Positions 1 through 63,937 of a stretch of 63,937 nt of DNA are shown in pieces. Both the position numbers and the translations under genes were made by a program. The number at the start of each line of letters is the position of its first letter. Position 1 is the stretch's first letter. The stretch is from an uncultured Gammaproteobacteria bacterium. GTDB taxonomy: Bacteria; Patescibacteriota; Microgenomatia; CAZTEW01. Where the stretch lies: NCBI GenBank assembly GCA_964612215.1, contig CAZTEW010000002.1, positions 1 to 63,937 of the forward strand. The letters are read 5' to 3'. The notes below the pieces were generated by a model. The model was not told the origin of the DNA, searched no databases, and worked only from the letters and a program-made list of their open reading frames with translations.

Positions 1-107
1 AATATTTCAACAATAGAATAAATACTAGGACAAAATAGATAGAAAACTGTATCTAATATCGCTTATACACCATAACAGCAAAATTCTATACCAGAGGCAA
101 GATAAAT

Positions 108-1754
108 ATGGTAGAAAAATATGATAAATTCATCACTAAAGCCAAGACACCTCCGAGGTGGCCGAATGCCTGCCCGCCAGGGCTTTCGGCCGCAGGCCAT
201 GGCAGGCGGGGACTCCTCGGAGGTGGAATTAACAGAAATCACCTCTTTCTTCTCGCGTTTTTAGTCATCGCGGTTTATTTTAACTCCCTGAAAAATGATT
301 TTGTTTCTGATGACATTACTGCCATTGTCCAAAATGAAAACATTGGCAATTTTGGTTATTATTTGCCGCACCACTCGCTCAATTTTCTCCGTTATTTCTT
401 TTATGCTTTAAGCTATCACCTAGCTGGCTTGAATCCTCTAGTCTTCCGATTAATTAATAATCTTCTTTTCCATTTCGGGTCAGTCTTGGTGATTTATTAT
501 TTAATTAATTTCTTCTATGAACCTTTTTTAGCTTTAATTGTCAGCTCGGTTTTTGCTGTTCACCCGATTTTAAGCGAAACCGTGGTTTGGATTTCCGGCG
601 GCGTTCACAGCCAGTATGCTTTTTTTCTTTTTCTCGCTTTGCTCCTTTATTTGCGCAAAAAGCAATTTTGGGCGGTGATTAGTTTTCTTTTGGCTTTATT
701 TACCACTGAAAAGGCAATTATTTTTCCTTTAATTCTTTTAAGTTTTGAGTTTTCTTTCGGCCGGCTGAAAAAGAATTGGCAGCGGCTAATACCCTTCTTT
801 TGCTTAAGCGCTTTCTGGGGAACCGCTATTCTTTCGGCTGGGATTTTAGGCCAAAGAATGGGCGCGCTTCAGTCGCAATTCTACCAGCAACAAGGCTTTT
901 ATAATCCTCTGATTCAAATTCCCACGGCCATCAGCTCTTATTTACAGTTAATTTTCTGGCCAATAAAATTGACTCTTTACCATTCGGAAACAGTCTTTTC
1001 TCAAACCGAATACTTGTTGATGCTCGCCGTCACGCTGGCTTTTTTCTGTCTTGGGTTGTTCTGGCTTTTCAAGAGGTCTCAACGACCTTCTTTCTTCTGG
1101 CTCAGTTTTTTCTTTATTGGTTTGCTACCAATGCTCGCGCCTTTGAAAATCGCCTGGGTAGTCGCCGAACGCTATGTTTATTTCAGCTCACTGGGCATTT
1201 TTGTTCTGGTTGGTCTAGCAATTCAAGGATTCTTTAAATACACCTCCGAGGTGGCCCGCCGGCTGGCGGGGACTCCTCGGAGGTGGAGTCAATATGCGCT
1301 TCTCGCCATTATCCTCATCCTTCTTTCTGTTCGGACAATCATTAGAAATCAGGACTGGCAAAACCAAGACACTCTTTGGCTGTCAGCCGCCAGAACTTCA
1401 CCTTCCAGCCCGCAGAATCATAATAATTTAGGCGATCTCTATGGCCGGCAGGGCAATTACCAGCGAGCCATCGCCGAATTTAAAAAAGCCATTGAACTGC
1501 AGCCTAATTATGCTGATGCCTATCACAATCTTGCCAACACTTACACCCAGATTGGTGAAATGGATTTGGCAATTAGCTATTATCAAAAAGCGCTGGAATT
1601 TAATCCTCAACTCTGGCAATCGCATCAAAACCTAGCGGCGATTTACTATCAGCAAGGTAAAATCGAACTAGCCAGACAAGAATTAGAAAAAGCCGCGGCA
1701 ATTAATCCAGAAAACGCTAATATCCAGCAAGCGCTTGAACTCCTAACACCTTAA
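108..1754 (+). CDS. TPR-repeat polytopic membrane protein, TMTC/PMT_2-like GT-C glycosyltransferase
   Basis: 548-aa ORF with many hydrophobic segments. Acidic first-loop motif NDFVSDD. C-terminal TPR repeats (YGRQGNYQRAIAEFKKAIELQPNYADAYHNLANTY...). Contains two in-frame palindromic elements. Confidence 0.8.
   Translation: MVEKYDKFITKAKTPPRWPNACPPGLSAAGHGRRGLLGGGINRNHLFLLAFLVIAVYFNSLKNDFVSDDITAIVQNENIGNFGYYLPHHSLNFLRYFFYALSYHLAGLNPLVFRLINNLLFHFGSVLVIYYLINFFYEPFLALIVSSVFAVHPILSETVVWISGGVHSQYAFFLFLALLLYLRKKQFWAVISFLLALFTTEKAIIFPLILLSFEFSFGRLKKNWQRLIPFFCLSAFWGTAILSAGILGQRMGALQSQFYQQQGFYNPLIQIPTAISSYLQLIFWPIKLTLYHSETVFSQTEYLLMLAVTLAFFCLGLFWLFKRSQRPSFFWLSFFFIGLLPMLAPLKIAWVVAERYVYFSSLGIFVLVGLAIQGFFKYTSEVARRLAGTPRRWSQYALLAIILILLSVRTIIRNQDWQNQDTLWLSAARTSPSSPQNHNNLGDLYGRQGNYQRAIAEFKKAIELQPNYADAYHNLANTYTQIGEMDLAISYYQKALEFNPQLWQSHQNLAAIYYQQGKIELARQELEKAAAINPENANIQQALELLTP
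148..226. repeat. Type-1 palindromic element (long 79-nt form), in frame in the N-terminus of the TPR/GT-C gene
   Basis: Outer arms CACCTCCGAGGTGG (148-161) and CTCCTCGGAGGTGG (213-226) flank a GC-rich, partly self-complementary core. Translated as TPPRW...GLLGGG. Confidence 0.8.
1241..1286. repeat. Type-1 palindromic element (46 nt), in frame
   Basis: CACCTCCGAGGTGG-CCCGCCggctGGCGGG-gaCTCCTCGGAGGTGG. Translated as TSEVARRLAGTPRRW. Confidence 0.85.
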
Positions 1755-1760
1755 CTCCTA

Positions 1761-1797
1761 ACACCTTAGAGGTGTAATCCTACCTACACCTTGGGTA
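1761..1797. repeat. Left flanking hairpin plus inverted-repeat arm of the Y1 transposase unit
   Basis: ACACCTTAGAGGTGT at 1761-1775 and ACACCTTGGGTA at 1786-1797. Confidence 0.75.
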
Positions 1798-1806
1798 TTA
1801 ATCAAT

Positions 1807-2484
1807 TTATTCTTCTAATAAAAGGTGTTTTATCTCTTCAAGTCTTCTCTGATAATCAGCTTGATCAAAAATAAATTTTTTATAAGACAGAATATCATCA
1901 ACATCATCAAAAATAATCTCTTTACTACAAATCTCTATTTGTGACTTACCCAAATATTCTGGAAAAGAGGAATAAGGATAATTTTTCAGTTCTTTAAAAG
2001 ATTTGACCACATAAGAAGAATATGGATTAAGATGAATATATCTTGAAACATGAAGAAGTTGTGCAGCTGTTTCGATCCTGACAGCCTTGAATTTACCTTG
2101 AAATAAAGGACCGATTCTTTTATTTTTAAAATTAAAATACCGAGTATAGCTATTGGTAAAATTACTCATAAACTTAGAAATGCCATTATCAATTTTTTGC
2201 TTCAAAATTAAATGAAAATGATTGGGCATAAAACAAAAAGCAATGATTTCAGCTAAAAATTCTTTTGCTTCGGTTAATTCTTCCCGAATTTCCATTCTTT
2301 TTTTTTGAGAAATAACTATAAATTGAGCATATCGTAAAGGAAAGTTTTCATTCTGATAATATCTTAATGTTTCGATGGCCCGACTAAAGTCTCTTTTAGT
2401 TTTAAAGGTGGGTTGAGAAGCAACGCCTCTGTTTAAGACGTGATAAAAATTATCAGTAATAAGCGGTATTTTTCTACCTGGCAT
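1807..2484 (-). CDS. IS200/IS605-type Y1 (HUH) transposase, RAYT-like
   Basis: 225 aa. HUH motif in MPNHFHLILK. Catalytic-Tyr region HVSRYIHLNPY. N-terminal YHVLNRG is typical of the Y1_Tnp/COG1943 family. Confidence 0.8.
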   Translation of the reverse strand: MPGRKIPLITDNFYHVLNRGVASQPTFKTKRDFSRAIETLRYYQNENFPLRYAQFIVISQKKRMEIREELTEAKEFLAEIIAFCFMPNHFHLILKQKIDNGISKFMSNFTNSYTRYFNFKNKRIGPLFQGKFKAVRIETAAQLLHVSRYIHLNPYSSYVVKSFKELKNYPYSSFPEYLGKSQIEICSKEIIFDDVDDILSYKKFIFDQADYQRRLEEIKHLLLEE

Positions 2485-2513
2485 ATCTTAATAACTATTA
2501 CTTTACTAAAAAT

Positions 2514-2550
2514 TACCCAAGGTGTCAAGGGTATAACACCTTAGAGGTGT
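2514..2550. repeat. Right flanking inverted-repeat arm plus hairpin of the Y1 transposase unit
   Basis: TACCCAAGGTGT at 2514-2525 and ACACCTTAGAGGTGT at 2536-2550. Confidence 0.75.
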
Positions 2551-2556
2551 TAGGTT

Positions 2557-3546
2557 TTATTGACTTAAGTAGGGAGCAAAAAAACCGACAATAAAAATAA
2601 TGCCATAGACAAAATGAGTTAGAAAGATAGCCGGCCCGACCATCAGGGTCATATTAAGATCTTTTTCCCGCCAATAAACTACCAGGCTGGTCCAAACCAG
2701 CCCCAAAACATAAACACCAACCGCTGTCAGATAAAAAGGCCGCAAACAGCTAAAAAACATCGCTAAAATTGGCGCCACGAGAACGCCTAAAGCAAACAGG
2801 CTCGGCGCCAAATAGCCCAGACGTAATGAGGTTTGCGGTAAAATTCTGGCAAAGTGGCCCCGATGCAAAGCGTAACGGCTGATTTGCTCCAAGTGAGGGC
2901 CGAAAACTTCCCGACGATGATGGTAGACTAAAACTTTCGGGTCATAAATAATTCTCTTTTTCAGTTTTTGGGTGAGATAAAGACAAAGCTTCGTATCTTC
3001 ACCGGACCAGAAATGAGTATTAAAACCACCGGCCTGGAAAAAATATTTTCTTTTAATCAAAAGATTGGCCGTAGGAAAATCATCTACCTGCCGCTGCGGT
3101 CTAATCGCATAACGGTAAGTACCGGCGCCTTCGCTGCCAAAAGCCAAAGACCAAACATAACCGGCTACTTTTTGGCGAAAGTTATCTTGAGGCGGCGTGA
3201 TCATTGGTCCGCAGACGGCAACAATTTCCTTGCCTTCCTGGAAAATTTTCACCGCTTCCCTCAGCCAATTTTTGCTCGGATAAGAATCGTCATCAATAAA
3301 AGCGAGAATTTCACCCTGGGCTTTTTTGGCACCCAGATCGCGCTTATCTGCTGGTCCGGTTTGCGGCCAAGTGGCAATAATTTTCGCTCGCTGCAGTTTC
3401 TCTTTGGTTTTTTTGTCCGGCAGAATAATAATCTCAAAATTCTGATAGCTCTGTTTCAAAAGGGCAGGAATAGTTTCCTGACGCAGATAGTCATTAACCT
3501 CTTTCACCGGAATAATAATCGACACCAACGGCCCTTGTTTTTTCAC
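2557..3546 (-). CDS. GT2-family glycosyltransferase with C-terminal TM segments
   Basis: 329 aa. VSIIIPVKEVNDYL start, DDDSYP (DxD) motif, hydrophobic C-terminal third. GTG start. Confidence 0.8.
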   Translation of the reverse strand: MKKQGPLVSIIIPVKEVNDYLRQETIPALLKQSYQNFEIIILPDKKTKEKLQRAKIIATWPQTGPADKRDLGAKKAQGEILAFIDDDSYPSKNWLREAVKIFQEGKEIVAVCGPMITPPQDNFRQKVAGYVWSLAFGSEGAGTYRYAIRPQRQVDDFPTANLLIKRKYFFQAGGFNTHFWSGEDTKLCLYLTQKLKKRIIYDPKVLVYHHRREVFGPHLEQISRYALHRGHFARILPQTSLRLGYLAPSLFALGVLVAPILAMFFSCLRPFYLTAVGVYVLGLVWTSLVVYWREKDLNMTLMVGPAIFLTHFVYGIIFIVGFFAPYLSQ

Positions 3547-4616
3547 TAAGCTACCCAGTACCCTCTAGTAAAAAGAATGACGCAAACCATTAAAAGTAAA
3601 AAGCAAAAAGTAAAAAGCAAAAAGTGAATCTTCTTATTTTTCAGCAAGGCTAAATAAAGAAAGCAGGGAAAACAAGCTAAAACATAGCGCGGCAAAGAAG
3701 AGAAGGTTCCGGTTAGAGTCGGAATTAGATAAGCCAAGACGGCAAAAATCAGATAAGAATGTCTCAGGCCTTGACGGTAAGCCAGGATCAAAATTGCTAG
3801 AAAGCCCGAGGCAATTAATGCTTCCAAAACCACCACAAAATAGGTCAACGTCCATTTTTGAACAGTAACCAGCATTTTCAGATAGCGCCAAAAAACCTGG
3901 TACAAAAGAACGATTTTGCCACCACTTCTCTCGGCACCAAAAAACGGCTGAACATGGATAAAATAAAACGGGTCTTCTGCAGTCTGTTTTAAATACCACA
4001 TGTAAGCTAAAAGACCCAGCGGAATCAAAAGTAAAGCAGCGAAGCTTTTGCGCTTGGCTTCCTGCCGCTCGTAAAATAGAGCCGGCAAAAGGAAAATGCC
4101 TGTTAATCGCGTGGCGCTGGCCAGGCCGCCTAAAATCCCGGCTAGCCACCAGCGCTTCTTTCTGGCCGCGTAAAAAGACCCTAAAACCAAAGCCAAAAAA
4201 AGCGATTCAGTATAAACGCTGGCAAAATAAAAAGAGGTGGGAAAAATTAGTAAGTAAAAAATACTTCGCCAAGCTGTCTTTTCGCTAAAGTCAAGTTTGA
4301 CCAATAAATAAAGTAAAACTAAAGAAGCAAAAAACGCCAGATGAGAAATAAATAAACCAGAGAAAACATAATTCCGAGTGAAAAAAGTCAGCCAGCGAAT
4401 CAAAAGAGGATAAAAAGGAAAAAAAGCCTGCTCGTAGTGGAAATAGCCGTGCTCAGCAATGCTGAGGTAATGAACGCCGTCAAAGTTTGACCAGGAATTT
4501 GGGCCGAAAAAATCCGGCCGCTTCACCAGCAACCGTTCGGCTATCATGACCAGCAGCGACAACCCTGTTCGCCAAAAAACAAAAAGAATGAAAATTTTTC
4601 TAAACGACTTTTTCAT
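3546..4616 (-). CDS. PIG-V-like (GT76-type) membrane mannosyltransferase, GT-C
   Basis: 356 aa, polytopic. Motif SNFDGVHYLSIAEHGY...AFFPFYPLL resembles the WDGxxYxxIAxxGY signature of PIG-V-like proteins. Confidence 0.6.
   Translation of the reverse strand: MKKSFRKIFILFVFWRTGLSLLVMIAERLLVKRPDFFGPNSWSNFDGVHYLSIAEHGYFHYEQAFFPFYPLLIRWLTFFTRNYVFSGLFISHLAFFASLVLLYLLVKLDFSEKTAWRSIFYLLIFPTSFYFASVYTESLFLALVLGSFYAARKKRWWLAGILGGLASATRLTGIFLLPALFYERQEAKRKSFAALLLIPLGLLAYMWYLKQTAEDPFYFIHVQPFFGAERSGGKIVLLYQVFWRYLKMLVTVQKWTLTYFVVVLEALIASGFLAILILAYRQGLRHSYLIFAVLAYLIPTLTGTFSSLPRYVLACFPCFLYLALLKNKKIHFLLFTFCFLLLMVCVILFTRGYWVA
3595..3622. repeat. Period-7 tandem repeat (AGTAAAA/AGCAAAA) x4 inside a CDS
   Basis: agtaaaa agcaaaa agtaaaa agcaaaa. 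Encodes the TM segment HFLLFTFCFLLLM. Confidence 0.85.
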
Positions 4617-5604
4617 AGACTTTAATGGTTTCCTCGGCTGTTTTTTGCCAAGTGAATTTTTTCGCCTGATTAATGCCTTTGGCTGATAATTTTTTCCTGA
4701 GCTGGGTGTCTTTCATTAATTTCTCAATTGCTCCCGCCAGCTGGCGGGGATCAACCATCATCGCCGCCTGACCACAAATCTCTGGCAAGCTCGCTACCGC
4801 CGACGCCACCACTGGTGTACCGCAAGCCATCGCCTCTAAAACTGGCAAACCAAAGCCCTCATAAAAAGACGGCTGAACATAAATCGTTGCTAAGTTATAA
4901 ATCTCCACTAATTCTTGGCTGCTCACCCAGCCTAAGATCTTCACTTTTTCTTTTAAACCAAGCCTTTCGATTAATCGAAGAATCACCTTCGCTTCAGGTA
5001 CCTTGGTTTTTTTCAAGGCCCGGCTGACGAAAACTAAATTGGTTTTTGTTTTGGCAACCGCCCGCAACAAACCATCGACATTTTTATTCCAATTCACGTC
5101 GCCGACGTAGAGAACAAAACGCTCGGGGAGGTTATGTTTTTCTTTAATTGGTAATTTTTTGAATTCTTTTGCGGGCGCCAGATAAACAACGTGGATTTTC
5201 TTTGCCGGAACATGAAGATATGTAATAATATCTTCTTTAGAACTTTCTGAATCAGTAATAATTGCGGCGGTGTTGCGCAGAGAGAGTTCTTGAAGTTGAA
5301 GCTTTACTTCACCCTTAATCCCCCGGGGAAAATGCTGGGGAAAAACCAAAGGAATCACGTCATGAATCGTGACTACTGCCGGCTTTGGTTTTTTAAAAGG
5401 CAAAGTCGGAAAAAAAAGATCAAAATAAGGATAGTGAATCAGGTCAGCGTCAACTGGCAAAGGCCCTTGTTTAATTACCTGAAAAGAAAAGTCTTTTTTT
5501 TTGATTCGCTGCAGTCCGGCTAACAACTGCTCGACATAGACACCCATGCCCCGGCCGCTGTGGGCTGAACTGAATTTTCTCAAGTCAAAGACAACCTTCA
5601 TCAC
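4600..5604 (-). CDS. GT4-family (GT-B, group 1) glycosyltransferase
   Basis: 334 aa. Classical EGFGLPVLEAMACGTPVVAS motif. Confidence 0.85.
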   Translation of the reverse strand: MMKVVFDLRKFSSAHSGRGMGVYVEQLLAGLQRIKKKDFSFQVIKQGPLPVDADLIHYPYFDLFFPTLPFKKPKPAVVTIHDVIPLVFPQHFPRGIKGEVKLQLQELSLRNTAAIITDSESSKEDIITYLHVPAKKIHVVYLAPAKEFKKLPIKEKHNLPERFVLYVGDVNWNKNVDGLLRAVAKTKTNLVFVSRALKKTKVPEAKVILRLIERLGLKEKVKILGWVSSQELVEIYNLATIYVQPSFYEGFGLPVLEAMACGTPVVASAVASLPEICGQAAMMVDPRQLAGAIEKLMKDTQLRKKLSAKGINQAKKFTWQKTAEETIKVYEKVV

Positions 5605-7211
5605 TTGTTTTTAAATAGTAGCAGAACCAACAGCAAAAAACTAATTAATGACAGGCCGTCGCTAAATAAGCGCAGCGGCGTTTCGGTAAAGTTCACCCTG
5701 ATCTTACCTTCTCCTTGAACCGCAGCAATACTAAAAGCGCCGTCTGGTTCGATTTCAAGCAGCTGCTTCTGACCATTCCAGCCAGAGGCTGGTCCGCCTT
5801 TGGTGGAAACCAAAACTTGCCAGCCAGGATAATAATTGATATTAAACCGCAGGCGGTTATTTTCTTGAAACTCAGTTTTTGGTTCTGCTGGTTGATCATG
5901 GTTAGCCCAAATCGTCTGAAAACTGTTGCCTAAAGTCGCTGTCCCCTGAGTCCAGTCCGGATTATTTAAATAAAAACCATTATCTCGAGCCGGATAAATA
6001 ACCGGCCGGCTGTAACGCCAATTACAGAGTAAGACGGCTGCCAACAAAGCCAAGGTCAACCAACGCTTCTTCAGTTTCCCAACCAACCATCCGGCCAGAA
6101 AGCTGGTGATCAGCATCATCAGTGACAACAGCCGCCAGGGATATTGAAGATAGGCCAACCAGGGGAAAAAACGCCAGAGCGGCAAAGAAATTTCCAGCAT
6201 TAAAAAAACTAGAAAAATAAACCAAGTCAAGAAAAAGACCGGCTTACTGGAGAGAATTTTTTGCCGCCAGATGACTACCAGGCTCGTCAGCACCACCAAC
6301 CAATGAACCAAACCGACCTGAAATGACATCCCGTCCATAATGCCGCTGACGGAAAAACCATTCCCCCAGGAAGGAAAGACCAGTTGGAAAAAGGCCGGAA
6401 AGTGGTCGCTATAGTTAATCAGCTCTAGCCCGCGGACGAATCTTTTTTCGACCAAGGCCGGCAGCCAAAAATAGGCGCTTAACCCCAAACCAAGAATTAA
6501 AGACACTCCGGACAGCCACTCCTCGGACGGTGGCAGGCTGAATCCGCCAGCTGGCGGAGAAAGCCATGACTCCTCCGAGGTGGGGCGGCAAAAAACTAAA
6601 TAGCTCACTAAAAATACACTGAAAATCATAGCGAGAATATTGTGAGAAAGAATGAGTAAAGCAAAAAATAAGCCCGCTAGTGCTAACCGGCGCTTCTCCC
6701 AAGCCCAAAGAATCGCTGCTAACCAAACCAAAGCCCAGGCTTCGCCGACCGAACCACGAATGTAAGCATCAACAAAATGATAGGGCGCGTAAAGATAGAA
6801 AACAGCGCCAACTAAGGCTGGCCAGGAACCGAAAAGTTCTTTTAACCAAAGATAAAAAAACAGGGTTGACAAAATTAAGGTTAAAGCCAGGCTGAACTTG
6901 AAAGAATCGGCCAGACTGGCACCCAAAAGCAGAAAAATTTCCGCTCCGTAGTTCGGCAACGGATAGAAAAAATTAAAAAGCGGCGCGCCAAAACCATGAT
7001 CTAAATCCGGCGCCCAGCGGGAAAAGGGTCGGCCGCTGCGAAAATTCTTGTCAAACTGCCAAAAACGGATTAGGTGATACTCGCCATCGTGAGTCGGTAT
7101 AAAACCGGCCCGCCATAAGGGCCAGCTCGCCAGAACCACCAATAGCCCCAGAATTAACCATGGCCAGTATTTTTTCATTGTAAAGCAATAATGCCTAAAT
7201 AATGAATCCAA
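5601..7211 (-). CDS. Family A polytopic membrane protein, putative GT-C glycosyltransferase (PTPS-related/COG5617-like by recollection)
   Basis: 536 aa. THDGEYHLIRF, YFWLPAL and YYPGWQVLV motifs, plus a C-terminal TM anchor. The likely true start is ATG at 7178, which forms an ATGA overlap with the upstream stop. Confidence 0.7.
   Translation of the reverse strand: MDSLFRHYCFTMKKYWPWLILGLLVVLASWPLWRAGFIPTHDGEYHLIRFWQFDKNFRSGRPFSRWAPDLDHGFGAPLFNFFYPLPNYGAEIFLLLGASLADSFKFSLALTLILSTLFFYLWLKELFGSWPALVGAVFYLYAPYHFVDAYIRGSVGEAWALVWLAAILWAWEKRRLALAGLFFALLILSHNILAMIFSVFLVSYLVFCRPTSEESWLSPPAGGFSLPPSEEWLSGVSLILGLGLSAYFWLPALVEKRFVRGLELINYSDHFPAFFQLVFPSWGNGFSVSGIMDGMSFQVGLVHWLVVLTSLVVIWRQKILSSKPVFFLTWFIFLVFLMLEISLPLWRFFPWLAYLQYPWRLLSLMMLITSFLAGWLVGKLKKRWLTLALLAAVLLCNWRYSRPVIYPARDNGFYLNNPDWTQGTATLGNSFQTIWANHDQPAEPKTEFQENNRLRFNINYYPGWQVLVSTKGGPASGWNGQKQLLEIEPDGAFSIAAVQGEGKIRVNFTETPLRLFSDGLSLISFLLLVLLLFKNK
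5782..5806. repeat. Type-3 palindromic micro-insertion (KGGPASGW cassette)
   Basis: CCAGAGGCTGGTCCGCCTTTGGTGG. Encodes STKGGPASGW directly after the YYPGWQVLV motif. Confidence 0.8.
6519..6583. repeat. Type-1 palindromic element (65-nt variant) in frame
   Basis: CTCCTCGGAcGGTGG (6519-6533) ... TCCGCCAGCTGGCGGA (6543-6558) ... CTCCTCCGAGGTGG (6570-6583). Translated as PTSEESWLSPPAGGFSLPPSEEW. Confidence 0.75.
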
Positions 7212-8365
7212 ATGGCAAAAACCGTTCCTAAAAAGAAAAGAAGATTGATCCTGCCTTTAACGCCGAAAATCGAAAGCAGCAACAGCGGCACCATAAAGTC
7301 CAAACTATAGCGATAACCAAATTGCAGCCAGCCGCTACTGTAAATCAGAAGAATCGGGCAAACCACTGCCAGCAAGGACAACCAAAGTGAGCGACGGTAA
7401 ATGTCCCGAGGCGCGGCTAAGAAAATCGCTAAAAGCGGTGGCGTCAAAAAGAAAATCGAGCTGCCGTCTAGGTTGAAGCTCAGCTTCACGCCGTCCTGCC
7501 AGCTTAAAGCCGGTATCTCCAAAAGCATAATCCAGAGATTTTTCAACAGATAGGCCAGAGAATAAATGCCGTGTTGATCAATCCAGGACTGAAAATGAGG
7601 ATGATAAATCACGTGGCGATAGCCGTTTTCCAGCGGATTATCAAATCGCAGCCAATTATAAAGAAACATCAGCGAGGCGAAAAACAAGACCGGCCAAACC
7701 ATGAGGCCTAAACAGCGTTTTCTTTTCTCAGCAGATTCAGTTAAAACCAAAGAAAATGTAATTAACAGCAGAAAAATCATTGGTCCTCGACCCAGAAAAG
7801 CTAGACTAATTAATAATGAAGAAAAGAAATAATCGCGAAGCGAGCGCTTTTTTTTGAAGATTAAATAAATACCCAGAGCCGTTGGGAAAAAAGAGACTAC
7901 CTGAGCCGTGTGCCAAACGCCGGCATTGGTCGCCAGGTAAAAATGAGTCGTCCCAAAAGCAAAAAGCGCTGTGGTCAATAAAATGCCCCATTCGGTAAGC
8001 TGAGACAGGAAGTCTTGCTGGAGCCGTTTTAAAAGCAGATAAATAATCACCACATTCAGGCTGCCAAAAAAAACATTAAGATATAAAAGGGGCAGGTAGC
8101 GATGCATTAATACCTGATAAGGCATTAAAATCAGAGCCGACAAGACACCCCAATAAGGATACCAGCGGCCTTGATAAAAAGCGAGGTCATAATTGGTTGC
8201 TGGCTCGGGAATATCCAACCTGCCTTGAAGCAGGGATTGGGCTAAGGGGTTGAAGTGATCTAAGTCCAGGGGAACAATAAAGCTGCCTCTCGTGCCAACG
8301 TAAAAATAAATCAGAGAAACCACTAAAAAGATAAGCAATTTTTTCATAGCCGGAAAACTAACCAA
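7175..8365 (-). CDS. Polytopic membrane protein, putative GT-C glycosyltransferase
   Basis: 396 aa with about 10 hydrophobic segments. Loop motif YDLAFYQGRWYPYWGVL. An alternative ATG at 8347 gives an ATGA overlap with the upstream stop. Confidence 0.55.
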   Translation of the reverse strand: MVSFPAMKKLLIFLVVSLIYFYVGTRGSFIVPLDLDHFNPLAQSLLQGRLDIPEPATNYDLAFYQGRWYPYWGVLSALILMPYQVLMHRYLPLLYLNVFFGSLNVVIIYLLLKRLQQDFLSQLTEWGILLTTALFAFGTTHFYLATNAGVWHTAQVVSFFPTALGIYLIFKKKRSLRDYFFSSLLISLAFLGRGPMIFLLLITFSLVLTESAEKRKRCLGLMVWPVLFFASLMFLYNWLRFDNPLENGYRHVIYHPHFQSWIDQHGIYSLAYLLKNLWIMLLEIPALSWQDGVKLSFNLDGSSIFFLTPPLLAIFLAAPRDIYRRSLWLSLLAVVCPILLIYSSGWLQFGYRYSLDFMVPLLLLSIFGVKGRINLLFFLGTVFAIWIHYLGIIALQ

Positions 8366-9894
8366 TCAGCGTTCTGATAAGCCAATTCTAAATTTTCCTG
8401 AAAAAAGTCAGTTTTCAGTCTTAAGGGCAACAGCAAGTAATCAATCTCTTGGCTTTTCATCAGCGCCAGCGTCTCTTGATCACCAGCGCTAAAAAAACGT
8501 TTGGCCAGATTTTTTCTATCAGTAAAATTATAGCCCATCACCTCAAGATAATAATTAGCGCCGCAATAATTAAAGCGGCCAGCCAGGGTCACTGGATCTA
8601 AAATCTCGGCCGGCGCCAGAAAAACAGACTGACGGTCTGTTTCTATTTTAATCCAAGCCATCAACTCCCTAGTTGACGCTTCCGGAAAAGAGAGCTGAAA
8701 ATCATTCTTGACGGCCAGGAAATTCAAGCCGCCGGAAAAAGTCAATAGAAAAAAGGTGGTAAAAAATAAAATTTTTCCCACGTTTTCTTGTTTGATTAAC
8801 CAAACAAGAAAAAAGGCAGTATAAAAATTCGCCCCAAGAAAAAATAAATTAAACAACGAGTGATTATGGTCAATCCGAAAACCTAATTGAAACAAATTGC
8901 CAATGATAAACAACGGTAAAAAGCTAAAAAAAATCTGCCGTTGTTTTTTGCCGGCCAGAATCACGCCGGCCGGAATGGTGAAAAGAGCCGCGCCGAAATT
9001 CAGCCACCAGAATTTAAACCACTCCCCTAGTCCATCTACTAAAAAGCCCGGCCGCCAAAAAGGATGAGTTAGGTTCTGGTTTAAAATCTGAAGGCCGTGA
9101 GGTAAAAAAATCAAGCCAGCTGGCAGAAAAACTAGCCAAATTTGCCGCCAACGCCGGAAAAAGATAAAAAGAAAAAACAGGGTTAGGCTACTACTGAAAA
9201 AAATTAAAGTATGGATTCGCGAAGAAAGCCCTAAAATTAAACCCAGACCAACCAACAGCCGCGACGCCAGCGGCTGATCATTAAACAATCGCTTAATAAT
9301 GAAATTAAGAATCGCCAGACTGATGGCCAGGCCGGCAAGCAAATGCCGCTGGTTCAACCAAACATTAGGGGTGAAAAAAATCGAAATCAACGACCCGTCA
9401 AAGGGTCCTTTGTGGAGATAATCTGGCAAAAACCAGAAGTCCCGCCAAGTCGGCCCTTGTTGGAAAAAATCAACAAAACTTAAACTGCTCGAAAAAAGAA
9501 AAAAAGCCACTGATAATATCCCCAACCAAGGATTAAGGCCGAAAATAGTCTGGGAAAGTTTATAAATCAAAAATAAAATCGCGGTGAAAGCGATAACGCT
9601 TAAACCATTAAAAGCATAGTCCAACCGCCAGCCTAATCTCTCTAAGCCGCCGACCACCAGATCAAAATAATAATGATAAGGCAGGGGTTTGCCCGGAAAA
9701 AACGGCGACTCGACTGGAAAATTGTTGCCCCAAGAAAAAGAACGGATTAAAGACAGGTGTAGGCCAAAATCGCCTACCTGATGCCGGGCGATCCGGAACT
9801 GGCCGATCTCCGGCAAATAGCCAAACGACTTATTCATCAGCCAGCAGGAAAAAAGAAAGAAGAAAACCAGCAGCAGAATTTCAAACTTTTTCAC
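8344..9894 (-). CDS. Polytopic membrane protein, family unassigned (possible GT-C)
   Basis: 516 aa, multi-TM, with a soluble C-terminal domain. GTG start. Family not recognised by eye. Confidence 0.5.
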   Translation of the reverse strand: MKKFEILLLVFFFLFSCWLMNKSFGYLPEIGQFRIARHQVGDFGLHLSLIRSFSWGNNFPVESPFFPGKPLPYHYYFDLVVGGLERLGWRLDYAFNGLSVIAFTAILFLIYKLSQTIFGLNPWLGILSVAFFLFSSSLSFVDFFQQGPTWRDFWFLPDYLHKGPFDGSLISIFFTPNVWLNQRHLLAGLAISLAILNFIIKRLFNDQPLASRLLVGLGLILGLSSRIHTLIFFSSSLTLFFLFIFFRRWRQIWLVFLPAGLIFLPHGLQILNQNLTHPFWRPGFLVDGLGEWFKFWWLNFGAALFTIPAGVILAGKKQRQIFFSFLPLFIIGNLFQLGFRIDHNHSLFNLFFLGANFYTAFFLVWLIKQENVGKILFFTTFFLLTFSGGLNFLAVKNDFQLSFPEASTRELMAWIKIETDRQSVFLAPAEILDPVTLAGRFNYCGANYYLEVMGYNFTDRKNLAKRFFSAGDQETLALMKSQEIDYLLLPLRLKTDFFQENLELAYQNADWLVFRL

Positions 9895-10996
9895 GGAAAA
9901 AAATAGATAAAAATTTAATTAAGATTAAATAAAGAAACGGCAGGATGGGCAAAAGATAGCGGATGTTGGCTTGGCCAAAAGAAATAAAAAGGCTGTAAAT
10001 CAAAAACCAAAAAAGAATTAGTTCTAGCTTTTCGTCTTTTATTTTTTTTAACCAGTAAATAAGAGCAAACACAAAAGCAAAAGTAAATAAGATGGGTAAG
10101 CCAAACCACCATTGAGGGTCGCTAATAATCGCCCGATCAGCCCACCAGGTTTGCCAGCGATTAAAATAAATCAAGGGCCAAATCGTCCCGATTGAGGTTA
10201 ATTTACCCTGATGAAACCAAAGAATCCATTTCTGAATGCTCAAAGCCTTTAAAGGATTTGGTTCTTCTAATAAAACTCTTAAATAACTCAAGCTTAAAAC
10301 GAGATAAGTCGATAACCCCACCCAAAAGACCAAAGAAAAAGTCTGTTGCCATCTTTTTTTGACGAGCAAAAAAAGCACCCAGCTAACAAAAATCACCAAA
10401 GCGGTAATAAAAAACATCACTGACGCAGTAATTCCTAAGCTTAAAGAAGCTAAAACAAGATCTTTTCTTTTTTTAGTTTTCAGCCATTGAATGAAGAAAA
10501 AGAAAGAAAAAAGAATAAAACAAAGCTGAAAGATACTAAGCACCGGTGGATAACGTAATTGATTTGAAAATAGTTTTTCAAAGCTAAAAAGCAAGGTCGT
10601 AACCAGAGCCAAATTAAAATTTTTTAAAATTAGCCTAGCGAGAAGAAAAAAAGCCAAAAGAGTTAAATAAAAAAAGAAATAGGTCGCTATTCTCGTGTTC
10701 TGGAAAAAAAGCACGGAGAGCGACAAAAAATATTTTCCCAAGGGCGGATGTTCTGGATTAACTAAAATGGGATTGCCGCCACGGAGATAATAACCAGCGC
10801 AAAAATTGTAAAGGGCATTGTCCGGCATCACCCCCTCAGGGTTTTCCACCATATATTGAGAACTGTAATAAGCTCTTGCCATTCTTTCATAGTCATAGTC
10901 CCTCTTAAATAACTCCTTCATTGGCGGCGTGACTTGAATTAGCCGACCAACAAGCAAAATAAGAAAAATTACTGTTAACCAATTCTTTTTAAGCAT
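9881..10996 (-). CDS. PMT/GT39-like membrane glycosyltransferase
   Basis: 371 aa, polytopic. The EHPPLGKYFLSL motif resembles the HPPLGK loop motif of protein O-mannosyltransferases. Confidence 0.6.
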   Translation of the reverse strand: MLKKNWLTVIFLILLVGRLIQVTPPMKELFKRDYDYERMARAYYSSQYMVENPEGVMPDNALYNFCAGYYLRGGNPILVNPEHPPLGKYFLSLSVLFFQNTRIATYFFFYLTLLAFFLLARLILKNFNLALVTTLLFSFEKLFSNQLRYPPVLSIFQLCFILFSFFFFIQWLKTKKRKDLVLASLSLGITASVMFFITALVIFVSWVLFLLVKKRWQQTFSLVFWVGLSTYLVLSLSYLRVLLEEPNPLKALSIQKWILWFHQGKLTSIGTIWPLIYFNRWQTWWADRAIISDPQWWFGLPILFTFAFVFALIYWLKKIKDEKLELILFWFLIYSLFISFGQANIRYLLPILPFLYLILIKFLSIFFREKV

Positions 10997-12138
10997 CTTT
11001 TTAATTGCCAGTAAGCTAGTGCCAACAACGGCGGCAGAAAGCTGACTATTTTTTTAATTAACGGTGTTGTCCCTGCCCAGCTGGCAGTATAAAGAAAAGG
11101 AGTTAAGCGGAACATCAAGCCAAACGAAAAAGCAAGAATAATCGCCACCAATAACTCGCTGGCTGGCAATAAAGCCGCAAAAGTCAGCGGCCAAATCAAG
11201 TACCAAGCGTAAATTTCTTCGCGCAAAGGCGACAGGAGGAAAACCAGCATCATACTTAAGGCTGACCAGCGCCAAACCACCGGCCAGTTAATTTTTCGGC
11301 GCTGACACTCCTGCCTGCCGGCAGGCAGGGTCTGCCAGGCCGTCCAGATAAACATCGGCAACAAAAATAAAGTGGCAAACTTAATCAAAATCGAAGAGAA
11401 CAAGCTGGCCACAGCTAAACAGAAACGCCTTTTTTTCAAAAGATAAAAAGCTGCCAAGGCCAAAGCCATCATCACGACATCATTATGACCGTCAACCAGA
11501 GTTTGCACCGTTACCAAAGGATTAAGACCAAAAAAAGCCAGCGTCCACAGCCGGTGACCGCTTAGTTGCCAAATCAGCCAACAAAGAAGAAAATAAAAAA
11601 CGATTACTAAAAGCTTAAAGGTGAAAATCGTTAAAAATAAATGGCCGGCGCCGAGAAAATGAGGCAAAGCCGTCAATAAAATCCAAAATGGCCCATAAAG
11701 AGCGGTTTTATTAGCGGCGTGCATAAATTTCAACATTGGTTCGTTGGAAATTTCGATGGGCATAATCAAATAAGGATTTTCGCGGTAAAGAAAACCCACC
11801 CGGGCGGTGGCCATATAATTGAAAATATCATAAGAAAAAGCCGGGTAGCTGAAAAAAAGAATGATTGTCGTTAGGAAAATCAGACGCCAGACCGCCTGAC
11901 TGGTCAGTTTTTTTTGCTTAACCAGCCGGAGAATCTGCCAATAAAGCAGGAAAGCAAAAACAATCAAAAAGCTGTAAATCGCGGTCATCAGCAACCGGCG
12001 AGAAAAAAGAAACGCCTCCAGAGCCGGCCAGTGTGGAAAAGGCGAACTGGAATTAACAAAGCCATATGAATAAACGACAAATGACAAATGACAAATGACA
12101 AATAAAAGATAAAAAATCTGTTTTCTAAATTTTCTCAC
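10975..12138 (-). CDS. GT87/DUF2029-like membrane glycosyltransferase (paralogue of 48037-49194)
   Basis: 387 aa. ALYGPFWILL and GHNDVVMMALALAAFYLLKK motifs are shared with the 48037 ORF. GTG start. Confidence 0.6.
   Translation of the reverse strand: MRKFRKQIFYLLFVICHLSFVVYSYGFVNSSSPFPHWPALEAFLFSRRLLMTAIYSFLIVFAFLLYWQILRLVKQKKLTSQAVWRLIFLTTIILFFSYPAFSYDIFNYMATARVGFLYRENPYLIMPIEISNEPMLKFMHAANKTALYGPFWILLTALPHFLGAGHLFLTIFTFKLLVIVFYFLLCWLIWQLSGHRLWTLAFFGLNPLVTVQTLVDGHNDVVMMALALAAFYLLKKRRFCLAVASLFSSILIKFATLFLLPMFIWTAWQTLPAGRQECQRRKINWPVVWRWSALSMMLVFLLSPLREEIYAWYLIWPLTFAALLPASELLVAIILAFSFGLMFRLTPFLYTASWAGTTPLIKKIVSFLPPLLALAYWQLKRCLKRIG
11310..11329. repeat. Perfect 20-nt GC-rich palindrome inside a CDS
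   Basis: CCTGCCTGCCGGCAGGCAGG. Encodes LPAGRQ in a loop. Confidence 0.85.
12076..12103. repeat. Perfect heptanucleotide tandem repeat (GACAAAT) x4 inside a CDS
   Basis: Four exact units. Encodes FVICHLSFV in the first TM helix of the GT87-like protein. Confidence 0.9.
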
Positions 12139-12652
12139 GAATGTTTTTAGCTTGGTCTAATAATTGATGAATTTTTAATTCCTCAGCGGCTTGCTTTTCC
12201 GGCTGCCAGAGAATTTCTTCAGGCAGTTCTTGGCGCAATTTATTCAACACCGCTTGATGCTTGCTAGCGGCAGCCTGAAAAATCTCTTTTTTCTGGCTGG
12301 CATCTATTTGCTGCCAATGAAAATTGGATTTTTCCAGGGCCCGCTCGGCCAGGAGATATTGCTCGTACTCAAAAAGAGTTTTTGCTTCCACTAAATATTT
12401 ATTTGCCATTTTCAGGTGATATTTAAACTGAGCCAGGTTGCCAAAAGACCAGTATTCCTGAAATTTTTCCCAAACCTGCCGGAGCCGATAAAGCTTATGT
12501 CCGGGCATGTAAGAAGGGTAAGGCAAAACATCGCCTGAAGCATTCGCTTCAGGAATGATCAATAACCAATAACCAATAACCAATAATAAAGACAAAAAAA
12601 TAATTTTAAATTTAAAATTATTCATTGCTTTCGGGCAACAACGCCAATGCAC
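12125..12652 (-). CDS. Secreted or anchored helical protein, DUF5667-like
   Basis: N-terminal hydrophobic helix followed by YMPGHKLYRLRQVWEKFQEYW...YLVEAKTLFE. The likely start is ATG at 12625, which forms an ATGA overlap with the methyltransferase stop. Confidence 0.55.
   Translation of the reverse strand: MHWRCCPKAMNNFKFKIIFLSLLLVIGYWLLIIPEANASGDVLPYPSYMPGHKLYRLRQVWEKFQEYWSFGNLAQFKYHLKMANKYLVEAKTLFEYEQYLLAERALEKSNFHWQQIDASQKKEIFQAAASKHQAVLNKLRQELPEEILWQPEKQAAEELKIHQLLDQAKNIREKI
12554..12588. repeat. Period-7 tandem repeat (AATAACC) x3 plus 2 imperfect units inside a CDS
   Basis: aatgatc aataacc aataacc aataacc aataata. Encodes the signal/TM segment LLVIGYWLLII. Confidence 0.85.
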
Positions 12653-13332
12653 CAGTTAAGATATAGTTTCAGACGGGTTTTTTCTATTTTTTGCCAAAAT
12701 TTTTCATACCAAGAACCCATCCGCAAATAACGGAGTTGGTGAAGCTTGCCATAATAGCCCCAACCGTAACTTTTTAAAATTTTAAAGCCAGCGCCTCTGA
12801 TTAAATTTTCCAACTCTGAAATCGAATATTCCCTTTCCCAACCGGCGAACCATTTTTTTCTTAAAATTAACCAATGCTTTTTAAGAGTATAAGTGGTAAA
12901 GCGCTGGGGCACATCGACCACTAAAATAGCTTCCTTTTTTAAAACCCGTCTTTGTTCCTTTAAAAAAGTCATCGGATCATGAAAATGTTCTAAAAAGCCC
13001 TGATGAAAAACAATATCAAAAGTTTCACTCTTAAAAGGAATTTGTTTAGCATCAGCTAAAATCGTTTCCAGCCTGATTTTTTCTTTTTGAGCATTCCCCC
13101 GTATTGCTTCCAGGGCCTTGGGACTATTATCTAAAACTGTCACCCTGGCTTCTTTTTTAGCCAGATAAAAGCTGTCGCCGCCCATGCCGGCGCCAATCTC
13201 TAAAATCTTTTTGTTTTTTATTGCAATAACGGCCATTAAATTTTTCAATAATTCTCTATGAATGACTCGGGGTTGGTGATTTTCAGAAGCCCAGTATTTT
13301 TCCCAAACCTGGCGATCATTTTTTCTTGGCAT
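12622..13332 (-). CDS. Class I SAM-dependent methyltransferase
   Basis: 236 aa. Motif I ILEIGAGMGGDSFYLAKK, then VTVLDNS and DIVFHQGFLEH. Confidence 0.8.
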   Translation of the reverse strand: MPRKNDRQVWEKYWASENHQPRVIHRELLKNLMAVIAIKNKKILEIGAGMGGDSFYLAKKEARVTVLDNSPKALEAIRGNAQKEKIRLETILADAKQIPFKSETFDIVFHQGFLEHFHDPMTFLKEQRRVLKKEAILVVDVPQRFTTYTLKKHWLILRKKWFAGWEREYSISELENLIRGAGFKILKSYGWGYYGKLHQLRYLRMGSWYEKFWQKIEKTRLKLYLNWCIGVVARKQ

Positions 13333-14164
13333 TTTTCAATTCCCAGAATTTAAGATAAGCACTCGCCTCAAGCAAGCCGGAAAACAAAGCAAAAATAAAG
13401 CCTAAAAAGCCGTCTAAAAATCCTTTATTGACAAAATAAACCTTGAGAAAGGTCTGCATCGGGACGATCAGTAAATAGCGAAAGCTGTTAAAAAAATTCG
13501 GAGTCAGAGAAGAACGCCAGTGCTCTTGGGCGCGGAGCGAAGAATAAGTATTAAACTTTTTAAGATATTCAGAAAAAGTCGGAAAAGGATAATGGAGTAA
13601 ATGACCCTTTAAATAACCGGTTTTGCCTTTTCCGCCAGAGGCGGATCCGCCTTTGGCGGAGACGACCATCTGTTCATGAACTGATTTGCAGGGCAAATAT
13701 GCTTGGCCGCGTTTTAAGAGGCGGATAACCGCATCCGGATACTGGCCGCCTTTTTTCAACCACCGGCCCAGAAAAAAATTCTTTCGGGGCAGATAATAGG
13801 CCGCTGGCGCGTCCTTTTGCCATGTCCGGCCGGCAATTTCCCTAATTTCTTGAGCCAGTTGCTGATCAACCACTTCATCCGCATCCAACTGGAGAATCCA
13901 ATCGCCTTTGGCCTGATCAATCGCTATTTGTTTATTGATGTGAAAAATGGGTTTATTGGTCGTCACGATAACCTTGGCGCCGTATTTTTTAGCCACTTTG
14001 ACGGTCTGGTCAATTGATTGGCCATCAACCACAATAATCTCATCCGCCAGCTGGCGGACCGCCTCCAAACACGCACCGAGGTTTTTTTCCTCATTAAAGG
14101 TTGCGAGAACAACGCTAATTTTAGATTTCATTTCTTTTGGCGCTTCACGAAAACTTCTTTGCAA
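13316..14164 (-). CDS. GT2-family glycosyltransferase (paralogue of 38591 and 40903)
   Basis: ISVVLATFNEEKNL, IIVVDGQSIDQT and LDADE motifs. The likely start is ATG at 14131, which forms an ATGA overlap with the small upstream ORF. Confidence 0.8.
   Translation of the reverse strand: MQRSFREAPKEMKSKISVVLATFNEEKNLGACLEAVRQLADEIIVVDGQSIDQTVKVAKKYGAKVIVTTNKPIFHINKQIAIDQAKGDWILQLDADEVVDQQLAQEIREIAGRTWQKDAPAAYYLPRKNFFLGRWLKKGGQYPDAVIRLLKRGQAYLPCKSVHEQMVVSAKGGSASGGKGKTGYLKGHLLHYPFPTFSEYLKKFNTYSSLRAQEHWRSSLTPNFFNSFRYLLIVPMQTFLKVYFVNKGFLDGFLGFIFALFSGLLEASAYLKFWELKNAKKK
13632..13660. repeat. Type-3 palindromic micro-insertion in a GT2 gene
   Basis: CCGCCAGAGGCGGATCCGCCTTTGGCGGA. Encodes SAKGGSASGG, which is absent from the two GT2 paralogues at the same position. 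Confidence 0.8.
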
Positions 14165-14370
14165 AAACTACAGACCGGCCAGCTGGCGTCTGGAAAAGCA
14201 TCGTGACAAACCATTTCTATTTCTTTTCGTCCTCGTTGCCCTACCTGCAGAAAACCTGGACAGTAGGACCGCGCACAACCCAAGCTTATTCTTGTCGCCG
14301 CCACAATTTCTTCGTTCTTTAAACCACCAACTTCTTGAGGATTCGTAATGATGAACTGTCTTTCGCTCAT
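14128..14370 (-). CDS. Small Cys-rich hypothetical protein (80 aa)
   Basis: Fills the gap between two genes. Its TGA overlaps the ATG at 14131 of the GT2 gene (ATGA). Contains five Cys, including CxxxxC and CxxC pairs. No family recognised. Confidence 0.4.
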   Translation of the reverse strand: MSERQFIITNPQEVGGLKNEEIVAATRISLGCARSYCPGFLQVGQRGRKEIEMVCHDAFPDASWPVCSFCKEVFVKRQKK

Positions 14371-14385
14371 GATTATTTCTTCTTA

Positions 14386-16011
14386 TTATAATCTAAATAG
14401 TGCCAATAAGCTTATTAAGCTTCCCAGGGAAATTAAATCGGCAAACAGACGCAATCTAGTCTCTCGAAAAACAACTTCAATTTGATGTTCGCCCGCCGAT
14501 GAGGCGGGTATCCAGAAAGTCATAATTCCCCGGTAATTCGGGTCTTGAAATTCAATCTCTACTGGTTGGTTATCAACTAAGACTTTCCAGCCGGGAAAAT
14601 AAAGAGTGTTTTCCGCGATTCTCGTTTTTTCGCCTGCTTTAACCTGGTAAAGGTGGCGGTTGGTCAACCGTTTAATTTCTTTTATTTCGGCCTGGCCTTC
14701 AATCACCTCGATCGGTACCCCCGCAAACTGTTCCATAAAACGGATTGACCAGCGAGGAGAACTTTCACCGGTATCATTGGTCGTGCCCTCTGTAAACTGA
14801 GTATAAAAAGCTTCGTCCCGGTAAAGAAAGCCTTCTGGCCGATAAAAGTTTTTATTAAACCATAAAGCCAAACCCAGGAAAATCATTAAAACCACTGTCT
14901 GTTTTTTTTGGGGCAAAGAGGCAATAACAGCCCCAGCGAAAATCCCTGGCGGCAAAACCGCCAAAGAGAGAAAACGCCAGGCAAACTGGAATTTGCGGAG
15001 TAAACCGACTCGATCATAAACAAAACCAGAAGCTGGCAGAATCAGAAAGATCGCCAGCCAAAAACAGACAAACATCAGTGATAAAAACAGCCATTCTTTT
15101 TGTTTGTTTTTAAAAAACCGCCAAATCAAAAAGGGAGCGATGATTACCATCAGCCACTGTAAAATTCCCAGCTGAACGCTGAACTGACCGGTAATGCCGT
15201 AATTCCAATCAGACCAGATTAACCGAGAAAATGGTTCAAAGCCGCCGAAAAATCCTTTCATAACAATATCTCTTAAAGTGTACTTGGCTTCAAAAAAGGC
15301 CGGCACCCAGAAAAAAACCGACAGAGAAAAACCCAGAATCACGAATAATGAATTATGAATCATGAATTTAAATTTTTGAGATCGCGGCAATGTTAAAAAT
15401 AAAAAGGCGATATAGCTAAAAATCACTACCAGGAACATTAAGCTCAAAGCATTATGAGATAAAATCAAACCGGCTAAAGACAGGCTGGCAACGGCTAAAT
15501 AGCGGTATTTAAACTGCCGGCTTAATTTCAAAAGAAAGTAACAGATTAATGGCGGCCAGAGAAAAGCCGTGCATTCGCCGATGGCGCCCCGAACATAAAG
15601 GTCAACAAAACGATAAGGAGCAAACAAATAAATCAAGCCGGCGGCCCCGCCAGCTGGCGGGCCCCAAATTTCCTTAATCCAGAAATACATAAAAAGACCC
15701 GAGAGAATAAAACCCAGAACAAAAACCAGTTTGGTGCTGAAGACAAAAGAAAAACCGAGAAAGTGAAAAAATGACCCTAAATAACTGGAAAGCGGATAAA
15801 AAAACATTAAAACCGGGTGACCGTAACGCCGGTTTAAGTTGCCGGCCCAGCGGGGCACCAGATTCCCCTCGGACAACGACTGGTAAAAGCTGGCAATCCT
15901 GACCACATGATCTCTACCGTCATGAGTTAACGGCAACCCCGGCCGGAAAAAATCCAAGAGCGGTATCAAAGAAACAAGAATCAATAAAAAGAAAAGGTTT
16001 TTATTCCTCAT
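14386..16011 (-). CDS. Family A polytopic membrane protein, putative GT-C glycosyltransferase
   Basis: 541 aa. THDGRDHVVRI, FFWVPAF and LYFPGWKVLV motifs, plus a C-terminal TM anchor. Confidence 0.7.
   Translation of the reverse strand: MRNKNLFFLLILVSLIPLLDFFRPGLPLTHDGRDHVVRIASFYQSLSEGNLVPRWAGNLNRRYGHPVLMFFYPLSSYLGSFFHFLGFSFVFSTKLVFVLGFILSGLFMYFWIKEIWGPPAGGAAGLIYLFAPYRFVDLYVRGAIGECTAFLWPPLICYFLLKLSRQFKYRYLAVASLSLAGLILSHNALSLMFLVVIFSYIAFLFLTLPRSQKFKFMIHNSLFVILGFSLSVFFWVPAFFEAKYTLRDIVMKGFFGGFEPFSRLIWSDWNYGITGQFSVQLGILQWLMVIIAPFLIWRFFKNKQKEWLFLSLMFVCFWLAIFLILPASGFVYDRVGLLRKFQFAWRFLSLAVLPPGIFAGAVIASLPQKKQTVVLMIFLGLALWFNKNFYRPEGFLYRDEAFYTQFTEGTTNDTGESSPRWSIRFMEQFAGVPIEVIEGQAEIKEIKRLTNRHLYQVKAGEKTRIAENTLYFPGWKVLVDNQPVEIEFQDPNYRGIMTFWIPASSAGEHQIEVVFRETRLRLFADLISLGSLISLLALFRL
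14490..14510. repeat. Type-4 GC hairpin (CCCGCC-GATGA-GGCGGG) in frame
   Basis: Encodes PASSAGEH. Paralogues lacking it read P(A/D)GEH. Confidence 0.7.
15344..15371. repeat. Imperfect period-7 repeat (AATAATG/AATTATG/AATCATG/AATTTAA) inside a CDS
   Basis: Encodes KFKFMIHNSLF just upstream of the FFWVPAF motif. Confidence 0.7.
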
Positions 16012-17660
16012 TAAATTTCTCCGACGACAATCGCTGGTTCACCATCTAGAAAATAAACTGTTTTTTGCGGCTGAAAACTTTCCGGAAAGTCCTGGGGTCG
16101 GCCGACGTAGAGAATGGCCTGATTTTTTTCTTCTGTTTCCCATTTTATCGGCCGGAAAACATACTTGCCGAAACCCTGATTTGATCCGGTTTTTTGATAA
16201 GTCAGCGGGTCGAATTGCAAATAAAACAAGAAGAAGATATAAGACTGATCCAGGTGCGGCTGGTTAGAAACAATGATTTTTTGATAATTATCTGTAATTG
16301 CCTGAATCTCGGCCACGGCCGGCTGGTAACCGTATTGCCAGGCTTGGGAATTAAAATAATTCTGCTGGACAAAATACTGGTTGAGAAAATAAACAAAATT
16401 AAAAATAAAAAATAAAAAATAAAAAACTAAAACGCCAAACTTAAAGCTTTTTTTCTTGGTTTGCAGCCACTGCCAGAATTCAATTAAACCCAAGCCAATA
16501 AAAACATAAATCATCGGCAGGAAGCGTAAGGTTCGGACCGCGTGAGGCGAACCACTGCTAAAAGCCGCTGGCACTGACGCCAAAAGAAACCAAGAAAAAA
16601 CCGTTGCTTTGACCCGACGGCTGAATTTCCCAAAAACCAACTGATAAACTCCCCAAAGTAAAAACAAAATTTCCCAAAGATAAAGCAGGCCCATGCCTGG
16701 CGCGTGATGGCGGATCTCATCGCCGGTCAGAAACAACCAGTTAAGATCGAAGTGAGCAACATAACCATTAATAAAACCCGTTAGGTAGGCAATCCTGCGA
16801 TTATCAAAAATCAAACCAAGATAATTTTTTTGCTGATAATCACGCAGTAAGCGATTGGCGCTTTTGGCTAAAAAGGGTGTTTGATCGGCCGCCAAACTCG
16901 TATCTCTAGCTCTCATGAAAATTTCCGGACTGGCAAAAATCAAATAAATGAAGGGCAACACCACCAGCAGGCCGACTATCAGACTGGCCAGCAAATAGCG
17001 CCACGGTATTTTCAGGATCTTTCGCCGCCAAATGAAAAGCATGGCCAAAACCAACAAAGGCGTGAAAACTTTTTCCGCCTGATAAACATAAATGTTCAGG
17101 CCAGCAAAGAAAGAAGCTAAAGCCAAAAACTTTGGCTGGCGCAGGCCTTTTAAAAATAACCAGACCCAAAGAATGCTAAAAAAAACGCCGATGTTAGATT
17201 CAAAAGCCACCCGAGAGAATTGCAAATGCCAAGGACTGATCGCCAATAGAAAGGCTGTTGTTAAAGGCAGTACTAACCACCTCCGAGGTGGCGCTTGACG
17301 ACTCCTCGGAGGTGAAATCTCTGAAAATATCTCTTTCACCAAAAAATAAGTCAACAAAATCGCCAATGTCCCCAGGATGGCGGCCGGCAAACGAACCGTA
17401 AAAACATTAAGCCCAAAAAGCTTTATAAAGGGGATTATTAAATACCCATAAAGAGCCGGCTTGTAGTCACCAAAAGAACGCAGGAAAAGCGGCCAAGACT
17501 GACCATGCTCGTCACGGCCGGTTCGCAATAGCGAAAAAGCATTATAACCCAAAGAGGCTTCGTCCCAATCAGGCGAGGCCGGTACCTGACCTAGCTGCCA
17601 AAAACGGAGCGTCGCTCCTAGAATCAAAATCAAAACTAACCCCAACCACCTTTTTTTCAT
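16011..17660 (-). CDS. Family C PMT/ArnT-like (GT39/GT83, PMT_2-type) membrane glycosyltransferase
   Basis: 549 aa. LRFWQLGQVPASPDWDEASLGYNAFSLLRTGRDEHG first loop with a DE motif, AISPWH motif, polytopic. Confidence 0.8.
   Translation of the reverse strand: MKKRWLGLVLILILGATLRFWQLGQVPASPDWDEASLGYNAFSLLRTGRDEHGQSWPLFLRSFGDYKPALYGYLIIPFIKLFGLNVFTVRLPAAILGTLAILLTYFLVKEIFSEISPPRSRQAPPRRWLVLPLTTAFLLAISPWHLQFSRVAFESNIGVFFSILWVWLFLKGLRQPKFLALASFFAGLNIYVYQAEKVFTPLLVLAMLFIWRRKILKIPWRYLLASLIVGLLVVLPFIYLIFASPEIFMRARDTSLAADQTPFLAKSANRLLRDYQQKNYLGLIFDNRRIAYLTGFINGYVAHFDLNWLFLTGDEIRHHAPGMGLLYLWEILFLLWGVYQLVFGKFSRRVKATVFSWFLLASVPAAFSSGSPHAVRTLRFLPMIYVFIGLGLIEFWQWLQTKKKSFKFGVLVFYFLFFIFNFVYFLNQYFVQQNYFNSQAWQYGYQPAVAEIQAITDNYQKIIVSNQPHLDQSYIFFLFYLQFDPLTYQKTGSNQGFGKYVFRPIKWETEEKNQAILYVGRPQDFPESFQPQKTVYFLDGEPAIVVGEI
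16394..16428. repeat. Period-7 A-rich repeat (AAAAATA x3 plus imperfect flanking units) inside a CDS
   Basis: caaaatt aaaaata aaaaata aaaaata aaaaact. Encodes the TM helix FYFLFFIFNFVYFL. Confidence 0.7.
17277..17314. repeat. Type-1 palindromic element (38-nt form) in frame
   Basis: CCACCTCCGAGGTGGCGCTTGACGACTCCTCGGAGGTG, identical to 20665-20702. Translated as SPPRSRQAPPRRW. Confidence 0.85.
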
Positions 17661-19339
17661 ATTTGAAAAGCCTTTAATATCGGCTCGCCATTTAAAAGTT
17701 TAAATTCCCTTTTAATATCGGCTCCAGAAGGAACATTTTCAGGTAAATCCACATAAAGCATGCCTTTTTCCCAACCAGTGTCTTTGTCAAAATGATATTT
17801 GCCAAAACTTTTCACTTTAACAAACCCCATCACCTCTCTCTCAACTTCAGCTAGCCGGCGAAATTCCTCTGGTGACCGCTTTTGATGAAAAAGTAAATAA
17901 ATATAGGGGCGGCCAAGGGCATTAGTCATCCAAATCCGATCATGTTGACCCTCAACCTCTTGAAGATAAGCCGCAACCTCACGATAACCATATTGCCATT
18001 CCCGAGAATATTCTCTGGGGTAATGAACAATATAACTATGAAGAAAATAAGTAAAATTTAAAATTACAAATGACAAATTAAAAATTAAAAATATAAATTT
18101 AAAATCTCTTTTTATCTGTCTCTTCTCCAGCCATTCTAAAAAACCAATCACGCCTAAAGCGCTGATCATTTGCCAGGTCGGCAAAGTGTTTTCAATCCGC
18201 AGGCTATGCGGCGTTTCCCGGGCCGTCGCCGCCGGCAAAATACCAACCAACAACCAGAAGGGAATTAACCACCAATAACCTGGTTTTCGTTTAAACAAAA
18301 GCAAAATACCAGCGATCAAAAAAGGCAGCTCCCAGAGATAAAGCTGGCCGACGTCCTGAATGGAGAATTTCGGATTGCCGTCGCCCCGAATAAAAAGAAA
18401 AGCCGGATTAAAATGATCAAAATAATGGCGAAGAAATTCGCGAGTATAGCCCCAGCGCCGGTTATGGATAATCTTTGACCACCAAACCAATTCGCCAGCT
18501 GGCGAATCATTCTCCATTTCTTGATTAGCCTGAATAACCACGCTTGAATCAGAAAAGATATTCACTTCGTGGAAACGCAGTTTGGCTTGGGGGGTGAGTA
18601 AAAAAGGAAGTATCGGTAATAAAAAAACAATCCCGGTTAAAGCTGCCAACACCGCCTGTTTCTTTTTCTGCCAAAGTTCTTGGCGGAAACCGACAACCAG
18701 TCCTAAAACCAGCAGCGGCGCTATTATCCGGGCCGTATTAAAAGTGTAAAGAGAGAGAGTAAAACTGATTACCGACGCCAGCAGCCAGCGGCTTGACTGG
18801 CGCATGGCTTTCAAAAAACCAAGTACGCCGGCCACTAAAAAGAAACTGGCTACATTGGCTTCAAAAGCAGCCCGGGAAAGCATGATATGCCACGGACTAA
18901 TTGCCAGCAGCAAAGCAGCAACGGCGCCAAGTAGAGATAGTCTCTCCTCGGAGGTGGCGAAGCAACGACTTCGACTCCTGCAAGGTGGGACGACATGACG
19001 GCAAAGAATCTCTTTTGCCAGCCAGTAGGTCAGCCAAACTGTTAAAACGCCAGCGAAAGCCGAGGCAAACCGGGTCGCGAACGCATTTAATCCGAAAAGC
19101 TTCACCGGTAAAATCGTCAGGTAGGCATAGACTGGCGGCTTAAAATCGCCGAAAGATTCCAAATAATTGAGAGGTAAAAATCTGCCAAACTCATCCCGAC
19201 CATCTAATCCCAGGCTGTAAGCATTGTAACCCCAGGCGGCTTCATCCCAACTTAGAGCCGGCGGATTACTGCCTAACCAACAAAAGCGCAAAGCGCTGGC
19301 CAAAACTAGAATAAAAAATAAAGCGCGGGATTTTTTCAT
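17657..19339 (-). CDS. Family C PMT/ArnT-like membrane glycosyltransferase
   Basis: 560 aa. LRFCWLGSNPPALSWDEAAWGYNAYSLGLDGRDEFG and AISPWH motifs. ATGA overlaps at both ends. Confidence 0.8.
   Translation of the reverse strand: MKKSRALFFILVLASALRFCWLGSNPPALSWDEAAWGYNAYSLGLDGRDEFGRFLPLNYLESFGDFKPPVYAYLTILPVKLFGLNAFATRFASAFAGVLTVWLTYWLAKEILCRHVVPPCRSRSRCFATSEERLSLLGAVAALLLAISPWHIMLSRAAFEANVASFFLVAGVLGFLKAMRQSSRWLLASVISFTLSLYTFNTARIIAPLLVLGLVVGFRQELWQKKKQAVLAALTGIVFLLPILPFLLTPQAKLRFHEVNIFSDSSVVIQANQEMENDSPAGELVWWSKIIHNRRWGYTREFLRHYFDHFNPAFLFIRGDGNPKFSIQDVGQLYLWELPFLIAGILLLFKRKPGYWWLIPFWLLVGILPAATARETPHSLRIENTLPTWQMISALGVIGFLEWLEKRQIKRDFKFIFLIFNLSFVILNFTYFLHSYIVHYPREYSREWQYGYREVAAYLQEVEGQHDRIWMTNALGRPYIYLLFHQKRSPEEFRRLAEVEREVMGFVKVKSFGKYHFDKDTGWEKGMLYVDLPENVPSGADIKREFKLLNGEPILKAFQI
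18061..18102. repeat. Imperfect period-7 repeat (about 6 units) inside a CDS
   Basis: aaattac aaatgac aaattaa aaattaa aaatata aatttaa. Encodes FIFLIFNLSFVILNF. Confidence 0.7.
18944..18988. repeat. Type-1 palindromic element (degenerate second arm) in frame
   Basis: CTCCTCGGAGGTGG-CGAAGcaacgaCTTCG-aCTCCTgCaAGGTGG. Translated as VPPCRSRSRCFATSEE. Confidence 0.7.
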
Positions 19340-21045
19340 GGTTGATATTCTAAAATTATAAAGGCCAGCGAATTATCCGCCCGCCTGATTTCCGCCAATT
19401 GCCGGCTGCCAGGGACTGCCCCGCCGCACAAACCGCTGTTGACATACAAAACTCCTTTTTCACCATTAACATCAGAACGACCATTCTCATCTGTGACCAA
19501 CCTCATAGGACACTCCTCTTGTAAAAACTGATACTTCCCAAAACTGATTCGATCAAAATCAGGAATTGCCGGATTTTTGGTTTCCTGCTGGAAACCCGCT
19601 GGGTCATACTGACTAAAAAACAAAAAATAGATTGTCGGGGCTGATTCGCGATCAGTGATGACTGCTTTTCGATAATCCGGCAGCAGCTGATTGACTTTTT
19701 CAACTAAAGCCTGATAGCCATCCTGACGATCCCAGGGTTGATAAAGAGGCGCGTGGATATAATATTGATGAAGATAGGCGCTAAAATTATAAAAACCAAA
19801 AAGAATAAAAACTATCACAAAAGGCAAAAAAATCCTTTTCCTTTTTAACCAGGTGACCATTTCCAGCCAACCAAAACCAGCCAACCAACAAAAAACAGGC
19901 AAAGCAATTAAAGTCCGCTGGAGATTAGGGACATCATTAAAAGTTAAGGCACTGCCAATCATCGATAAGAAAAGCCAAGCAAAAAGAAGCGTCTTGAGAT
20001 CAACATTTTTCTTAAATATCGTCCAAAGACCAATCAAAAGAAGCGGCAACTCAAAAAGATAGAACAAACCAGTCAAGGGGACTCGATAGCGATTAGGAAA
20101 ACCCTGGTCTGTAAATAAGAAATCAAAAGAAAAGTGAGCAAAGTAATTTCTTAAAAACTGGTTCAAATAACCCATCACTTTGTTATGAAATAACCGGGTA
20201 ACAATGATCGGCAAGGAAGAAACACCATCTTCTCGAATATGGCGTTCAATTAAAAGTTGGGTTTCTTGACCGCCTAAAAGACTAATTGACCGTACCCAAA
20301 GAGAAAGATTCTTGGAAAACATAAACCAAGCTGAAGGCAAAACAATCATCAGGAAGAATAAAAGCCAAACAAAAAACTTTGTTTTTCTCTCTGTCTTAAT
20401 CTTACTAAAAGATAAATAAATCAAAACTGGTAGAAAAAGAGGTAGAAAAGACCGAGCCGCTAAATAAATATATAAGTTAATTCCTATGCAAACAAAAGCA
20501 AGAAAGAGCCATAACCGACTTTTCTTTTTCAAGCCAGAAAAGTAGAGACAGACACCAAGAACAAGAAAAAAAAGAATCAAAACACTCTCAGTTGCGGTCC
20601 GAGAAAGATTAATGTGCCAAGGTGAAATCGCTAGTAGAAAACTAGAAACTAGAGGAAGCGTTAACCACCTCCGAGGTGGCGCTTGACGACTCCTCGGAGG
20701 TGAATTCTCTGGAAATATCTCTCTTGTCAAATAATAAATCGCAACCACTGTCAAAGACCCTAAAAGAGCCGCAGGAAAACGAACCGCAAATTGATTTAAG
20801 CCAAAGATTTTAATCGGAAAAATCGTGAAGTAGCTATAACCTCCTGGGCTATAAACAATAGATTGGAAATTTAAGGGTAAAAAATTAGCGTTAATATCCC
20901 GGCCGGTTTTGAGGATTGAAAATCCATTGTAACCCAAAAAGGCCTCGTCGCGATGAAAACCCAACGGCACCTGTCCCAGCTGCCAAAACCGCAGCCCCAG
21001 CGCTAAAAGCAGAATTAAAGCTAAGGCCGTGATCTCTTTTTTCAC
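19336..21045 (-). CDS. Family C PMT/ArnT-like membrane glycosyltransferase
   Basis: 569 aa. LRFWQLGQVPLGFHRDEAFLGYNGFSILKTGRDINAN and AISPWH motifs. Confidence 0.8.
   Translation of the reverse strand: MKKEITALALILLLALGLRFWQLGQVPLGFHRDEAFLGYNGFSILKTGRDINANFLPLNFQSIVYSPGGYSYFTIFPIKIFGLNQFAVRFPAALLGSLTVVAIYYLTREIFPENSPPRSRQAPPRRWLTLPLVSSFLLAISPWHINLSRTATESVLILFFLVLGVCLYFSGLKKKSRLWLFLAFVCIGINLYIYLAARSFLPLFLPVLIYLSFSKIKTERKTKFFVWLLFFLMIVLPSAWFMFSKNLSLWVRSISLLGGQETQLLIERHIREDGVSSLPIIVTRLFHNKVMGYLNQFLRNYFAHFSFDFLFTDQGFPNRYRVPLTGLFYLFELPLLLIGLWTIFKKNVDLKTLLFAWLFLSMIGSALTFNDVPNLQRTLIALPVFCWLAGFGWLEMVTWLKRKRIFLPFVIVFILFGFYNFSAYLHQYYIHAPLYQPWDRQDGYQALVEKVNQLLPDYRKAVITDRESAPTIYFLFFSQYDPAGFQQETKNPAIPDFDRISFGKYQFLQEECPMRLVTDENGRSDVNGEKGVLYVNSGLCGGAVPGSRQLAEIRRADNSLAFIILEYQP
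20665..20702. repeat. Type-1 palindromic element (38-nt form) in frame
   Basis: A 38/38 match to 17277-17314, while the flanking coding sequence of the two paralogues is visibly diverged. Confidence 0.85.
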
Positions 21046-21053
21046 CTCTCCTA

Positions 21054-21062
21054 TGATACAAT
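21054..21062 (+). promoter_or_regulatory. Extended -10 box (TGATACAAT) in the 26-nt divergent intergenic spacer
   Basis: TGnTAnAAT-like box ending 9 nt before the ATG at 21072, which implies a leaderless or near-leaderless mRNA. No clear -35 box. Confidence 0.3.
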
Positions 21063-21071
21063 ATTTAGGTC

Positions 21072-22784
21072 ATGTTTGCATTTTTTCAGCGGCGGCAAAA
21101 AATTCTCCTGGGAATGATTTTCTTCTTAGCTTTATTTCTCCGAACCTATAAATTAAGCAGTTTTCCGGTTGGGTTTCACGGTGACGAGGCCGAAATCGGC
21201 TATAATGCTTTTTCGTTACTCCAAACCGGACGCGATAAAAACAACCAATTCCTGCCGCTGGCCACTGACCAATGGGGTGATTTCCGGCCGACCGGCTATC
21301 ATTACACGGCTATTCTGCCGATCGCCATTTTTGGCTTAAACGAATTTGCCACCAGACTGCCGGCCGCTATTTTCGGCTCCTTAACGGTGATTGTTATTTA
21401 TTTTTTGGCTAAAGAACTCTTTCGCCCCCGCGGTGTAGCTACAAATCCACCGCGGGGGCGGTTAGAGGGGCGGTTAGAGCTAATTGCTACTTTCCTGTTG
21501 GCCATCAATCCCTGGCATGTCATTATCTCCCGGGCCACTTCAGAAAGCGTCATCAGTCTGTTTTGGATTATTTTAGGCGCTTATCTTTTTTTAAAAGCGA
21601 TCAAAGCCAAACAGGCAAACAGCGGCTTATTGAGCCTTGCCTATCTGTTTTTTACCCTGAGTTTTCTTTTTTACCATGCGGCCAGATTTTTTACGCCCCT
21701 GTTGGCTTTCTTTTTAACTCTTTTTTACTGCCGGCGCCAGCCAGAAAAGAGAAAGCTCTTAATTGGTCTTAATCTCCTCCTGATGGTCGCTTGCTTAGTG
21801 GTTTTTATGGCCTCAAAAGGCCGGGTGAGGCCTTTTGATATCAGTATTTTTCATCACCAGGAAACTCAACTGGTGATTAAAGAACAAATTCGCGAAGACA
21901 ATCTTCATCCTTTAATCGTGCGTTTTTTTCATAACAAGTTAATTGGTTATGGCCTAGCTTTTCTTAAAAATTATTCTCAACATTTCACTGCTGATTTTTT
22001 GTTTTTTAAAGGCGGCCTACCGGCTCGCTACCCAATTCCCTGGACAGGCAATTTTTATTTAGCCGAGGCTTGGTTAATGATTCTTGGTTTTTGTTTTTTA
22101 GTCTCCAGTGGTTTCCGGAAAAAAAATCTCGACTATCTCCTACCTATTTTCTGGACTATCATCGGTCCCTTGCCGGCCGCTTTGACCTTTGAAGATATTC
22201 CTAATCTCCAGCGCAGCAGCCTGATGCTGCCGGGATTAGTCATGATCACCGCTTACGGCTTGGTGGAATTGATGAAAGCTGTCCGGCCGGCGCGACTCAG
22301 AAAAGCAATCCTCCTTTTGCTGACCCTTGCCTTGGCTTATAATTTTGCCTTTTTTCTTCATCATTATTTTCATCATTCTTTAACTCACCAGCCGTGGCAT
22401 CGCAATTATGGTGAAAAAGAGTTGATTAGGAGCTTTCAGGAGCTTTCTCCTCAATATCAGCGGATAGTGACCACCAGTTATGACGATAATCAGCTTATCT
22501 TTTATCTCTTTTATACCCAATTTGATCCTCAAGTTTTTCAAGACTTAGGTTCGCCTAGAGATAAAAACTTTTTAACCTTCCAAAACCTGACTTATGTCTA
22601 TGACCATTGTCCTCTCAAAGGCGACGAGAAAAACGAGGCCGAAGGCGAACTGGAAGTCCTTTATGTCAATATCGGCCCCTGCCAACTGCCGAAAAACGCC
22701 GAAAAAATCAGGAGCATCCGCAGAACCGACGACACCGAGGCTTTCCAGCTTGTAAGGCTTCGTTATTTAAAAGCTAAAAATTAG
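21072..22784 (+). CDS. Family C PMT/ArnT-like membrane glycosyltransferase
   Basis: 570 aa. LRTYKLSSFPVGFHGDEAEIGYNAFSLLQTGRDKNNQ and AINPWH motifs. Divergent from the three minus-strand paralogues. Confidence 0.8.
   Translation: MFAFFQRRQKILLGMIFFLALFLRTYKLSSFPVGFHGDEAEIGYNAFSLLQTGRDKNNQFLPLATDQWGDFRPTGYHYTAILPIAIFGLNEFATRLPAAIFGSLTVIVIYFLAKELFRPRGVATNPPRGRLEGRLELIATFLLAINPWHVIISRATSESVISLFWIILGAYLFLKAIKAKQANSGLLSLAYLFFTLSFLFYHAARFFTPLLAFFLTLFYCRRQPEKRKLLIGLNLLLMVACLVVFMASKGRVRPFDISIFHHQETQLVIKEQIREDNLHPLIVRFFHNKLIGYGLAFLKNYSQHFTADFLFFKGGLPARYPIPWTGNFYLAEAWLMILGFCFLVSSGFRKKNLDYLLPIFWTIIGPLPAALTFEDIPNLQRSSLMLPGLVMITAYGLVELMKAVRPARLRKAILLLLTLALAYNFAFFLHHYFHHSLTHQPWHRNYGEKELIRSFQELSPQYQRIVTTSYDDNQLIFYLFYTQFDPQVFQDLGSPRDKNFLTFQNLTYVYDHCPLKGDEKNEAEGELEVLYVNIGPCQLPKNAEKIRSIRRTDDTEAFQLVRLRYLKAKN
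21423..21460. repeat. Type-2 hairpin element (13-bp stem) in frame
   Basis: CGCCCCCGCGGTG-tagctacaaatc-CACCGCGGGGGCG, followed by a direct duplication of GGCGGTTAGAG. Translated as RPRGVATNPPRGR. Confidence 0.8.
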
Positions 22785-25194
22785 GCCGGCTTCTTAAAAA
22801 AACCAGCCGGCCGGCGAATAATAACAAGGAAAAACAGCTGATGCCTAAACCCCAGTCAAAAACCTTGGGCCGATAGGAAAAAATAATTCTGTGCTCGCCG
22901 GCCGGTACGGCTACGGCCCGAAAAGCATAGTCAGCTCGGTAGATTTTAGCTTGCTGTGCGCTGCCATAGTTCGTCAGCGGGCGAACGACGGCGCGCCAAC
23001 CGGGATAATCAGTGTCGGAAAGAAAAAGCAAACCGGGGCAAACGCTGTTAACTGATATTTCGACTTTATTAGGAGTATATTTGGTTATTCTGGCGCTATT
23101 CTCCATTGTTTCATGGTTGCATGGTTCGATTGTTGACTCTGGATTTTCTTCTAAAATAACGGTTTTTCTTAAATCAAAATCTTCGTTAAAAAGATAGTCG
23201 GCGATTTTCTGCCTGTCGGTTTCAATCAGATAATCACTCACCAGAAAGGCCCGCGGCAGGGCTTCTTGATAATCCCAAATTCTAAAACTATTGTCCTCCC
23301 AGGCGAGATTAAAAAGCTCCGGTGGAAATCGCTCGCTAGTAGTTTTCCACTCTTTCCCCTCGCCCACTTTCGCTTCCATGATGTATTTCACAGCCAAAAG
23401 AGACAGGAGTTTTTGTCGCTGTTGATTGTCCAGAATCCCCTCCCTTTCCGAGGCTTGTTTTAAGCCGGCATCGCTGCGGGTAATCCGATCGGTAATTTTT
23501 CCTGCTGTCTCTGTTGCATAAAGAAGCTGACCGTATCTTCCGGAAAACAAACCTTCATAGCCGTCCGGCGAATAAAGCTGGTAAAAGGCGTTCATGTTTT
23601 TTTCCAGATAAGCATTGCCATAGCCCCAAATCCGGTTAAGACCGACTGTCTTTTTTAATTGACTGATGACGCCTACTTCCGGAAAAACAAACTTTCTCTC
23701 AGAAAAGTAAAGAAACTTATTGGCAAAATAAAAAGAAGAGACCAGAGAAAGGAAAACCAATCCGAAAAACGACAGTGGCTTCAGTCTTTGTTTAAACAAA
23801 GATACTAAAATCATGGCAGCTGAACCAAGAAAAAATCCAGTTGGCAAAATCAGGTTGCGGAGCGAAATCAAAGCTGATGCATCTTGAGGTAAGCGCTTGA
23901 TCACCAACCACCAAAGGCCAGCAAAAACAAGGGAAATAACCACAAAAACAATTTTCCAATCTCGCCAATTGTTTTGGCGCTGCCAAAAAAGGTCAATCCC
24001 AAAACCAGCCAGAACGCAAAAACCAAAGGTTGACAAAAAAGTAATCCGCACCGGAATCATCGTCGAAATCAAAGGCAAGCGGGAAAAATAAAGCAACCAG
24101 CCAAAAGGATCAAAAGCTAAAAGTAAAACAATGAAACTAAAGCGCTGAAAAAAGGATAGGATACTGTTCTTCGTCTCTGAAATCAGAGCGAATAAAGCCA
24201 AAAGCAGCGCCGGAATGCCGAAATAAATCACTTTTTCGTGATAAAAACCAGAACCGAAATAATTATAAGAGCCGGGGTTGCCCCAAAAGTCCGGCACCAA
24301 AAAAGTGATCAGGTGTTTAGCCGGCAGCAGATACTGCTCAAAAACAAATCTCGCGTCAACGCCGGCTCGGGCAGAATTAAGATAGGCTTCAATGGCCGGC
24401 AAAATCTGAGCCGCGCTAATTAGCAAACTAAACAAAAAACCTGTCCCTAAAAACGCCAGTTTTTTAAACCTGTTTTTCTTCTCCTGTGAAAGCCGGAAAA
24501 CCAGCCAGCTGAAAACAGCGACGAAAACATAAATGGTGGACTGTAAAAATCCAGCCAGAATTGAACAGGCGGCGCTGAAAACTAACAAGCTGGTATGGCC
24601 GGCTGACGGTTTTTTCATGGTTTTTTCCGTGGCGTATAAAATCAAGGGCAGCCAAAGAGCGCTATGTTCGATCACCAAAGATTCTTCGGACCAGGCCAGC
24701 ATCCAGCCGGAAAAAGCGAAAGCCAAACTGCCGAAAAAAGAGGCTTTTAGAGATAGGCCTATCTCTCTCAAGAAAAGATACATAAACCAACCGGCTAAAA
24801 TCGGCTGGATAATCACCAATAAAGACCAGGCATCAATCAAGGGCAGGATGAAATAAAGAAAATTCAGCGGATAAAAAACCGCCGTCTGATAAGTTGCCAG
24901 ATGAATATTGCCGCTGAAATTATAAGGATTCCAAAGCGGCCACTGACCTGCTTTCAGTTGGGTAATCGTCAACTGCCGGTAAGGATAAAAGCTCCGGATG
25001 ACATCAAAGCCGATCGGTTTATTCGGCGGCCCATTGGGGTAGCCGGCCCATTGATAATATCGCCAGGGTGAATAAGAAGCGACCAAAAGGTTGGCCGGAA
25101 AAGGCACTTGGCCTTTGAAAAAATATCGCCAAAAAAAACCCAAGCTTAAAAAAATAAAAACCAGCAAAACAATTAGGCTGTCTCTTTTTCTCAT
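22774..25194 (-). CDS. YfhO-family GT-C membrane glycosyltransferase
   Basis: 806 aa. FPANLLVASYSPW, WNPYNFSGNIHLATYQTAVFYPLNFL, PDFWGNP and DYPGWRAVV motifs, plus a C-terminal TM anchor. Confidence 0.8.
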   Translation of the reverse strand: MRKRDSLIVLLVFIFLSLGFFWRYFFKGQVPFPANLLVASYSPWRYYQWAGYPNGPPNKPIGFDVIRSFYPYRQLTITQLKAGQWPLWNPYNFSGNIHLATYQTAVFYPLNFLYFILPLIDAWSLLVIIQPILAGWFMYLFLREIGLSLKASFFGSLAFAFSGWMLAWSEESLVIEHSALWLPLILYATEKTMKKPSAGHTSLLVFSAACSILAGFLQSTIYVFVAVFSWLVFRLSQEKKNRFKKLAFLGTGFLFSLLISAAQILPAIEAYLNSARAGVDARFVFEQYLLPAKHLITFLVPDFWGNPGSYNYFGSGFYHEKVIYFGIPALLLALFALISETKNSILSFFQRFSFIVLLLAFDPFGWLLYFSRLPLISTMIPVRITFLSTFGFCVLAGFGIDLFWQRQNNWRDWKIVFVVISLVFAGLWWLVIKRLPQDASALISLRNLILPTGFFLGSAAMILVSLFKQRLKPLSFFGLVFLSLVSSFYFANKFLYFSERKFVFPEVGVISQLKKTVGLNRIWGYGNAYLEKNMNAFYQLYSPDGYEGLFSGRYGQLLYATETAGKITDRITRSDAGLKQASEREGILDNQQRQKLLSLLAVKYIMEAKVGEGKEWKTTSERFPPELFNLAWEDNSFRIWDYQEALPRAFLVSDYLIETDRQKIADYLFNEDFDLRKTVILEENPESTIEPCNHETMENSARITKYTPNKVEISVNSVCPGLLFLSDTDYPGWRAVVRPLTNYGSAQQAKIYRADYAFRAVAVPAGEHRIIFSYRPKVFDWGLGISCFSLLLFAGRLVFLRSRPNF

Positions 25195-26690
25195 TCTCTT
25201 CTCCTTTTTTGCAGGGTAATGCCGCCCTTCACTTTCTTCTCAAAAACAATTTTACCATCGCCGCCATGAGCTAAAAGCCAGTCTCTTTGACGATCAGGAT
25301 CATAGGCGTTCGGTTCAATAATAAAATAAACAAGTTCGTTTTCGGGTCGGGGAAGATTGTGATATTTTTTTTCTGAAAGCCAGGTAAAAAGATATTGATA
25401 GGCATAAGGAGTCATTGGCGGGGTGTAAACAACACAACTAAATGGTTCACCGTCAGCATCTTGAAAAACCCCTTCGACCACCGCTTTAACATTGCGATAA
25501 ACAGCCGCATCACCTTCCCAACCAGGCTGTCTCAAGGTCATAAAAATTTTAGCTGGCTGGGCTGTAAAAACAAGATAAAAAATTAAGCCTAGCCAAAAAA
25601 CCTTTCTCGGTATTACTTGATAAAGGCGATGGAGAAGGAAAATAAAAAGGAGAGTATAAATAGTCGGCAAGCCAATCAGATAATACCACCAAAAATCACC
25701 ACCATAAAAAGAAAAAAGCAAATAGAGTCCTAATATTAGTAAAATCAAGAAATTAACTATCCGCTTCTCTGTCTTAGAAGAATTTTTCCGCAAGAAAAAA
25801 AAAGAAGCAATTCCTAAAATTAATAAAACTAAGCCTAAAAAAGAATTGCCCCTCGCCAGGGCGTTATGCCAAACACTGATAAAGGCCATTAATCTTTCCT
25901 GCGATCGCCCAAGCAAATTCCCGTCTCCGCCGACCGCCAATCCTTTCTCTCTAAGAAAATTTAAAGCATTCCTCGTCACTAAAAAGTTATGTCTCGTTTC
26001 AAAAAGGATTCGTGGTGAAAAAATCACTAAAAGACCGAGAAAAAACAAAAGCGCTTTTTTAAAAGAAACCTCTTTTCTAAAGCAAGCGATTAAAGCAAAA
26101 ATTTCTGCCAAAATGAAAAAAATCCCAAAAGCCACTTCTGATTCCAAAATTAAAGCCGAAAAAAAGCCCAGCCAAAAAAAAGCCAGCTTCTGGCTTTTTA
26201 AAAAAGCCAAAAAAAACAAAAACCAAAGCATTATAAAAAGCGGCGCTAAATTAGGACTCCAGATTTGGGTTGACATCTCGGCGTGTGAGCTGGAAAAAGC
26301 CAATAAGCTGGCTAAAATTAACGGCCAGGCCTGATTTTTAACCCCAAAAATTAATTTACCCAAAACAAATCCCAAAAAAACAATAATCATGCCGACTAAG
26401 CCCATGAAAAAAGCAATACCGACCGGATTGCCTTGAAATATTAAAAAAGGGATTGCCAAGAAGTAATACCACCAGGGTCCGTAAAAAACCCCGGCAATAC
26501 CAGTCGTCGGCCCCAGAAGGGTCAGTTTTTGATCAACAACAAGACTCCGTACCGCCAAAAGATCGCGGCCAACATCATAGGTGTAGGCAAAATCGCCGCG
26601 CCAAGCTCCCCATAAACGAATAAAGCCGGCTAAAAGAAGAATGACGGAAAAGATTATTATTTGGCGAAAACTCTTGATTTGATTCCCCAT
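25191..26690 (-). CDS. Family E polytopic membrane protein, putative GT-C glycosyltransferase (paralogue of 55452)
   Basis: 499 aa. YDVGRDLLAVRSLVVDQKLTLLGPTTGIAGVFYGPWWYYF matches GDEGRDVLVVKRMLVDHKWTLLGPTASVGGFFLGPIYYYF in the 55452 ORF. Confidence 0.65.
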   Translation of the reverse strand: MGNQIKSFRQIIIFSVILLLAGFIRLWGAWRGDFAYTYDVGRDLLAVRSLVVDQKLTLLGPTTGIAGVFYGPWWYYFLAIPFLIFQGNPVGIAFFMGLVGMIIVFLGFVLGKLIFGVKNQAWPLILASLLAFSSSHAEMSTQIWSPNLAPLFIMLWFLFFLAFLKSQKLAFFWLGFFSALILESEVAFGIFFILAEIFALIACFRKEVSFKKALLFFLGLLVIFSPRILFETRHNFLVTRNALNFLREKGLAVGGDGNLLGRSQERLMAFISVWHNALARGNSFLGLVLLILGIASFFFLRKNSSKTEKRIVNFLILLILGLYLLFSFYGGDFWWYYLIGLPTIYTLLFIFLLHRLYQVIPRKVFWLGLIFYLVFTAQPAKIFMTLRQPGWEGDAAVYRNVKAVVEGVFQDADGEPFSCVVYTPPMTPYAYQYLFTWLSEKKYHNLPRPENELVYFIIEPNAYDPDRQRDWLLAHGGDGKIVFEKKVKGGITLQKRRRE

Positions 26691-27394
26691 GACCGTAATA
26701 AATATTTAAGCAGGGTCAATAAAGTCATCAGACCATAACGCACCGACCGGAAAAAATTAATCGAGGAAGCCTCGGGAAAATAGCGCACTGGCACCGGTAT
26801 TTCACTAATCTTTAAGCCGGCGCTGACTGCGGCGATTAAAATCTCTTGATCAAAAACAAAGTCGTTAGAAAAACGCTGGAAAGGCACTGTTTGCAAAGCC
26901 CGGCGGCTGAAAGCCCGAAAACCGGTGTGATACTCGGAAAGATTCAGGCCTAAAATAATATTCTCCAGAATCGTTAAAAAGCGATTGGCAAAATATTTAT
27001 ATAAAGGCATGCCGCCAGCTAAAGCTTCTTGCCGGCTTCTGATCCGGCTGCCCAAAACAATGTCAAAGCGGCCGTCAAGAATCGGTTTGACTAAATCAGG
27101 AATTAAAGTAGCGTCGTACTGGTAGTCCGGATGAACCATCACCACAATATCCGGCTTGCTTTTTAAGGCTTCCCAATAGCAGGTTTTCTGGTTGCCGCCA
27201 TAGCCAAGATTAGTAGAATGGATAAAAACTTTTGAACCCAGTTTTTTGGCCAGCTTGACGGTCTCATCATGGCTGTCGTCATCGACAACAATGATTTCAC
27301 TGACCAGATTTTTGGGGATATCGCGATAAGTTTTGCTGATGGTTCTGGCGGCGTTGTAAGCCGGCATCACCACGGTGATTTTTTTAGGAGACAT
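26657..27394 (-). CDS. GT2 polyprenyl-phosphate glycosyltransferase (DPM1/GtrB/ArnC-like)
   Basis: 245 aa. ITVVMPAYNAARTI, IIVVDDDSHDET and HPDYQYD motifs, plus a short C-terminal amphipathic/TM tail. Confidence 0.75.
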   Translation of the reverse strand: MSPKKITVVMPAYNAARTISKTYRDIPKNLVSEIIVVDDDSHDETVKLAKKLGSKVFIHSTNLGYGGNQKTCYWEALKSKPDIVVMVHPDYQYDATLIPDLVKPILDGRFDIVLGSRIRSRQEALAGGMPLYKYFANRFLTILENIILGLNLSEYHTGFRAFSRRALQTVPFQRFSNDFVFDQEILIAAVSAGLKISEIPVPVRYFPEASSINFFRSVRYGLMTLLTLLKYLLRSWGIKSRVFAK

Positions 27395-29735
27395 GGCCTT
27401 TTTTTATTCTACTATATCCCAGCCAGAAAGCCAAAATTAAAAAGCCGCTTAGAGAAACCAGCAATCCTTGCTTAAAGCTTTGGGGGAAATAAGAGAAAAC
27501 CACTTGGTGTTCGCCCGCCGGCGAGGCGGGCACCGGTACGGCCCGGAAAGCATAATCGGCTTGATAAATCTTAGTCGGCTGGCCATTGATGGTGGCGCGC
27601 CAACCAGGATAATAAACATCAGATAAAAAAACCAAACCGTCTTGGCCGGCTTCCACTTCTAAAACCACTTTGTTCGGCTGATAAGCAAGCACTTTCACTT
27701 TTCCTTCGCCTTCTTCTTTAAATTCCCAATCACCAATAACCTCTTCTGCCAAAACCACTTTCTTTTCTAAAGAAAACTCCGGATTAAAAATCAAATCAGC
27801 CCTTTTCTGTTTGTCTTTCTCAACCACAAAATTAGCCACCCAAAAAGCCCTCGGCAGAGCTTTTTGGTATTCCCAAGCCGCCCATTTTTCTTCTTCCCAA
27901 ACCTTCTGAAAAGAATGCTCTGGCGGTAAAAACTTTTCATCTTTAAGACCAACTATATATTTAACTCCAGTCAAAGAAAGAAATCGGTATCGAAACTTGT
28001 TCTCCCAATCAATAGCCGCATCGCCAACCTGGGTGATGCTGGGCTCAATCCGGGGAATGCTTTGGCGAATTTCGCCTTGTTTATCCACGGCCTCGATTAA
28101 TTCTCCGTACCAAAGAGGATACATCGCATCAACCCCTTCAGGCGAGTAAATTTGGTAATAAGTGGCTAGGTTAGGCAAAATATGGCTCTTTCCCCAACTC
28201 CAAAATCGGTTAATGTTGGCCTCCTTGCGGAGGAATTCAAAAACCGGATGCGGGGGATAAAGAAATTCTTTTTCCGAGGCATAAAGAAACTTATTCGCCA
28301 AATAAAGCTGGGGAAAAATGGTTAAAACAAAAAGGCCGATAAGCAGCCATTTCACTGGCAAAAACTTAACGGAAAACACTAAGCCGCTAAAGCCCAGGAA
28401 AACCGCCAAAGGCAGGATCAAATTGCGAGCCATAATTTGACTCTGATAAGAACCCTGAAGCTGGCTGTGCTGTACTCCTTTTAAAAGAGCATAAAAAAAG
28501 ATTCCCAAAATAATTATTAAACCACCCTTATTTTTTCTCTTTAACAAAGAAAACCCAAAAGCAGAAAGAACAGAAAAACAAAAAGTATTAATAAAAAATA
28601 TTCTGGTTGGCAAAAAGCTGGAAATTATCGGCAGGGGCAAAGTAAGCAACCAACGAGTGGTTGGCAAATCAAAACCTAACGACAAGCTGAGAAGCCCCAA
28701 AAGACCGAAAAAGAGGACTGTTTTTCCCTGTCGCCAAAAAATAATCAGCGCCCAAAGCGCCAGGGCTAACGGCACTAAGCCAATGTACAGCATGGTTTCC
28801 TGATAAAAACCTTTGCCGAAAAAGTTATAAACCGCCGGATTGCCGAAAAAATCCGGCGCCAGAAAAGTCAGTAAATGTTCTTTAGTGGCCAGAAAGCGGT
28901 CCAATAATTCCTGGCTCTGATTTAACCCCCGGGGCGACAAAGAAAGCGCTTCCAGCGCCGGCAAAAGATGAAAACCGGCCAAAAAAAGAGCGCTGATAAA
29001 AGGATAAATGACCGGTTTTCCCCTTCTAAAAAAGGCATAGAGAAAACTAATCAACCAAACATAAAAAGTCATTTGCAGCCAGCCGGTCAAAAGAGAATTC
29101 AGGAGGCCGAAAATAGCGAGTAAAACATATTTTCTTCTGCTGGTCAGCCAGTATTTTTCAAGATTAAACAAGATAAAAGGCAGCCAGATAGCGCTGTGGC
29201 CGATGACCAAACCGTCCTCCCAGCGGGTAATCATCAAGCCGGAGAAGCTAAAAACAATCGCTCCGTATAAGGCTGCCAGCCAATCTCTGATAATTAATTT
29301 TAAAAATAAGTAAGTAAAAATCGCGCTGACCAAGGGCTGGATCACTACCAATAGCGACCAGACAAAAATCGGCTTTAAAAAGGGCAAGTAAAAAAGAAAG
29401 AAAAACGGGTAAAAAATGGCCGTTTGTGAATTGGCCAAATGAACATTGCCGGAGAAATTATAAGGATTCCAAAAGGGAATTTCCCCCAGACTGATCATCC
29501 GGTTGGTAAAAATTCTCTGCGGATAAAAAATCTTGAGATTGTCAATGCCTTGCGGCTTGCTGGGAACGCCTTGCTCCCAACCCGGAATAGTTTCTGAAGC
29601 CCAGGGCTGGAAAAAAGAAACCAAAAAATTAGCCGGAAAAGGAATCTGGCCTTTAAAAAAATAGTTCCGGAAAAAAATGAGAATTAAAAAGAGAAAAAAT
29701 AAAATAACTAAAAGATTTCTTTTCTTAGTTTTCAT
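27384..29735 (-). CDS. YfhO-family GT-C membrane glycosyltransferase
   Basis: 783 aa. FPANFLVSFFQPW, WNPYNFSGNVHLANSQTAIFYPFFF, PDFFGNP and YYPGWRATING motifs. Confidence 0.8.
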   Translation of the reverse strand: MKTKKRNLLVILFFLFLILIFFRNYFFKGQIPFPANFLVSFFQPWASETIPGWEQGVPSKPQGIDNLKIFYPQRIFTNRMISLGEIPFWNPYNFSGNVHLANSQTAIFYPFFFLFYLPFLKPIFVWSLLVVIQPLVSAIFTYLFLKLIIRDWLAALYGAIVFSFSGLMITRWEDGLVIGHSAIWLPFILFNLEKYWLTSRRKYVLLAIFGLLNSLLTGWLQMTFYVWLISFLYAFFRRGKPVIYPFISALFLAGFHLLPALEALSLSPRGLNQSQELLDRFLATKEHLLTFLAPDFFGNPAVYNFFGKGFYQETMLYIGLVPLALALWALIIFWRQGKTVLFFGLLGLLSLSLGFDLPTTRWLLTLPLPIISSFLPTRIFFINTFCFSVLSAFGFSLLKRKNKGGLIIILGIFFYALLKGVQHSQLQGSYQSQIMARNLILPLAVFLGFSGLVFSVKFLPVKWLLIGLFVLTIFPQLYLANKFLYASEKEFLYPPHPVFEFLRKEANINRFWSWGKSHILPNLATYYQIYSPEGVDAMYPLWYGELIEAVDKQGEIRQSIPRIEPSITQVGDAAIDWENKFRYRFLSLTGVKYIVGLKDEKFLPPEHSFQKVWEEEKWAAWEYQKALPRAFWVANFVVEKDKQKRADLIFNPEFSLEKKVVLAEEVIGDWEFKEEGEGKVKVLAYQPNKVVLEVEAGQDGLVFLSDVYYPGWRATINGQPTKIYQADYAFRAVPVPASPAGEHQVVFSYFPQSFKQGLLVSLSGFLILAFWLGYSRIKKGHVS
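27513..27531. repeat. Type-4 GC hairpin (GCCCGCC-GGCGA-GGCGGGC) in frame
   Basis: Encodes PASPAGEH. Confidence 0.7.
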
Positions 29736-29881
29736 AAACCTGATAAATAGTGATTGCCTGGTTTTGATAAATCTGCTGAACAGCTTCCATTTCGTCGAAA
29801 GAAGGCAGCGGATAAGGGCTGTAAATAAAAACAGCTAAAAATAGCCAGAAAAAAAAGGGCGGTTTCAATGATTATCGGCAT
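29732..29881 (-). CDS. Small hypothetical membrane protein (49 aa; below the ORF-track cutoff)
   Basis: My own translation gives MPIIIETALFFLAIFSCFYLQPLSAAFFRRNGSCSADLSKPGNHYLSGL. The ATG lies 1 nt after the upstream GT2 stop, and the TGA overlaps the YfhO ATG at 29735 (ATGA). It exactly fills an otherwise empty 147-nt gap. Confidence 0.4.
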   Translation of the reverse strand: MPIIIETALFFLAIFSCFYLQPLSAAFFRRNGSCSADLSKPGNHYLSGL

Positions 29882-29882
29882 G

Positions 29883-30590
29883 TTAAAAACGTTCTCGTAA
29901 AATTACCCAGATTGCTTTGAGGCCATCTTTCCAGGTGATTTTCTTGCCTTCGTGGTAGTCGCGGCCGGCATAACTAATCGGCACTTCGTAAATTTTAAGA
30001 CCTTTTTTTAATAACTTCGCGGTAATTTCCGGCTCAAAATCAAAACGATTGGCAGTCAGATGAAGACCGGTCAAAAGTCGACTGTTAATCAATTTATAGC
30101 CCACTTCCATATCAGAAAGCGTGGTGTTATAAAGCAGATTAATCAACAAGCTCAGCAGTTTATTACCAACCATATGCCAAAAAAACATGTTGCGGCGCTC
30201 GCCGGTGAAACGAGAACCATAAACCACCTCAGTTTTACCCTCTTTAATCGGTTTGAGCAATTTGCTAATGTCCTCGGGGTCATACTCCAGGTCAGCATCC
30301 TGAATTAAAACATAATCGCCACTGGTTTCGGCCAAGCCGGTGCGAACAGCTGCGCCTTTACCTTGATTTTCCGGATGAAAAATCACTTTGAAGCTTTGAA
30401 ACCTTTTCTCTTTTTGAGACTGTTTTTCGATGGCTGCCAAGAGTTTTTTTGTCCTGTCCGTCGAGCCGTCGTCAACCACCACTACTTCTTTCTCCACTCG
30501 GTTCAGTTCTGCTTCAGCTAGGCGCTGCAAAATTTCCCCAATCGTCTTTTCTTCGTTAAAAACGGGTACAATAATCGAGAGCTTCATCAT
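29883..30590 (-). CDS. GT2 polyprenyl-phosphate glycosyltransferase (DPM1-like)
   Basis: 235 aa. LSIIVPVFNEEKTI, VVVVDDGSTDRT and IQDADLEYDPEDI motifs. Confidence 0.8.
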   Translation of the reverse strand: MMKLSIIVPVFNEEKTIGEILQRLAEAELNRVEKEVVVVDDGSTDRTKKLLAAIEKQSQKEKRFQSFKVIFHPENQGKGAAVRTGLAETSGDYVLIQDADLEYDPEDISKLLKPIKEGKTEVVYGSRFTGERRNMFFWHMVGNKLLSLLINLLYNTTLSDMEVGYKLINSRLLTGLHLTANRFDFEPEITAKLLKKGLKIYEVPISYAGRDYHEGKKITWKDGLKAIWVILRERF

Positions 30591-30592
30591 CT

Positions 30593-32257
30593 CTATTTTA
30601 ACATGAAAGACTTCAGGCCGCGGCCAACAAGGAATAATAAAGAGAGACAGCTGATGGCTTCGCCTAAGATTCTATCCCAAGTTCTGGTAAATTTAATCAT
30701 CACCTCATGTTCGCCCTCTTCCAATGGGAATTGAATCAGCCCTGATATTAAAGTAATATCAAATTTTCTTTTTTGACCATTCCAGCCAGAGGCTGGTCCG
30801 CCTTTGGTGGAGACCCAGAGCCGCCAACCAGGATAATAAACCGTATTCAGTCGCACCTGACTATCCTCGACTGCTTTGACGCGATATTTTTGCCAATGAG
30901 AATGAACTTCTTCGCTTAAAACCTCAACTTCACCAGCCATGGCTTCTAAAACTGCCTGTCTCGGACCTTCATGTTTACCGCTAACCGACCAGCGAGGCCG
31001 GTATTCATTATAAGAATTGCTGGTTGCTGGTTTATTTAAAAAGTAGTCGTCAGTCAGATCTTGATAAAGATTGACGCGCAGATGGTTGCGGTTGCCATAA
31101 AAAGTTAAAGCCAATAAAAAAATGGTCAGCGGCAAGAAAAGAGTCTTTTTTTTGAGAGCTGTTAAAACCCCGCCGGTGATTAAAGAACTAAAAAGAGTGG
31201 TCAAGGCCAAGTAGCGAAAAGGAAAGTCAATCTTTAGAAAAAAGCTGATCGCTTGCCAATAAGGATTGGCAACAGGCAGCATCAAAAAAACTGCGCTGAA
31301 GAAAAAAACTATCAATAAGCCGAGCAACCGCTGGCGTTGTCGCCACCAAACCAAAACTGCTAAAGCTACCGCCAACCACTGAGCAATGCCAACCTGAAAA
31401 GACATGGCATCGAGTTCGGTCCCGGGATGGGATAAACCATAGCCCCAAGATGAATAGATTAATTGTTTTAGGCTAGGAAAGTGATCGCGATAAAAAACCA
31501 TCATTTCTTGGGAAAACATGGTCTCTTTTTTTTCTACTAGGGCTGGCAGCCAGTAAAAGGCGCTGAGGGCTAGCGCCAGAATTATGAATTTAGAATTATG
31601 AATTATGAATGCTTTTTTATCTTTCCTCTGGTAAAGAAAAAAGATAATCAAAACCAGTAAAAAAGGCAAAAATAAAAAGGCCAGCATCATGTGAGAAAGA
31701 AAAAGACAGGCTAAAAAGATGCCGCCGAAAATAGGCTTTTTTGCCAACACCGCCCAAATCAAAAGCGGCAAGAAGAGAAAACAAACCGCCTCGCCTAAGC
31801 TGGCTCTGACCAAAATGGTGGAAAAGCGCCACGGCGTCCAAAGATAAAAAACAGCGCCGGTAAAAGCTGCCAATCGGTTTGACCAAAGTTTTTTTTGCGT
31901 CAAATACATCGCCAGGCCGGACAAAACATAAGTCAGAATAAAAACCGCCTTAATTGAATCAATAAACGAAAGTCCTATTAAATGAAAAAAAGTGCCTAAA
32001 TAAAAAGGGAAGCGGTAGATGAAAATAAAAAGAGGGTAACCATAGCCATCAAAAGCCGGTGGGCCGGCCCAGCGCACCGGCAGCTGACCATCCTTTAATC
32101 CTTTGACAAAATGAATTAGTCTGATAACTTGATGTTCGCCGTCGTGGCTGGTATAAAAGCCCGGCTGAAAAAGGGCTTTCACACCAAAAACACCAATGAG
32201 AAGCAATAAAATTAAAGCCAGCCAATCAATCTTTTTCATGAAAAAACCAATGTTCAA
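30593..32257 (-). CDS. Family A polytopic membrane protein, putative GT-C glycosyltransferase
   Basis: 554 aa. SHDGEHQVIRL, AFYWLPAL and VYYPGWRLWV motifs. Alternative ATG at 32239. Confidence 0.7.
   Translation of the reverse strand: MNIGFFMKKIDWLALILLLLIGVFGVKALFQPGFYTSHDGEHQVIRLIHFVKGLKDGQLPVRWAGPPAFDGYGYPLFIFIYRFPFYLGTFFHLIGLSFIDSIKAVFILTYVLSGLAMYLTQKKLWSNRLAAFTGAVFYLWTPWRFSTILVRASLGEAVCFLFLPLLIWAVLAKKPIFGGIFLACLFLSHMMLAFLFLPFLLVLIIFFLYQRKDKKAFIIHNSKFIILALALSAFYWLPALVEKKETMFSQEMMVFYRDHFPSLKQLIYSSWGYGLSHPGTELDAMSFQVGIAQWLAVALAVLVWWRQRQRLLGLLIVFFFSAVFLMLPVANPYWQAISFFLKIDFPFRYLALTTLFSSLITGGVLTALKKKTLFLPLTIFLLALTFYGNRNHLRVNLYQDLTDDYFLNKPATSNSYNEYRPRWSVSGKHEGPRQAVLEAMAGEVEVLSEEVHSHWQKYRVKAVEDSQVRLNTVYYPGWRLWVSTKGGPASGWNGQKRKFDITLISGLIQFPLEEGEHEVMIKFTRTWDRILGEAISCLSLLFLVGRGLKSFMLK
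30786..30810. repeat. Type-3 palindromic micro-insertion (KGGPASGW cassette)
   Basis: CCAGAGGCTGGTCCGCCTTTGGTGG, identical to 5782-5806. Encodes STKGGPASGW. Confidence 0.8.
31577..31610. repeat. Period-7 repeat block containing the 28-nt string CAGAATTATGAATTTAGAATTATGAATT
   Basis: aattatg aatttag aattatg aattatg. Encodes FIIHNSKFIIL before the YWLPAL motif. Confidence 0.85.
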
Positions 32258-33086
32258 TGGCCCAGAAAAAAGCGAGAAGAAAAAGGCCTCGGGATTTAAT
32301 GGTGGTGAAAATGAGGTGATAAGGTAGCCAGAAAAGATGGCTCAGCCATTGTCGGAGATTAGCATTGCGCCAGACAAAAAGAAATTGATTTCTATAGGCG
32401 ATCAACTCCACTGGCCGCGGTGAATATTTTTGCTTAATCGCGCCTTGCTCATGTTCATGAACCACCGCTGACTGAGGTTCAAAAACCAGCCGGTAGCCGG
32501 CCTGAACCGCCCGGTAAGAAAGATCAATGTCTTCCCAGTAAAAAGGATTATAAATCTCGCTGAAGCCACCTAATTGAAGAAAGGTTGATTTCCGAAAAGC
32601 ACCGCTGCCAGCGGCTACCCAAGCAGTGTCACTCTGGTCAATCTCGCCGCGCTGGTGGACATAAAAACCCCGTTGCCACTGAGCCACTCCCCTGCCCCGC
32701 AAAACCACTTTATCTCCTTCGACGCTCTTATCCATCATGCCCACTGCAAAAACTTTCGGATCGCTAAAGTGTGGTAATAACGGCGCTAAAAAACCCTTTT
32801 CCGGATAAACATCAGTGTTTAATAAAACGATTATCTCAGCTTTAGCGGCCCGAACGCCGCGATTCACTGTTGACGCAAATCCGAGATTCTTTTGATTTTT
32901 AATTAATTTAATTATTCTTTTATTATTTATTAACGAGTTAACGAGTTGAACTGATCTATCCGTTGAGTTATCGTCAACCACAATAATTTCTCTACACTGT
33001 TTACCAACAGCAACAATCACCTGCGACAGATGGCGACGCAGTAACGCTTCGCCGTTGTAATTAGGAATAACAATGCTGACTGTCAT
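32226..33086 (-). CDS. GT2-family glycosyltransferase
   Basis: 286 aa. VSIVIPNYNGEALL, IIVVDDNSTDRS and NLGFA motifs. Confidence 0.8.
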   Translation of the reverse strand: MTVSIVIPNYNGEALLRRHLSQVIVAVGKQCREIIVVDDNSTDRSVQLVNSLINNKRIIKLIKNQKNLGFASTVNRGVRAAKAEIIVLLNTDVYPEKGFLAPLLPHFSDPKVFAVGMMDKSVEGDKVVLRGRGVAQWQRGFYVHQRGEIDQSDTAWVAAGSGAFRKSTFLQLGGFSEIYNPFYWEDIDLSYRAVQAGYRLVFEPQSAVVHEHEQGAIKQKYSPRPVELIAYRNQFLFVWRNANLRQWLSHLFWLPYHLIFTTIKSRGLFLLAFFWAIEHWFFHEKD

Positions 33087-33087
33087 C

Positions 33088-35274
33088 TCAATAACTAAAT
33101 TCTACTTGAGTTTGGCCCGCCGATGAGGCGGGTACAACTATAGCTCGATAATGATAATTGGCGCGGTAAATGGCTGCTTCCTGGCCGTTGACGCGCGCTG
33201 ACCAACCCGGATAAAAAGCGTCAGAGAGAATAAGAAGCGCTGGGCAAGGAGAGTTCACTTGTAGCTTAATCTGATTAGGAGTATAGCTGGTTATCTCAAC
33301 TGACTGATCTCCCATTGTCAAATTGTTACATTGTTCGATGGTTAAGGCTGGCTTCTCTTCGAGAATGGCTGTCTGGCTCAAATCAATCTCTTCACTCATC
33401 ATTAACTCAATCACTTCTTGCTGATCTTTGGCCACTTGATAATTATTCACCAAAAAAGCCCGGGGAAAAAATTGTTTATTCTCATAAATTTTTGTTTCGC
33501 CCTCTTCAAAAACAAGGTCTAATTTTTCTGATTCAAGCGCCTCAAGAGAAAGAAGATATCTCACATTTAAAAAATCAACCAATTTTGATTGGTAATTATG
33601 TAAGGTAATAATCCTATTAAAACCAAAGGGCGCTGAAATGTCTGGCTTGTCTCGTTCGATGGCCGCCACTAGCTCACCATAACGCCGGAGATAAAGCGGA
33701 TCATAACCAGACACATCTTCTAAATGATAAACAGCGCTGAAATTAGGCGCTAAGATGCGATCGTCAACGCCCATAATCCGGAACGGCTGCTCTTCGGTTT
33801 GTCGTTGCTGGAGAAATTCAATCGTTTTTGTTTTGGGAAAAATAAATTCTGCCGGTGAAAAAGGAGTGAATTTTTTGGCAAACCGAAGCAAGTCAAAACA
33901 GATCAGCAATAAAAGACTGCTGATAAATAACCAACGAGGCAAGCTGATAAGTCGGCGGGCTGCCACCAGCAACCAAAGCCCAACTAATATCGCTGTCGGT
34001 AAAATTAAATTCCGCCGGGCCACGGGCAGATTAGCCGGATCGGCTCCGCCACAAAAAGCAACCAGCCACAGCAAAAGAAAAACAGCGCTGATAACCGTCA
34101 ACCACCGCCAAGGAACGGTTTTGTTTTTAATTAATTTTTCCCAGCCAAAAGCAGCCAGGACTGCCAGGGAAAAATCAACCAGAAACAAAAGCCTGGTCGG
34201 TTGGCTGGTCGAAAGAAACGGAATTTTCAACTGATAGATCAATTTTGCCCAGGGCGTTGATAAAGCAAAAGACAAACTTATCAGCGCCAGCCAGGCAAAG
34301 AATTTTGTTTTCTTGTTTACAAAAATACCGCTTAAAGCTAAAACCAAAGGAATAATGCCAATAAAACCGATAAATTCTCCGTAATTCCATTCGCCCCAGT
34401 AATTCAGAGTCGTCGGATTGCCGAAAAAATCCGGCGCCAGGAATTGCACTAAATGCGGCCAGGGAATAAACCAGCCGGGCTGATGCCAGTTAAGATCGGC
34501 ACCTCGCCCGCTCCTTTCGATTAAACGAAAAGTCGGCAACCACTGAATCGCTGTCGCTAAAGTAAAAAGTAAAAAGTAAAAAGTAAAAAGTTTAATTATC
34601 TTCTTTCTTTTTTTGATCTGAAATAAACGCCAGATAATATAAATCGCACTGGCCAGGATAACATAAAAAGCAGTTTGGAGGTGGCCGGCGAAAAAAGAAC
34701 AGGCCAGGCTGAAAACGAAGATAAAGCTCCAGCCGCATCCTTGCCGGCCAATAATTTTATCAATTGCTAGCAGAATTAAAGGCAGCCACAAGGCCGCCTG
34801 ACCAATCGTTCCCCATTCCAGCCAGGCAACCATAAAGCCGGAAAAAGCAAAAGCTAAACCGCCAAGAAAAGCGGCCGTCCGGCCGAGCTTCAGGTTTCGT
34901 AAAAAAAGAAACATAAAAATCGCCGCCAGCAGCGGCTGTAAGAAAACCAGTATGGCCCAGCCAAAATTAAAATTAAAAAACCCTTGGCTGTCAGCAGGCA
35001 GGAAAAATAAAAAATTCAACGGGTAAAACGAGCCGGACTGAAAATTTGCTAAGAGCGGACTGCCGGTCAACTGATAAGGATTCCAACCTGGCCAATGACC
35101 AACCTGCCAGCTTTTAATAGCCAGCCAGCGCCAGGGATACTGCTGACGCACCGGGTCAGTAATCAAAAAGTTTTTAAAAGGAAAGCCACGCGGCCAGAGA
35201 TTAACAAAAAAATCCCGAAAAGGATGGTACATCCCGACCAAAGCATCTGCCGGAATCGGAAAAAAACTTTTCAT
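33088..35274 (-). CDS. YfhO-family GT-C membrane glycosyltransferase (lacks the N-terminal TM helix of its paralogues)
   Basis: 728 aa. WNPYQLTGSPLLANFQSGSFYPLNFL, PDFFGNP and FYPGWSARVNG motifs. Starts at MKSFFPIPADALV with an ATGA overlap to the upstream GT4. Confidence 0.75.
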   Translation of the reverse strand: MKSFFPIPADALVGMYHPFRDFFVNLWPRGFPFKNFLITDPVRQQYPWRWLAIKSWQVGHWPGWNPYQLTGSPLLANFQSGSFYPLNFLFFLPADSQGFFNFNFGWAILVFLQPLLAAIFMFLFLRNLKLGRTAAFLGGLAFAFSGFMVAWLEWGTIGQAALWLPLILLAIDKIIGRQGCGWSFIFVFSLACSFFAGHLQTAFYVILASAIYIIWRLFQIKKRKKIIKLFTFYFLLFTLATAIQWLPTFRLIERSGRGADLNWHQPGWFIPWPHLVQFLAPDFFGNPTTLNYWGEWNYGEFIGFIGIIPLVLALSGIFVNKKTKFFAWLALISLSFALSTPWAKLIYQLKIPFLSTSQPTRLLFLVDFSLAVLAAFGWEKLIKNKTVPWRWLTVISAVFLLLWLVAFCGGADPANLPVARRNLILPTAILVGLWLLVAARRLISLPRWLFISSLLLLICFDLLRFAKKFTPFSPAEFIFPKTKTIEFLQQRQTEEQPFRIMGVDDRILAPNFSAVYHLEDVSGYDPLYLRRYGELVAAIERDKPDISAPFGFNRIITLHNYQSKLVDFLNVRYLLSLEALESEKLDLVFEEGETKIYENKQFFPRAFLVNNYQVAKDQQEVIELMMSEEIDLSQTAILEEKPALTIEQCNNLTMGDQSVEITSYTPNQIKLQVNSPCPALLILSDAFYPGWSARVNGQEAAIYRANYHYRAIVVPASSAGQTQVEFSY
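33115..33133. repeat. Type-4 GC hairpin (GCCCGCC-GATGA-GGCGGGT) in frame
   Basis: Encodes PASSAGQT. Confidence 0.7.
34561..34588. repeat. Perfect heptanucleotide tandem repeat (AGTAAAA) x4 inside a CDS
   Basis: Four exact units. Encodes the TM helix LFTFYFLLFTL preceding the QWLPTF motif. Confidence 0.9.
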
Positions 35275-36341
35275 TTAATCAACTCCTCAAATTGCTGACA
35301 AAAAACCTTTTTACTGAACTTTTTGCTTTTTTGCTGACCCCGTCGCGCCAGCTTGCTGCGCAATCCTTCATTAATCATCAATTCCCGGGTGTATTTCAGC
35401 AGCTCTTTTTTCTTTTGCCAAAGAAAGCCGTCAAGCGCCTGATCAACAATCTCTTTCTGGCCGCCTTTAGCGCAAACCACGGGCACGCAGCCGGCAGCCA
35501 TGGCTTCCACGGTTCCGATGCCAAAGTGCTCGACTTTCTCCGGACTTTTCTCTTCATTAACGCCAAAGCCGGCGGCGTGCCAGTAAATTTTGGCTTCTCC
35601 GTAAAGATTCTGGAGGGTACTAAAATCAACGTTGGCCAAAATTTCTACGGACAAACCTTGAGCTGATTTTTTTAATTTTTCTAGCTTCCGGACGGCTCTC
35701 GCTTGAACCCCACCCGCCAGAATTAGACGCCAACCTCTTCGCTCTGCCTCTTCCATTTCTTTAAAAGCGCTCAAAAGGATGTTTTGCTTCTTAGCATGCA
35801 GAGGCGAATCAAATCTGGCTACCGAAAGAATAATATTTTTTTTCGGTTTGGCTGAGAATTCTTCTATGGCTACTGGCGGATAAATAACTTGGCTTTGAAT
35901 ATTGAACTCGCGGTCAATAAACTTTTTGGTAAAGAAAGAGTTGCAAACCACGGCGTTAACCTGACGTAGCTTCAGTTGATTCAGTAAAGAGCGACCGTGA
36001 ACACCAGTAAACGGCACCTGAAAATGGATAATCTTCTTTTGGCTGAAAAGAAAGGGCAGACTACCGTCAGAAAGATAGAAAATCAAATCATAAACGCGGG
36101 TGTTGTTTCTTCTTTGCCGAAAACCAGCCGGCTGAGAGAAAAGACGGTAGAGTCGGGGATTATACTGCAGGCCTTGAAAACGCAGATTAAATCGGGCGCT
36201 GGCTCTTTCCAAAGTTTCTTTTTCCGGCCAGAAAATTTCCACCTGATGGCCTTGAGACAACCAATATTCGGCTAAGGTCAAAGTATAGCGCTCGCCGCCG
36301 CCTAAAGTGTCTAAATAAGGATCAAAAAAACCAATTCTCAT
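35271..36341 (-). CDS. GT4-family (GT-B) glycosyltransferase
   Basis: 356 aa. EHFGIGTVEAMAAGCVPVV motif. Confidence 0.8.
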   Translation of the reverse strand: MRIGFFDPYLDTLGGGERYTLTLAEYWLSQGHQVEIFWPEKETLERASARFNLRFQGLQYNPRLYRLFSQPAGFRQRRNNTRVYDLIFYLSDGSLPFLFSQKKIIHFQVPFTGVHGRSLLNQLKLRQVNAVVCNSFFTKKFIDREFNIQSQVIYPPVAIEEFSAKPKKNIILSVARFDSPLHAKKQNILLSAFKEMEEAERRGWRLILAGGVQARAVRKLEKLKKSAQGLSVEILANVDFSTLQNLYGEAKIYWHAAGFGVNEEKSPEKVEHFGIGTVEAMAAGCVPVVCAKGGQKEIVDQALDGFLWQKKKELLKYTRELMINEGLRSKLARRGQQKSKKFSKKVFCQQFEELIK

Positions 36342-38631
36342 TATCTTTTAAACTCCATAAAATTCCGGCTAAGGCTAAACAAGCAATCATCAGGCCCCAG
36401 CGGAAAGCAGCTGGTCGATATTCAAAAACCACCTCATGTTCTCCGTCAGGAACCACCACTCCTCGGAAAGAATAATTAGTCCGGTAAGTTTTAGTGGTTT
36501 CGCCATCGATAGTCGCTTGCCAGCCAGGATAAAAATTATCAGTTAAAACCAGCAAGCTCCAACAATCAGCTTCCAAGTCAATCACCACTCGATGAGGTTG
36601 ATAATCAATAATTTCCGCGCCTCCTTTGTGACCACAAGTTTGAATTTCAAAATCAGGCTCGACTTCTAAAACGGCTGTTTGTTTTAGTTCTGTCTCCTCA
36701 ACCAACATAAAATCAACAATCTTCTGGTCTTCCTTGATCACTTGATAATCATTCACTAAAAAGGCTCGCGGCAAGGCCTGTTTGTTCAGCCAAACTTCAT
36801 ATTGATCATCTTCCCAGGTCTTTTCAAAACCTTCCGGATATTGCCAAAACGGAAACGCCCAAATATTTTGACCATCAGCTTTGGCATGAAGTAAATACTT
36901 AACTCCCAAAAAATTCAACAGTTTATAGGTGTAATCGCCGTTTTTACTGATATAAACAGTTAGTGGTGACGGATCACCAATTTTACCTGTTACTGCCGTT
37001 GCTATTAACTGACCATAGCGCCGGATAAAAAGAGGATCATAACCCTCAATGCCCGGAATTTGAAAAACATTTAGTTCGCCGCCGAAATTACCAAACACCC
37101 GTTCGCCTTTTTCAGTTTTTTCCTGAAGAACTTTAATGACTTCCAGCTGAGGGTAAAAGTGCTCTCGCGAATCAAATGGCAGCCATTTTCGGCTAAAACG
37201 AAAAACATCAAAGATCGTCAGCAATAGAATTGCTGACAGAATTATGAATTTAGAATTATGAATTTTTTCGAGCAAAGCTCCGCTAATTATCAAGCCAGAA
37301 AAAGTTAAAAATATCGCTGAAGGCAAAATAAGATTGCGGCGGCTGACCTGACGCCACTCACCTTTGCTTAAAAACGTCCACCCCCAAGCAACAGCCAAAA
37401 TAAAAGCAAAAACAAATAGAAAAACCACCAGCCTCTTGAGGCGCTTCTTTGACCAATCAACCAATAAGGCCTCTAGTCCAAAGCTAGCTAAAACTGCCAT
37501 GGCAAAACTATAAAGAACAATAATCCGGGAAAAGGCGCTGGTGGATAATACCGGAATTTTCAGCGACACCAAGAACTTTTGGACCGGCGAACGAACTACA
37601 ATAACTAAAGACAAAAAAACCAAGAAGATGAAAAAATGCCGCCGCCTGTCCTGCCGGCCGAAAAACAAACCGTAAGCTCCTAAAACCAGCGCTACGACGC
37701 CAATAAAGCCTGACCATTCGGCATAGTGACCGAACCAATTATTAGCGGTCACCGGGTTGCCAAAAAAGTCCGGTGCCAATAAAGTAATTAAATAGCGAAA
37801 CGGAATGCTTTCGCCGGGGTGAAAGGCTTCGCTTCGGACTGACTGTTGATAAAATTCAACTGTTGGCAGAATCTGCGGCCCGGCCAAACAAATTCCCAAA
37901 ACAAAAAATATCAGCAGTTTCCCTGAGCCGCGGCCGCGGCTCAACCAATAAAGAAAAACCGCCATTAAAAAATAAAGACTGATCTGAAAGTGGCCGGAAA
38001 AAAGGGAAAAAGCCGTTACCAGGGAAAAAAACGGACCTACCCAAATTTGACCTTGACGAAACTTTTCCACTAAGTAAAGCGCCAAAGGCAGCCAAACCAT
38101 GACCCAGACTAAGGTCCCGTAAGCCAGCCAGCAGGTAAAAAAACCGCTAAAACCAAAGCTAAAACTGCTGATCAGCGCCGCCCCGGCGGAAAATTTAATT
38201 TCCCGGAGATAAAGGAAGGTAAAAAGCGGCCCTAATAATAAGGGTAAAAGAACTAAAATGCTCCAAGCGTTTAAGACCGGTAAGAACGCAAACAGCCAGT
38301 TTCCGGGATGAAAAGGGGCTGACTGATAGTTTGCCAGCAGGGGCGTGCCGCTGAAATTATAAGGATTCCAACCCGGCCACTGACCGGACTGCCAGTCTTT
38401 AATCGCCAGCTGGCGCCAGGGAAAAATTTGCGAACCAACATCCGGCATGGCCGGGTTTCTCACCGGAAAGCCGTAATAATATTGCCAGGGCGTAAAGTTA
38501 TTGACTAAATGACTGGCCGGAAAAGGAATTCTCCCCTGTCCCCAAAAAGGAAAAGTAAAGATGATGAAAACCGCTAAAATCAGCAGGAAGCTAAACCTGT
38601 TTCTGTTGAAAACTACGATCGATTTTTTCAT
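36322..38631 (-). CDS. YfhO-family GT-C membrane glycosyltransferase
   Basis: 769 aa. FPASHLVNNFTPW, WNPYNFSGTPLLANYQSAPFHPGNWL, PDFFGNP and FYPGWQATIDG motifs. Confidence 0.8.
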   Translation of the reverse strand: MKKSIVVFNRNRFSFLLILAVFIIFTFPFWGQGRIPFPASHLVNNFTPWQYYYGFPVRNPAMPDVGSQIFPWRQLAIKDWQSGQWPGWNPYNFSGTPLLANYQSAPFHPGNWLFAFLPVLNAWSILVLLPLLLGPLFTFLYLREIKFSAGAALISSFSFGFSGFFTCWLAYGTLVWVMVWLPLALYLVEKFRQGQIWVGPFFSLVTAFSLFSGHFQISLYFLMAVFLYWLSRGRGSGKLLIFFVLGICLAGPQILPTVEFYQQSVRSEAFHPGESIPFRYLITLLAPDFFGNPVTANNWFGHYAEWSGFIGVVALVLGAYGLFFGRQDRRRHFFIFLVFLSLVIVVRSPVQKFLVSLKIPVLSTSAFSRIIVLYSFAMAVLASFGLEALLVDWSKKRLKRLVVFLFVFAFILAVAWGWTFLSKGEWRQVSRRNLILPSAIFLTFSGLIISGALLEKIHNSKFIILSAILLLTIFDVFRFSRKWLPFDSREHFYPQLEVIKVLQEKTEKGERVFGNFGGELNVFQIPGIEGYDPLFIRRYGQLIATAVTGKIGDPSPLTVYISKNGDYTYKLLNFLGVKYLLHAKADGQNIWAFPFWQYPEGFEKTWEDDQYEVWLNKQALPRAFLVNDYQVIKEDQKIVDFMLVEETELKQTAVLEVEPDFEIQTCGHKGGAEIIDYQPHRVVIDLEADCWSLLVLTDNFYPGWQATIDGETTKTYRTNYSFRGVVVPDGEHEVVFEYRPAAFRWGLMIACLALAGILWSLKDNENWFF
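37236..37266. repeat. Period-7 repeat block containing the same 28-nt string as 31577 and 44257
   Basis: CAGAATTATGAATTTAGAATTATGAATT, here inside a YfhO-family gene. Encodes KIHNSKFIIL. Confidence 0.85.
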
Positions 38632-39409
38632 AGGTTTGCTCTAATGATTCTGACCGCTGCCTTTCCCAGAGTCGGCTGTAAGTGATAAAGCGGCTAAACA
38701 CCTGGAAAATGCTCTCTAACCAGCCTTCAAGACCATAGCGCCAATTTTGCTCCAGCAAAACTTGGCATCTCAATTCCCGGGCCAGCGCTCTTAAAAGCCG
38801 CCACCAGGTTATCGGTGGATGACCGGACTGCATCATCAATTCGGCTTCTATTTTTGACCATTTCAGGGTTTTTTTGGTCATGGATTCAATATCGCGATGC
38901 GTCAGATGAACGAGATGATTTTTTAAAGTTCCTTTTCTGCCTTTGACCTGGGGGCTCTCGTGAATAACGCCTTGCCAAGACATTAATGCCTTTCTTTTGA
39001 ATAACTTCTCTACTTTATCTGGTTTTTGCTCCCTGCCGAGGAAAATATTTTTCCGCCAGATGTAATAAACCGCCGGTAGTCGCTCCTTGAGGTGGGACGG
39101 CATTTTGCCGACAATCCCCTTAATTTCTTTAGCCAGCTCTTTTGTTAGTCTTTCATCCGCATCCAGATAAAGCACCCAATCAGCCTGAGCCTGTCGAAGG
39201 CCAAATTCTCGCTGCGTCGCAAAGCTTTTTTTTTGATGGACGAAAACTTTGGCGCCATATTTTTTGGCAATCTCAATTGTCCTGTCGGTTGATTGATCAT
39301 CAACCACAATGATTTCAGCCGCCCACCTCTCCGGCGGGCGGACAGAATTCAAGCAGCCCGGCAGCCATTTTTCTTCGTTTTGAGTGAGAACAATTACGCT
39401 AAGTTTCAT
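38591..39409 (-). CDS. GT2-family glycosyltransferase (paralogue of 13316 and 40903)
   Basis: 272 aa. LSVIVLTQNEEKWL, IIVVDDQSTDRT and LDADE motifs. Confidence 0.8.
   Translation of the reverse strand: MKLSVIVLTQNEEKWLPGCLNSVRPPERWAAEIIVVDDQSTDRTIEIAKKYGAKVFVHQKKSFATQREFGLRQAQADWVLYLDADERLTKELAKEIKGIVGKMPSHLKERLPAVYYIWRKNIFLGREQKPDKVEKLFKRKALMSWQGVIHESPQVKGRKGTLKNHLVHLTHRDIESMTKKTLKWSKIEAELMMQSGHPPITWWRLLRALARELRCQVLLEQNWRYGLEGWLESIFQVFSRFITYSRLWERQRSESLEQTYEKIDRSFQQKQV
39083..39095. repeat. Solo type-1 arm (CTCCTTGAGGTGG), an apparent empty or excised site
   Basis: It sits at the position where paralogue 40903 carries the full 46-nt element. Protein is HLKERLP here versus HLRGVPPRRRATSEERLP in 40903. 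Confidence 0.6.
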
Positions 39410-40316
39410 AACTGCCTTTGCCGAACCGTCTTAAATAAAAGTCACGGACAGCTTTCTTTTGGCTAGATCTGCCTTTAAATAATAGTTTACCACTTTCTTT
39501 CAAAAGGGCTAATCGGGTTTTTAACCCTGCCCAGCGCCAGCCAAAAAGCAACCGGTTGCGGGTTAAATAATAATCCTGAAGCGGCTGGCCACTTGTTCCG
39601 GTGCCTAAATTTTTATGCCAAACCTTGGCCTGGGGCACGAAAAGCAGCTTAAAACCAGCTTGATTGGCGCGCTGACAGAAATCAGCGTCCTCATAATAAA
39701 GAAAATATTTTTCATCAAAACCGCGGATTTTTTCTAGAACTTCCCTTTTAATTAACATCGCGCAGCCAGAAACAAATTCTGTTTCTTCAACCTGGTCATA
39801 TTGACCGCGATCAACCTCATCCACGCCCCGATGCTGGCTGATCACATTCTGCCAGTCCATCAGGCCGCCGGCATACCAGAATACTTTCCCTCTTTCTTCT
39901 TTTGAATAGCGCTCGCGGTGAAACTCATAACCTTCGCTAAAATAGATTTTGGGGGACAGAATGCCGGCTTTTTTATCTTTCTGCGCCGCTTCGATTAAAC
40001 GAACTAAGGCTTTTTTGGCAATTTCCGTATCCTGGTTTAATAAAAAGACCCAGTCAGCATCGTTTTCCAGGGCGTAGCGAATACCAACATTGTTGCCACC
40101 AGCAAAACCAAGATTTGCTTGATTTTTAATGACTTTAACCCGTGAACTCGTTAACTCGTTAATAGATAATAATGAATTGTCAGTAGAAGCATTATCAACA
40201 ACGACAACATTCAAATCAACCCCGCGGACATCCAGCTGTTTAACAGACTCTAAACATTCGGTCGTCACTGAGCCGCTGTTAAAATTAAGAATAAGGAGAA
40301 AAACTGATTTTTTCAT
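39399..40316 (-). CDS. GT2-family glycosyltransferase (rhamnosyltransferase-like)
   Basis: 305 aa. LLILNFNSG, VVVDNASTDNS, NLGFAGGNN and YYEDADFCQR motifs. Confidence 0.8.
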   Translation of the reverse strand: MKKSVFLLILNFNSGSVTTECLESVKQLDVRGVDLNVVVVDNASTDNSLLSINELTSSRVKVIKNQANLGFAGGNNVGIRYALENDADWVFLLNQDTEIAKKALVRLIEAAQKDKKAGILSPKIYFSEGYEFHRERYSKEERGKVFWYAGGLMDWQNVISQHRGVDEVDRGQYDQVEETEFVSGCAMLIKREVLEKIRGFDEKYFLYYEDADFCQRANQAGFKLLFVPQAKVWHKNLGTGTSGQPLQDYYLTRNRLLFGWRWAGLKTRLALLKESGKLLFKGRSSQKKAVRDFYLRRFGKGSYET

Positions 40317-40945
40317 TGGGTGGTGATTTTGATTCTTGACTGGGTCAGAATGGCCACATCGCCAACAGTTGTTTTCATCTGGACGCGGTAAAGTTTTTTG
40401 CCAGGCGAAAGCGTCAACGGTGAAGAAATGACTAATCCCGGCGTACCGCCTTCCAAAGAAACCTCAGAATTCCAAACCATATGGCCGTCGGTGACATTAA
40501 AAAGTCGGGCATAGCCGCGCTGGTTGCCGTTAGGAATATTCAGACTGGCTTCAAAAACAACTTCTTTAATAGAACCGTATTGGGAAGAATCAATGTAGGT
40601 TTCCAGACCGATCATCTCCAGCCATTCGCGCGCCGTGGTTGAACCGCTGCCAAAGCTCACGAAGAATTCTTTAACTCCTTGGGCCGCTACGACTGGCTGT
40701 TTTTGGACTGATGGAGGCGCTGTTGCTTGAATAATTTCATCAATTTTTTCCAAACAGGCCGCTGGACAAACATCTATTTCAGCCGCCGGACTCGCTGTTT
40801 CTTCGATGATTGGTTCTTCTGGCGCGGGCGGTTGTGGCTTAACTGAATCAAGTTTTTGGAAAAACTTCATGTCTAAAAAAATCAGATTGGCAACAACCAG
40901 TATTAAAAGCGCCCAAAAAATGACTTGGAAAACCTTTGCCACCAT
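40313..40945 (-). CDS. N-terminally anchored extracytoplasmic protein of unknown function
   Basis: 210 aa. One N-terminal TM helix, a Pro/Glu-rich linker (KPQPPAPEEPIIEE), then a beta-rich C-terminal domain. No family recognised. Confidence 0.5.
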   Translation of the reverse strand: MVAKVFQVIFWALLILVVANLIFLDMKFFQKLDSVKPQPPAPEEPIIEETASPAAEIDVCPAACLEKIDEIIQATAPPSVQKQPVVAAQGVKEFFVSFGSGSTTAREWLEMIGLETYIDSSQYGSIKEVVFEASLNIPNGNQRGYARLFNVTDGHMVWNSEVSLEGGTPGLVISSPLTLSPGKKLYRVQMKTTVGDVAILTQSRIKITTQ

Positions 40946-41835
40946 TTTCCCTCCTTAGTCCAACTATTAATTAACCAGTGGTGTAATTCAGCGCCCATTT
41001 GTTTAAATTCTTTAGCGACTGCCTTTAAAAATTCTTTTTCTTGACTGGGAGGAAAGCCTTGTTTTTCCCAAATCTTGGCAAAAACGACCAAAGCATAAAA
41101 AGACTGCAGCAGCGCCAGCACCAAACCATGAAGGCCATCTTTAAAACCTTCCCGGGCAAAGAAAACCGAAAGAAAATCACGGGCCGGCATTCTGATGGCA
41201 TCATACCAATAGACTTTTTGACCGCGCTGCCGCAGACCTTTAACTTCATCCTCGGTATAAATCCGGTCCATCTTTTGGATAAACTGGGAAACGGTTTGGT
41301 AATTATGGTGCAGCAGCGGCGAGGTTAATTTCGCGGTTTCTCCCTGGACTTTGATTTTTTCATGAACATGCTGGCAGGGAAATTTCCCCTTGTTCCGCTG
41401 GAAAAGCCGCAGCTGATAATCCGGCCACCAGAGACCGTGTTGAATCCACTTACCAAAAATAATATTCTGCCGCGGCATCTCATAGCCTACTGGTAGTCTC
41501 TCCTCCGAGGTGGCCCGCCGACGAGGCGGGACTCCTCGGAGGTGGGACGACATTTCAGCGCTCAGCGCTGGTGTCACCCGTTCGTCGCCATCGAGGTTAA
41601 GAATCCAATCACCAGTCGCCTTTTCAAAGCCGAAGTTTTTGTTTTTATTAAGCATCGCTAGATTAGGTTTCACAAAAACCTTATTTGTGTATTGCCTGGC
41701 AATCGCCGCGGTTTTATCGGTCGAAGAGTTGTCAACAACAATCACCTCGTCCGCCAAGCCGCGGACCGATTCTAAACAGTCAGCTAAATTATTTTCTTCG
41801 TTAAAAACAGAAACCACTACCGAAATCTTCTTCAT
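40903..41835 (-). CDS. GT2-family glycosyltransferase (paralogue of 13316 and 38591)
   Basis: 310 aa. ISVVVSVFNEENNL, VIVVDNSSTDKT and LDGDE motifs. Confidence 0.8.
   Translation of the reverse strand: MKKISVVVSVFNEENNLADCLESVRGLADEVIVVDNSSTDKTAAIARQYTNKVFVKPNLAMLNKNKNFGFEKATGDWILNLDGDERVTPALSAEMSSHLRGVPPRRRATSEERLPVGYEMPRQNIIFGKWIQHGLWWPDYQLRLFQRNKGKFPCQHVHEKIKVQGETAKLTSPLLHHNYQTVSQFIQKMDRIYTEDEVKGLRQRGQKVYWYDAIRMPARDFLSVFFAREGFKDGLHGLVLALLQSFYALVVFAKIWEKQGFPPSQEKEFLKAVAKEFKQMGAELHHWLINSWTKEGKWWQRFSKSFFGRF
41500..41545. repeat. Type-1 palindromic element (46-nt canonical form) in frame
   Basis: CTCCTCCGAGGTGG-CCCGCCgacgaGGCGGG-aCTCCTCGGAGGTGG. A 46/46 match to 45882-45927, which lies in an unrelated gene. 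Confidence 0.9.
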
Positions 41836-43286
41836 CTTTTCACTGCTCCTTTCACTAAACCAACGGCCTCAATTAATTTTGGTTTAGCCAAAAACCACAT
41901 GACAGTTAAGTAAATTATAGCACCGCCGAGCATTAAAGCGGCGATTCCCCATAAGCTGATTGCCAGCTGCGGCCCCAGCCAATAAAGCACTCCGGCCATG
42001 AATAAAGCACCCAAAAACGGTTTGCCTACATTTTCCCAAAGGGAAAAATCCGTCAACTGACGGACCAACCGGATCGGTAAAATGACTGTCGTCGCTACCA
42101 AAAGCGCGGCTAGGGCCACGCCGTGAAAACCAAAATACTTAATCGCCACTAGAGTGAAAAGCCAAGTTAAACCTGTCCATAAAATCATTAACTGCAAAGT
42201 TTTTTTAATCCGGCCGGTAGCATTAAGAACATTGGTTAAGGTCGTCGAAACGCAAGCCAGGGCGGCTTGGCCGCAGAAAAAATAAAGCGACCATAAGGCC
42301 GGCTGCCATTTCAGGTAGCGGGGCAGAGTTTCGGTCAGCGGCCGGGCTAAAATCACCAAACCGGCCAAAGTGGGAAAAGTCAGGAAACAGACACTGAAAA
42401 GCGCTTTTTCAATACCGGCTCGCAGTGCCTGAAGGTTATCCTGAATCCGGGAGTAAGCCGGAAAAGTAACTTTGGTAACACTGTCCATGATAAAGCGTAA
42501 GGGTAGGTTCGCCCACTTCTGAGCCCAGCCGATAAAACCTACTTGGCTGAAAGCTAAAATTTTGCCTAAAAAAACTGTCAATAAGTCGTCTTTCGCTAAA
42601 GCCAGCAGACTATTGGCCTGAAAAGGCAGGCCGAAAGCCAGCAAGCGCTTGATGCTCCCAGCCGCCAAAGCGAAGCCTGGCCGCCAGGGCGAAATTAAAT
42701 ACATTAAAATCAAACCTGAAAAACCGCGCACTAAAACTGCCCAGGTAAAACTGGCGATACCGCTACCCTGCCAGGCCAGAGTCACTGCCACCAAGTTAAA
42801 AAGAACTGTTTCCGCAATTTGCGGAATGATTAAGCGGTTAAAATCAAGTTTTCTTTCCAATAAAACCGACGGGATCGTTTTCAGCGATGACAGGAAAAAT
42901 GACAAAACCAGGGCCCGAAACAGCCACAACCCTTCCGGGCTTAATTGATAGAACCTGGCCACCCAGGCTGAACCCAGCAGCGCCACAATCACCAGGAAAA
43001 TGACCAGAATTTGTTGAATAGTAAAGGTTGTTTTCAAATCCTCATCGGTCACTTTTTCTTTTTTCTGGATTAAAGCCGCAGCTAGGCCAATGTCTGAAAA
43101 ATAATTCAAGAAGTTGACAGCGGCTGTCACTACGAAAAAAACGCCAAAAACTTCTGGCGCCAGAAAAACGGTCAGTAAAAACATGGAGAAAAAATTCACA
43201 ATCTGCAGGAAAATCGTCCGCGAAGTCAAAGCGACCACGCCCCGCACCGACCGCTCCTTCACCACCCCCAAATCCATCTCATCCAT
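41832..43286 (-). CDS. wzx: Wzx-like oligosaccharide flippase (MOP superfamily, Polysacc_synt)
   Basis: 484 aa with about 12-14 TM helices. The N-terminus VRGVVALTSRTIFLQIVNFFSMFLLTVFLAPEVFGVF is typical of polysaccharide biosynthesis/export proteins. Confidence 0.7.
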   Translation of the reverse strand: MDEMDLGVVKERSVRGVVALTSRTIFLQIVNFFSMFLLTVFLAPEVFGVFFVVTAAVNFLNYFSDIGLAAALIQKKEKVTDEDLKTTFTIQQILVIFLVIVALLGSAWVARFYQLSPEGLWLFRALVLSFFLSSLKTIPSVLLERKLDFNRLIIPQIAETVLFNLVAVTLAWQGSGIASFTWAVLVRGFSGLILMYLISPWRPGFALAAGSIKRLLAFGLPFQANSLLALAKDDLLTVFLGKILAFSQVGFIGWAQKWANLPLRFIMDSVTKVTFPAYSRIQDNLQALRAGIEKALFSVCFLTFPTLAGLVILARPLTETLPRYLKWQPALWSLYFFCGQAALACVSTTLTNVLNATGRIKKTLQLMILWTGLTWLFTLVAIKYFGFHGVALAALLVATTVILPIRLVRQLTDFSLWENVGKPFLGALFMAGVLYWLGPQLAISLWGIAALMLGGAIIYLTVMWFLAKPKLIEAVGLVKGAVKR

Positions 43287-44904
43287 AAGAATATCTTAGC
43301 ATAAAAAAAGCCAAGCCTAGCCAGGTTATTAGGCTAATCAGATTGGCCAGAGTTCTGATGGGCGTATTGGTAAAGCGCAGGTTCACTTGGTGCCGGCCAG
43401 CGGGCAGAGAAAGTTTGATTTTGCCGGCTTGGATTTGCGGCTCTTGTTCCTGGCCATCCATCCAGAGCCGCCAGCCGGGAAAATAGGCGGTGTTAATTAA
43501 AATTTCTCCGCCGGTTGGCGGATTGGCAGTAACCTCGAAGTTCAGTCGATGTGATTTAGAAATCAAATCGCTAATCGCCACTTCACCTGCCAAGACTACC
43601 ACCTTTTTCCAAGCCGCCTCATCCCGGTTGGTTGACACGGGAAAATCACGCGGCAGATATTCGTCAGAAATTCTCGAGGTCGTCCATTTAATATTTTCTT
43701 CATTGACATATTCGGCAACGCCAAAAGACAACATCCTTTCTGGCTGAAAAAATTTGGCGTTCAAAGTCAAAAGAATCAAAATCACCAAACCAACGCCCAG
43801 TTTTCCTCGCCAGCCTTGCTGGTTTAACCACCAAGCGGCGCTGCCGGCTAAAAACGAGCTGGCGGCCGTCGCCAAAACCAAAAACCGCCAAGGATATTGA
43901 ATAAAAGACATCAGCGGCGCTAATTGCCAGATAAAAGCGGAAAAGCGGCTCATTAGGAAAACAGCGAAAATTAATATTCCTAGGGTGACACCGATCGCCC
44001 GCTGCTGAAATTTAGTCTTAAGACAAATCAACGCTGCCACCCCAGCCATAATTAAGTGAAGTTTGCCAATCATCAAGCTCATCCCATCCCAGGGTCCGGG
44101 GGCGGAACCAGCAAAACCCCAAGGGCTATCCCAAAGCTGGCGTAGATAAACAAAATGCTCTCGCCAATCTGCGCCGGCGCCAATCTGGCTAAAAACCTGA
44201 GTCAATTTCATTTCTGTTAAGGCTGGCAACCAGTAAAAGGCGCTGGTTCCCAGCGCCAGAATTATGAATTTAGAATTATGAATTATGAATTGTCTTTTTT
44301 CTTGACTAAAGTAATAAAATATTAAAATAATAATGAATAAAAATATCGTCAGCATTAAAGCCGTTAAATTGTGAGAAAGAATCACGGCCGCATAAGCCAG
44401 GCCGCTGATGATCCACGAACGCCGCTTGAGACCGTAAAAAACCAAAGGCAGCCAGGCCATCGCCCAAAACTCACCGACGGCGCCCCGGACATAAATGTCC
44501 ACCGCATGATAAGGCGCGTACAGATAGAAAAGAGCGGCCACTATTCCACCGATTACTCCCCAGAATTCGCGAGCCAGTAAGAACATGGTTATCCCAGCCA
44601 GCAAGACACCGACCAGCATCATCATCTTTGTCGCTAATAAGGCGTTAAAGCCCAGAAGACATAGTCCGCCGCCAAAATAATAAGCCAGAGGCGCGTAGAA
44701 ATTAAAAATCGAATAGCCGTAACCATAACCCAAATCCGCCAGCTGGCGGACCGGAAACTGGCCGTCGCGCAGCGCCTCTCCCATTTGCTGAACCCGAACC
44801 ACTTGAGTATCGTCGTGAATCGGAAAAAAGCCATTAACCAGCAGCGGCCTGACTGCCCCAAGAGAAAGAATTAAAACAACTAATAACGGCCAAATTTTTT
44901 TCAT
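43279..44904 (-). CDS. Family A polytopic membrane protein, putative GT-C glycosyltransferase
   Basis: 541 aa. IHDDTQVVRV, AFYWLPAL and AYFPGWRLWM motifs, plus a C-terminal TM anchor. Confidence 0.7.
   Translation of the reverse strand: MKKIWPLLVVLILSLGAVRPLLVNGFFPIHDDTQVVRVQQMGEALRDGQFPVRQLADLGYGYGYSIFNFYAPLAYYFGGGLCLLGFNALLATKMMMLVGVLLAGITMFLLAREFWGVIGGIVAALFYLYAPYHAVDIYVRGAVGEFWAMAWLPLVFYGLKRRSWIISGLAYAAVILSHNLTALMLTIFLFIIILIFYYFSQEKRQFIIHNSKFIILALGTSAFYWLPALTEMKLTQVFSQIGAGADWREHFVYLRQLWDSPWGFAGSAPGPWDGMSLMIGKLHLIMAGVAALICLKTKFQQRAIGVTLGILIFAVFLMSRFSAFIWQLAPLMSFIQYPWRFLVLATAASSFLAGSAAWWLNQQGWRGKLGVGLVILILLTLNAKFFQPERMLSFGVAEYVNEENIKWTTSRISDEYLPRDFPVSTNRDEAAWKKVVVLAGEVAISDLISKSHRLNFEVTANPPTGGEILINTAYFPGWRLWMDGQEQEPQIQAGKIKLSLPAGRHQVNLRFTNTPIRTLANLISLITWLGLAFFMLRYSYG
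44257..44290. repeat. Period-7 repeat block containing the 28-nt string CAGAATTATGAATTTAGAATTATGAATT
   Basis: Identical block to 31577-31610. Encodes FIIHNSKFIIL. Confidence 0.85.
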
Positions 44905-46514
44905 TTTTTCAAAAGAAAGAGAACCACTAAAACGCTGATTAAGGAAACTAGGTCGGCCAAAAGACGCAATGGCGTTTCCTTAAAGACAGCCATCACTGAA
45001 TATTGACCGCCGGGCAGAGAAAAATCAATTAAGCCGGCTTGCTCATAATCAATCGGCTGGCGTTGACCGTCCCAGCCAGAGGCTGGTCCGCCTTTGGCGG
45101 AAATCACTAACTTCCAACCGGGAAAATAATGAGTGTTGAGGCGTAATCGGCTCGGCGCTGATAAGTCGGCCCGGAAAGCAACCCGGCGCGAATTAATGTC
45201 CAAGTCACTGATTTCACCGCTACCAGCAATAATTTCTACTTTTTGTTTAGCCCGCTTGTCCGGCATTTCTTTTACCCAAATGGGCGTGTATTCGGCGCCG
45301 ACGGTAGTCGTGTCTTCATTGGTCGTATAAAACCCAAGAGGTTGATTACTAAAATAAGCCGGTCGAGCGTATTGCCAGCCTTGCCAAACTAAAACTAGCG
45401 CCAAAATAATTACCAGGCCTTTTTGCCAGCGCCGGCTTGCTTGAGAAACTAAAAAACCGCCTAAGACTGAAGCAATAAAAGTGGTGAGCGCCAATAACCG
45501 CCAAGGGAACTGGATAAGATTGTAAACTGGAAAAAGCCGCCAAAGCCACCAAGACGGCGCTAACATCAGAAAAAAAGCCAGCCAAAAAGCAGAAACCCAG
45601 AATTTTAATTTTCGCCACCAAAATAAGCTGAGAGCGGCTACGGCTAAACTTAAAAGGCCGACTTGAAAAGAAATCCCATCTTCAAGAGAAAGGGGCAGAG
45701 ACGGACCATAGCCCCAAGAAGGTAATAATAATTGCTTTAAGCTCGGAAAGTGAAGAAAAAAATTACTGATCCTGGTCTGGCGGAAAAAAGTAAATTGCTG
45801 ATCCCAAAGAGCCGGCAACCAGAAAAAGCAACTCAAACCCAAACCCAATAAGATAGCGGCAGTCACTCTCTTGGCGGTAGGACTCCTCCGAGGTGGCCCG
45901 CCGACGAGGCGGGACTCCTCGGAGGTGGACGGCAAGAAAAGCCACCCCACCAGCAGGCCGCTAAAAAGCATCGCCATCGTATTATGCGACATTATTAGGC
46001 CGGCAAAAGCCAACCCAGCGACGATTTGATTTTGGCGAGATGGCTTCTCAATCTGCCAAAAGAGGAGAGGAGGGAAAACAAAAGCCAGGGCCTCGCCTAG
46101 TGAGCCGCGAACATAAACATCAACCAAGCGGTAGGGCGCGTAAACATAAAGCAAAGCGGCCATTAAACCAGCCAGTCTTCCCCACTTTTCCTTAAGCCAA
46201 AGGTACATGAAAATTCCAGACAAGAAAAAGCTAAGAATAAAAACCGCTTTTATCGCTTGGACAAAATCAAAGCCAATCAGATGAAAAAATTCCCCTAAAT
46301 AAAGCGGGAGCGGATAAAGAAAATTAAAAACCGGATAACCAAACTGGTGATTGAGACGGGCGGCCCAGCGCACCGGAATCTGGCCGGAAACAAAACTGCG
46401 GTGAAAATCAGAAAGCCTGACCACCATCCATTCGCCGTCGTGCGAAGGGAAAAAGCCGGGCGGCAGCAAAGAAAACACTAGCGGCAGCATTAAAAACAAA
46501 AGAAGCATTATCAT
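44901..46514 (-). CDS. Family A polytopic membrane protein, putative GT-C glycosyltransferase
   Basis: 537 aa. SHDGEWMVVRL, CFFWLPAL and HYFPGWKLVI motifs. Confidence 0.7.
   Translation of the reverse strand: MIMLLLFLMLPLVFSLLPPGFFPSHDGEWMVVRLSDFHRSFVSGQIPVRWAARLNHQFGYPVFNFLYPLPLYLGEFFHLIGFDFVQAIKAVFILSFFLSGIFMYLWLKEKWGRLAGLMAALLYVYAPYRLVDVYVRGSLGEALAFVFPPLLFWQIEKPSRQNQIVAGLAFAGLIMSHNTMAMLFSGLLVGWLFLPSTSEESRLVGGPPRRSPTAKRVTAAILLGLGLSCFFWLPALWDQQFTFFRQTRISNFFLHFPSLKQLLLPSWGYGPSLPLSLEDGISFQVGLLSLAVAALSLFWWRKLKFWVSAFWLAFFLMLAPSWWLWRLFPVYNLIQFPWRLLALTTFIASVLGGFLVSQASRRWQKGLVIILALVLVWQGWQYARPAYFSNQPLGFYTTNEDTTTVGAEYTPIWVKEMPDKRAKQKVEIIAGSGEISDLDINSRRVAFRADLSAPSRLRLNTHYFPGWKLVISAKGGPASGWDGQRQPIDYEQAGLIDFSLPGGQYSVMAVFKETPLRLLADLVSLISVLVVLFLLKK
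45076..45100. repeat. Type-3 palindromic micro-insertion (KGGPASGW cassette)
   Basis: CCAGAGGCTGGTCCGCCTTTGGCGG. Encodes SAKGGPASGW. Confidence 0.8.
45882..45927. repeat. Type-1 palindromic element (46-nt canonical form) in frame
   Basis: Identical to 41500-41545. Translated here as PSTSEESRLVGGPPRRS, a different frame from the GT2 copy. Confidence 0.9.
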
Positions 46515-48013
46515 GGCTTCACCTGATAAAGCCTTAACGAATAAGGTCTCTGAATCTTAGGATATTCAGCCACTAATTCCAAAGGCCACTCCTTGGGAAT
46601 ATCTCGCGTTTCATTAAAAACAAAATAAACCGGCCTCAACGCTGCTTTATCAATCAATTCTTGATTAATCTCATTAACTGGCCAATAACTTTTAATTTCA
46701 ACATTGTCATTATCCCAAAGATAAAGCTCGATCGAAGCTGGAAACATGCCAAAAGTGCCTTCAGTCGCCACCAAGATTGGTTGCTTCGCTGCCTTTGTTT
46801 CTAAAAGAACAATCATTTCTTTAATGCCGATACCTGATGGCCAGCTGGTGACGTATTGGCTTTTATCGCTGAAAGTAATTGGGGCCTGGGGCGGATTAAA
46901 AAGAATTTGATAATTAAAATATAGAATAAAGGCAAAAATCAAAATGCAAAATGCAAAAACCAAGAATCGTTTCGCCAGTCTCTGCGCTAGGCGATTAAAA
47001 GAATAAGCTGCCAGGATTAACAGAGGTAAAGTCATAAAAAAAATAAACCGAGGATAAAGAACCCTGCCAAAAAGAGCTAGAGCCGTAAAGGATGCCAAAA
47101 ACCAGCCGAAAAGCAACAGTCTTTCTTTTAAATATTTTTTCCAAAAAAATGAGCTGAAAACTAAAAGCAGCCAAGGCCAGGTCAAATATCTTCTAAGCCA
47201 ATCAAGCTCGCCCTTCAGATTGCCCCAGAGAAAAGTAAGCGGATGCTCAAGCCAATCTTTAAAGGGATAAACAAAAGTGGTGTCTTTCTGACTAATCATA
47301 TTGAAAAGCGGCGACAGCCGCAGGACCAGGTAAAAAAGCTGGGAAATAAAAACCGCCAAAACGGTTAAGCCAAGCCAAGCCAATAAGCGCCAGCGTTGAT
47401 TTTTTCTCCGCCAATCAAAAAGAATTAGGGTCAGGGGTAAAAAATAAATGCTTAGAAAACCAGAGGTTTTCGTTAAAACACCGCCGCCTAAGGCAAAACC
47501 CAAAATCAAGGCAATGTCTAGACGGAGAGTTTTGACCAATAACACGGCAAGTAATAAACTTAACAGTGAAAAAGTCCCGACTAAGCTGTCCATTAAAGCC
47601 ATTCGATCGTAAATCATGGCAAAGGGATAAAGAAGATAAAAGAACGAGGCCAGAAAGCTGACTTTCTTGTTTTTGAAAAAAACCCAGGCCAGCCACCAAG
47701 TCGTCACCATGCTTACCAAACCAGCCCCGACTGAAACCAAGCGGCCGGCGACCAAAGGGTCGGCAACAAGCTTCATCATCACCATGGTTAACCAAACAAA
47801 AAGAGGCTGTTTGCCGTCAGTCAGAGAAATAAACCGCCAGGAAGCGTCATTTTTAGCAATCTGAGCCCAGCGCAAATAAATCGCTTCATCAGTAAAAATA
47901 GGAATGATGGTGAGATTAATTAGCCGGATAATTAAAAAACCAAATAATAAAAGAAGAGCGGTTAAAATATCTTTGCGATTAAATCTCGGCCAAGCCATAT
48001 AAAGACAAGCCAT
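46511..48013 (-). CDS. ArnT-like (GT83-type) GT-C membrane glycosyltransferase
   Basis: The PIFTDEAIYLRWAQ...DGKQPLFVWL loop is typical of ArnT-like enzymes. I trimmed the ORF-track start (48319) to the ATG at 48013, because the longer form overlaps the upstream gene by 283 nt and that extension has no TM or family character. Confidence 0.65.
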   Translation of the reverse strand: MACLYMAWPRFNRKDILTALLLLFGFLIIRLINLTIIPIFTDEAIYLRWAQIAKNDASWRFISLTDGKQPLFVWLTMVMMKLVADPLVAGRLVSVGAGLVSMVTTWWLAWVFFKNKKVSFLASFFYLLYPFAMIYDRMALMDSLVGTFSLLSLLLAVLLVKTLRLDIALILGFALGGGVLTKTSGFLSIYFLPLTLILFDWRRKNQRWRLLAWLGLTVLAVFISQLFYLVLRLSPLFNMISQKDTTFVYPFKDWLEHPLTFLWGNLKGELDWLRRYLTWPWLLLVFSSFFWKKYLKERLLLFGWFLASFTALALFGRVLYPRFIFFMTLPLLILAAYSFNRLAQRLAKRFLVFAFCILIFAFILYFNYQILFNPPQAPITFSDKSQYVTSWPSGIGIKEMIVLLETKAAKQPILVATEGTFGMFPASIELYLWDNDNVEIKSYWPVNEINQELIDKAALRPVYFVFNETRDIPKEWPLELVAEYPKIQRPYSLRLYQVKP

Positions 48014-48036
48014 ATAAAGAATAGTATACCCAAGTT

Positions 48037-49194
48037 TTAAGAAGAAGTAAAAAACAACCAGGCGGTGAGGAGACCGAAACCGAAAGAGATAATGTTGAGG
48101 TTGGTTTTGATTTCTGGCACCGGTGGATTCCAATGGCCGAGATAAAAGAAAGGCGCGTAGTGTAAAAGTAGACCAATGGACAAAGCCATCATCGGCCAAA
48201 ACAGCCAGCGGCGCTGGCGGAGAAAAACCAGAAAAGGAAAGAGATATAACCAATACCAAGGCTGCATATTGGTTCTTCTGATTGCCAATAAAACCGCCAC
48301 CGCCATTAACCCAAAACAAGCTATCCAGATCTGATCATATTTAACTTTTTTCTTTTGCCATTGCTGAAAAGTTAACCAGAGAAACACCGGTGCCAACAAA
48401 GCAGTCGCGAATTTAATACCAATCGACAAAAACAACATTAACCAGCTTAAACCTGGCTTCTTTTCCAAGAAAAACCAAAACCCAGCTAAAATAAACATCA
48501 TCATCAAAAGATCATTATGACCAGAAACCAAGGCTTCAATAATCAGCAAAGGTTGAAAAGCAAAAAGGCCAAGAGCGAAAAGGGGCTGTTTTGTTTTCAG
48601 GCGAACAAGAATTTTTTCTAAAAACCAGCAGCTCCCTAGATAGCTGGCCACGGCTAAGGCTTTAAATAAAATCAGCGTCGGCAGCAGTTTTTGCCAACCC
48701 AAGAAAGATAAAGGTAAGCTTAATAACAGCCAAAATGGACCATAAGGATAATAAACATGAGTCCAGTGCATAAAACCCAACATGGGATCACCAGGAAAAT
48801 CTAAAGGTCGTTTAATGTACGGACTTTGCTGATAATAAGTAATAATCTTCGCCCAGAAAACATAATTAAACAGATCATAAGAAAAAGCATTGTAGGCTAG
48901 CCACAAAATACCGGCCGTCAGAAAAATCAAGCGCCAAACCTGCCGACGGTCTAATTTTCTCCTCTGAATCGTCCTTAACATTAGGCAGTAAAAAGTAAAA
49001 AGAGAAATCAAAATTCCCAGATAAAGTCCGGTTGATAATGGCCTTTGAAAATAGCCAATCTGCTGAAACACTTTCTGGGTCGTTTGCCACCAAGAAGCCC
49101 GGGTTAAAGTTAAACCCAAATCTATCTGGACGAAAGAGTAAAAAAAGAGAGCAATAATCGTCGCCAGCCAACCGATAATAATCATTGATAGCAA
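48037..49194 (-). CDS. GT87/DUF2029-like membrane glycosyltransferase (paralogue of 10975)
   Basis: 385 aa. YPYGPFWLLLSLP and GHNDLLMMMFILAGFWFFLEKK motifs. Confidence 0.6.
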   Translation of the reverse strand: MLSMIIIGWLATIIALFFYSFVQIDLGLTLTRASWWQTTQKVFQQIGYFQRPLSTGLYLGILISLFTFYCLMLRTIQRRKLDRRQVWRLIFLTAGILWLAYNAFSYDLFNYVFWAKIITYYQQSPYIKRPLDFPGDPMLGFMHWTHVYYPYGPFWLLLSLPLSFLGWQKLLPTLILFKALAVASYLGSCWFLEKILVRLKTKQPLFALGLFAFQPLLIIEALVSGHNDLLMMMFILAGFWFFLEKKPGLSWLMLFLSIGIKFATALLAPVFLWLTFQQWQKKKVKYDQIWIACFGLMAVAVLLAIRRTNMQPWYWLYLFPFLVFLRQRRWLFWPMMALSIGLLLHYAPFFYLGHWNPPVPEIKTNLNIISFGFGLLTAWLFFTSS

Positions 49195-49940
49195 CCTAAT
49201 AAATCATTTAATTTTACCCGGAGAATTTCCTGCAGCATTTCTTTTGATTCTTTGAAAAACTTTCTTTTTTTACCACTGGCGACATCCCGATCTTGCCAAT
49301 CAACAATCACTTCTTTGATTTTATAGCCTCGCTTCTGAGCCAGAAAAAGCAGTTCGACGTCAAAAGCGCTCACTCGCCAGCCTTTGGTTTTGGTCGCTTT
49401 CTGGAAAATTAAAAGCCGGCTAAAAAGTTCTTGAGCGATTTTGGTTTTGAAAGCTTTAAAGCCGCATTGGGTATCAGTCAAATTGCGCAGCAAAAAAGTT
49501 TGTCTGAAAACCCGAAAACCATGACTGACCAAAAGTCGAAAAAAAGAAAACCCTTCTCTTTTCTGGCCGCGCGAGCCGATGACGATATCAAAACCTTTTT
49601 TAAAAAATGGCAGCAGCTTCGCTATTTCTTTGATTGGCGCTGATTGGTCCATGTCCGCAAAAAGAACGATTTCGCCTTGAGCCGCGGTGACGCCGGCCCG
49701 AATGGCAAAAGCCTTGCCGGCGTGATGATTTTCTAAAAGCCGGAACCGCCGGTGATCTGTCAGGTATTTTTTCACCAACGCCAGACTACCATCACTCGAG
49801 CCGTCATCACTGATAATCACTTCGCTGGCGTATTTTTGTTGGACCAAATAACCCTCAATCTGCTCTAAGACGCCGCGCTCCAAATTCTCTTTTTCGTTAT
49901 AGCAGGGAACCACCACCGAAAGATAGATTTTTTCAGACAT
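49182..49940 (-). CDS. GT2 polyprenyl-phosphate glycosyltransferase (DPM1/GtrB-like)
   Basis: 252 aa. LSVVVPCYNEKENL, VIISDDGSSDGS and FADMDQS motifs. Confidence 0.75.
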   Translation of the reverse strand: MSEKIYLSVVVPCYNEKENLERGVLEQIEGYLVQQKYASEVIISDDGSSDGSLALVKKYLTDHRRFRLLENHHAGKAFAIRAGVTAAQGEIVLFADMDQSAPIKEIAKLLPFFKKGFDIVIGSRGQKREGFSFFRLLVSHGFRVFRQTFLLRNLTDTQCGFKAFKTKIAQELFSRLLIFQKATKTKGWRVSAFDVELLFLAQKRGYKIKEVIVDWQDRDVASGKKRKFFKESKEMLQEILRVKLNDLLGCYQ

Positions 49941-52227
49941 ATTTCTTTTTAATTCTACACCAAGCAGCGGTTAAGAGCCAAACTCCCAGGCTGATGGCTG
50001 ACAAATAAAGTCCGATTTGAAAAGACAGGGGTTGGTAATGAAATTCTATTTCGTGTTCTCCAGGTGCTATCGCCACGGCCCGTAAGGCATGGTTGGCGCG
50101 TCGAATCGGCACTGTTTGGCCATCCACACGGGCACGCCAGCCAGGATAATCAGCGTCTGTTAAAACTAGCAAGCCCGGACCGTTACTTTTGGTTTGAAGC
50201 CTGATTCGCTGCGATTCTCCGCTGATAATTTCCGTTTGGCCGCGGCTAAATTCCTGATCTTCACTCTCACCAGCCAAAATCACTTGGCTTCCCGGGTTAA
50301 AATCCGGTGAATTAAAAATCTCTTCAAATTCGGTCTGGTCAGCAACATAATAGACTTTTGTCGCTAAGAAGGCTCGGTCAGCTGCTTTTTTGTTTTCATA
50401 AATTCGCCAGCCGTCTTTTTGGTAAATTAAAGGGTAGTCTTCTGGTAAAAAAGTAGTTTCGTCAGTATCATTTTCTATTCGGTCCAAAATATAGCGAACA
50501 TTTAACATTTTCAGTATTTTTTGCCGAGCTTGGTTCTGGGGAAAATCTTCACGGCCAAAACCAGGAGCAATATTGGCGTTGGAACGAATCGCCGGTTTAA
50601 ATTGACCGCCTTCGGATAAACGAAGATATTCACCGTACCAGCGCGGATAAAGCGGGTCATAGCCGTCAGACGAAAAAAGACCATAAATTAAGTTGTAATT
50701 AGGACTCACCGCCGCGGTGCCATAACCCCAGAAACGGCCATCTCTTTGCTTGAGAAAATTAAAGATTTCTGTTTCCGGAAAAATAAATTCCGGCGGTGAA
50801 AACGGCGTGATTTTCTGGAAAAAGCGGCCCAAGTCAAGAACCACAAAAATAATCAGCAGCCATGGCAGCAGCCAGCCGGCAAATCTGATTTTTTTGAGCA
50901 AGAGTAATCCTGCCGCCACCGCCAATACAGCACTGGAATAAAGCAAGTTTCGCTGGGTCACGCTGGCAAATTTCCCTAAAGAAAAAAGCCAGGCAGTTAA
51001 AAAAACTAAACCAATACCCAGTAAGGCATACCGCCAGCGCCTGACCGCTACTTTTTGCCACCAGTCAAAACCAAAACCGGCCAAAACCGCTAAACTGAAT
51101 TGAAAGATAAAGAGAATTCTGGTCGGTGAAAGACTGGAAAACAGCGGCCAAGAATAAAGCCAGCTTGATAACGGCGTGGCCATCGCCAATAAAAGCGTCC
51201 CGCCAGCGCTAATTAAGAAAAACTTCAAATACCAATCCTTTTTACGAAGCAGATTAATGACTGCCAATAATAACGGCAGTAGGCCGATATAAAGAACCTT
51301 GCCGATGTAAGTATCGTCAAGCAGGTAATTCCGCGTGGCCGGGTTGCCAAAATAATCAGGCACGAAAGCGTTAATTAACTGGTAGGGCCGGAGCAGGACT
51401 TTACTCATTAAAAAGTCTTTTGCCAGTGGACTGCGAGCGCTGTGAAAAATTAGTTCTAATCCCGGCAAAAGCTGAACCGCGCCTAAAAAGAAAGGCAATA
51501 ACCATAACCACACCAATCTTCGCGAACGAAGTAAATAGTAAATCAAACTAAACAACCAAACAACCGCAAAATCCTGAAAATGACCGGCTAAAAGAGAGAA
51601 GGTCAGCGACCAAACCAGCAAGCTTCCCCGCCAAAAAGAAACTTTCTCGAGCAAAAGCTCAATCGCCAGTAAAACCAAAGGCAACCACAAAATAACCTGA
51701 CCGACTGTGTTGTATTCCAACCAAACTGTCATAAAGCTGGAATAGCCAAAAGCAATTGCTGACAACAAGCTGCCGCTTAAAGAAATTTTTAGTCGACGAG
51801 CAAAAAGATAAAAGAAAAGCGAAGCTAATAATGGCTGGAGAATGACCTGAATTCCCCAGGCCAATTTAAAATCAGCCAAACCGTATAAAAAGTTTAAAGG
51901 ATAAAAAACAGCTGACTGGAAATTAGCCAGTAGCGGGGCGCCGCTGAAATTGTAAGGATTCCAAAGCGGCCATTGACCCTGCTTCAGCTGAGATATCGCC
52001 AGCCAGCGCCAAGGGTAAAGCTGGCAAAGAGTGTCAAATGATTGGGCTTTATGGGGAATGGCTCCCGCGGCAAAGCCAAAAAACGAAGATTGCCGATAGG
52101 GATTATACTCGGCTAAAAGCAGGTCGCCGGGAAAGGGCAGTTGTCCTTTCAGATAAAAAGGGCGAAAAAAGAAAAGATTAACCAGAAATAAAATCGTCAA
52201 AGCCAGAAAAACAGATTTCTTCACCAC
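49933..52227 (-). CDS. YfhO-family GT-C membrane glycosyltransferase
   Basis: 764 aa. FPGDLLLAEYNPY, WNPYNFSGAPLLANFQSAVFYPLNFL, PDYFGNP and DYPGWRARVDG motifs. Confidence 0.8.
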   Translation of the reverse strand: MVKKSVFLALTILFLVNLFFFRPFYLKGQLPFPGDLLLAEYNPYRQSSFFGFAAGAIPHKAQSFDTLCQLYPWRWLAISQLKQGQWPLWNPYNFSGAPLLANFQSAVFYPLNFLYGLADFKLAWGIQVILQPLLASLFFYLFARRLKISLSGSLLSAIAFGYSSFMTVWLEYNTVGQVILWLPLVLLAIELLLEKVSFWRGSLLVWSLTFSLLAGHFQDFAVVWLFSLIYYLLRSRRLVWLWLLPFFLGAVQLLPGLELIFHSARSPLAKDFLMSKVLLRPYQLINAFVPDYFGNPATRNYLLDDTYIGKVLYIGLLPLLLAVINLLRKKDWYLKFFLISAGGTLLLAMATPLSSWLYSWPLFSSLSPTRILFIFQFSLAVLAGFGFDWWQKVAVRRWRYALLGIGLVFLTAWLFSLGKFASVTQRNLLYSSAVLAVAAGLLLLKKIRFAGWLLPWLLIIFVVLDLGRFFQKITPFSPPEFIFPETEIFNFLKQRDGRFWGYGTAAVSPNYNLIYGLFSSDGYDPLYPRWYGEYLRLSEGGQFKPAIRSNANIAPGFGREDFPQNQARQKILKMLNVRYILDRIENDTDETTFLPEDYPLIYQKDGWRIYENKKAADRAFLATKVYYVADQTEFEEIFNSPDFNPGSQVILAGESEDQEFSRGQTEIISGESQRIRLQTKSNGPGLLVLTDADYPGWRARVDGQTVPIRRANHALRAVAIAPGEHEIEFHYQPLSFQIGLYLSAISLGVWLLTAAWCRIKKKYV

Positions 52228-52254
52228 TATTAACTATTATATAATAAAGTTAGT

Positions 52255-53865
52255 GTGTTGAAAAAATTAATCATTGTTGGCTTTCTTTTTAGCTTATTAC
52301 TTCGTTTCTATCAATTTGGCCAAATTCCGCCGGGATTAAACCGCGACGAAGCTTCTTTAGGCTATACTGCTTATTCGCTCCTGAAGAGCGGCCGCGACGA
52401 ATATGGAATAAAGTTCCCATTAACCATCAAGTCTTTTGGCGATTGGAAACTGCCGGGCTATATTTACACCCTGATTCCTTTTATCGCTATTTTTGGTCTT
52501 CAAGGCTGGGTCATCCGCCTGCCGTCGGCTCTGGCCGGCTTAGGCACGATTATTGTCATTTATTTTTTAGGGAAAGTTATTCCGCCCCCGCAGTGGAGCC
52601 ACAAATCCACTGCGGGGGCGGTTATGGCTAGCTTTCTCCTCGCCACCAGTCCCCTGCATCTCCACCTCTCCCGAGCTGGTTATGAAGCTAGTCTGGCGCT
52701 TTTCTTTTTTAGTCTCGCTCTCCTCTTTTTTCTCCGCTCTCGGTTCATCATCTCTTTTATCCTCTTTGCTCTGACTCTTTATACTTATCATGCCTATCAT
52801 CTTCTAGCGCCTCTTTTTCTGGTCCTGCTTCTTTATCAGCGGCGTCAGTCGCTTAACCGCAAGCTGATTGCCGGTTTGGGGATTTTTTTGGTCTTGGCTG
52901 CGATTATCTTTTATCTCAATTTCAGCGCCAATCTGACCAAAGCCAGCGGCATCACCTTTATAACTGACCCTGTTTTTATTCATAATCAAATTAATGAACC
53001 CCGCTCTCAAATTGCCAATCCCCTGCTCGGCCGCCTCATTTATAACAAGCCAGTTATCTTCGGGAAAACTTTTATGCTTAACTATCTAGCCAGTTTCTTG
53101 CCGCGATTTCTGGTCTTTCAAGGCGGCCGCCATCCAGTTCACAATGTTCCTGGTGTTGGCCCGGTTCTGCTTGTTGTTTATCTTTTGTTTTTTGTCGGCC
53201 TCTATCAGCTAATTAAAAAACCAAATAACCGCCTCCTTCTTGGCTGGCTCTTATTAACGCCCCTAGCTTCAAGCATTACTATTGATGCTCCTAGTACCGT
53301 TCGTTTAACACCAATGATTGTTCCTTTCTGTTTGATTAGCTCTTTGGGTTGGGAAAAATACAAACGCTTCACTTCAATTATTATCCTGATTATTTTTGTT
53401 AATCTGGCGCTTTTCGGCCGCCAGTATTTTCAAATCCTGCCTCGAGAACGAGCCCAAAATTGGGGGGCTGGTTATCAAGAATTAGCCAGCTATCTTAATC
53501 TGCCGGAAAGCGTCGCCCGCCCGGTCATCATGTCCCGACCAAATTATTCACCTTATATCTACTTTCTTTTTTACCAAAATTACCCACCGGCCCGGTATCA
53601 ACGAGAAGCGGTTCGCTACCCAGCGACCACTGACGGCTTCTTTCATGTTAAAAGCTTTAGCCGTTATCAGTTTGGAGATTTTGATCCCTTAGAAGCTGTC
53701 AATCAGGGTAAGGCTGTTGTTCTCTGGGCTGATGAAGAAATTGAGACGCTGATCGCTCCTTTTCTCCAAAAAACTATCTCTTATCGAGAAAAGCCGGTAT
53801 TTTATCTCTTTGCCAAAAAACAAGACCTAGCAAAACCAGCGCTCCCAGAGAAATCATTTCGCTGA
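52255..53865 (+). CDS. Family C PMT/ArnT-like membrane glycosyltransferase
   Basis: 536 aa. LRFYQFGQIPPGLNRDEASLGYTAYSLLKSGRDEYG and ATSPLH motifs. The 3' end overlaps the convergent gene by 92 nt. Confidence 0.8.
   Translation: MLKKLIIVGFLFSLLLRFYQFGQIPPGLNRDEASLGYTAYSLLKSGRDEYGIKFPLTIKSFGDWKLPGYIYTLIPFIAIFGLQGWVIRLPSALAGLGTIIVIYFLGKVIPPPQWSHKSTAGAVMASFLLATSPLHLHLSRAGYEASLALFFFSLALLFFLRSRFIISFILFALTLYTYHAYHLLAPLFLVLLLYQRRQSLNRKLIAGLGIFLVLAAIIFYLNFSANLTKASGITFITDPVFIHNQINEPRSQIANPLLGRLIYNKPVIFGKTFMLNYLASFLPRFLVFQGGRHPVHNVPGVGPVLLVVYLLFFVGLYQLIKKPNNRLLLGWLLLTPLASSITIDAPSTVRLTPMIVPFCLISSLGWEKYKRFTSIIILIIFVNLALFGRQYFQILPRERAQNWGAGYQELASYLNLPESVARPVIMSRPNYSPYIYFLFYQNYPPARYQREAVRYPATTDGFFHVKSFSRYQFGDFDPLEAVNQGKAVVLWADEEIETLIAPFLQKTISYREKPVFYLFAKKQDLAKPALPEKSFR
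52582..52621. repeat. Type-2 hairpin element (16-bp perfect stem, 8-nt loop) in frame
   Basis: CCGCCCCCGCAGTGGA-gccacaaa-TCCACTGCGGGGGCGG. Translated as PPPQWSHKSTAGAV. Confidence 0.9.
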
Positions 53866-55471
53866 TTTGGCGGAGTTTGGTGCGGGTGAAGCGAACTTCG
53901 ACTTGGTACTCACCAGGAGACAATCGGAAAGTAATCAAGCCGCGATGATTCTGATCCTGAAACTGAATCGGCGGCTCGGCACCATCTCGGCCAAAGGCCG
54001 ATCCGCCTTTGGCGGAAACCAAAACCCGCCAGCCGGGAAAAAAGTGAGTTCGATCTAAAACATTGACTTCGGTGCTGGCTTTAAGCGCGAAGCGATGACT
54101 GGTAGAACTGCGTTCAAGATTAATTATTTCGCCATCACCCTCAATAATTTCCACATACTCCCCTGGATATCTAGCCGGCGGACTGGCCGCCCAAATCGTA
54201 TCCGCCTCACCAAAATAGGTCGTATTCAACGGGTAATGCCAATAATCCTGCTCGTTAATCTGATCAAACCCCAAAGTTTGCCAAAAAGGCAAGCTAGTGA
54301 AAAAAACAGCGATGACAATTAACCAATAAAATCCGATCCGCCCCCGCAGTGGAGCCACAAATCCACTGCGGGGGCGGTTATAGGTGATCGCGGCTGTCAG
54401 AGAAGTCGCCAAAACCACCAGAGTCAAAAAGCGCCAGGAAAATTGAAACTGCCGCAGCACCGGCATTCGCTGCCACAAAGGAATTGAAATTTCCTGCATC
54501 ACTACCAGACAAATCAAAAACAACAACCAAGAAAAAATAACCAGTCGTTTTTCGCATACCGGTAGCTTTTTTTGCCAAACCAGCCAACCGGCCAGCGCCA
54601 AGCTCAACAGCGGCAATAAGCCCACCTGAACACTAATATCATGAACCTGACCCCAGGCTTGATTAAGAAGATTAGGAACAAATAATTGCTTTAAGCTCGG
54701 AAAATGCTCTAAATACAGGTTTTTCATGAATAAATCGCCATAAGTGTATTTTCTTTCCAATAAGGCCGGCAGCCAATACCAGCTGGCCAGCGCCATCCCC
54801 CAACCGGCCGCTAACCAAGCAACAACTCGACTTGACCAATTCGGCGCGGCCAGCAGTGTAAAAAGCAGCAGGGCACTAAAGAAAACCAGGCTAATCGAAT
54901 TGTGAGTCAAAATTAACAAAGCCACTCCCAAAACCGTCAAGAAAAATCCCTGACGATAATTTTGTTTAAAAATCTTGGCGATGCCCCATAAAGCCAAAGC
55001 TAAAAAAGCATAAGTCCAAACCTCGCCGAAAGCGCCGCGGACCAGCATTTCGATTAAACGAAAACCGTGAAACTGATAAAACAAGGCCAGTAAAAAGGCT
55101 TTTCTCTCGTCAGTCAAGAGTTCGCGGCCGGCCAGAAACATTAACGGCCCGGAAAATAAAAAACTTAGAAAAAGAACCAGTTTATAAGTGAAAACCAACC
55201 CTAAGCCGGTTTTCAAGAATAAATAGCTGAGAAAATACGGCCAAGGATAAGTAAAAATCAGAATCGGCGTGCCGTAACCGTAATCTAGTCCACTCGCCCA
55301 CCGCGGCGGCCATTGACCGTCTTCAGCCGCCTGAAACCAAGCCGCCATTCTCGCCAAATGAACCGGACCGTCATGCGTATGAAGCATTAATGACGACCGG
55401 AAAATCACCAGTCCTGGCAACAACGATAAAAAAAGAATCAGCCAGAGAAATTTATTCTTCTTGAATTTCAT
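53774..55471 (-). CDS. Family A polytopic membrane protein, putative GT-C glycosyltransferase
   Basis: 565 aa. THDGPVHLARM, SWYWLPAL and HFFPGWRVLV motifs, plus a C-terminal TM anchor. Confidence 0.7.
   Translation of the reverse strand: MKFKKNKFLWLILFLSLLPGLVIFRSSLMLHTHDGPVHLARMAAWFQAAEDGQWPPRWASGLDYGYGTPILIFTYPWPYFLSYLFLKTGLGLVFTYKLVLFLSFLFSGPLMFLAGRELLTDERKAFLLALFYQFHGFRLIEMLVRGAFGEVWTYAFLALALWGIAKIFKQNYRQGFFLTVLGVALLILTHNSISLVFFSALLLFTLLAAPNWSSRVVAWLAAGWGMALASWYWLPALLERKYTYGDLFMKNLYLEHFPSLKQLFVPNLLNQAWGQVHDISVQVGLLPLLSLALAGWLVWQKKLPVCEKRLVIFSWLLFLICLVVMQEISIPLWQRMPVLRQFQFSWRFLTLVVLATSLTAAITYNRPRSGFVAPLRGRIGFYWLIVIAVFFTSLPFWQTLGFDQINEQDYWHYPLNTTYFGEADTIWAASPPARYPGEYVEIIEGDGEIINLERSSTSHRFALKASTEVNVLDRTHFFPGWRVLVSAKGGSAFGRDGAEPPIQFQDQNHRGLITFRLSPGEYQVEVRFTRTKLRQISEMISLGALVLLGLVFWQRDKIPAFLDKR
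53991..54015. repeat. Type-3 palindromic micro-insertion
   Basis: CCAAAGGCCGATCCGCCTTTGGCGG. Encodes SAKGGSAFGR after HFFPGWRVLV. Confidence 0.8.
54338..54377. repeat. Type-2 hairpin element (16-bp perfect stem) in frame, in a gene on the opposite strand from the identical 52582 copy
   Basis: A 40/40 match to 52582-52621, with flanking tccg...ttat also shared. Translated on the minus strand as RPRSGFVAPLRGR. Confidence 0.9.
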
Positions 55472-56996
55472 CTTCGCCTTGCCAATGAACCAATTTCATG
55501 ATGGTGACAAAATTAACTTGTCCCTGATCAATGATTTCCGCCCGGCCAAAACCAGCTATTTCCCAAAGCGGATGGCCTAGGGGCTTGCATTCGTCCATTT
55601 CGCAAACCACCCAAAGTTGATCAGTCACGCTTTCTCTTTCCGGATCAGATTCGTAAGTTTGAATCACCACCGGTGGATTACCACCGGTCTCTAAAAAGTA
55701 GCGATAAGCATGATCAGAATTATTAGCGGTAATCAAAGCAAAATTCAGCGGCTGATCTTCATCCCACTCAAGAATAAAATCAGCCACTTGTTGAGCATGA
55801 AGCACGAGATTGTTGCCAGGTGATTTAATCGGCCGCTGCCACCAGTTAACTAACAACAGACTGATAAACAAGAAAACAGCTAAGCCGTGTAATATTTTTT
55901 TGCGGCTTAAGAAAACCAATAAATTGGTTACCAATAAAAAAGGCAAAGCAAACATGATCCCCAAATAATAGTCATAGACCGCCCGGCGGTAAAACGAAAA
56001 TAGACCAACGCCAAAAACCAGCCAAAAAAGAAGCAAAAGTTGATCTGGTCGCCGTTTCTTAATTGTTTGCCAAAGCAACAGTGCTAAAGCACTGACTAAT
56101 AAAAAGATCACCCCCCAGCGCCAAGATTCCAACAGCCAACGCTGTTGGTCATAGCGGTAAAAATGTTCTGGAGAGGGAAAAGCAAGTGGCAATCGGCCGA
56201 AAAGTCGAAAAACAATGTCGGCCAGTTTTATCCCCAGCTTCTCGGCGACAAACCCGGTTTCTTTACCGCGAAAAATAAAATCATAGATGGTGCGGGCATT
56301 GGGAAAGCCATGACGCAGTTCGAATAAAAGAAACGGCGACCAACCCGCAATGCCGCCTAACACCTTTATTCCCCAAAGCTTAAGATCTGCTTTCTTTCTT
56401 TTATAAATCAGTAAGAAAGCAGCCCCCATCGGGATCAGAAAAGTAAAAAGATAATGCAGTTGGAGACCGATACCGAGACTGACACCAGCGCTGAGCCACC
56501 ATTGCCAGCGGTTGGTTTTCACAATCTGATAAAGAGACCAGATGTAAAATAAGCTGAAAAACGGCACCAGATTCGGGTTCCAAGACGACCGGGAATAAAC
56601 AATCACCAACGGCGATAAAGCATAAAGACTGGCCGCCATTAATCCGCCAACCTTACCAAAAAATTCCTGACCGACCCGATAAATCAAATAAACAGTCGCC
56701 ATCCCAAAAAGAGCGACCATAATGGCTGGCCCAACCGGATCCAAGCGCCAAGCCCACAAAAAAGGCAACATGAAATAGTAATAAATTGGCCCTAAGAAAA
56801 AGCCGCCGACGCTGGCGGTTGGTCCAAGCAAAGTCCATTTATGATCAACCAACATCCGCTTAACCACCAAAACGTCCCGGCCCTCATCACCGAGAAAAGT
56901 CATGTATTCACTGATCCGGTAAAGCCGCATAAAAGCGGCCAGAACTAGAATTATGAATAACGAATAACGAATTATGAATTGCTTAAGCTTTGCCAT
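55452..56996 (-). CDS. Family E polytopic membrane protein, putative GT-C glycosyltransferase
   Basis: 514 aa. GDEGRDVLVVKRMLVDHKWTLLGPTASVGGFFLGPIYYYF motif. Paralogue of 25191, and like it lies directly downstream of a DPM1-like GT2. Confidence 0.65.
   Translation of the reverse strand: MAKLKQFIIRYSLFIILVLAAFMRLYRISEYMTFLGDEGRDVLVVKRMLVDHKWTLLGPTASVGGFFLGPIYYYFMLPFLWAWRLDPVGPAIMVALFGMATVYLIYRVGQEFFGKVGGLMAASLYALSPLVIVYSRSSWNPNLVPFFSLFYIWSLYQIVKTNRWQWWLSAGVSLGIGLQLHYLFTFLIPMGAAFLLIYKRKKADLKLWGIKVLGGIAGWSPFLLFELRHGFPNARTIYDFIFRGKETGFVAEKLGIKLADIVFRLFGRLPLAFPSPEHFYRYDQQRWLLESWRWGVIFLLVSALALLLWQTIKKRRPDQLLLLFWLVFGVGLFSFYRRAVYDYYLGIMFALPFLLVTNLLVFLSRKKILHGLAVFLFISLLLVNWWQRPIKSPGNNLVLHAQQVADFILEWDEDQPLNFALITANNSDHAYRYFLETGGNPPVVIQTYESDPERESVTDQLWVVCEMDECKPLGHPLWEIAGFGRAEIIDQGQVNFVTIMKLVHWQGEDEIQEE
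56949..56976. repeat. Period-7 repeat (AATTATG AATAACG AATAACG AATTATG) inside a CDS
   Basis: Encodes FIIRYSLFII in the first TM helix of the family E protein. Confidence 0.85.
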
Positions 56997-57679
56997 AAGC
57001 GAAAACTTTCTTTGATTGACCGCCAGATTACTTGCGGATCAGCGCCGGTTTGCCGACCCGCTTGACGCGGATAATGAGTCACTGGAATTTCTATAATTTT
57101 AAAACCAGATTTTTTCGCTTTCACCAAGAGCTCAGTTGCAGTCATGCCGCTGCTGGTTTGTAAAGTGCCAATTTGGTCAATCACTTCTTTTTTGATCAAC
57201 TTAAAACCACAATCAACGTCATGCATCCAAAGACCGAAAAAAATCAGATTCCAAAATTTCAGCATCTGGCCGATTAAAATCCGCTGCCAGGGATCGCGGC
57301 GCGGCGAGCGATAGCCGATAATTAAATCAGCTTCATCGCGTCGATCTAGAAAATTATCAATCTCCTGGAAGTTAAATTGACCGTCAGAATCAGTGTAGGC
57401 AATCCAGGGATATTGGCAATGAGTAAAGCCAGATTTCAGGGCAGCGCCATAGCCGCGGTTCGGCGTGTGAGCAATGAGCTTAATTCTTGGGTTTCTCTTG
57501 ATCAGCTTTTTGACAATCACCGCTGTTTGATCAAGACTGCCGTCATCAACCACAATGACTTCATAACTCCCAGCGGTTTTTTTCAGCTTCTCGACGCTAG
57601 CGTTCACTGTTTTCTTAATATTTTTCTCTTCGTTATACGCCGGAAAAAACACCGAAAGTGCTGCAATCTTCATCACCAA
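56972..57679 (-). CDS. GT2 polyprenyl-phosphate glycosyltransferase (DPM1/GtrB-like)
   Basis: LSVFFPAYNEEKNI, VIVVDDGSLDQT and YTDSDGQF motifs. The ORF-track start at 57679 is TTG. The ATG at 57673 (MKIAALS) is more likely. Confidence 0.75.
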   Translation of the reverse strand: MVMKIAALSVFFPAYNEEKNIKKTVNASVEKLKKTAGSYEVIVVDDGSLDQTAVIVKKLIKRNPRIKLIAHTPNRGYGAALKSGFTHCQYPWIAYTDSDGQFNFQEIDNFLDRRDEADLIIGYRSPRRDPWQRILIGQMLKFWNLIFFGLWMHDVDCGFKLIKKEVIDQIGTLQTSSGMTATELLVKAKKSGFKIIEIPVTHYPRQAGRQTGADPQVIWRSIKESFRLWQSLSNS

Positions 57680-57722
57680 AAGTATAACATAGAAGGCTAA
57701 AAAGCATTATCTAAGCGTTTGA

Positions 57723-57751
57723 TTGACAGGAATCAGCTTTTGTGTTATCTT
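57723..57751 (+). promoter_or_regulatory. Sigma70-like promoter: TTGACA-N17-TATCTT with a TGn extension
   Basis: TTGACA at 57723-57728, a 17-nt spacer ending in TGT, and TATCTT at 57746-57751. Points into the 345-nt non-coding region. Confidence 0.45.
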
Positions 57752-57757
57752 ATGAGA

Positions 57758-57994
57758 TGTGCACAGAGCAGAAAAACCCGCTACTTGGCAAGAAATGAAC
57801 CACAGGCTTAAGCCAGGAGAAAAGCTTATGGGCTGTATTGGACCAGAAGAACATCTCTGTAGCTTAAGCATTCCTCCTCAATTGGAAAACAACATAAGGT
57901 TTGTTGGGGTAAGAGATTCTGAAACAGGAAGAACAGCAAATGCCGCATGGGCAATTCTAACTTTCACGGTCTCCTAAATGGCTATTTTCAGCTC
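57758..57994 (+). ncRNA. Candidate structured small RNA of unknown class (alternatively the long 5' leader of the minus-strand GT2 operon)
   Basis: Lies between the promoter-like box and a perfect hairpin with a T-tract. The 5' segment AGAGCaGAAAA (57765-57775) is complementary to TTTTCaGCTCT (57985-57995). Two self-complementary GCTTAAGC octamers (57806-57813 and 57862-57869) can pair with each other. An inner hairpin spans roughly 57817-57857. No convincing ORF. Confidence 0.35.
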
Positions 57995-58032
57995 TTGACA
58001 AATTATCACAGGTGTCATAATTTGTCAATTTT
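57995..58032 (+). terminator. Perfect 12-bp inverted repeat plus T-tract (intrinsic terminator on the plus strand; could also be an operator or promoter palindrome)
   Basis: TTGACAAATTAT-cacaggtgtc-ATAATTTGTCAA followed by TTTT. It overlaps the dedA stop codon (58025-58027). On either strand it also reads TTGACA-N17-TAATTT. Confidence 0.5.
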
Positions 58033-58693
58033 GGAGTTGATTTTTATTTTTATTTTGCCAGTGGCGGTGACGTTTAAGCTTGTGGCGGAAGTAGCCGATG
58101 CCGGCAGCAAGAAAAAGGCCAACCAAAACCGCGTCGAATTTATGAAAATAGCCACCCAGAGAATCCCAATTTTCTCCTAGTTTCACTCCCAGCCAGGCTA
58201 GAGCCGCTGACCAGAGAAACGAACCGACGGTCGTATAAAAAGCAAACTTAGGGAAGTTCATCCGGCTAATTCCGGCCGGCAAGGAAATAAAAGTCCGGAC
58301 TACGGGTAATAATCGCGAGGTAAAGGCAATCACTTCGCCATGTTTTTGGAACCAGTGAATCGCTTCGTCCAGTTCATACTCAAAAACCAAAACAAATTTT
58401 CCCCAGCGCCGGATTAACTGGCGGACAATCTCCTCGCCAAAACGCGCTCCTAACCAATAAGCCAAGGCTGACCCTAAAAGGCAGCCAATGGCGCCGGCCA
58501 AAGCCACCAGCCAGAAATTAAACGCACCCAGAGCCACTAAAAACCCGGAGAAAGGCATGATAATTTCCGAAGGCAAAGGAATGCAGGCGGATTCGATGGC
58601 CATCGCCAAAACAATGCCGAAATAGCCTAAACTGGAAATCAGGTTTTTGACAAAAACAGCCAGAATAATCAGGATTTGAGAAACGAAGTTCAT
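58025..58693 (-). CDS. dedA: DedA-family membrane protein
   Basis: 222 aa. LGYFGIVLAMAIESACIPLPSEIIMPFSGFL is typical of the DedA/SNARE-associated family. Confidence 0.8.
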   Translation of the reverse strand: MNFVSQILIILAVFVKNLISSLGYFGIVLAMAIESACIPLPSEIIMPFSGFLVALGAFNFWLVALAGAIGCLLGSALAYWLGARFGEEIVRQLIRRWGKFVLVFEYELDEAIHWFQKHGEVIAFTSRLLPVVRTFISLPAGISRMNFPKFAFYTTVGSFLWSAALAWLGVKLGENWDSLGGYFHKFDAVLVGLFLAAGIGYFRHKLKRHRHWQNKNKNQLQN

Positions 58694-59859
58694 TATCGAG
58701 TTTTCCAGATAAAGCGGTTGTAGATGGTGTAGTTCCAGGCGATGGTCGCTACTAAACCTAAAACAAAGAAGGCATGAATGAAAATGCTTTCCGGAGTCAC
58801 TAAAATTTCACCTAAACGGACAATCCCTCCCTGTAATAACCAAACAGCAATATTTGATGTCAGCCAAAACTGAAGAAATTTAAATAAAAACTTAGCCGGC
58901 TGGTTGATTCTTTTGTCCCGGAAAGTCCAGAGATTATTTAAAAGATAGTTAGAAATAATCGCCAGCTGGCCACCGAGAATCGTGGCCAAGGCTGGAGTAA
59001 CTGCTTTGATACCGAAAGCAAGTAAATAATAAACGACTGTCTGAATCACTAAACCAGTGCCGCCGACAACCGCAAATTTAATAAAGCGGGCTGAGCGGTC
59101 TAAGCGGATTAAAATCGCCAGCTTCATGTATTCAAAAACGTCCCGCAAGTAACTTTTAAGATATTTTTTACCAATCTTCGCCTCGCCCCTGGTTCGGAAT
59201 TTGAAAACTACCGGTACTTCGCTAAATTTATCCGTCACCTTTGAAAGAGCGTAAAGAATATAGGCCTGAAAGCCAAAGCCGCGAACCTTAATTTTATTCA
59301 TCAGCTGGTCTAAAGGGACCTGATCCAGAACGCCTCTGACCCGAATCGCTTTAAAGTTACCGTTATGATCTTTAACTTCCTTAATGCCGGCCACGTAAGT
59401 AGCAAAGAGGTCGTTGGCCACCCAATGATTAAGTTTCCGGAAAAGGCTCCAGCCTTCGGTGCCAGCCTGACCCACGTGCCGGGAAGCGACGACGACATCA
59501 TCACCGGCTTCTATTTTGGCCAGCAAATCAACAATGTGCTTGGGATCAAAAGAAAAATCGCAATCATTAGGAATAATCACCTCAGCTTGCATCTTCTCCA
59601 TCGCGTACTGGTAGCCGCGAATCAAAGCATGACCTAGGCCTTTTTTAAGACCAGTGATGAGTTCCACCGAAGAATCTTTTTTCATATATTCCTTGACCAC
59701 CTCACCGGTGCCGTCAGGCGAATCGTCATCAACCACCAGCGTTGCGAATTGATACTGGGGATTATCCCGAGCAATCTTAGTCAGCGCGGTCAGCATCAAG
59801 CCGATGTTTTCTTTTTCGTTATAAGTCGGGATAATATTAACGATTTTCATAATAATCAA
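58693..59859 (-). CDS. GT2 polyprenyl-phosphate glycosyltransferase fused to a GtrA-like membrane domain
   Basis: 388 aa. N-terminal motifs IIPTYNEKENI and LVVDDDSPDGT. The C-terminal four-TM domain FIKFAVVGGTGLVIQTVVYYLL...NNLWTFR is typical of GtrA. Confidence 0.8.
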   Translation of the reverse strand: MIIMKIVNIIPTYNEKENIGLMLTALTKIARDNPQYQFATLVVDDDSPDGTGEVVKEYMKKDSSVELITGLKKGLGHALIRGYQYAMEKMQAEVIIPNDCDFSFDPKHIVDLLAKIEAGDDVVVASRHVGQAGTEGWSLFRKLNHWVANDLFATYVAGIKEVKDHNGNFKAIRVRGVLDQVPLDQLMNKIKVRGFGFQAYILYALSKVTDKFSEVPVVFKFRTRGEAKIGKKYLKSYLRDVFEYMKLAILIRLDRSARFIKFAVVGGTGLVIQTVVYYLLAFGIKAVTPALATILGGQLAIISNYLLNNLWTFRDKRINQPAKFLFKFLQFWLTSNIAVWLLQGGIVRLGEILVTPESIFIHAFFVLGLVATIAWNYTIYNRFIWKTR

Positions 59860-60775
59860 TGGTTTTCCGCAACCCTTCTTCTAATCCGATCATCGGTTGC
59901 CATTTAAGGATTTTTTTAGCCTGGCTAATGTCCGGCTGACGCTTAACCGGATCATCAGTCGGTAAGCTTTCGAACTTAATTACCGACCGGCTTTGAGTCA
60001 TGGCTTTAATCAGTTTTGCCAAGTCAATTATCCGAATTTCTTCAGGCGACCCTAAATTAAAAATTTCTCCATTAGTCTGCTCATTGTTCATCGCTTTCAG
60101 TAGACCATCAACCATGTCGCTGACAAAACAAAAAGAGCGGGTTTGTTGGCCCTGGCCAAAAACAGTGATTGGTTCGTCCCTGAGAGCTTGATTAATGAAA
60201 GTCGAAACCACCCGGCCGTCATCAGAGCGCATTTTCGGACCATAAGTGTTAAAAATGCGGCTAATCCTGAGATCGAGATTAAACTGGCGCTGATAATTAA
60301 CACCAAGGGCTTCGGCAAATCTCTTCGCCTCATCATAACAAGCTCGCGGCCCAACCGGATTCGCATTTCCCCAGTAAGTTTCTTTTTGCGGATGTTCTTG
60401 GGGATCGCCATAAACCTCAGAAGTAGAAGCCAGTAAAAAGCGGGCTTGATTTTGCTTAGCCAACTCCAATAAATGATAAGTACCGAGCGAGTTGGTCATT
60501 AAGGTTTCAATCGGATACTTCTGGTAATCAACCGGCGAAGCCGGCGAAGCTAGGTGATAGATAAAATCAATTGAAAATTTAAAATTTAAAATTGAAAATT
60601 TAGTAATATCTTCTTCTATTAAAGAAAATTTTGGGTTTTTCAGAAAAGAGGCTATATTTTCACGACGGCCGGTAATAAAATTATCCAAACAAATTACCTG
60701 ATGGCCTACCTGCAGAAGCTTTTCGACTAAATGGGCGCCAATAAAGCCCGCGCCGCCGGCAATCAAACTTTTCAT
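59837..60775 (-). CDS. uxs: UDP-glucuronate decarboxylase (UDP-xylose synthase), extended SDR
   Basis: 312 aa. GGAGFIGAHL, IYHLASPASP, STSEVYGDPQEHPQKETYWGNANPVGPRACYDEAKRFAE and RIFNTYGP closely match canonical UXS motifs. Confidence 0.85.
   Translation of the reverse strand: MKSLIAGGAGFIGAHLVEKLLQVGHQVICLDNFITGRRENIASFLKNPKFSLIEEDITKFSILNFKFSIDFIYHLASPASPVDYQKYPIETLMTNSLGTYHLLELAKQNQARFLLASTSEVYGDPQEHPQKETYWGNANPVGPRACYDEAKRFAEALGVNYQRQFNLDLRISRIFNTYGPKMRSDDGRVVSTFINQALRDEPITVFGQGQQTRSFCFVSDMVDGLLKAMNNEQTNGEIFNLGSPEEIRIIDLAKLIKAMTQSRSVIKFESLPTDDPVKRQPDISQAKKILKWQPMIGLEEGLRKTIDYYENR
60571..60601. repeat. Period-7 repeat (TTGAAAA TTTAAAA TTTAAAA TTGAAAA) inside the uxs CDS
   Basis: Encodes KFSILNFKFSI. 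This loop is about 4 residues longer than the equivalent HDVVEPLYIEVDQIY segment of canonical UXS as I recall it. Confidence 0.8.
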
Positions 60776-61740
60776 CGTCTTTTTTCTCGTTCCAAATCAG
60801 CTTCAACCATCATTGTCACTAGGTCTTTAAAGCTGACTTCTGGCCGCCAACCCAGGATTTTTCTCGCTCGGGAAGCATCAGCTAAAAGCTGGTCAACTTC
60901 TGATGGCCGTAAAAATTCTTCATCACTTTCAACGTACTGGCGCCAGTTTTTAAGACCGGCGACTTTGAAGGCCTCTTCCACAAATTCTTTTACCGAGTGG
61001 TTTTCAGCCATACCGACGACAAAATCCGATGGTTCTTTTTGCTGCAGCATTAAGCGCATCGCCCGCACATAGTCGCCGGCAAACCCCCAATCCCGCCGGG
61101 CTTCTAAATTGCCTAAAACTAGCTTTTTTTGCCGGCCGAGTTTAATCCGGGCGACCCCTAGGCTAATTTTTCTAGTAACAAACTCGAGCCCGCGACGAGG
61201 ACTCTCGTGGTTAAACAGAATGCCGGAAACCGCAAAAAGCCGATAGGCTTCGCGATAATTAATCGTTATCCAATGGCCATAAACTTTAGCCACTCCATAG
61301 GGACTCCGGGGATGAAACCGGGTTTTTTCGTTCTGCGGCGTCTCTTCTGCCTGGCCGTACATCTCGCTGCTCGAAGCCTGATAAAATTTCGCTTTCGGAC
61401 AGACATGACGCATCGCTTCCAGCATCCGCGTCACTCCCAAAGCCGTCGCCTCACCAGTATAAACTGGCTGCTGAAAAGAAGAGCCGACAAAAGACTGAGC
61501 AGCTAAGTTGTAAATCTCATCCGGCTTAACTTTCTTCATCGCTCGAATCAGAGAATACTGGTCTAGAAGATCAGCGTCAACCAGCTCAATTTTATCCAGC
61601 AGGTGGCTAATTCTCTCACAGCCGTTAGTGCTCAGGCGGCGCTGCAAACCAAAAATCTGGTAATTCAAATCCAGCAGATGCTCGGCCAGATAGGAACCGT
61701 CTTGGCCGGTAATGCCGGTAATCAAGGCCTTCTTTTTCAT
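60772..61740 (-). CDS. gmd: GDP-mannose 4,6-dehydratase
   Basis: 322 aa. ALITGITGQDGSYLAEHLL, GLQRRLSTNGCERISHL, ASSSEMYG and RSPYGVAKVYGHW motifs. Confidence 0.8.
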   Translation of the reverse strand: MKKKALITGITGQDGSYLAEHLLDLNYQIFGLQRRLSTNGCERISHLLDKIELVDADLLDQYSLIRAMKKVKPDEIYNLAAQSFVGSSFQQPVYTGEATALGVTRMLEAMRHVCPKAKFYQASSSEMYGQAEETPQNEKTRFHPRSPYGVAKVYGHWITINYREAYRLFAVSGILFNHESPRRGLEFVTRKISLGVARIKLGRQKKLVLGNLEARRDWGFAGDYVRAMRLMLQQKEPSDFVVGMAENHSVKEFVEEAFKVAGLKNWRQYVESDEEFLRPSEVDQLLADASRARKILGWRPEVSFKDLVTMMVEADLEREKRR

Positions 61741-62693
61741 TTTCTCGATAACATTTCTAGGTCGTAATTAGTCATTTTTTCAATCATTTTTTCAAAAGAA
61801 ACGCTGGGTTGCCAGCCTAAGATTCTTTTCGCCCGGGAAGCGTCGCCGAGTCTTTTTTCCGGTCCTTCCCGGCGGAAAAATTCCCGCTTCACTACCACGG
61901 ACTGCTGCCAATCTAGGCCGACGGCTGCAAAAGCAATTTTACAAATATCTTCCACTGAATGCAACTTGCCGCTGGCAATCACATAGTCCCCTGGACCCTT
62001 TTGCTGCAGCATCAGCCAGGCCGCCAGGACATAATCCGGCGCATAACCCCAGTCGCGTTGAGCCGTCAAATTGCCCAATTCCAGCTTCTTGGCTAAACCC
62101 AGTTTAATTTTGGCCGCACCTTGGGTGATTTTCCGGGTGACAAACTCTGGCGGCCGGCGCTCTGACTCGTGATTGTAAAAAATGGCGGAACAGGCATAAA
62201 GTCCGTATTTCTCTCGAAAAGACTGCACCAGAAAATGAGCAAAGGCCTTAGAGGCGGCGTAGGGATTCAGCGGCATAATCGGCGTTTTTTCGTTCTGCGG
62301 ACTTTTTGCCGTCCGGCCGAAAATTTCGGCTGATGAAGCTTGGAAGAATCTAGTTTTGGGTAATTTTTCCTGAATGATTTCTAAAATCCGTCCGACTCCT
62401 AAAGCATTGACATCAGCCACTAAGCTGGGCTTTTGCCAGGAAAGAGGCATAAAACTAATGGCCGCCAGATTATAAAGCTCATCGGGCTTTACCGCGGTCA
62501 TCACTCGTTCCAGAGAATTTTTGTCCTGTAGGTCGCCTTGATAAATCTTAATCTTCTCCTGAACCGGCAGAATATTAGCCAGGCTTTCTTTTTTCAAAAC
62601 TAAGCCGGCCACCTGGTAGCCTTTTTCCAAAAGCAGTTCTGTTAAATAAGAACCATCCTGACCGGCAATGCCGGTAATCAAAGCCTTCTTCAT
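61737..62693 (-). CDS. GDP-mannose 4,6-dehydratase-like SDR (divergent tandem paralogue)
   Basis: 318 aa. ALITGIAGQDGSYLTELLL, ASSAEIFG and NPYAASKAFAHF motifs. Lacks the RRxSxFNTxRIxHL segment of canonical GMD. Confidence 0.65.
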   Translation of the reverse strand: MKKALITGIAGQDGSYLTELLLEKGYQVAGLVLKKESLANILPVQEKIKIYQGDLQDKNSLERVMTAVKPDELYNLAAISFMPLSWQKPSLVADVNALGVGRILEIIQEKLPKTRFFQASSAEIFGRTAKSPQNEKTPIMPLNPYAASKAFAHFLVQSFREKYGLYACSAIFYNHESERRPPEFVTRKITQGAAKIKLGLAKKLELGNLTAQRDWGYAPDYVLAAWLMLQQKGPGDYVIASGKLHSVEDICKIAFAAVGLDWQQSVVVKREFFRREGPEKRLGDASRAKRILGWQPSVSFEKMIEKMTNYDLEMLSRK

Positions 62694-63937
62694 CTCCGGC
62701 CCACTCCTTCGTAGATAAAACCAAGTTTCTTTAATTTTTCCGGGTTAAAAAAGTTGCGGCCGTCAACGACAATCGGTTGACGCATCAAGCCTTTCACTTG
62801 CTGCCAGTCCAAATCCTGAAATTCACTCCACTCGGTCACCAAAACTAAAACATCAGCGCCTTTGACTGCCTGATAAGCATCCGCGGCATAGCTGATTTTT
62901 TTCAGAATTTTTTTCGCATTCTTCATCGCCGCCGGATCATAAGCGCTGATTTTTGCGCCCAAGCGCTGCAGTTTTTTAATTAACAACACGCTCCGCGCTT
63001 CCCGTAAATCATCAGTCTCGGGTTTAAAAGCCAGGCCTAGAACCGCCACCACCTTACCTTTTAAATCACCGCCGAGCCGGCGGCTGATTTTAGCGCTAAA
63101 ATAGTCAATCTGGGTGCGGTTGATTTTGTCCACGGCTCGCAAAAAACCGAAATCAACCTTTTGCTGTTTGGCAAAAGCAGTCAAAGCCCAGGTATCTTTT
63201 GGGAAACATGAACCGCCGTAGCCGAGGCCGGCTTGCAGGAAATCTCTGCCGATGCGCGGATCCAGACCCAAACCTGCCGCCACTTTGATAATGTCAGCGC
63301 CGGTTTGATCGCAAAGCCGGGCAATCAGATTAATAAAAGAAATCTTGGTGGATAAAAAGGCATTGGCGGCATACTTAATTGTCTGGCTGCTTTTGGCATC
63401 GCAAATCACTTGCGGCGCCTTGATAGGCTGATGCAGTTTTTGCAATAGTTTCACCGCCCGGTAATTGTCGGCGCCAATGACAATTCGGCTCGGATGCAAC
63501 GCGTCATGGACTGCCGAACCCTCGCGCAGGAATTCCGGACAGGCCGCCAAATCAAACGGCATTTTAGTGACCTGTTCCATAATTTCTTTTACCTGGTCGT
63601 TAGTGCCCGGCGGCACCGTGCTTTTGATGACCACTAAAGCATAGCCAGCTAGATTCCGGGCGATTGATTCTGCCGCCTGAAAAACATAGTCTAAATTATA
63701 ATCACCGTTACTTTTAGCCGGCGTGCCGACGCAGATGAAAACGATTTCCGCTCCGGCCAGGGCTTGCTGATATGAAGTGGTGAATTTTAATCTGCCGGCA
63801 TCAATATTTTTCTGAAGCAATTCTTTTAAACCAGGCTCGTAAAAAGGGACAGTTTTTGCTTTTAAACTTTTAATTTTCAATTTGTCTACGTCTAAGCCAT
63901 AAACCTGATTCCCTAAATCGGCAAAAACCGCCGCCGT
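62690..63937 (-). CDS. ugd: UDP-glucose 6-dehydrogenase, 5'-truncated by the window edge
   Basis: VPFYEPGL, FICVGTP, GGSCFPKD and LGLAFKPETDD motifs. The frame stays open upstream of the ORF-track TTG to nt 63937 (..TAAVFADLGNQVYGLDVDKLKIKSL), so the Rossmann N-terminus lies outside the window. Confidence 0.85.
   Translation of the reverse strand, partial: TAAVFADLGNQVYGLDVDKLKIKSLKAKTVPFYEPGLKELLQKNIDAGRLKFTTSYQQALAGAEIVFICVGTPAKSNGDYNLDYVFQAAESIARNLAGYALVVIKSTVPPGTNDQVKEIMEQVTKMPFDLAACPEFLREGSAVHDALHPSRIVIGADNYRAVKLLQKLHQPIKAPQVICDAKSSQTIKYAANAFLSTKISFINLIARLCDQTGADIIKVAAGLGLDPRIGRDFLQAGLGYGGSCFPKDTWALTAFAKQQKVDFGFLRAVDKINRTQIDYFSAKISRRLGGDLKGKVVAVLGLAFKPETDDLREARSVLLIKKLQRLGAKISAYDPAAMKNAKKILKKISYAADAYQAVKGADVLVLVTEWSEFQDLDWQQVKGLMRQPIVVDGRNFFNPEKLKKLGFIYEGVGRR

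Follow-up and report, generated by a model that had tools for sequence, protein, structure and literature searches.

The hairpin and its copies

Why should one and the same hairpin lie in two genes that are read from opposite strands? The question is raised by a 63,937-nt stretch of DNA (the window) from a groundwater member of the Patescibacteria, Microgenomates-like, in which the 40-mer CCGCCCCCGCAGTGGAgccacaaaTCCACTGCGGGGGCGG occurs exactly at 52582-52621 and at 54338-54377, both times on the + strand; matching 40-mers arose in 0/100 dinucleotide shuffles. The preliminary description of the locus had reported an identical hairpin in two genes with opposite coding strands and the same genomic orientation, and this is what we found. 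The element, called family 1 below, has a perfect 16-bp stem (81% GC) and an 8-nt loop. The two host genes are not homologous, the flanks show no similarity, and the copies are 1.7 kb apart. Two groundwater runs gave independent Logan contigs that cross both exact copies with zero differences, and a fourth copy with other flanks was found in the same metagenomes, as the single extra locus among contigs aligned to the 56-nt hairpin. With three window copies plus the metagenomic one, family 1 is a low-copy element.

The third copy in the window (21423-21460) is diverged. As described earlier, G:C replaces the A:T pair at its alignment columns 13/32, but it also has an uncompensated stem change, G to T, giving a T.C mismatch, together with an outer C to T change that corresponds to a U.G wobble in RNA and a change in the loop.

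Table 1. Features of the window; coordinates are window positions, and a point marks features listed without a strand.
Feature	Position	Strand	Remarks
Family-2 palindrome	148..226	.	Arms CACCTCCGAGGTG / CCTCGGAGGTG; in frame in TPR protein gene 108..1754
Family-2 palindrome	1234..1292	.	Second in gene 108..1754
Hairpin module 3' of transposase gene	1757..1797	.	CACCTTAGAGGTG palindrome, CTACCTAC (GTAGGTAG on the other strand), ACACCTTGGGTA
RAYT-like Y1 (HUH) transposase, 225 aa, intact	1807..2484	-	Pfam PF01797 and motifs
Matching hairpin module 5' of transposase gene	2514..2556	.	TACCCAAGGTGT (inverted) and CACCTTAGAGGTG
Family-3 doublet	13631..13660	.	GT2 gene 13316..14164; SAKGGSASGG
Family-2 palindrome	17278..17314	.	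GT39 paralog 16011..17660; same loop as family-1 copies
Family-2 palindrome	20666..20702	.	GT39 paralog 19336..21045; same loop
Host gene of third family-1 copy, GT39/PMT_2 paralog	21072..22784	+	
Diverged family-1 copy (copy 3)	21423..21460	.	13-bp perfect stem; one compensated pair, one mismatch
12-nt tandem duplication GGGCGGTTAGAG x2	21456..21479	+	Overlaps 3' end of copy 21423-21460; read from the sequence
Family-2 palindrome	41493..41551	.	GT2 gene 40903..41835; GTAG on 5' side, GACG on 3' side
Family-3 doublet	45072..45101	.	Paralog 44901..46514, homologous PGW(R/K)xxV|DG turn
Family-2 palindrome	45885..45925	.	In gene 44901..46514
Host gene C, GT39/PMT_2-type membrane glycosyltransferase	52255..53865	+	Hairpin in variable-length loop, ~aa 110-123
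Family-1 hairpin in GT39 gene (copy 1)	52582..52621	.	16-bp perfect stem; + strand loop GCCACAAA
Host gene A, polytopic membrane protein	53774..55471	-	Orthologs match PF10131 PTPS_related
Family-3 double mini-hairpin	53987..54016	.	TCGGCCaaaGGCCGA + TCCGCCtttGGCGGA; host gene A
Identical family-1 hairpin	54338..54377	.	PTPS_related-like membrane protein gene

Presence and absence in host genes

Each of the three copies lies within an intact ORF, in different frames or strands. Copy 52582-52621 is read as PPPQWSHKSTAGAV in the + ORF of gene C (+ frame 1 translation PPPQWSHKSTAGA), copy 54338-54377 as NRPRSGFVAPLRGR in the - ORF of gene A (minus-strand translation RPRSGFVAPLRGR), and copy 21423-21460 as RPRGVATNPPRGR in the + ORF 21072..22784. 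All hairpins are mid-ORF, and the parts of the ORFs downstream of them are conserved. In gene A the family-1 hairpin corresponds to aa 365-378 and the family-3 doublet to aa 486-495.

Comparison with orthologs revealed that these segments come and go. Copy 3 is a 39-nt insertion that is absent exactly from an 86%-identical ortholog (L012), where it accounts for the sole internal indel in the alignment of the 1.6-kb gene; it is also absent from the other 15 full-length homologs aligned. The family-1 copy of gene A is confined to the closest clade among the aligned homologs, and 36 more distant homologs (41-62% identity) have no insert at this point, with the exception of P0134, which has an unrelated 45-aa insert. 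Of two sister strains, L009 has the whole hairpin, and in L008 30 nt have been deleted between GGATT repeats, leaving a solo arm and an intact ORF. Since the insertion and the deletion (39 and 30 nt) are multiples of three that leave the ORFs intact, the segment is translated and not excised, and a spliced intervening sequence was rejected on the same ground. The family-1 sites yielded neither a clear-cut target-site duplication nor a conserved target motif; on the 3' side of copy 3 the sequence and the empty site have diverged, and the flanking dinucleotides (AT/AT, AT/TT or TT/TT) are short and stand in an AT-rich context, which makes them weak evidence for duplication.

Conservation of the stem and variation of the loop

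In gene A, 32/32 stem positions, third codon positions included, are identical in the window and in two orthologous loci (L009 and L010) with flanks that are merely 87% and 73% identical. Under flank-like divergence the chance of such identity would be about 0.013 and 5e-5, respectively. A loop position is A in the window and G in both orthologous loci, and L010 has the L009 loop in exact reverse complement. Both identical window copies carry the window-specific A, which, on comparison of these sequences, points to copying or homogenisation inside this genome. Copy correction alone would hardly explain 32/32 identity across lineages in an element with few copies, and the identity could point to a host-level function.

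The preliminary description had taken the paired change in copy 3 as a sign of selection on the stem. The stem is indeed more conserved than its flanks, but the compensated pair carries no statistical weight: over five family-1 copies only one compensated pair was counted, a number equalled by shuffles in 335/500 cases. Formal covariation, with a single compensated pair to work on, is without power.

Other palindrome families and a candidate transposase

The window contains 9 perfect GC-rich hairpins against 0.6 expected, and at least three GC-rich palindrome families, every one in frame (Table 1). Family-2 half-sites number 14 against 0.14 expected, GTAG stands upstream of 3/7 family-2 palindromes, and the multi-copy families have a conserved internal architecture. 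The family-2 37-mer at 17278..17314 is identical to 20666-20702, and the L012 ortholog of the gene carrying the latter has a different palindrome at that loop. The family-3 doublet of gene A is a clean insertion of 30 nt that keeps the frame (SAKGGSAFGR) and is confined to the window, and the one at 45072..45101 is missing from the L009 ortholog. Dissimilar palindromes recur at the same protein loops among paralogs and orthologs; this recurrence might reflect site-specific targeting or selection, and not mere tolerance. Related elements occur at beta-turns, at N-termini and behind transmembrane helices.

Within each palindrome family all copies share one genomic orientation (7/7, 3/3 and 3/3; P about 0.001), with host genes on both strands, and the GC skew has a single sign over the whole window. 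Since the window is 98.3% coding, extragenic sites are barely present, nearly every insertion hits a gene, and an intragenic position is the default outcome.

The RAYT-like protein encoded at 1807..2484 has the HUH motif NHFHL (aa 89-91) and the tyrosine motif RYIHLNP (aa 149). It matches Pfam PF01797 with 41.5 bits, above the cut-off; its best NCBIfam match is REP-associated tyrosine transposase, with 49.3 bits, below the equivalog cut-off of 80, and a PDB sequence search gave no match. The 13-nt palindrome of the modules flanking the gene matches the family-2 arm at 11/13 bases. Family 1 has no sequence in common with these modules, and its link to the transposase is therefore by analogy only. 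By that analogy, the enzyme is a candidate trans-acting mobiliser of the hairpin repeats.

Origin of the hairpin

What probably explains these observations best is a non-autonomous DNA repeat, short, GC-rich and palindromic and of one kind with REPs, RPEs and GC clusters, that was copied to several sites. The family-1 hairpin is most likely a small selfish repeat, carried in frame in tolerant loops of membrane glycosyltransferase genes, and not a terminator. Its most likely propagation would be single-strand 'peel and paste' by a Y1/HUH tyrosine transposase, for example the RAYT-like enzyme 1807-2484, and the single chromosomal orientation of all copies would fit such mobilisation; the copies could alternatively have spread by gene conversion among themselves. 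Movement of family 1 by a transposase of any sort is something we infer from the analogy with related systems. To survive, a copy would have to change the length by a multiple of three, introduce no stop codon and lie in a tolerant loop or turn, and the insert would then be translated as 10-13 extra residues. Constraint would act on the hairpin as DNA and not on the peptide, nor, probably, on the mRNA: the stem would be kept because the hairpin is recognised and copied and the copies correct one another, the loop would be free to mutate and could flip by recombination between the arms, and slippage between short direct repeats would delete part of the hairpin.

The palindromes could instead have formed locally and de novo, with no transposition, where fragile sites undergo template switching or hairpin-primed repair, in which case the similarity of the copies would be secondary, a result of gene conversion among clustered paralogs. 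Such an origin would account for unrelated palindromes sharing a loop in orthologs and paralogs, for the solo arm retained in L008, for the tandem duplication that adjoins copy 3, and for identical copies that are merely 1.7 kb apart. However, it is hard to reconcile with identical 40-mers in non-homologous genes with dissimilar flanks and a further copy in an unrelated context, with families of conserved internal architecture and uniform orientation, or with a clean 39-nt insertion into a site that, when empty, offers no local template. We therefore regard de novo formation as unlikely.

Terminator and other RNA-level functions

Intrinsic terminators consist of a GC-rich stem followed by a U-rich tract within 0-2 nt. 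The suggestion that the hairpin acts as a leaky terminator or attenuator in gene A was based on a UUUU that does follow the 54338 copy on the minus strand (AUCGGAUUUUAUUGG); the U run begins 6 nt past the stem. It is the only nearby U run among the three family-1 copies, copies 1 and 3 having no U tract. A consensus terminator scan called no family-1 copy, and terminator-like sites in 51500-56000 were at chance level (7 against 6.5 expected). This result, the distance of the U run and its absence from two copies, the mid-ORF position of the hairpins ahead of conserved sequence, the half-deletion in L008 and the inverted loop in L010 all speak against the suggestion. Family 1 shares the GC-rich stem-loop with intrinsic (Rho-independent) terminators, but it has no adjoining U tract, is placed mid-ORF, is oriented independently of transcription and is dispensable in orthologs.

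In a broader form, the hairpin in the mRNA might serve as a leaky terminator or attenuator, as an RNase III or stability element, or as a translational pause after a transmembrane segment. Its predicted RNA hairpins are very stable, with -44.4 and -39.6 kcal/mol (z -8.6 and -5.7) for copies 52582-52621 and 54338-54377 and values between -38 and -44 kcal/mol (z between -4.5 and -8.6) overall; stem conservation exceeds coding constraint, and two of the three copies come after a transmembrane-like segment. Yet the L010 loop is inverted relative to the gene, half of the hairpin is gone from L008 with the ORF intact, and close orthologs and paralogs function without it. Related elements are found at beta-turns and N-termini as well, orientation tracks the chromosome and not the gene, and an Rfam gathering search of the window gave no match. 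Functions of this kind are accordingly doubtful, and the selfish DNA repeat remains our preferred reading.

Protein-level selection and artefact

Selection might also act on the protein, favouring Pro/Arg/Gly-rich residues as loop extensions (such as positive-inside cytoplasmic loops or flexible linkers), with palindromy being incidental. The inserts do lie in loops and turns and supply flexible or charged residues, and the same loops carry them repeatedly. This explanation is nevertheless very improbable: one DNA is read in three frame/strand combinations as the unrelated peptides PPPQWSHKSTAGA, RPRSGFVAPLRGR and RPRSGATNPLRGR, conservation is at the nucleotide level with third positions included, and most homologs have no insert of any sort. 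All six frames of the 40-mer are open.

MDA or assembly errors can yield perfect palindromes, but a chimeric inverted repeat, or any other artefact of assembly or amplification, can for practical purposes be dismissed, because the independent Logan contigs cross both copies without differences and because assemblies and samples that are independent of one another have the hairpin in identical places (the window, Logan contigs of X1 and X2, ENA ERZ24794676 and Logan SRR32194795). A CRISPR repeat (there is no array), a DGR/IMH element (the copies are not at gene 3' ends and there is no template repeat) and a DNA uptake sequence (what is inserted is a complete modular hairpin and not a short word) were rejected as well.

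Relation to known repeats

REP and REPIN-RAYT elements are typically extragenic for the most part and present in tens to thousands of copies, and the cognate RAYT gene is flanked by units of the same family. REPs have been reviewed as GC-rich palindromes of 20-40 bp with stems of 5-13 bp, one end of which carries an unpaired tag (GTAG or CGTC), some of them intragenic and translated as 10-30 loop residues (Di Nocera et al. 2013, PMC3733652). Family 1 is likewise a short, repeated GC-rich palindromic unit (40 nt, three window copies and one metagenomic), and the locus resembles the REP-RAYT 'REPtrons' in having several families per genome and a Y1 tyrosine transposase gene bracketed by related hairpins. 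It differs from REPs in its longer, perfect 16-18 bp stem, in having no tag (GTAG, CTAC, CGTC and GACG were all absent within 15 nt of the family-1 copies), in being entirely intragenic with 3-4 detectable copies, and in its CPR host with almost no intergenic DNA. Unlike REPtron units, its sequence bears no relation to the hairpins on either side of the transposase gene, which resemble family 2 (11/13).

In-frame palindromic repeats are classically those of Rickettsia, with scattered intragenic REPs elsewhere. In PMC10969869 the Rickettsia RPEs are described as in-frame palindromic selfish DNA in unrelated genes, translated, compatible with function and variable among orthologs, of about 100-150 bp, with a conserved peptide and one frame (Ogata et al. 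2000, 2002). By comparison, family 1 is similar as an in-frame insertion in functional genes that varies among orthologs (39- and 30-nt indels), and different in its 40 nt, its several frames, its Patescibacteria host and the lack of any sequence relationship.

The yeast mitochondrial GC42, a palindromic GC cluster of 42 nt, shows indel polymorphism and a constrained stem (Wu and Hao 2015, PMC4478555). Family 1 shares with it a GC-rich palindrome of ~40 nt in an AT-richer genome, stems more constrained than loops, presence or absence between close relatives and partial ('subunit') remnants, and the mechanism of GC42 is likewise unestablished (PMC4478555). Family 1 is bacterial, low copy and coding, whereas GC42 is organellar, high copy and mostly intergenic, with a proposed AG target duplication. 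The coding palindromes of Nematomorpha mitochondria are also perfect inverted repeats within translated sequence, but they reach 284 bp and both arms encode conserved regions, whereas family 1 is inserted into non-conserved loops (PMC6649704). MITEs are defined by terminal inverted repeats and a target-site duplication; the entire family-1 unit is one inverted repeat, and its flanking dinucleotides are too short and AT-rich for a duplication call. Single-strand transposition of the IS200/IS605 type inserts in a strand-specific way and so biases orientation along the direction of replication; the uniform orientation within each family (P about 0.001) and the single sign of the GC skew agree with it, a likeness of mechanism and not of membership.

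A scan seeded on the loop and one arm found the family-1 element to be absent from the GTDB species-representative genomes and the JGI metagenome collection; seven matches from these scans were due to chance, in GC-rich genomes and with the other arm missing. Eighteen viral-contig matches to the stem core proved to be unrelated terminator-like hairpins from phages of about 53% GC, and a family-2 scan of viral contigs gave no match. Family-3 mini-hairpins are present in a few viral contigs. A full-text literature search returned no description of in-frame palindromic repeats in Patescibacteria/CPR. Intragenic REP/RPE-like repeats are already known as a kind; here they are found in a CPR bacterium.

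Implications

A more speculative proposal, which we hold to be improbable, is that ultra-compact CPR genomes have undergone a wholesale move of REP-like hairpins, together with their Y1 transposase, into coding loops, where the hairpins could generate loop variation in surface-glycosylation proteins. If this were true, the flip-flop of the loop (GFVAP versus GATNP), in-frame partial deletion and palindrome swap would amount to rapid, reversible glycosyltransferase variation, and the strict stem conservation would reflect a host-level role, not pure selfishness.

For annotation, the inserts call for caution, as they break Pfam matches in glycosyltransferases and resemble regulatory hairpins, which they probably are not. 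The prediction of strand-specific, replication-linked insertion is testable. The locus offers a compact natural experiment, in which a handful of closely related groundwater lineages supply three hairpin families, a RAYT-like transposase, true empty sites, an inverted loop and a deletion by slippage, and it illustrates the fate of REP-type selfish DNA in a genome without intergenic space.

Genomic setting of the repeats

The window is a 64-kb envelope-glycosylation gene island in which many GT39/PMT_2, PTPS_related and YfhO paralogs are accompanied by GT2 and GT4 enzymes, a flippase and sugar-nucleotide enzymes. The nearest named homologs belong to Microgenomates, Levybacteria, Gottesmanbacteria and 'Patescibacteria group' MAGs, and the runs containing the window sequence are groundwater metagenomes. 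Coding sequence makes up 98.3% of the window (only 1057 nt are intergenic), nearly all genes lie on the minus strand, GC content is 43.6% and GC skew is single-signed throughout. The 3′ ends of the convergent genes C and A overlap by 92 nt (53774-53865), an overlap also kept in the related contig L008 (7931..9559 and 9468..11096). The largest intergenic gap (57680-58024) holds an AT-rich inverted repeat that extends 4 nt into ORF 58025..58693, has TTGACA inside and resembles an operator or promoter. The mechanical ORF 46511..48319 (602 aa, TTG start) has an N-terminus 107 aa longer than its 87%-identical ortholog in contig L009 (495 aa); its true start is probably near 47998, which would leave no overlap with 48037..49194. 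In L009, from a related strain, a Gp49-like/HTH (toxin-antitoxin-like) gene pair (304-913) neighbours the glycosylation cluster.

Positions of the repeats and associated features
Feature	Position	Host or setting	Remarks
Family-1 copy 1	52582-52621	ORF 52255..53865 (+), gene C, GT39/PMT_2 glycosyltransferase	translated PPPQWSHKSTAGAV
Family-1 copy 2	54338-54377	ORF 53774..55471 (-), gene A, orthologs match PF10131 PTPS_related	translated NRPRSGFVAPLRGR
Family-1 copy 3	21423-21460	GT39 paralog 21072..22784	translated RPRGVATNPPRGR
Family-3 doublets	13631-13660; 45072-45101; 53987-54016		unit beside constant TCCGCCtttGGCGGA varies by stem-preserving paired changes
Loopless GC-rich perfect 20-nt palindrome CCTGCCTGCCGGCAGGCAGG	11310-11329	in frame in 10975..12138
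Loopless GC-rich perfect 20-nt palindrome TGAGCCGCGGCCGCGGCTCA	37924-37943	in frame in 36322..38631
RAYT-like ORF	1807..2484 (-)		intact, 225 aa
Hairpin modules flanking the RAYT-like ORF	1757-1797; 2514-2556	two rare intergenic gaps	each contains 13-nt palindrome CACCTTAGAGGTG
Perfect 12-bp inverted repeat TTGACAAATTATcacaggtgtcATAATTTGTCAA	57995-58028	largest intergenic gap

The same hairpin is translated in different genes

The family-1 40-mer CCGCCCCCGCAGTGGAgccacaaaTCCACTGCGGGGGCGG, a perfect 16-bp stem closed by an 8-nt loop, occurs in two exact copies on the plus strand of the window, within ORFs on opposite strands, as the preliminary description had reported; shuffled versions of the window contained no match. 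Predicted RNA folding energies of the two copies are -44.4 and -39.6 kcal/mol. The feature is real, because Logan contigs assembled from two independent groundwater runs span both copies with zero differences from the window. A fourth copy, which shows two differences and sits between unrelated flanks, is found in the same two metagenomes. All six frames of the 40 nt are open, and the three frame/strand combinations in use give unrelated peptides. Copy 3 does carry the compensatory change ascribed to it (an A:T pair replaced by G:C), together with one uncompensated stem mismatch; its outer C is replaced by T, one loop base is changed and a 12-nt tandem duplication adjoins it.

The hairpin is gained and lost as an in-frame insertion

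Alignment of orthologs showed the family-1 hairpin to be a discrete insertion, in frame, which has been both gained and lost. At copy 3, exactly 39 nt are absent from the ortholog in contig L012 (86% nucleotide identity), the sole internal indel between the two genes, and the segment is missing from all 15 other full-length homologs aligned. Among 38 aligned homologs of gene A, the insert peptide is complete only in P0121/L010 (86% aa identity); the L008 ortholog retains a remnant, and 36 remoter homologs (41-62% identity) lack the insert at that point, with the exception of P0134, where an unrelated 45-aa insert is found.

At the nucleotide level, the L009 hairpin occupies the same site and matches that of the window at 39 of 40 bases, the exception being a loop A replaced by G, and L010 has the loop GCCACGAA, which reverse-complements the L009 loop TTCGTGGC exactly. 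The sister strain L008, whose gene C is 100% identical to that of L009, lacks 30 nt of the hairpin between two GGATT direct repeats and retains a solo arm in an intact ORF. The L009 family-A gene, in the strain retaining the full hairpin, is probably a pseudogene, since a 334-nt deletion (L009 ~12518, compared with L008 10418-10751) breaks its frame. The gene-C loop of the L008/L009 ortholog (74% aa identity) differs in sequence from the hairpin of the window, and among GT39 homologs the length of this loop ranges from 2-4 to more than 30 residues. The variable loop base is A in both identical window copies and G in L009 and L010, and the shared A indicates that copies were made or homogenised within this genome.

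Conservation favours a DNA hairpin over an RNA signal

Sequence comparison suggests that the conserved entity is the DNA hairpin. The stem is identical at 32/32 positions, compared with flank identities of 0.87 (L010) and 0.73 (L009); if it diverged like the flanks, the probability of such identity would be ~0.013 and ~5e-5, respectively. On the left side, conservation stops exactly at the hairpin boundary. The proposal that the stem itself is under selection is thereby supported in part, whereas the covariation argument first offered for it is not: the five family-1 copies contain one compensated, one wobble and one broken pair, which gives no statistical power and is not distinguishable from shuffles, 335 of 500 of which reach the count.

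A minor effect of the hairpin at the RNA level seems improbable. A U run does begin 6 nt past the stem, as had been described, beside one copy only; the hairpins, however, lie mid-ORF, the coding sequence downstream is conserved, Rfam gave no match, and two orthologs keep the ORF although one has an inverted loop and the other has lost half the hairpin. Family-1 indels are multiples of three, and the segment is therefore translated. The leaky terminator or attenuator suggested for gene A is not supported, on these grounds and because no copy conforms to the intrinsic terminator consensus and terminator-like sites within 51500-56000 are about as frequent as expected by chance (7 vs 6.5).

Other palindromes enter the same protein loops

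Perfect GC-rich hairpins (stem of at least 9 bp, GC at least 60%) number nine in the window, compared with 0.6 in shuffles. Family 2, with arms CACCTCCGAGGTG / CCTCGGAGGTG that frequently enclose an inner CCCGCC...GGCGGG hairpin, is represented by 14 half-sites (0.14 expected), in frame in a TPR protein (twice), three GT39 paralogs, a GT2 enzyme, a PTPS_related protein and, as a solo arm, the PMT_2-like protein 5601..7211. Its site in the three GT39 paralogs is the loop that family 1 also uses. Other, unrelated palindromes found in the GT39 loop of relatives are GATCCCGGATCG...CGATCCGGGATC with perfect 12-bp arms in L012 (1333-1367), ATCCaCGATCG...CGATCGGGAT in L008 (~8250-8300) and an imperfect AT-rich one of ~90 nt in L040 (gene 315-2024, aa 107-160). 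The gene-A loop of P0134 (L011 gene 2679-4466, aa 367-411) has received an in-frame 135-nt insert with three small hairpins, absent from the near-identical P0131, P0132 and P0136. Pfam PMT_2 matches of 16011..17660, 17657..19339, 19336..21045 and 21072..22784 end at about residue 112-121, precisely where the palindromic inserts start, and domain annotation of these enzymes therefore suffers from the inserts.

Three copies of family 3 occur in the window, each a doublet in which two 15-nt mini-hairpins (TCCGCCnnnGGCGGA type) make up 30 nt. Two lie in a homologous 'PGW(R/K)xxV|DG' turn of two paralogs, as clean 30-nt insertions that the L009 and L010 orthologs lack. Paired variants keep the 6-bp stem (TCCGCC/GGCGGA, TCGGCC/GGCCGA, CCAGCC/GGCTGG, and TCAGCC/GGCTGA in L033), a list that comes partly from a search demanding complementarity and is therefore a biased test. 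This tiny repeat seems to be very widespread: the word depth of one (53984-54018) is ~1977 in groundwater run X4, with many different flanks, and doublets like it are present in a few IMG/VR contigs (L033/L036, 38-39% GC; L034). The same turn in YfhO-like proteins ('YPGWRxxV|DG') bears a 7-aa RPLANYG or RPLTNYG segment in L009 (7675..9981) and window gene 22774..25194, and none in window gene 49933..52227.

Orientation and a candidate mobilising enzyme

Judged by asymmetric markers, each family has one genomic orientation (family 2, 7/7; families 1 and 3, 3/3 each), with a chance probability of ~0.001. Because hosts of families 1 and 2 lie on both strands, orientation tracks the chromosome and not transcription or translation. 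Replication-coupled single-strand transposition of IS200/IS605 elements yields such chromosome-tied orientation.

The RAYT-like ORF matches Pfam PF01797 Y1_Tnp (E 1.7e-10, exceeding the gathering score); its sole NCBIfam match is NF047646, REP-associated tyrosine transposase, at 49.3 bits, short of the equivalog cut-off of 80. It contains HUH (NHFHL) and tyrosine (RYIHLNP) motifs, and the only other occurrences of the protein found were in two further assemblies, again at this locus. The pair ACACCTTGGGTA / TACCCAAGGTGT is inverted between the flanking modules, and GTAGGTAG adjoins one of the hairpins; the layout resembles that of a RAYT with its REPs ('REPtron', PMC3733652). Immediately beyond one flank, AAGGTGTTAGGAGTT occurs twice as a 15-nt tandem duplication. 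The 13-nt module palindrome shares 11 of 13 positions with the family-2 arm, and GTAG stands at most 15 nt upstream in 3/7 family-2 copies. The Y1 transposase is a candidate mobiliser that may be linked to family 2 by this similarity; for family 1, which lacks a tag and does not resemble the transposase flanks, the putative link is by analogy only.

Relation to known elements and possible role

The closest known systems are intragenic REPs and REP-RAYT systems (PMC3733652), Rickettsia palindromic elements (RPEs; PMC10969869) and the 42-nt yeast mitochondrial GC42 cluster (PMC4478555), which shows stem constraint, indel polymorphism and partial remnants as family 1 does. Family 1 departs from REPs in tag, copy number and extragenic location and apparently in cognate flanks, and from RPEs in size and peptide. 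It works like REP/RPE/GC42-type elements and is outside any described family; a full-text literature search turned up no description of in-frame palindromic repeats of this sort in Patescibacteria. What goes beyond the routine is that the same protein loops are hit recurrently, that the stem is strictly conserved despite low copy number and that orientation is uniform. Taken together, these three properties leave a slim chance that the hairpins have a role for the host, which might be, for example, the diversification of loops in surface glycosyltransferases.
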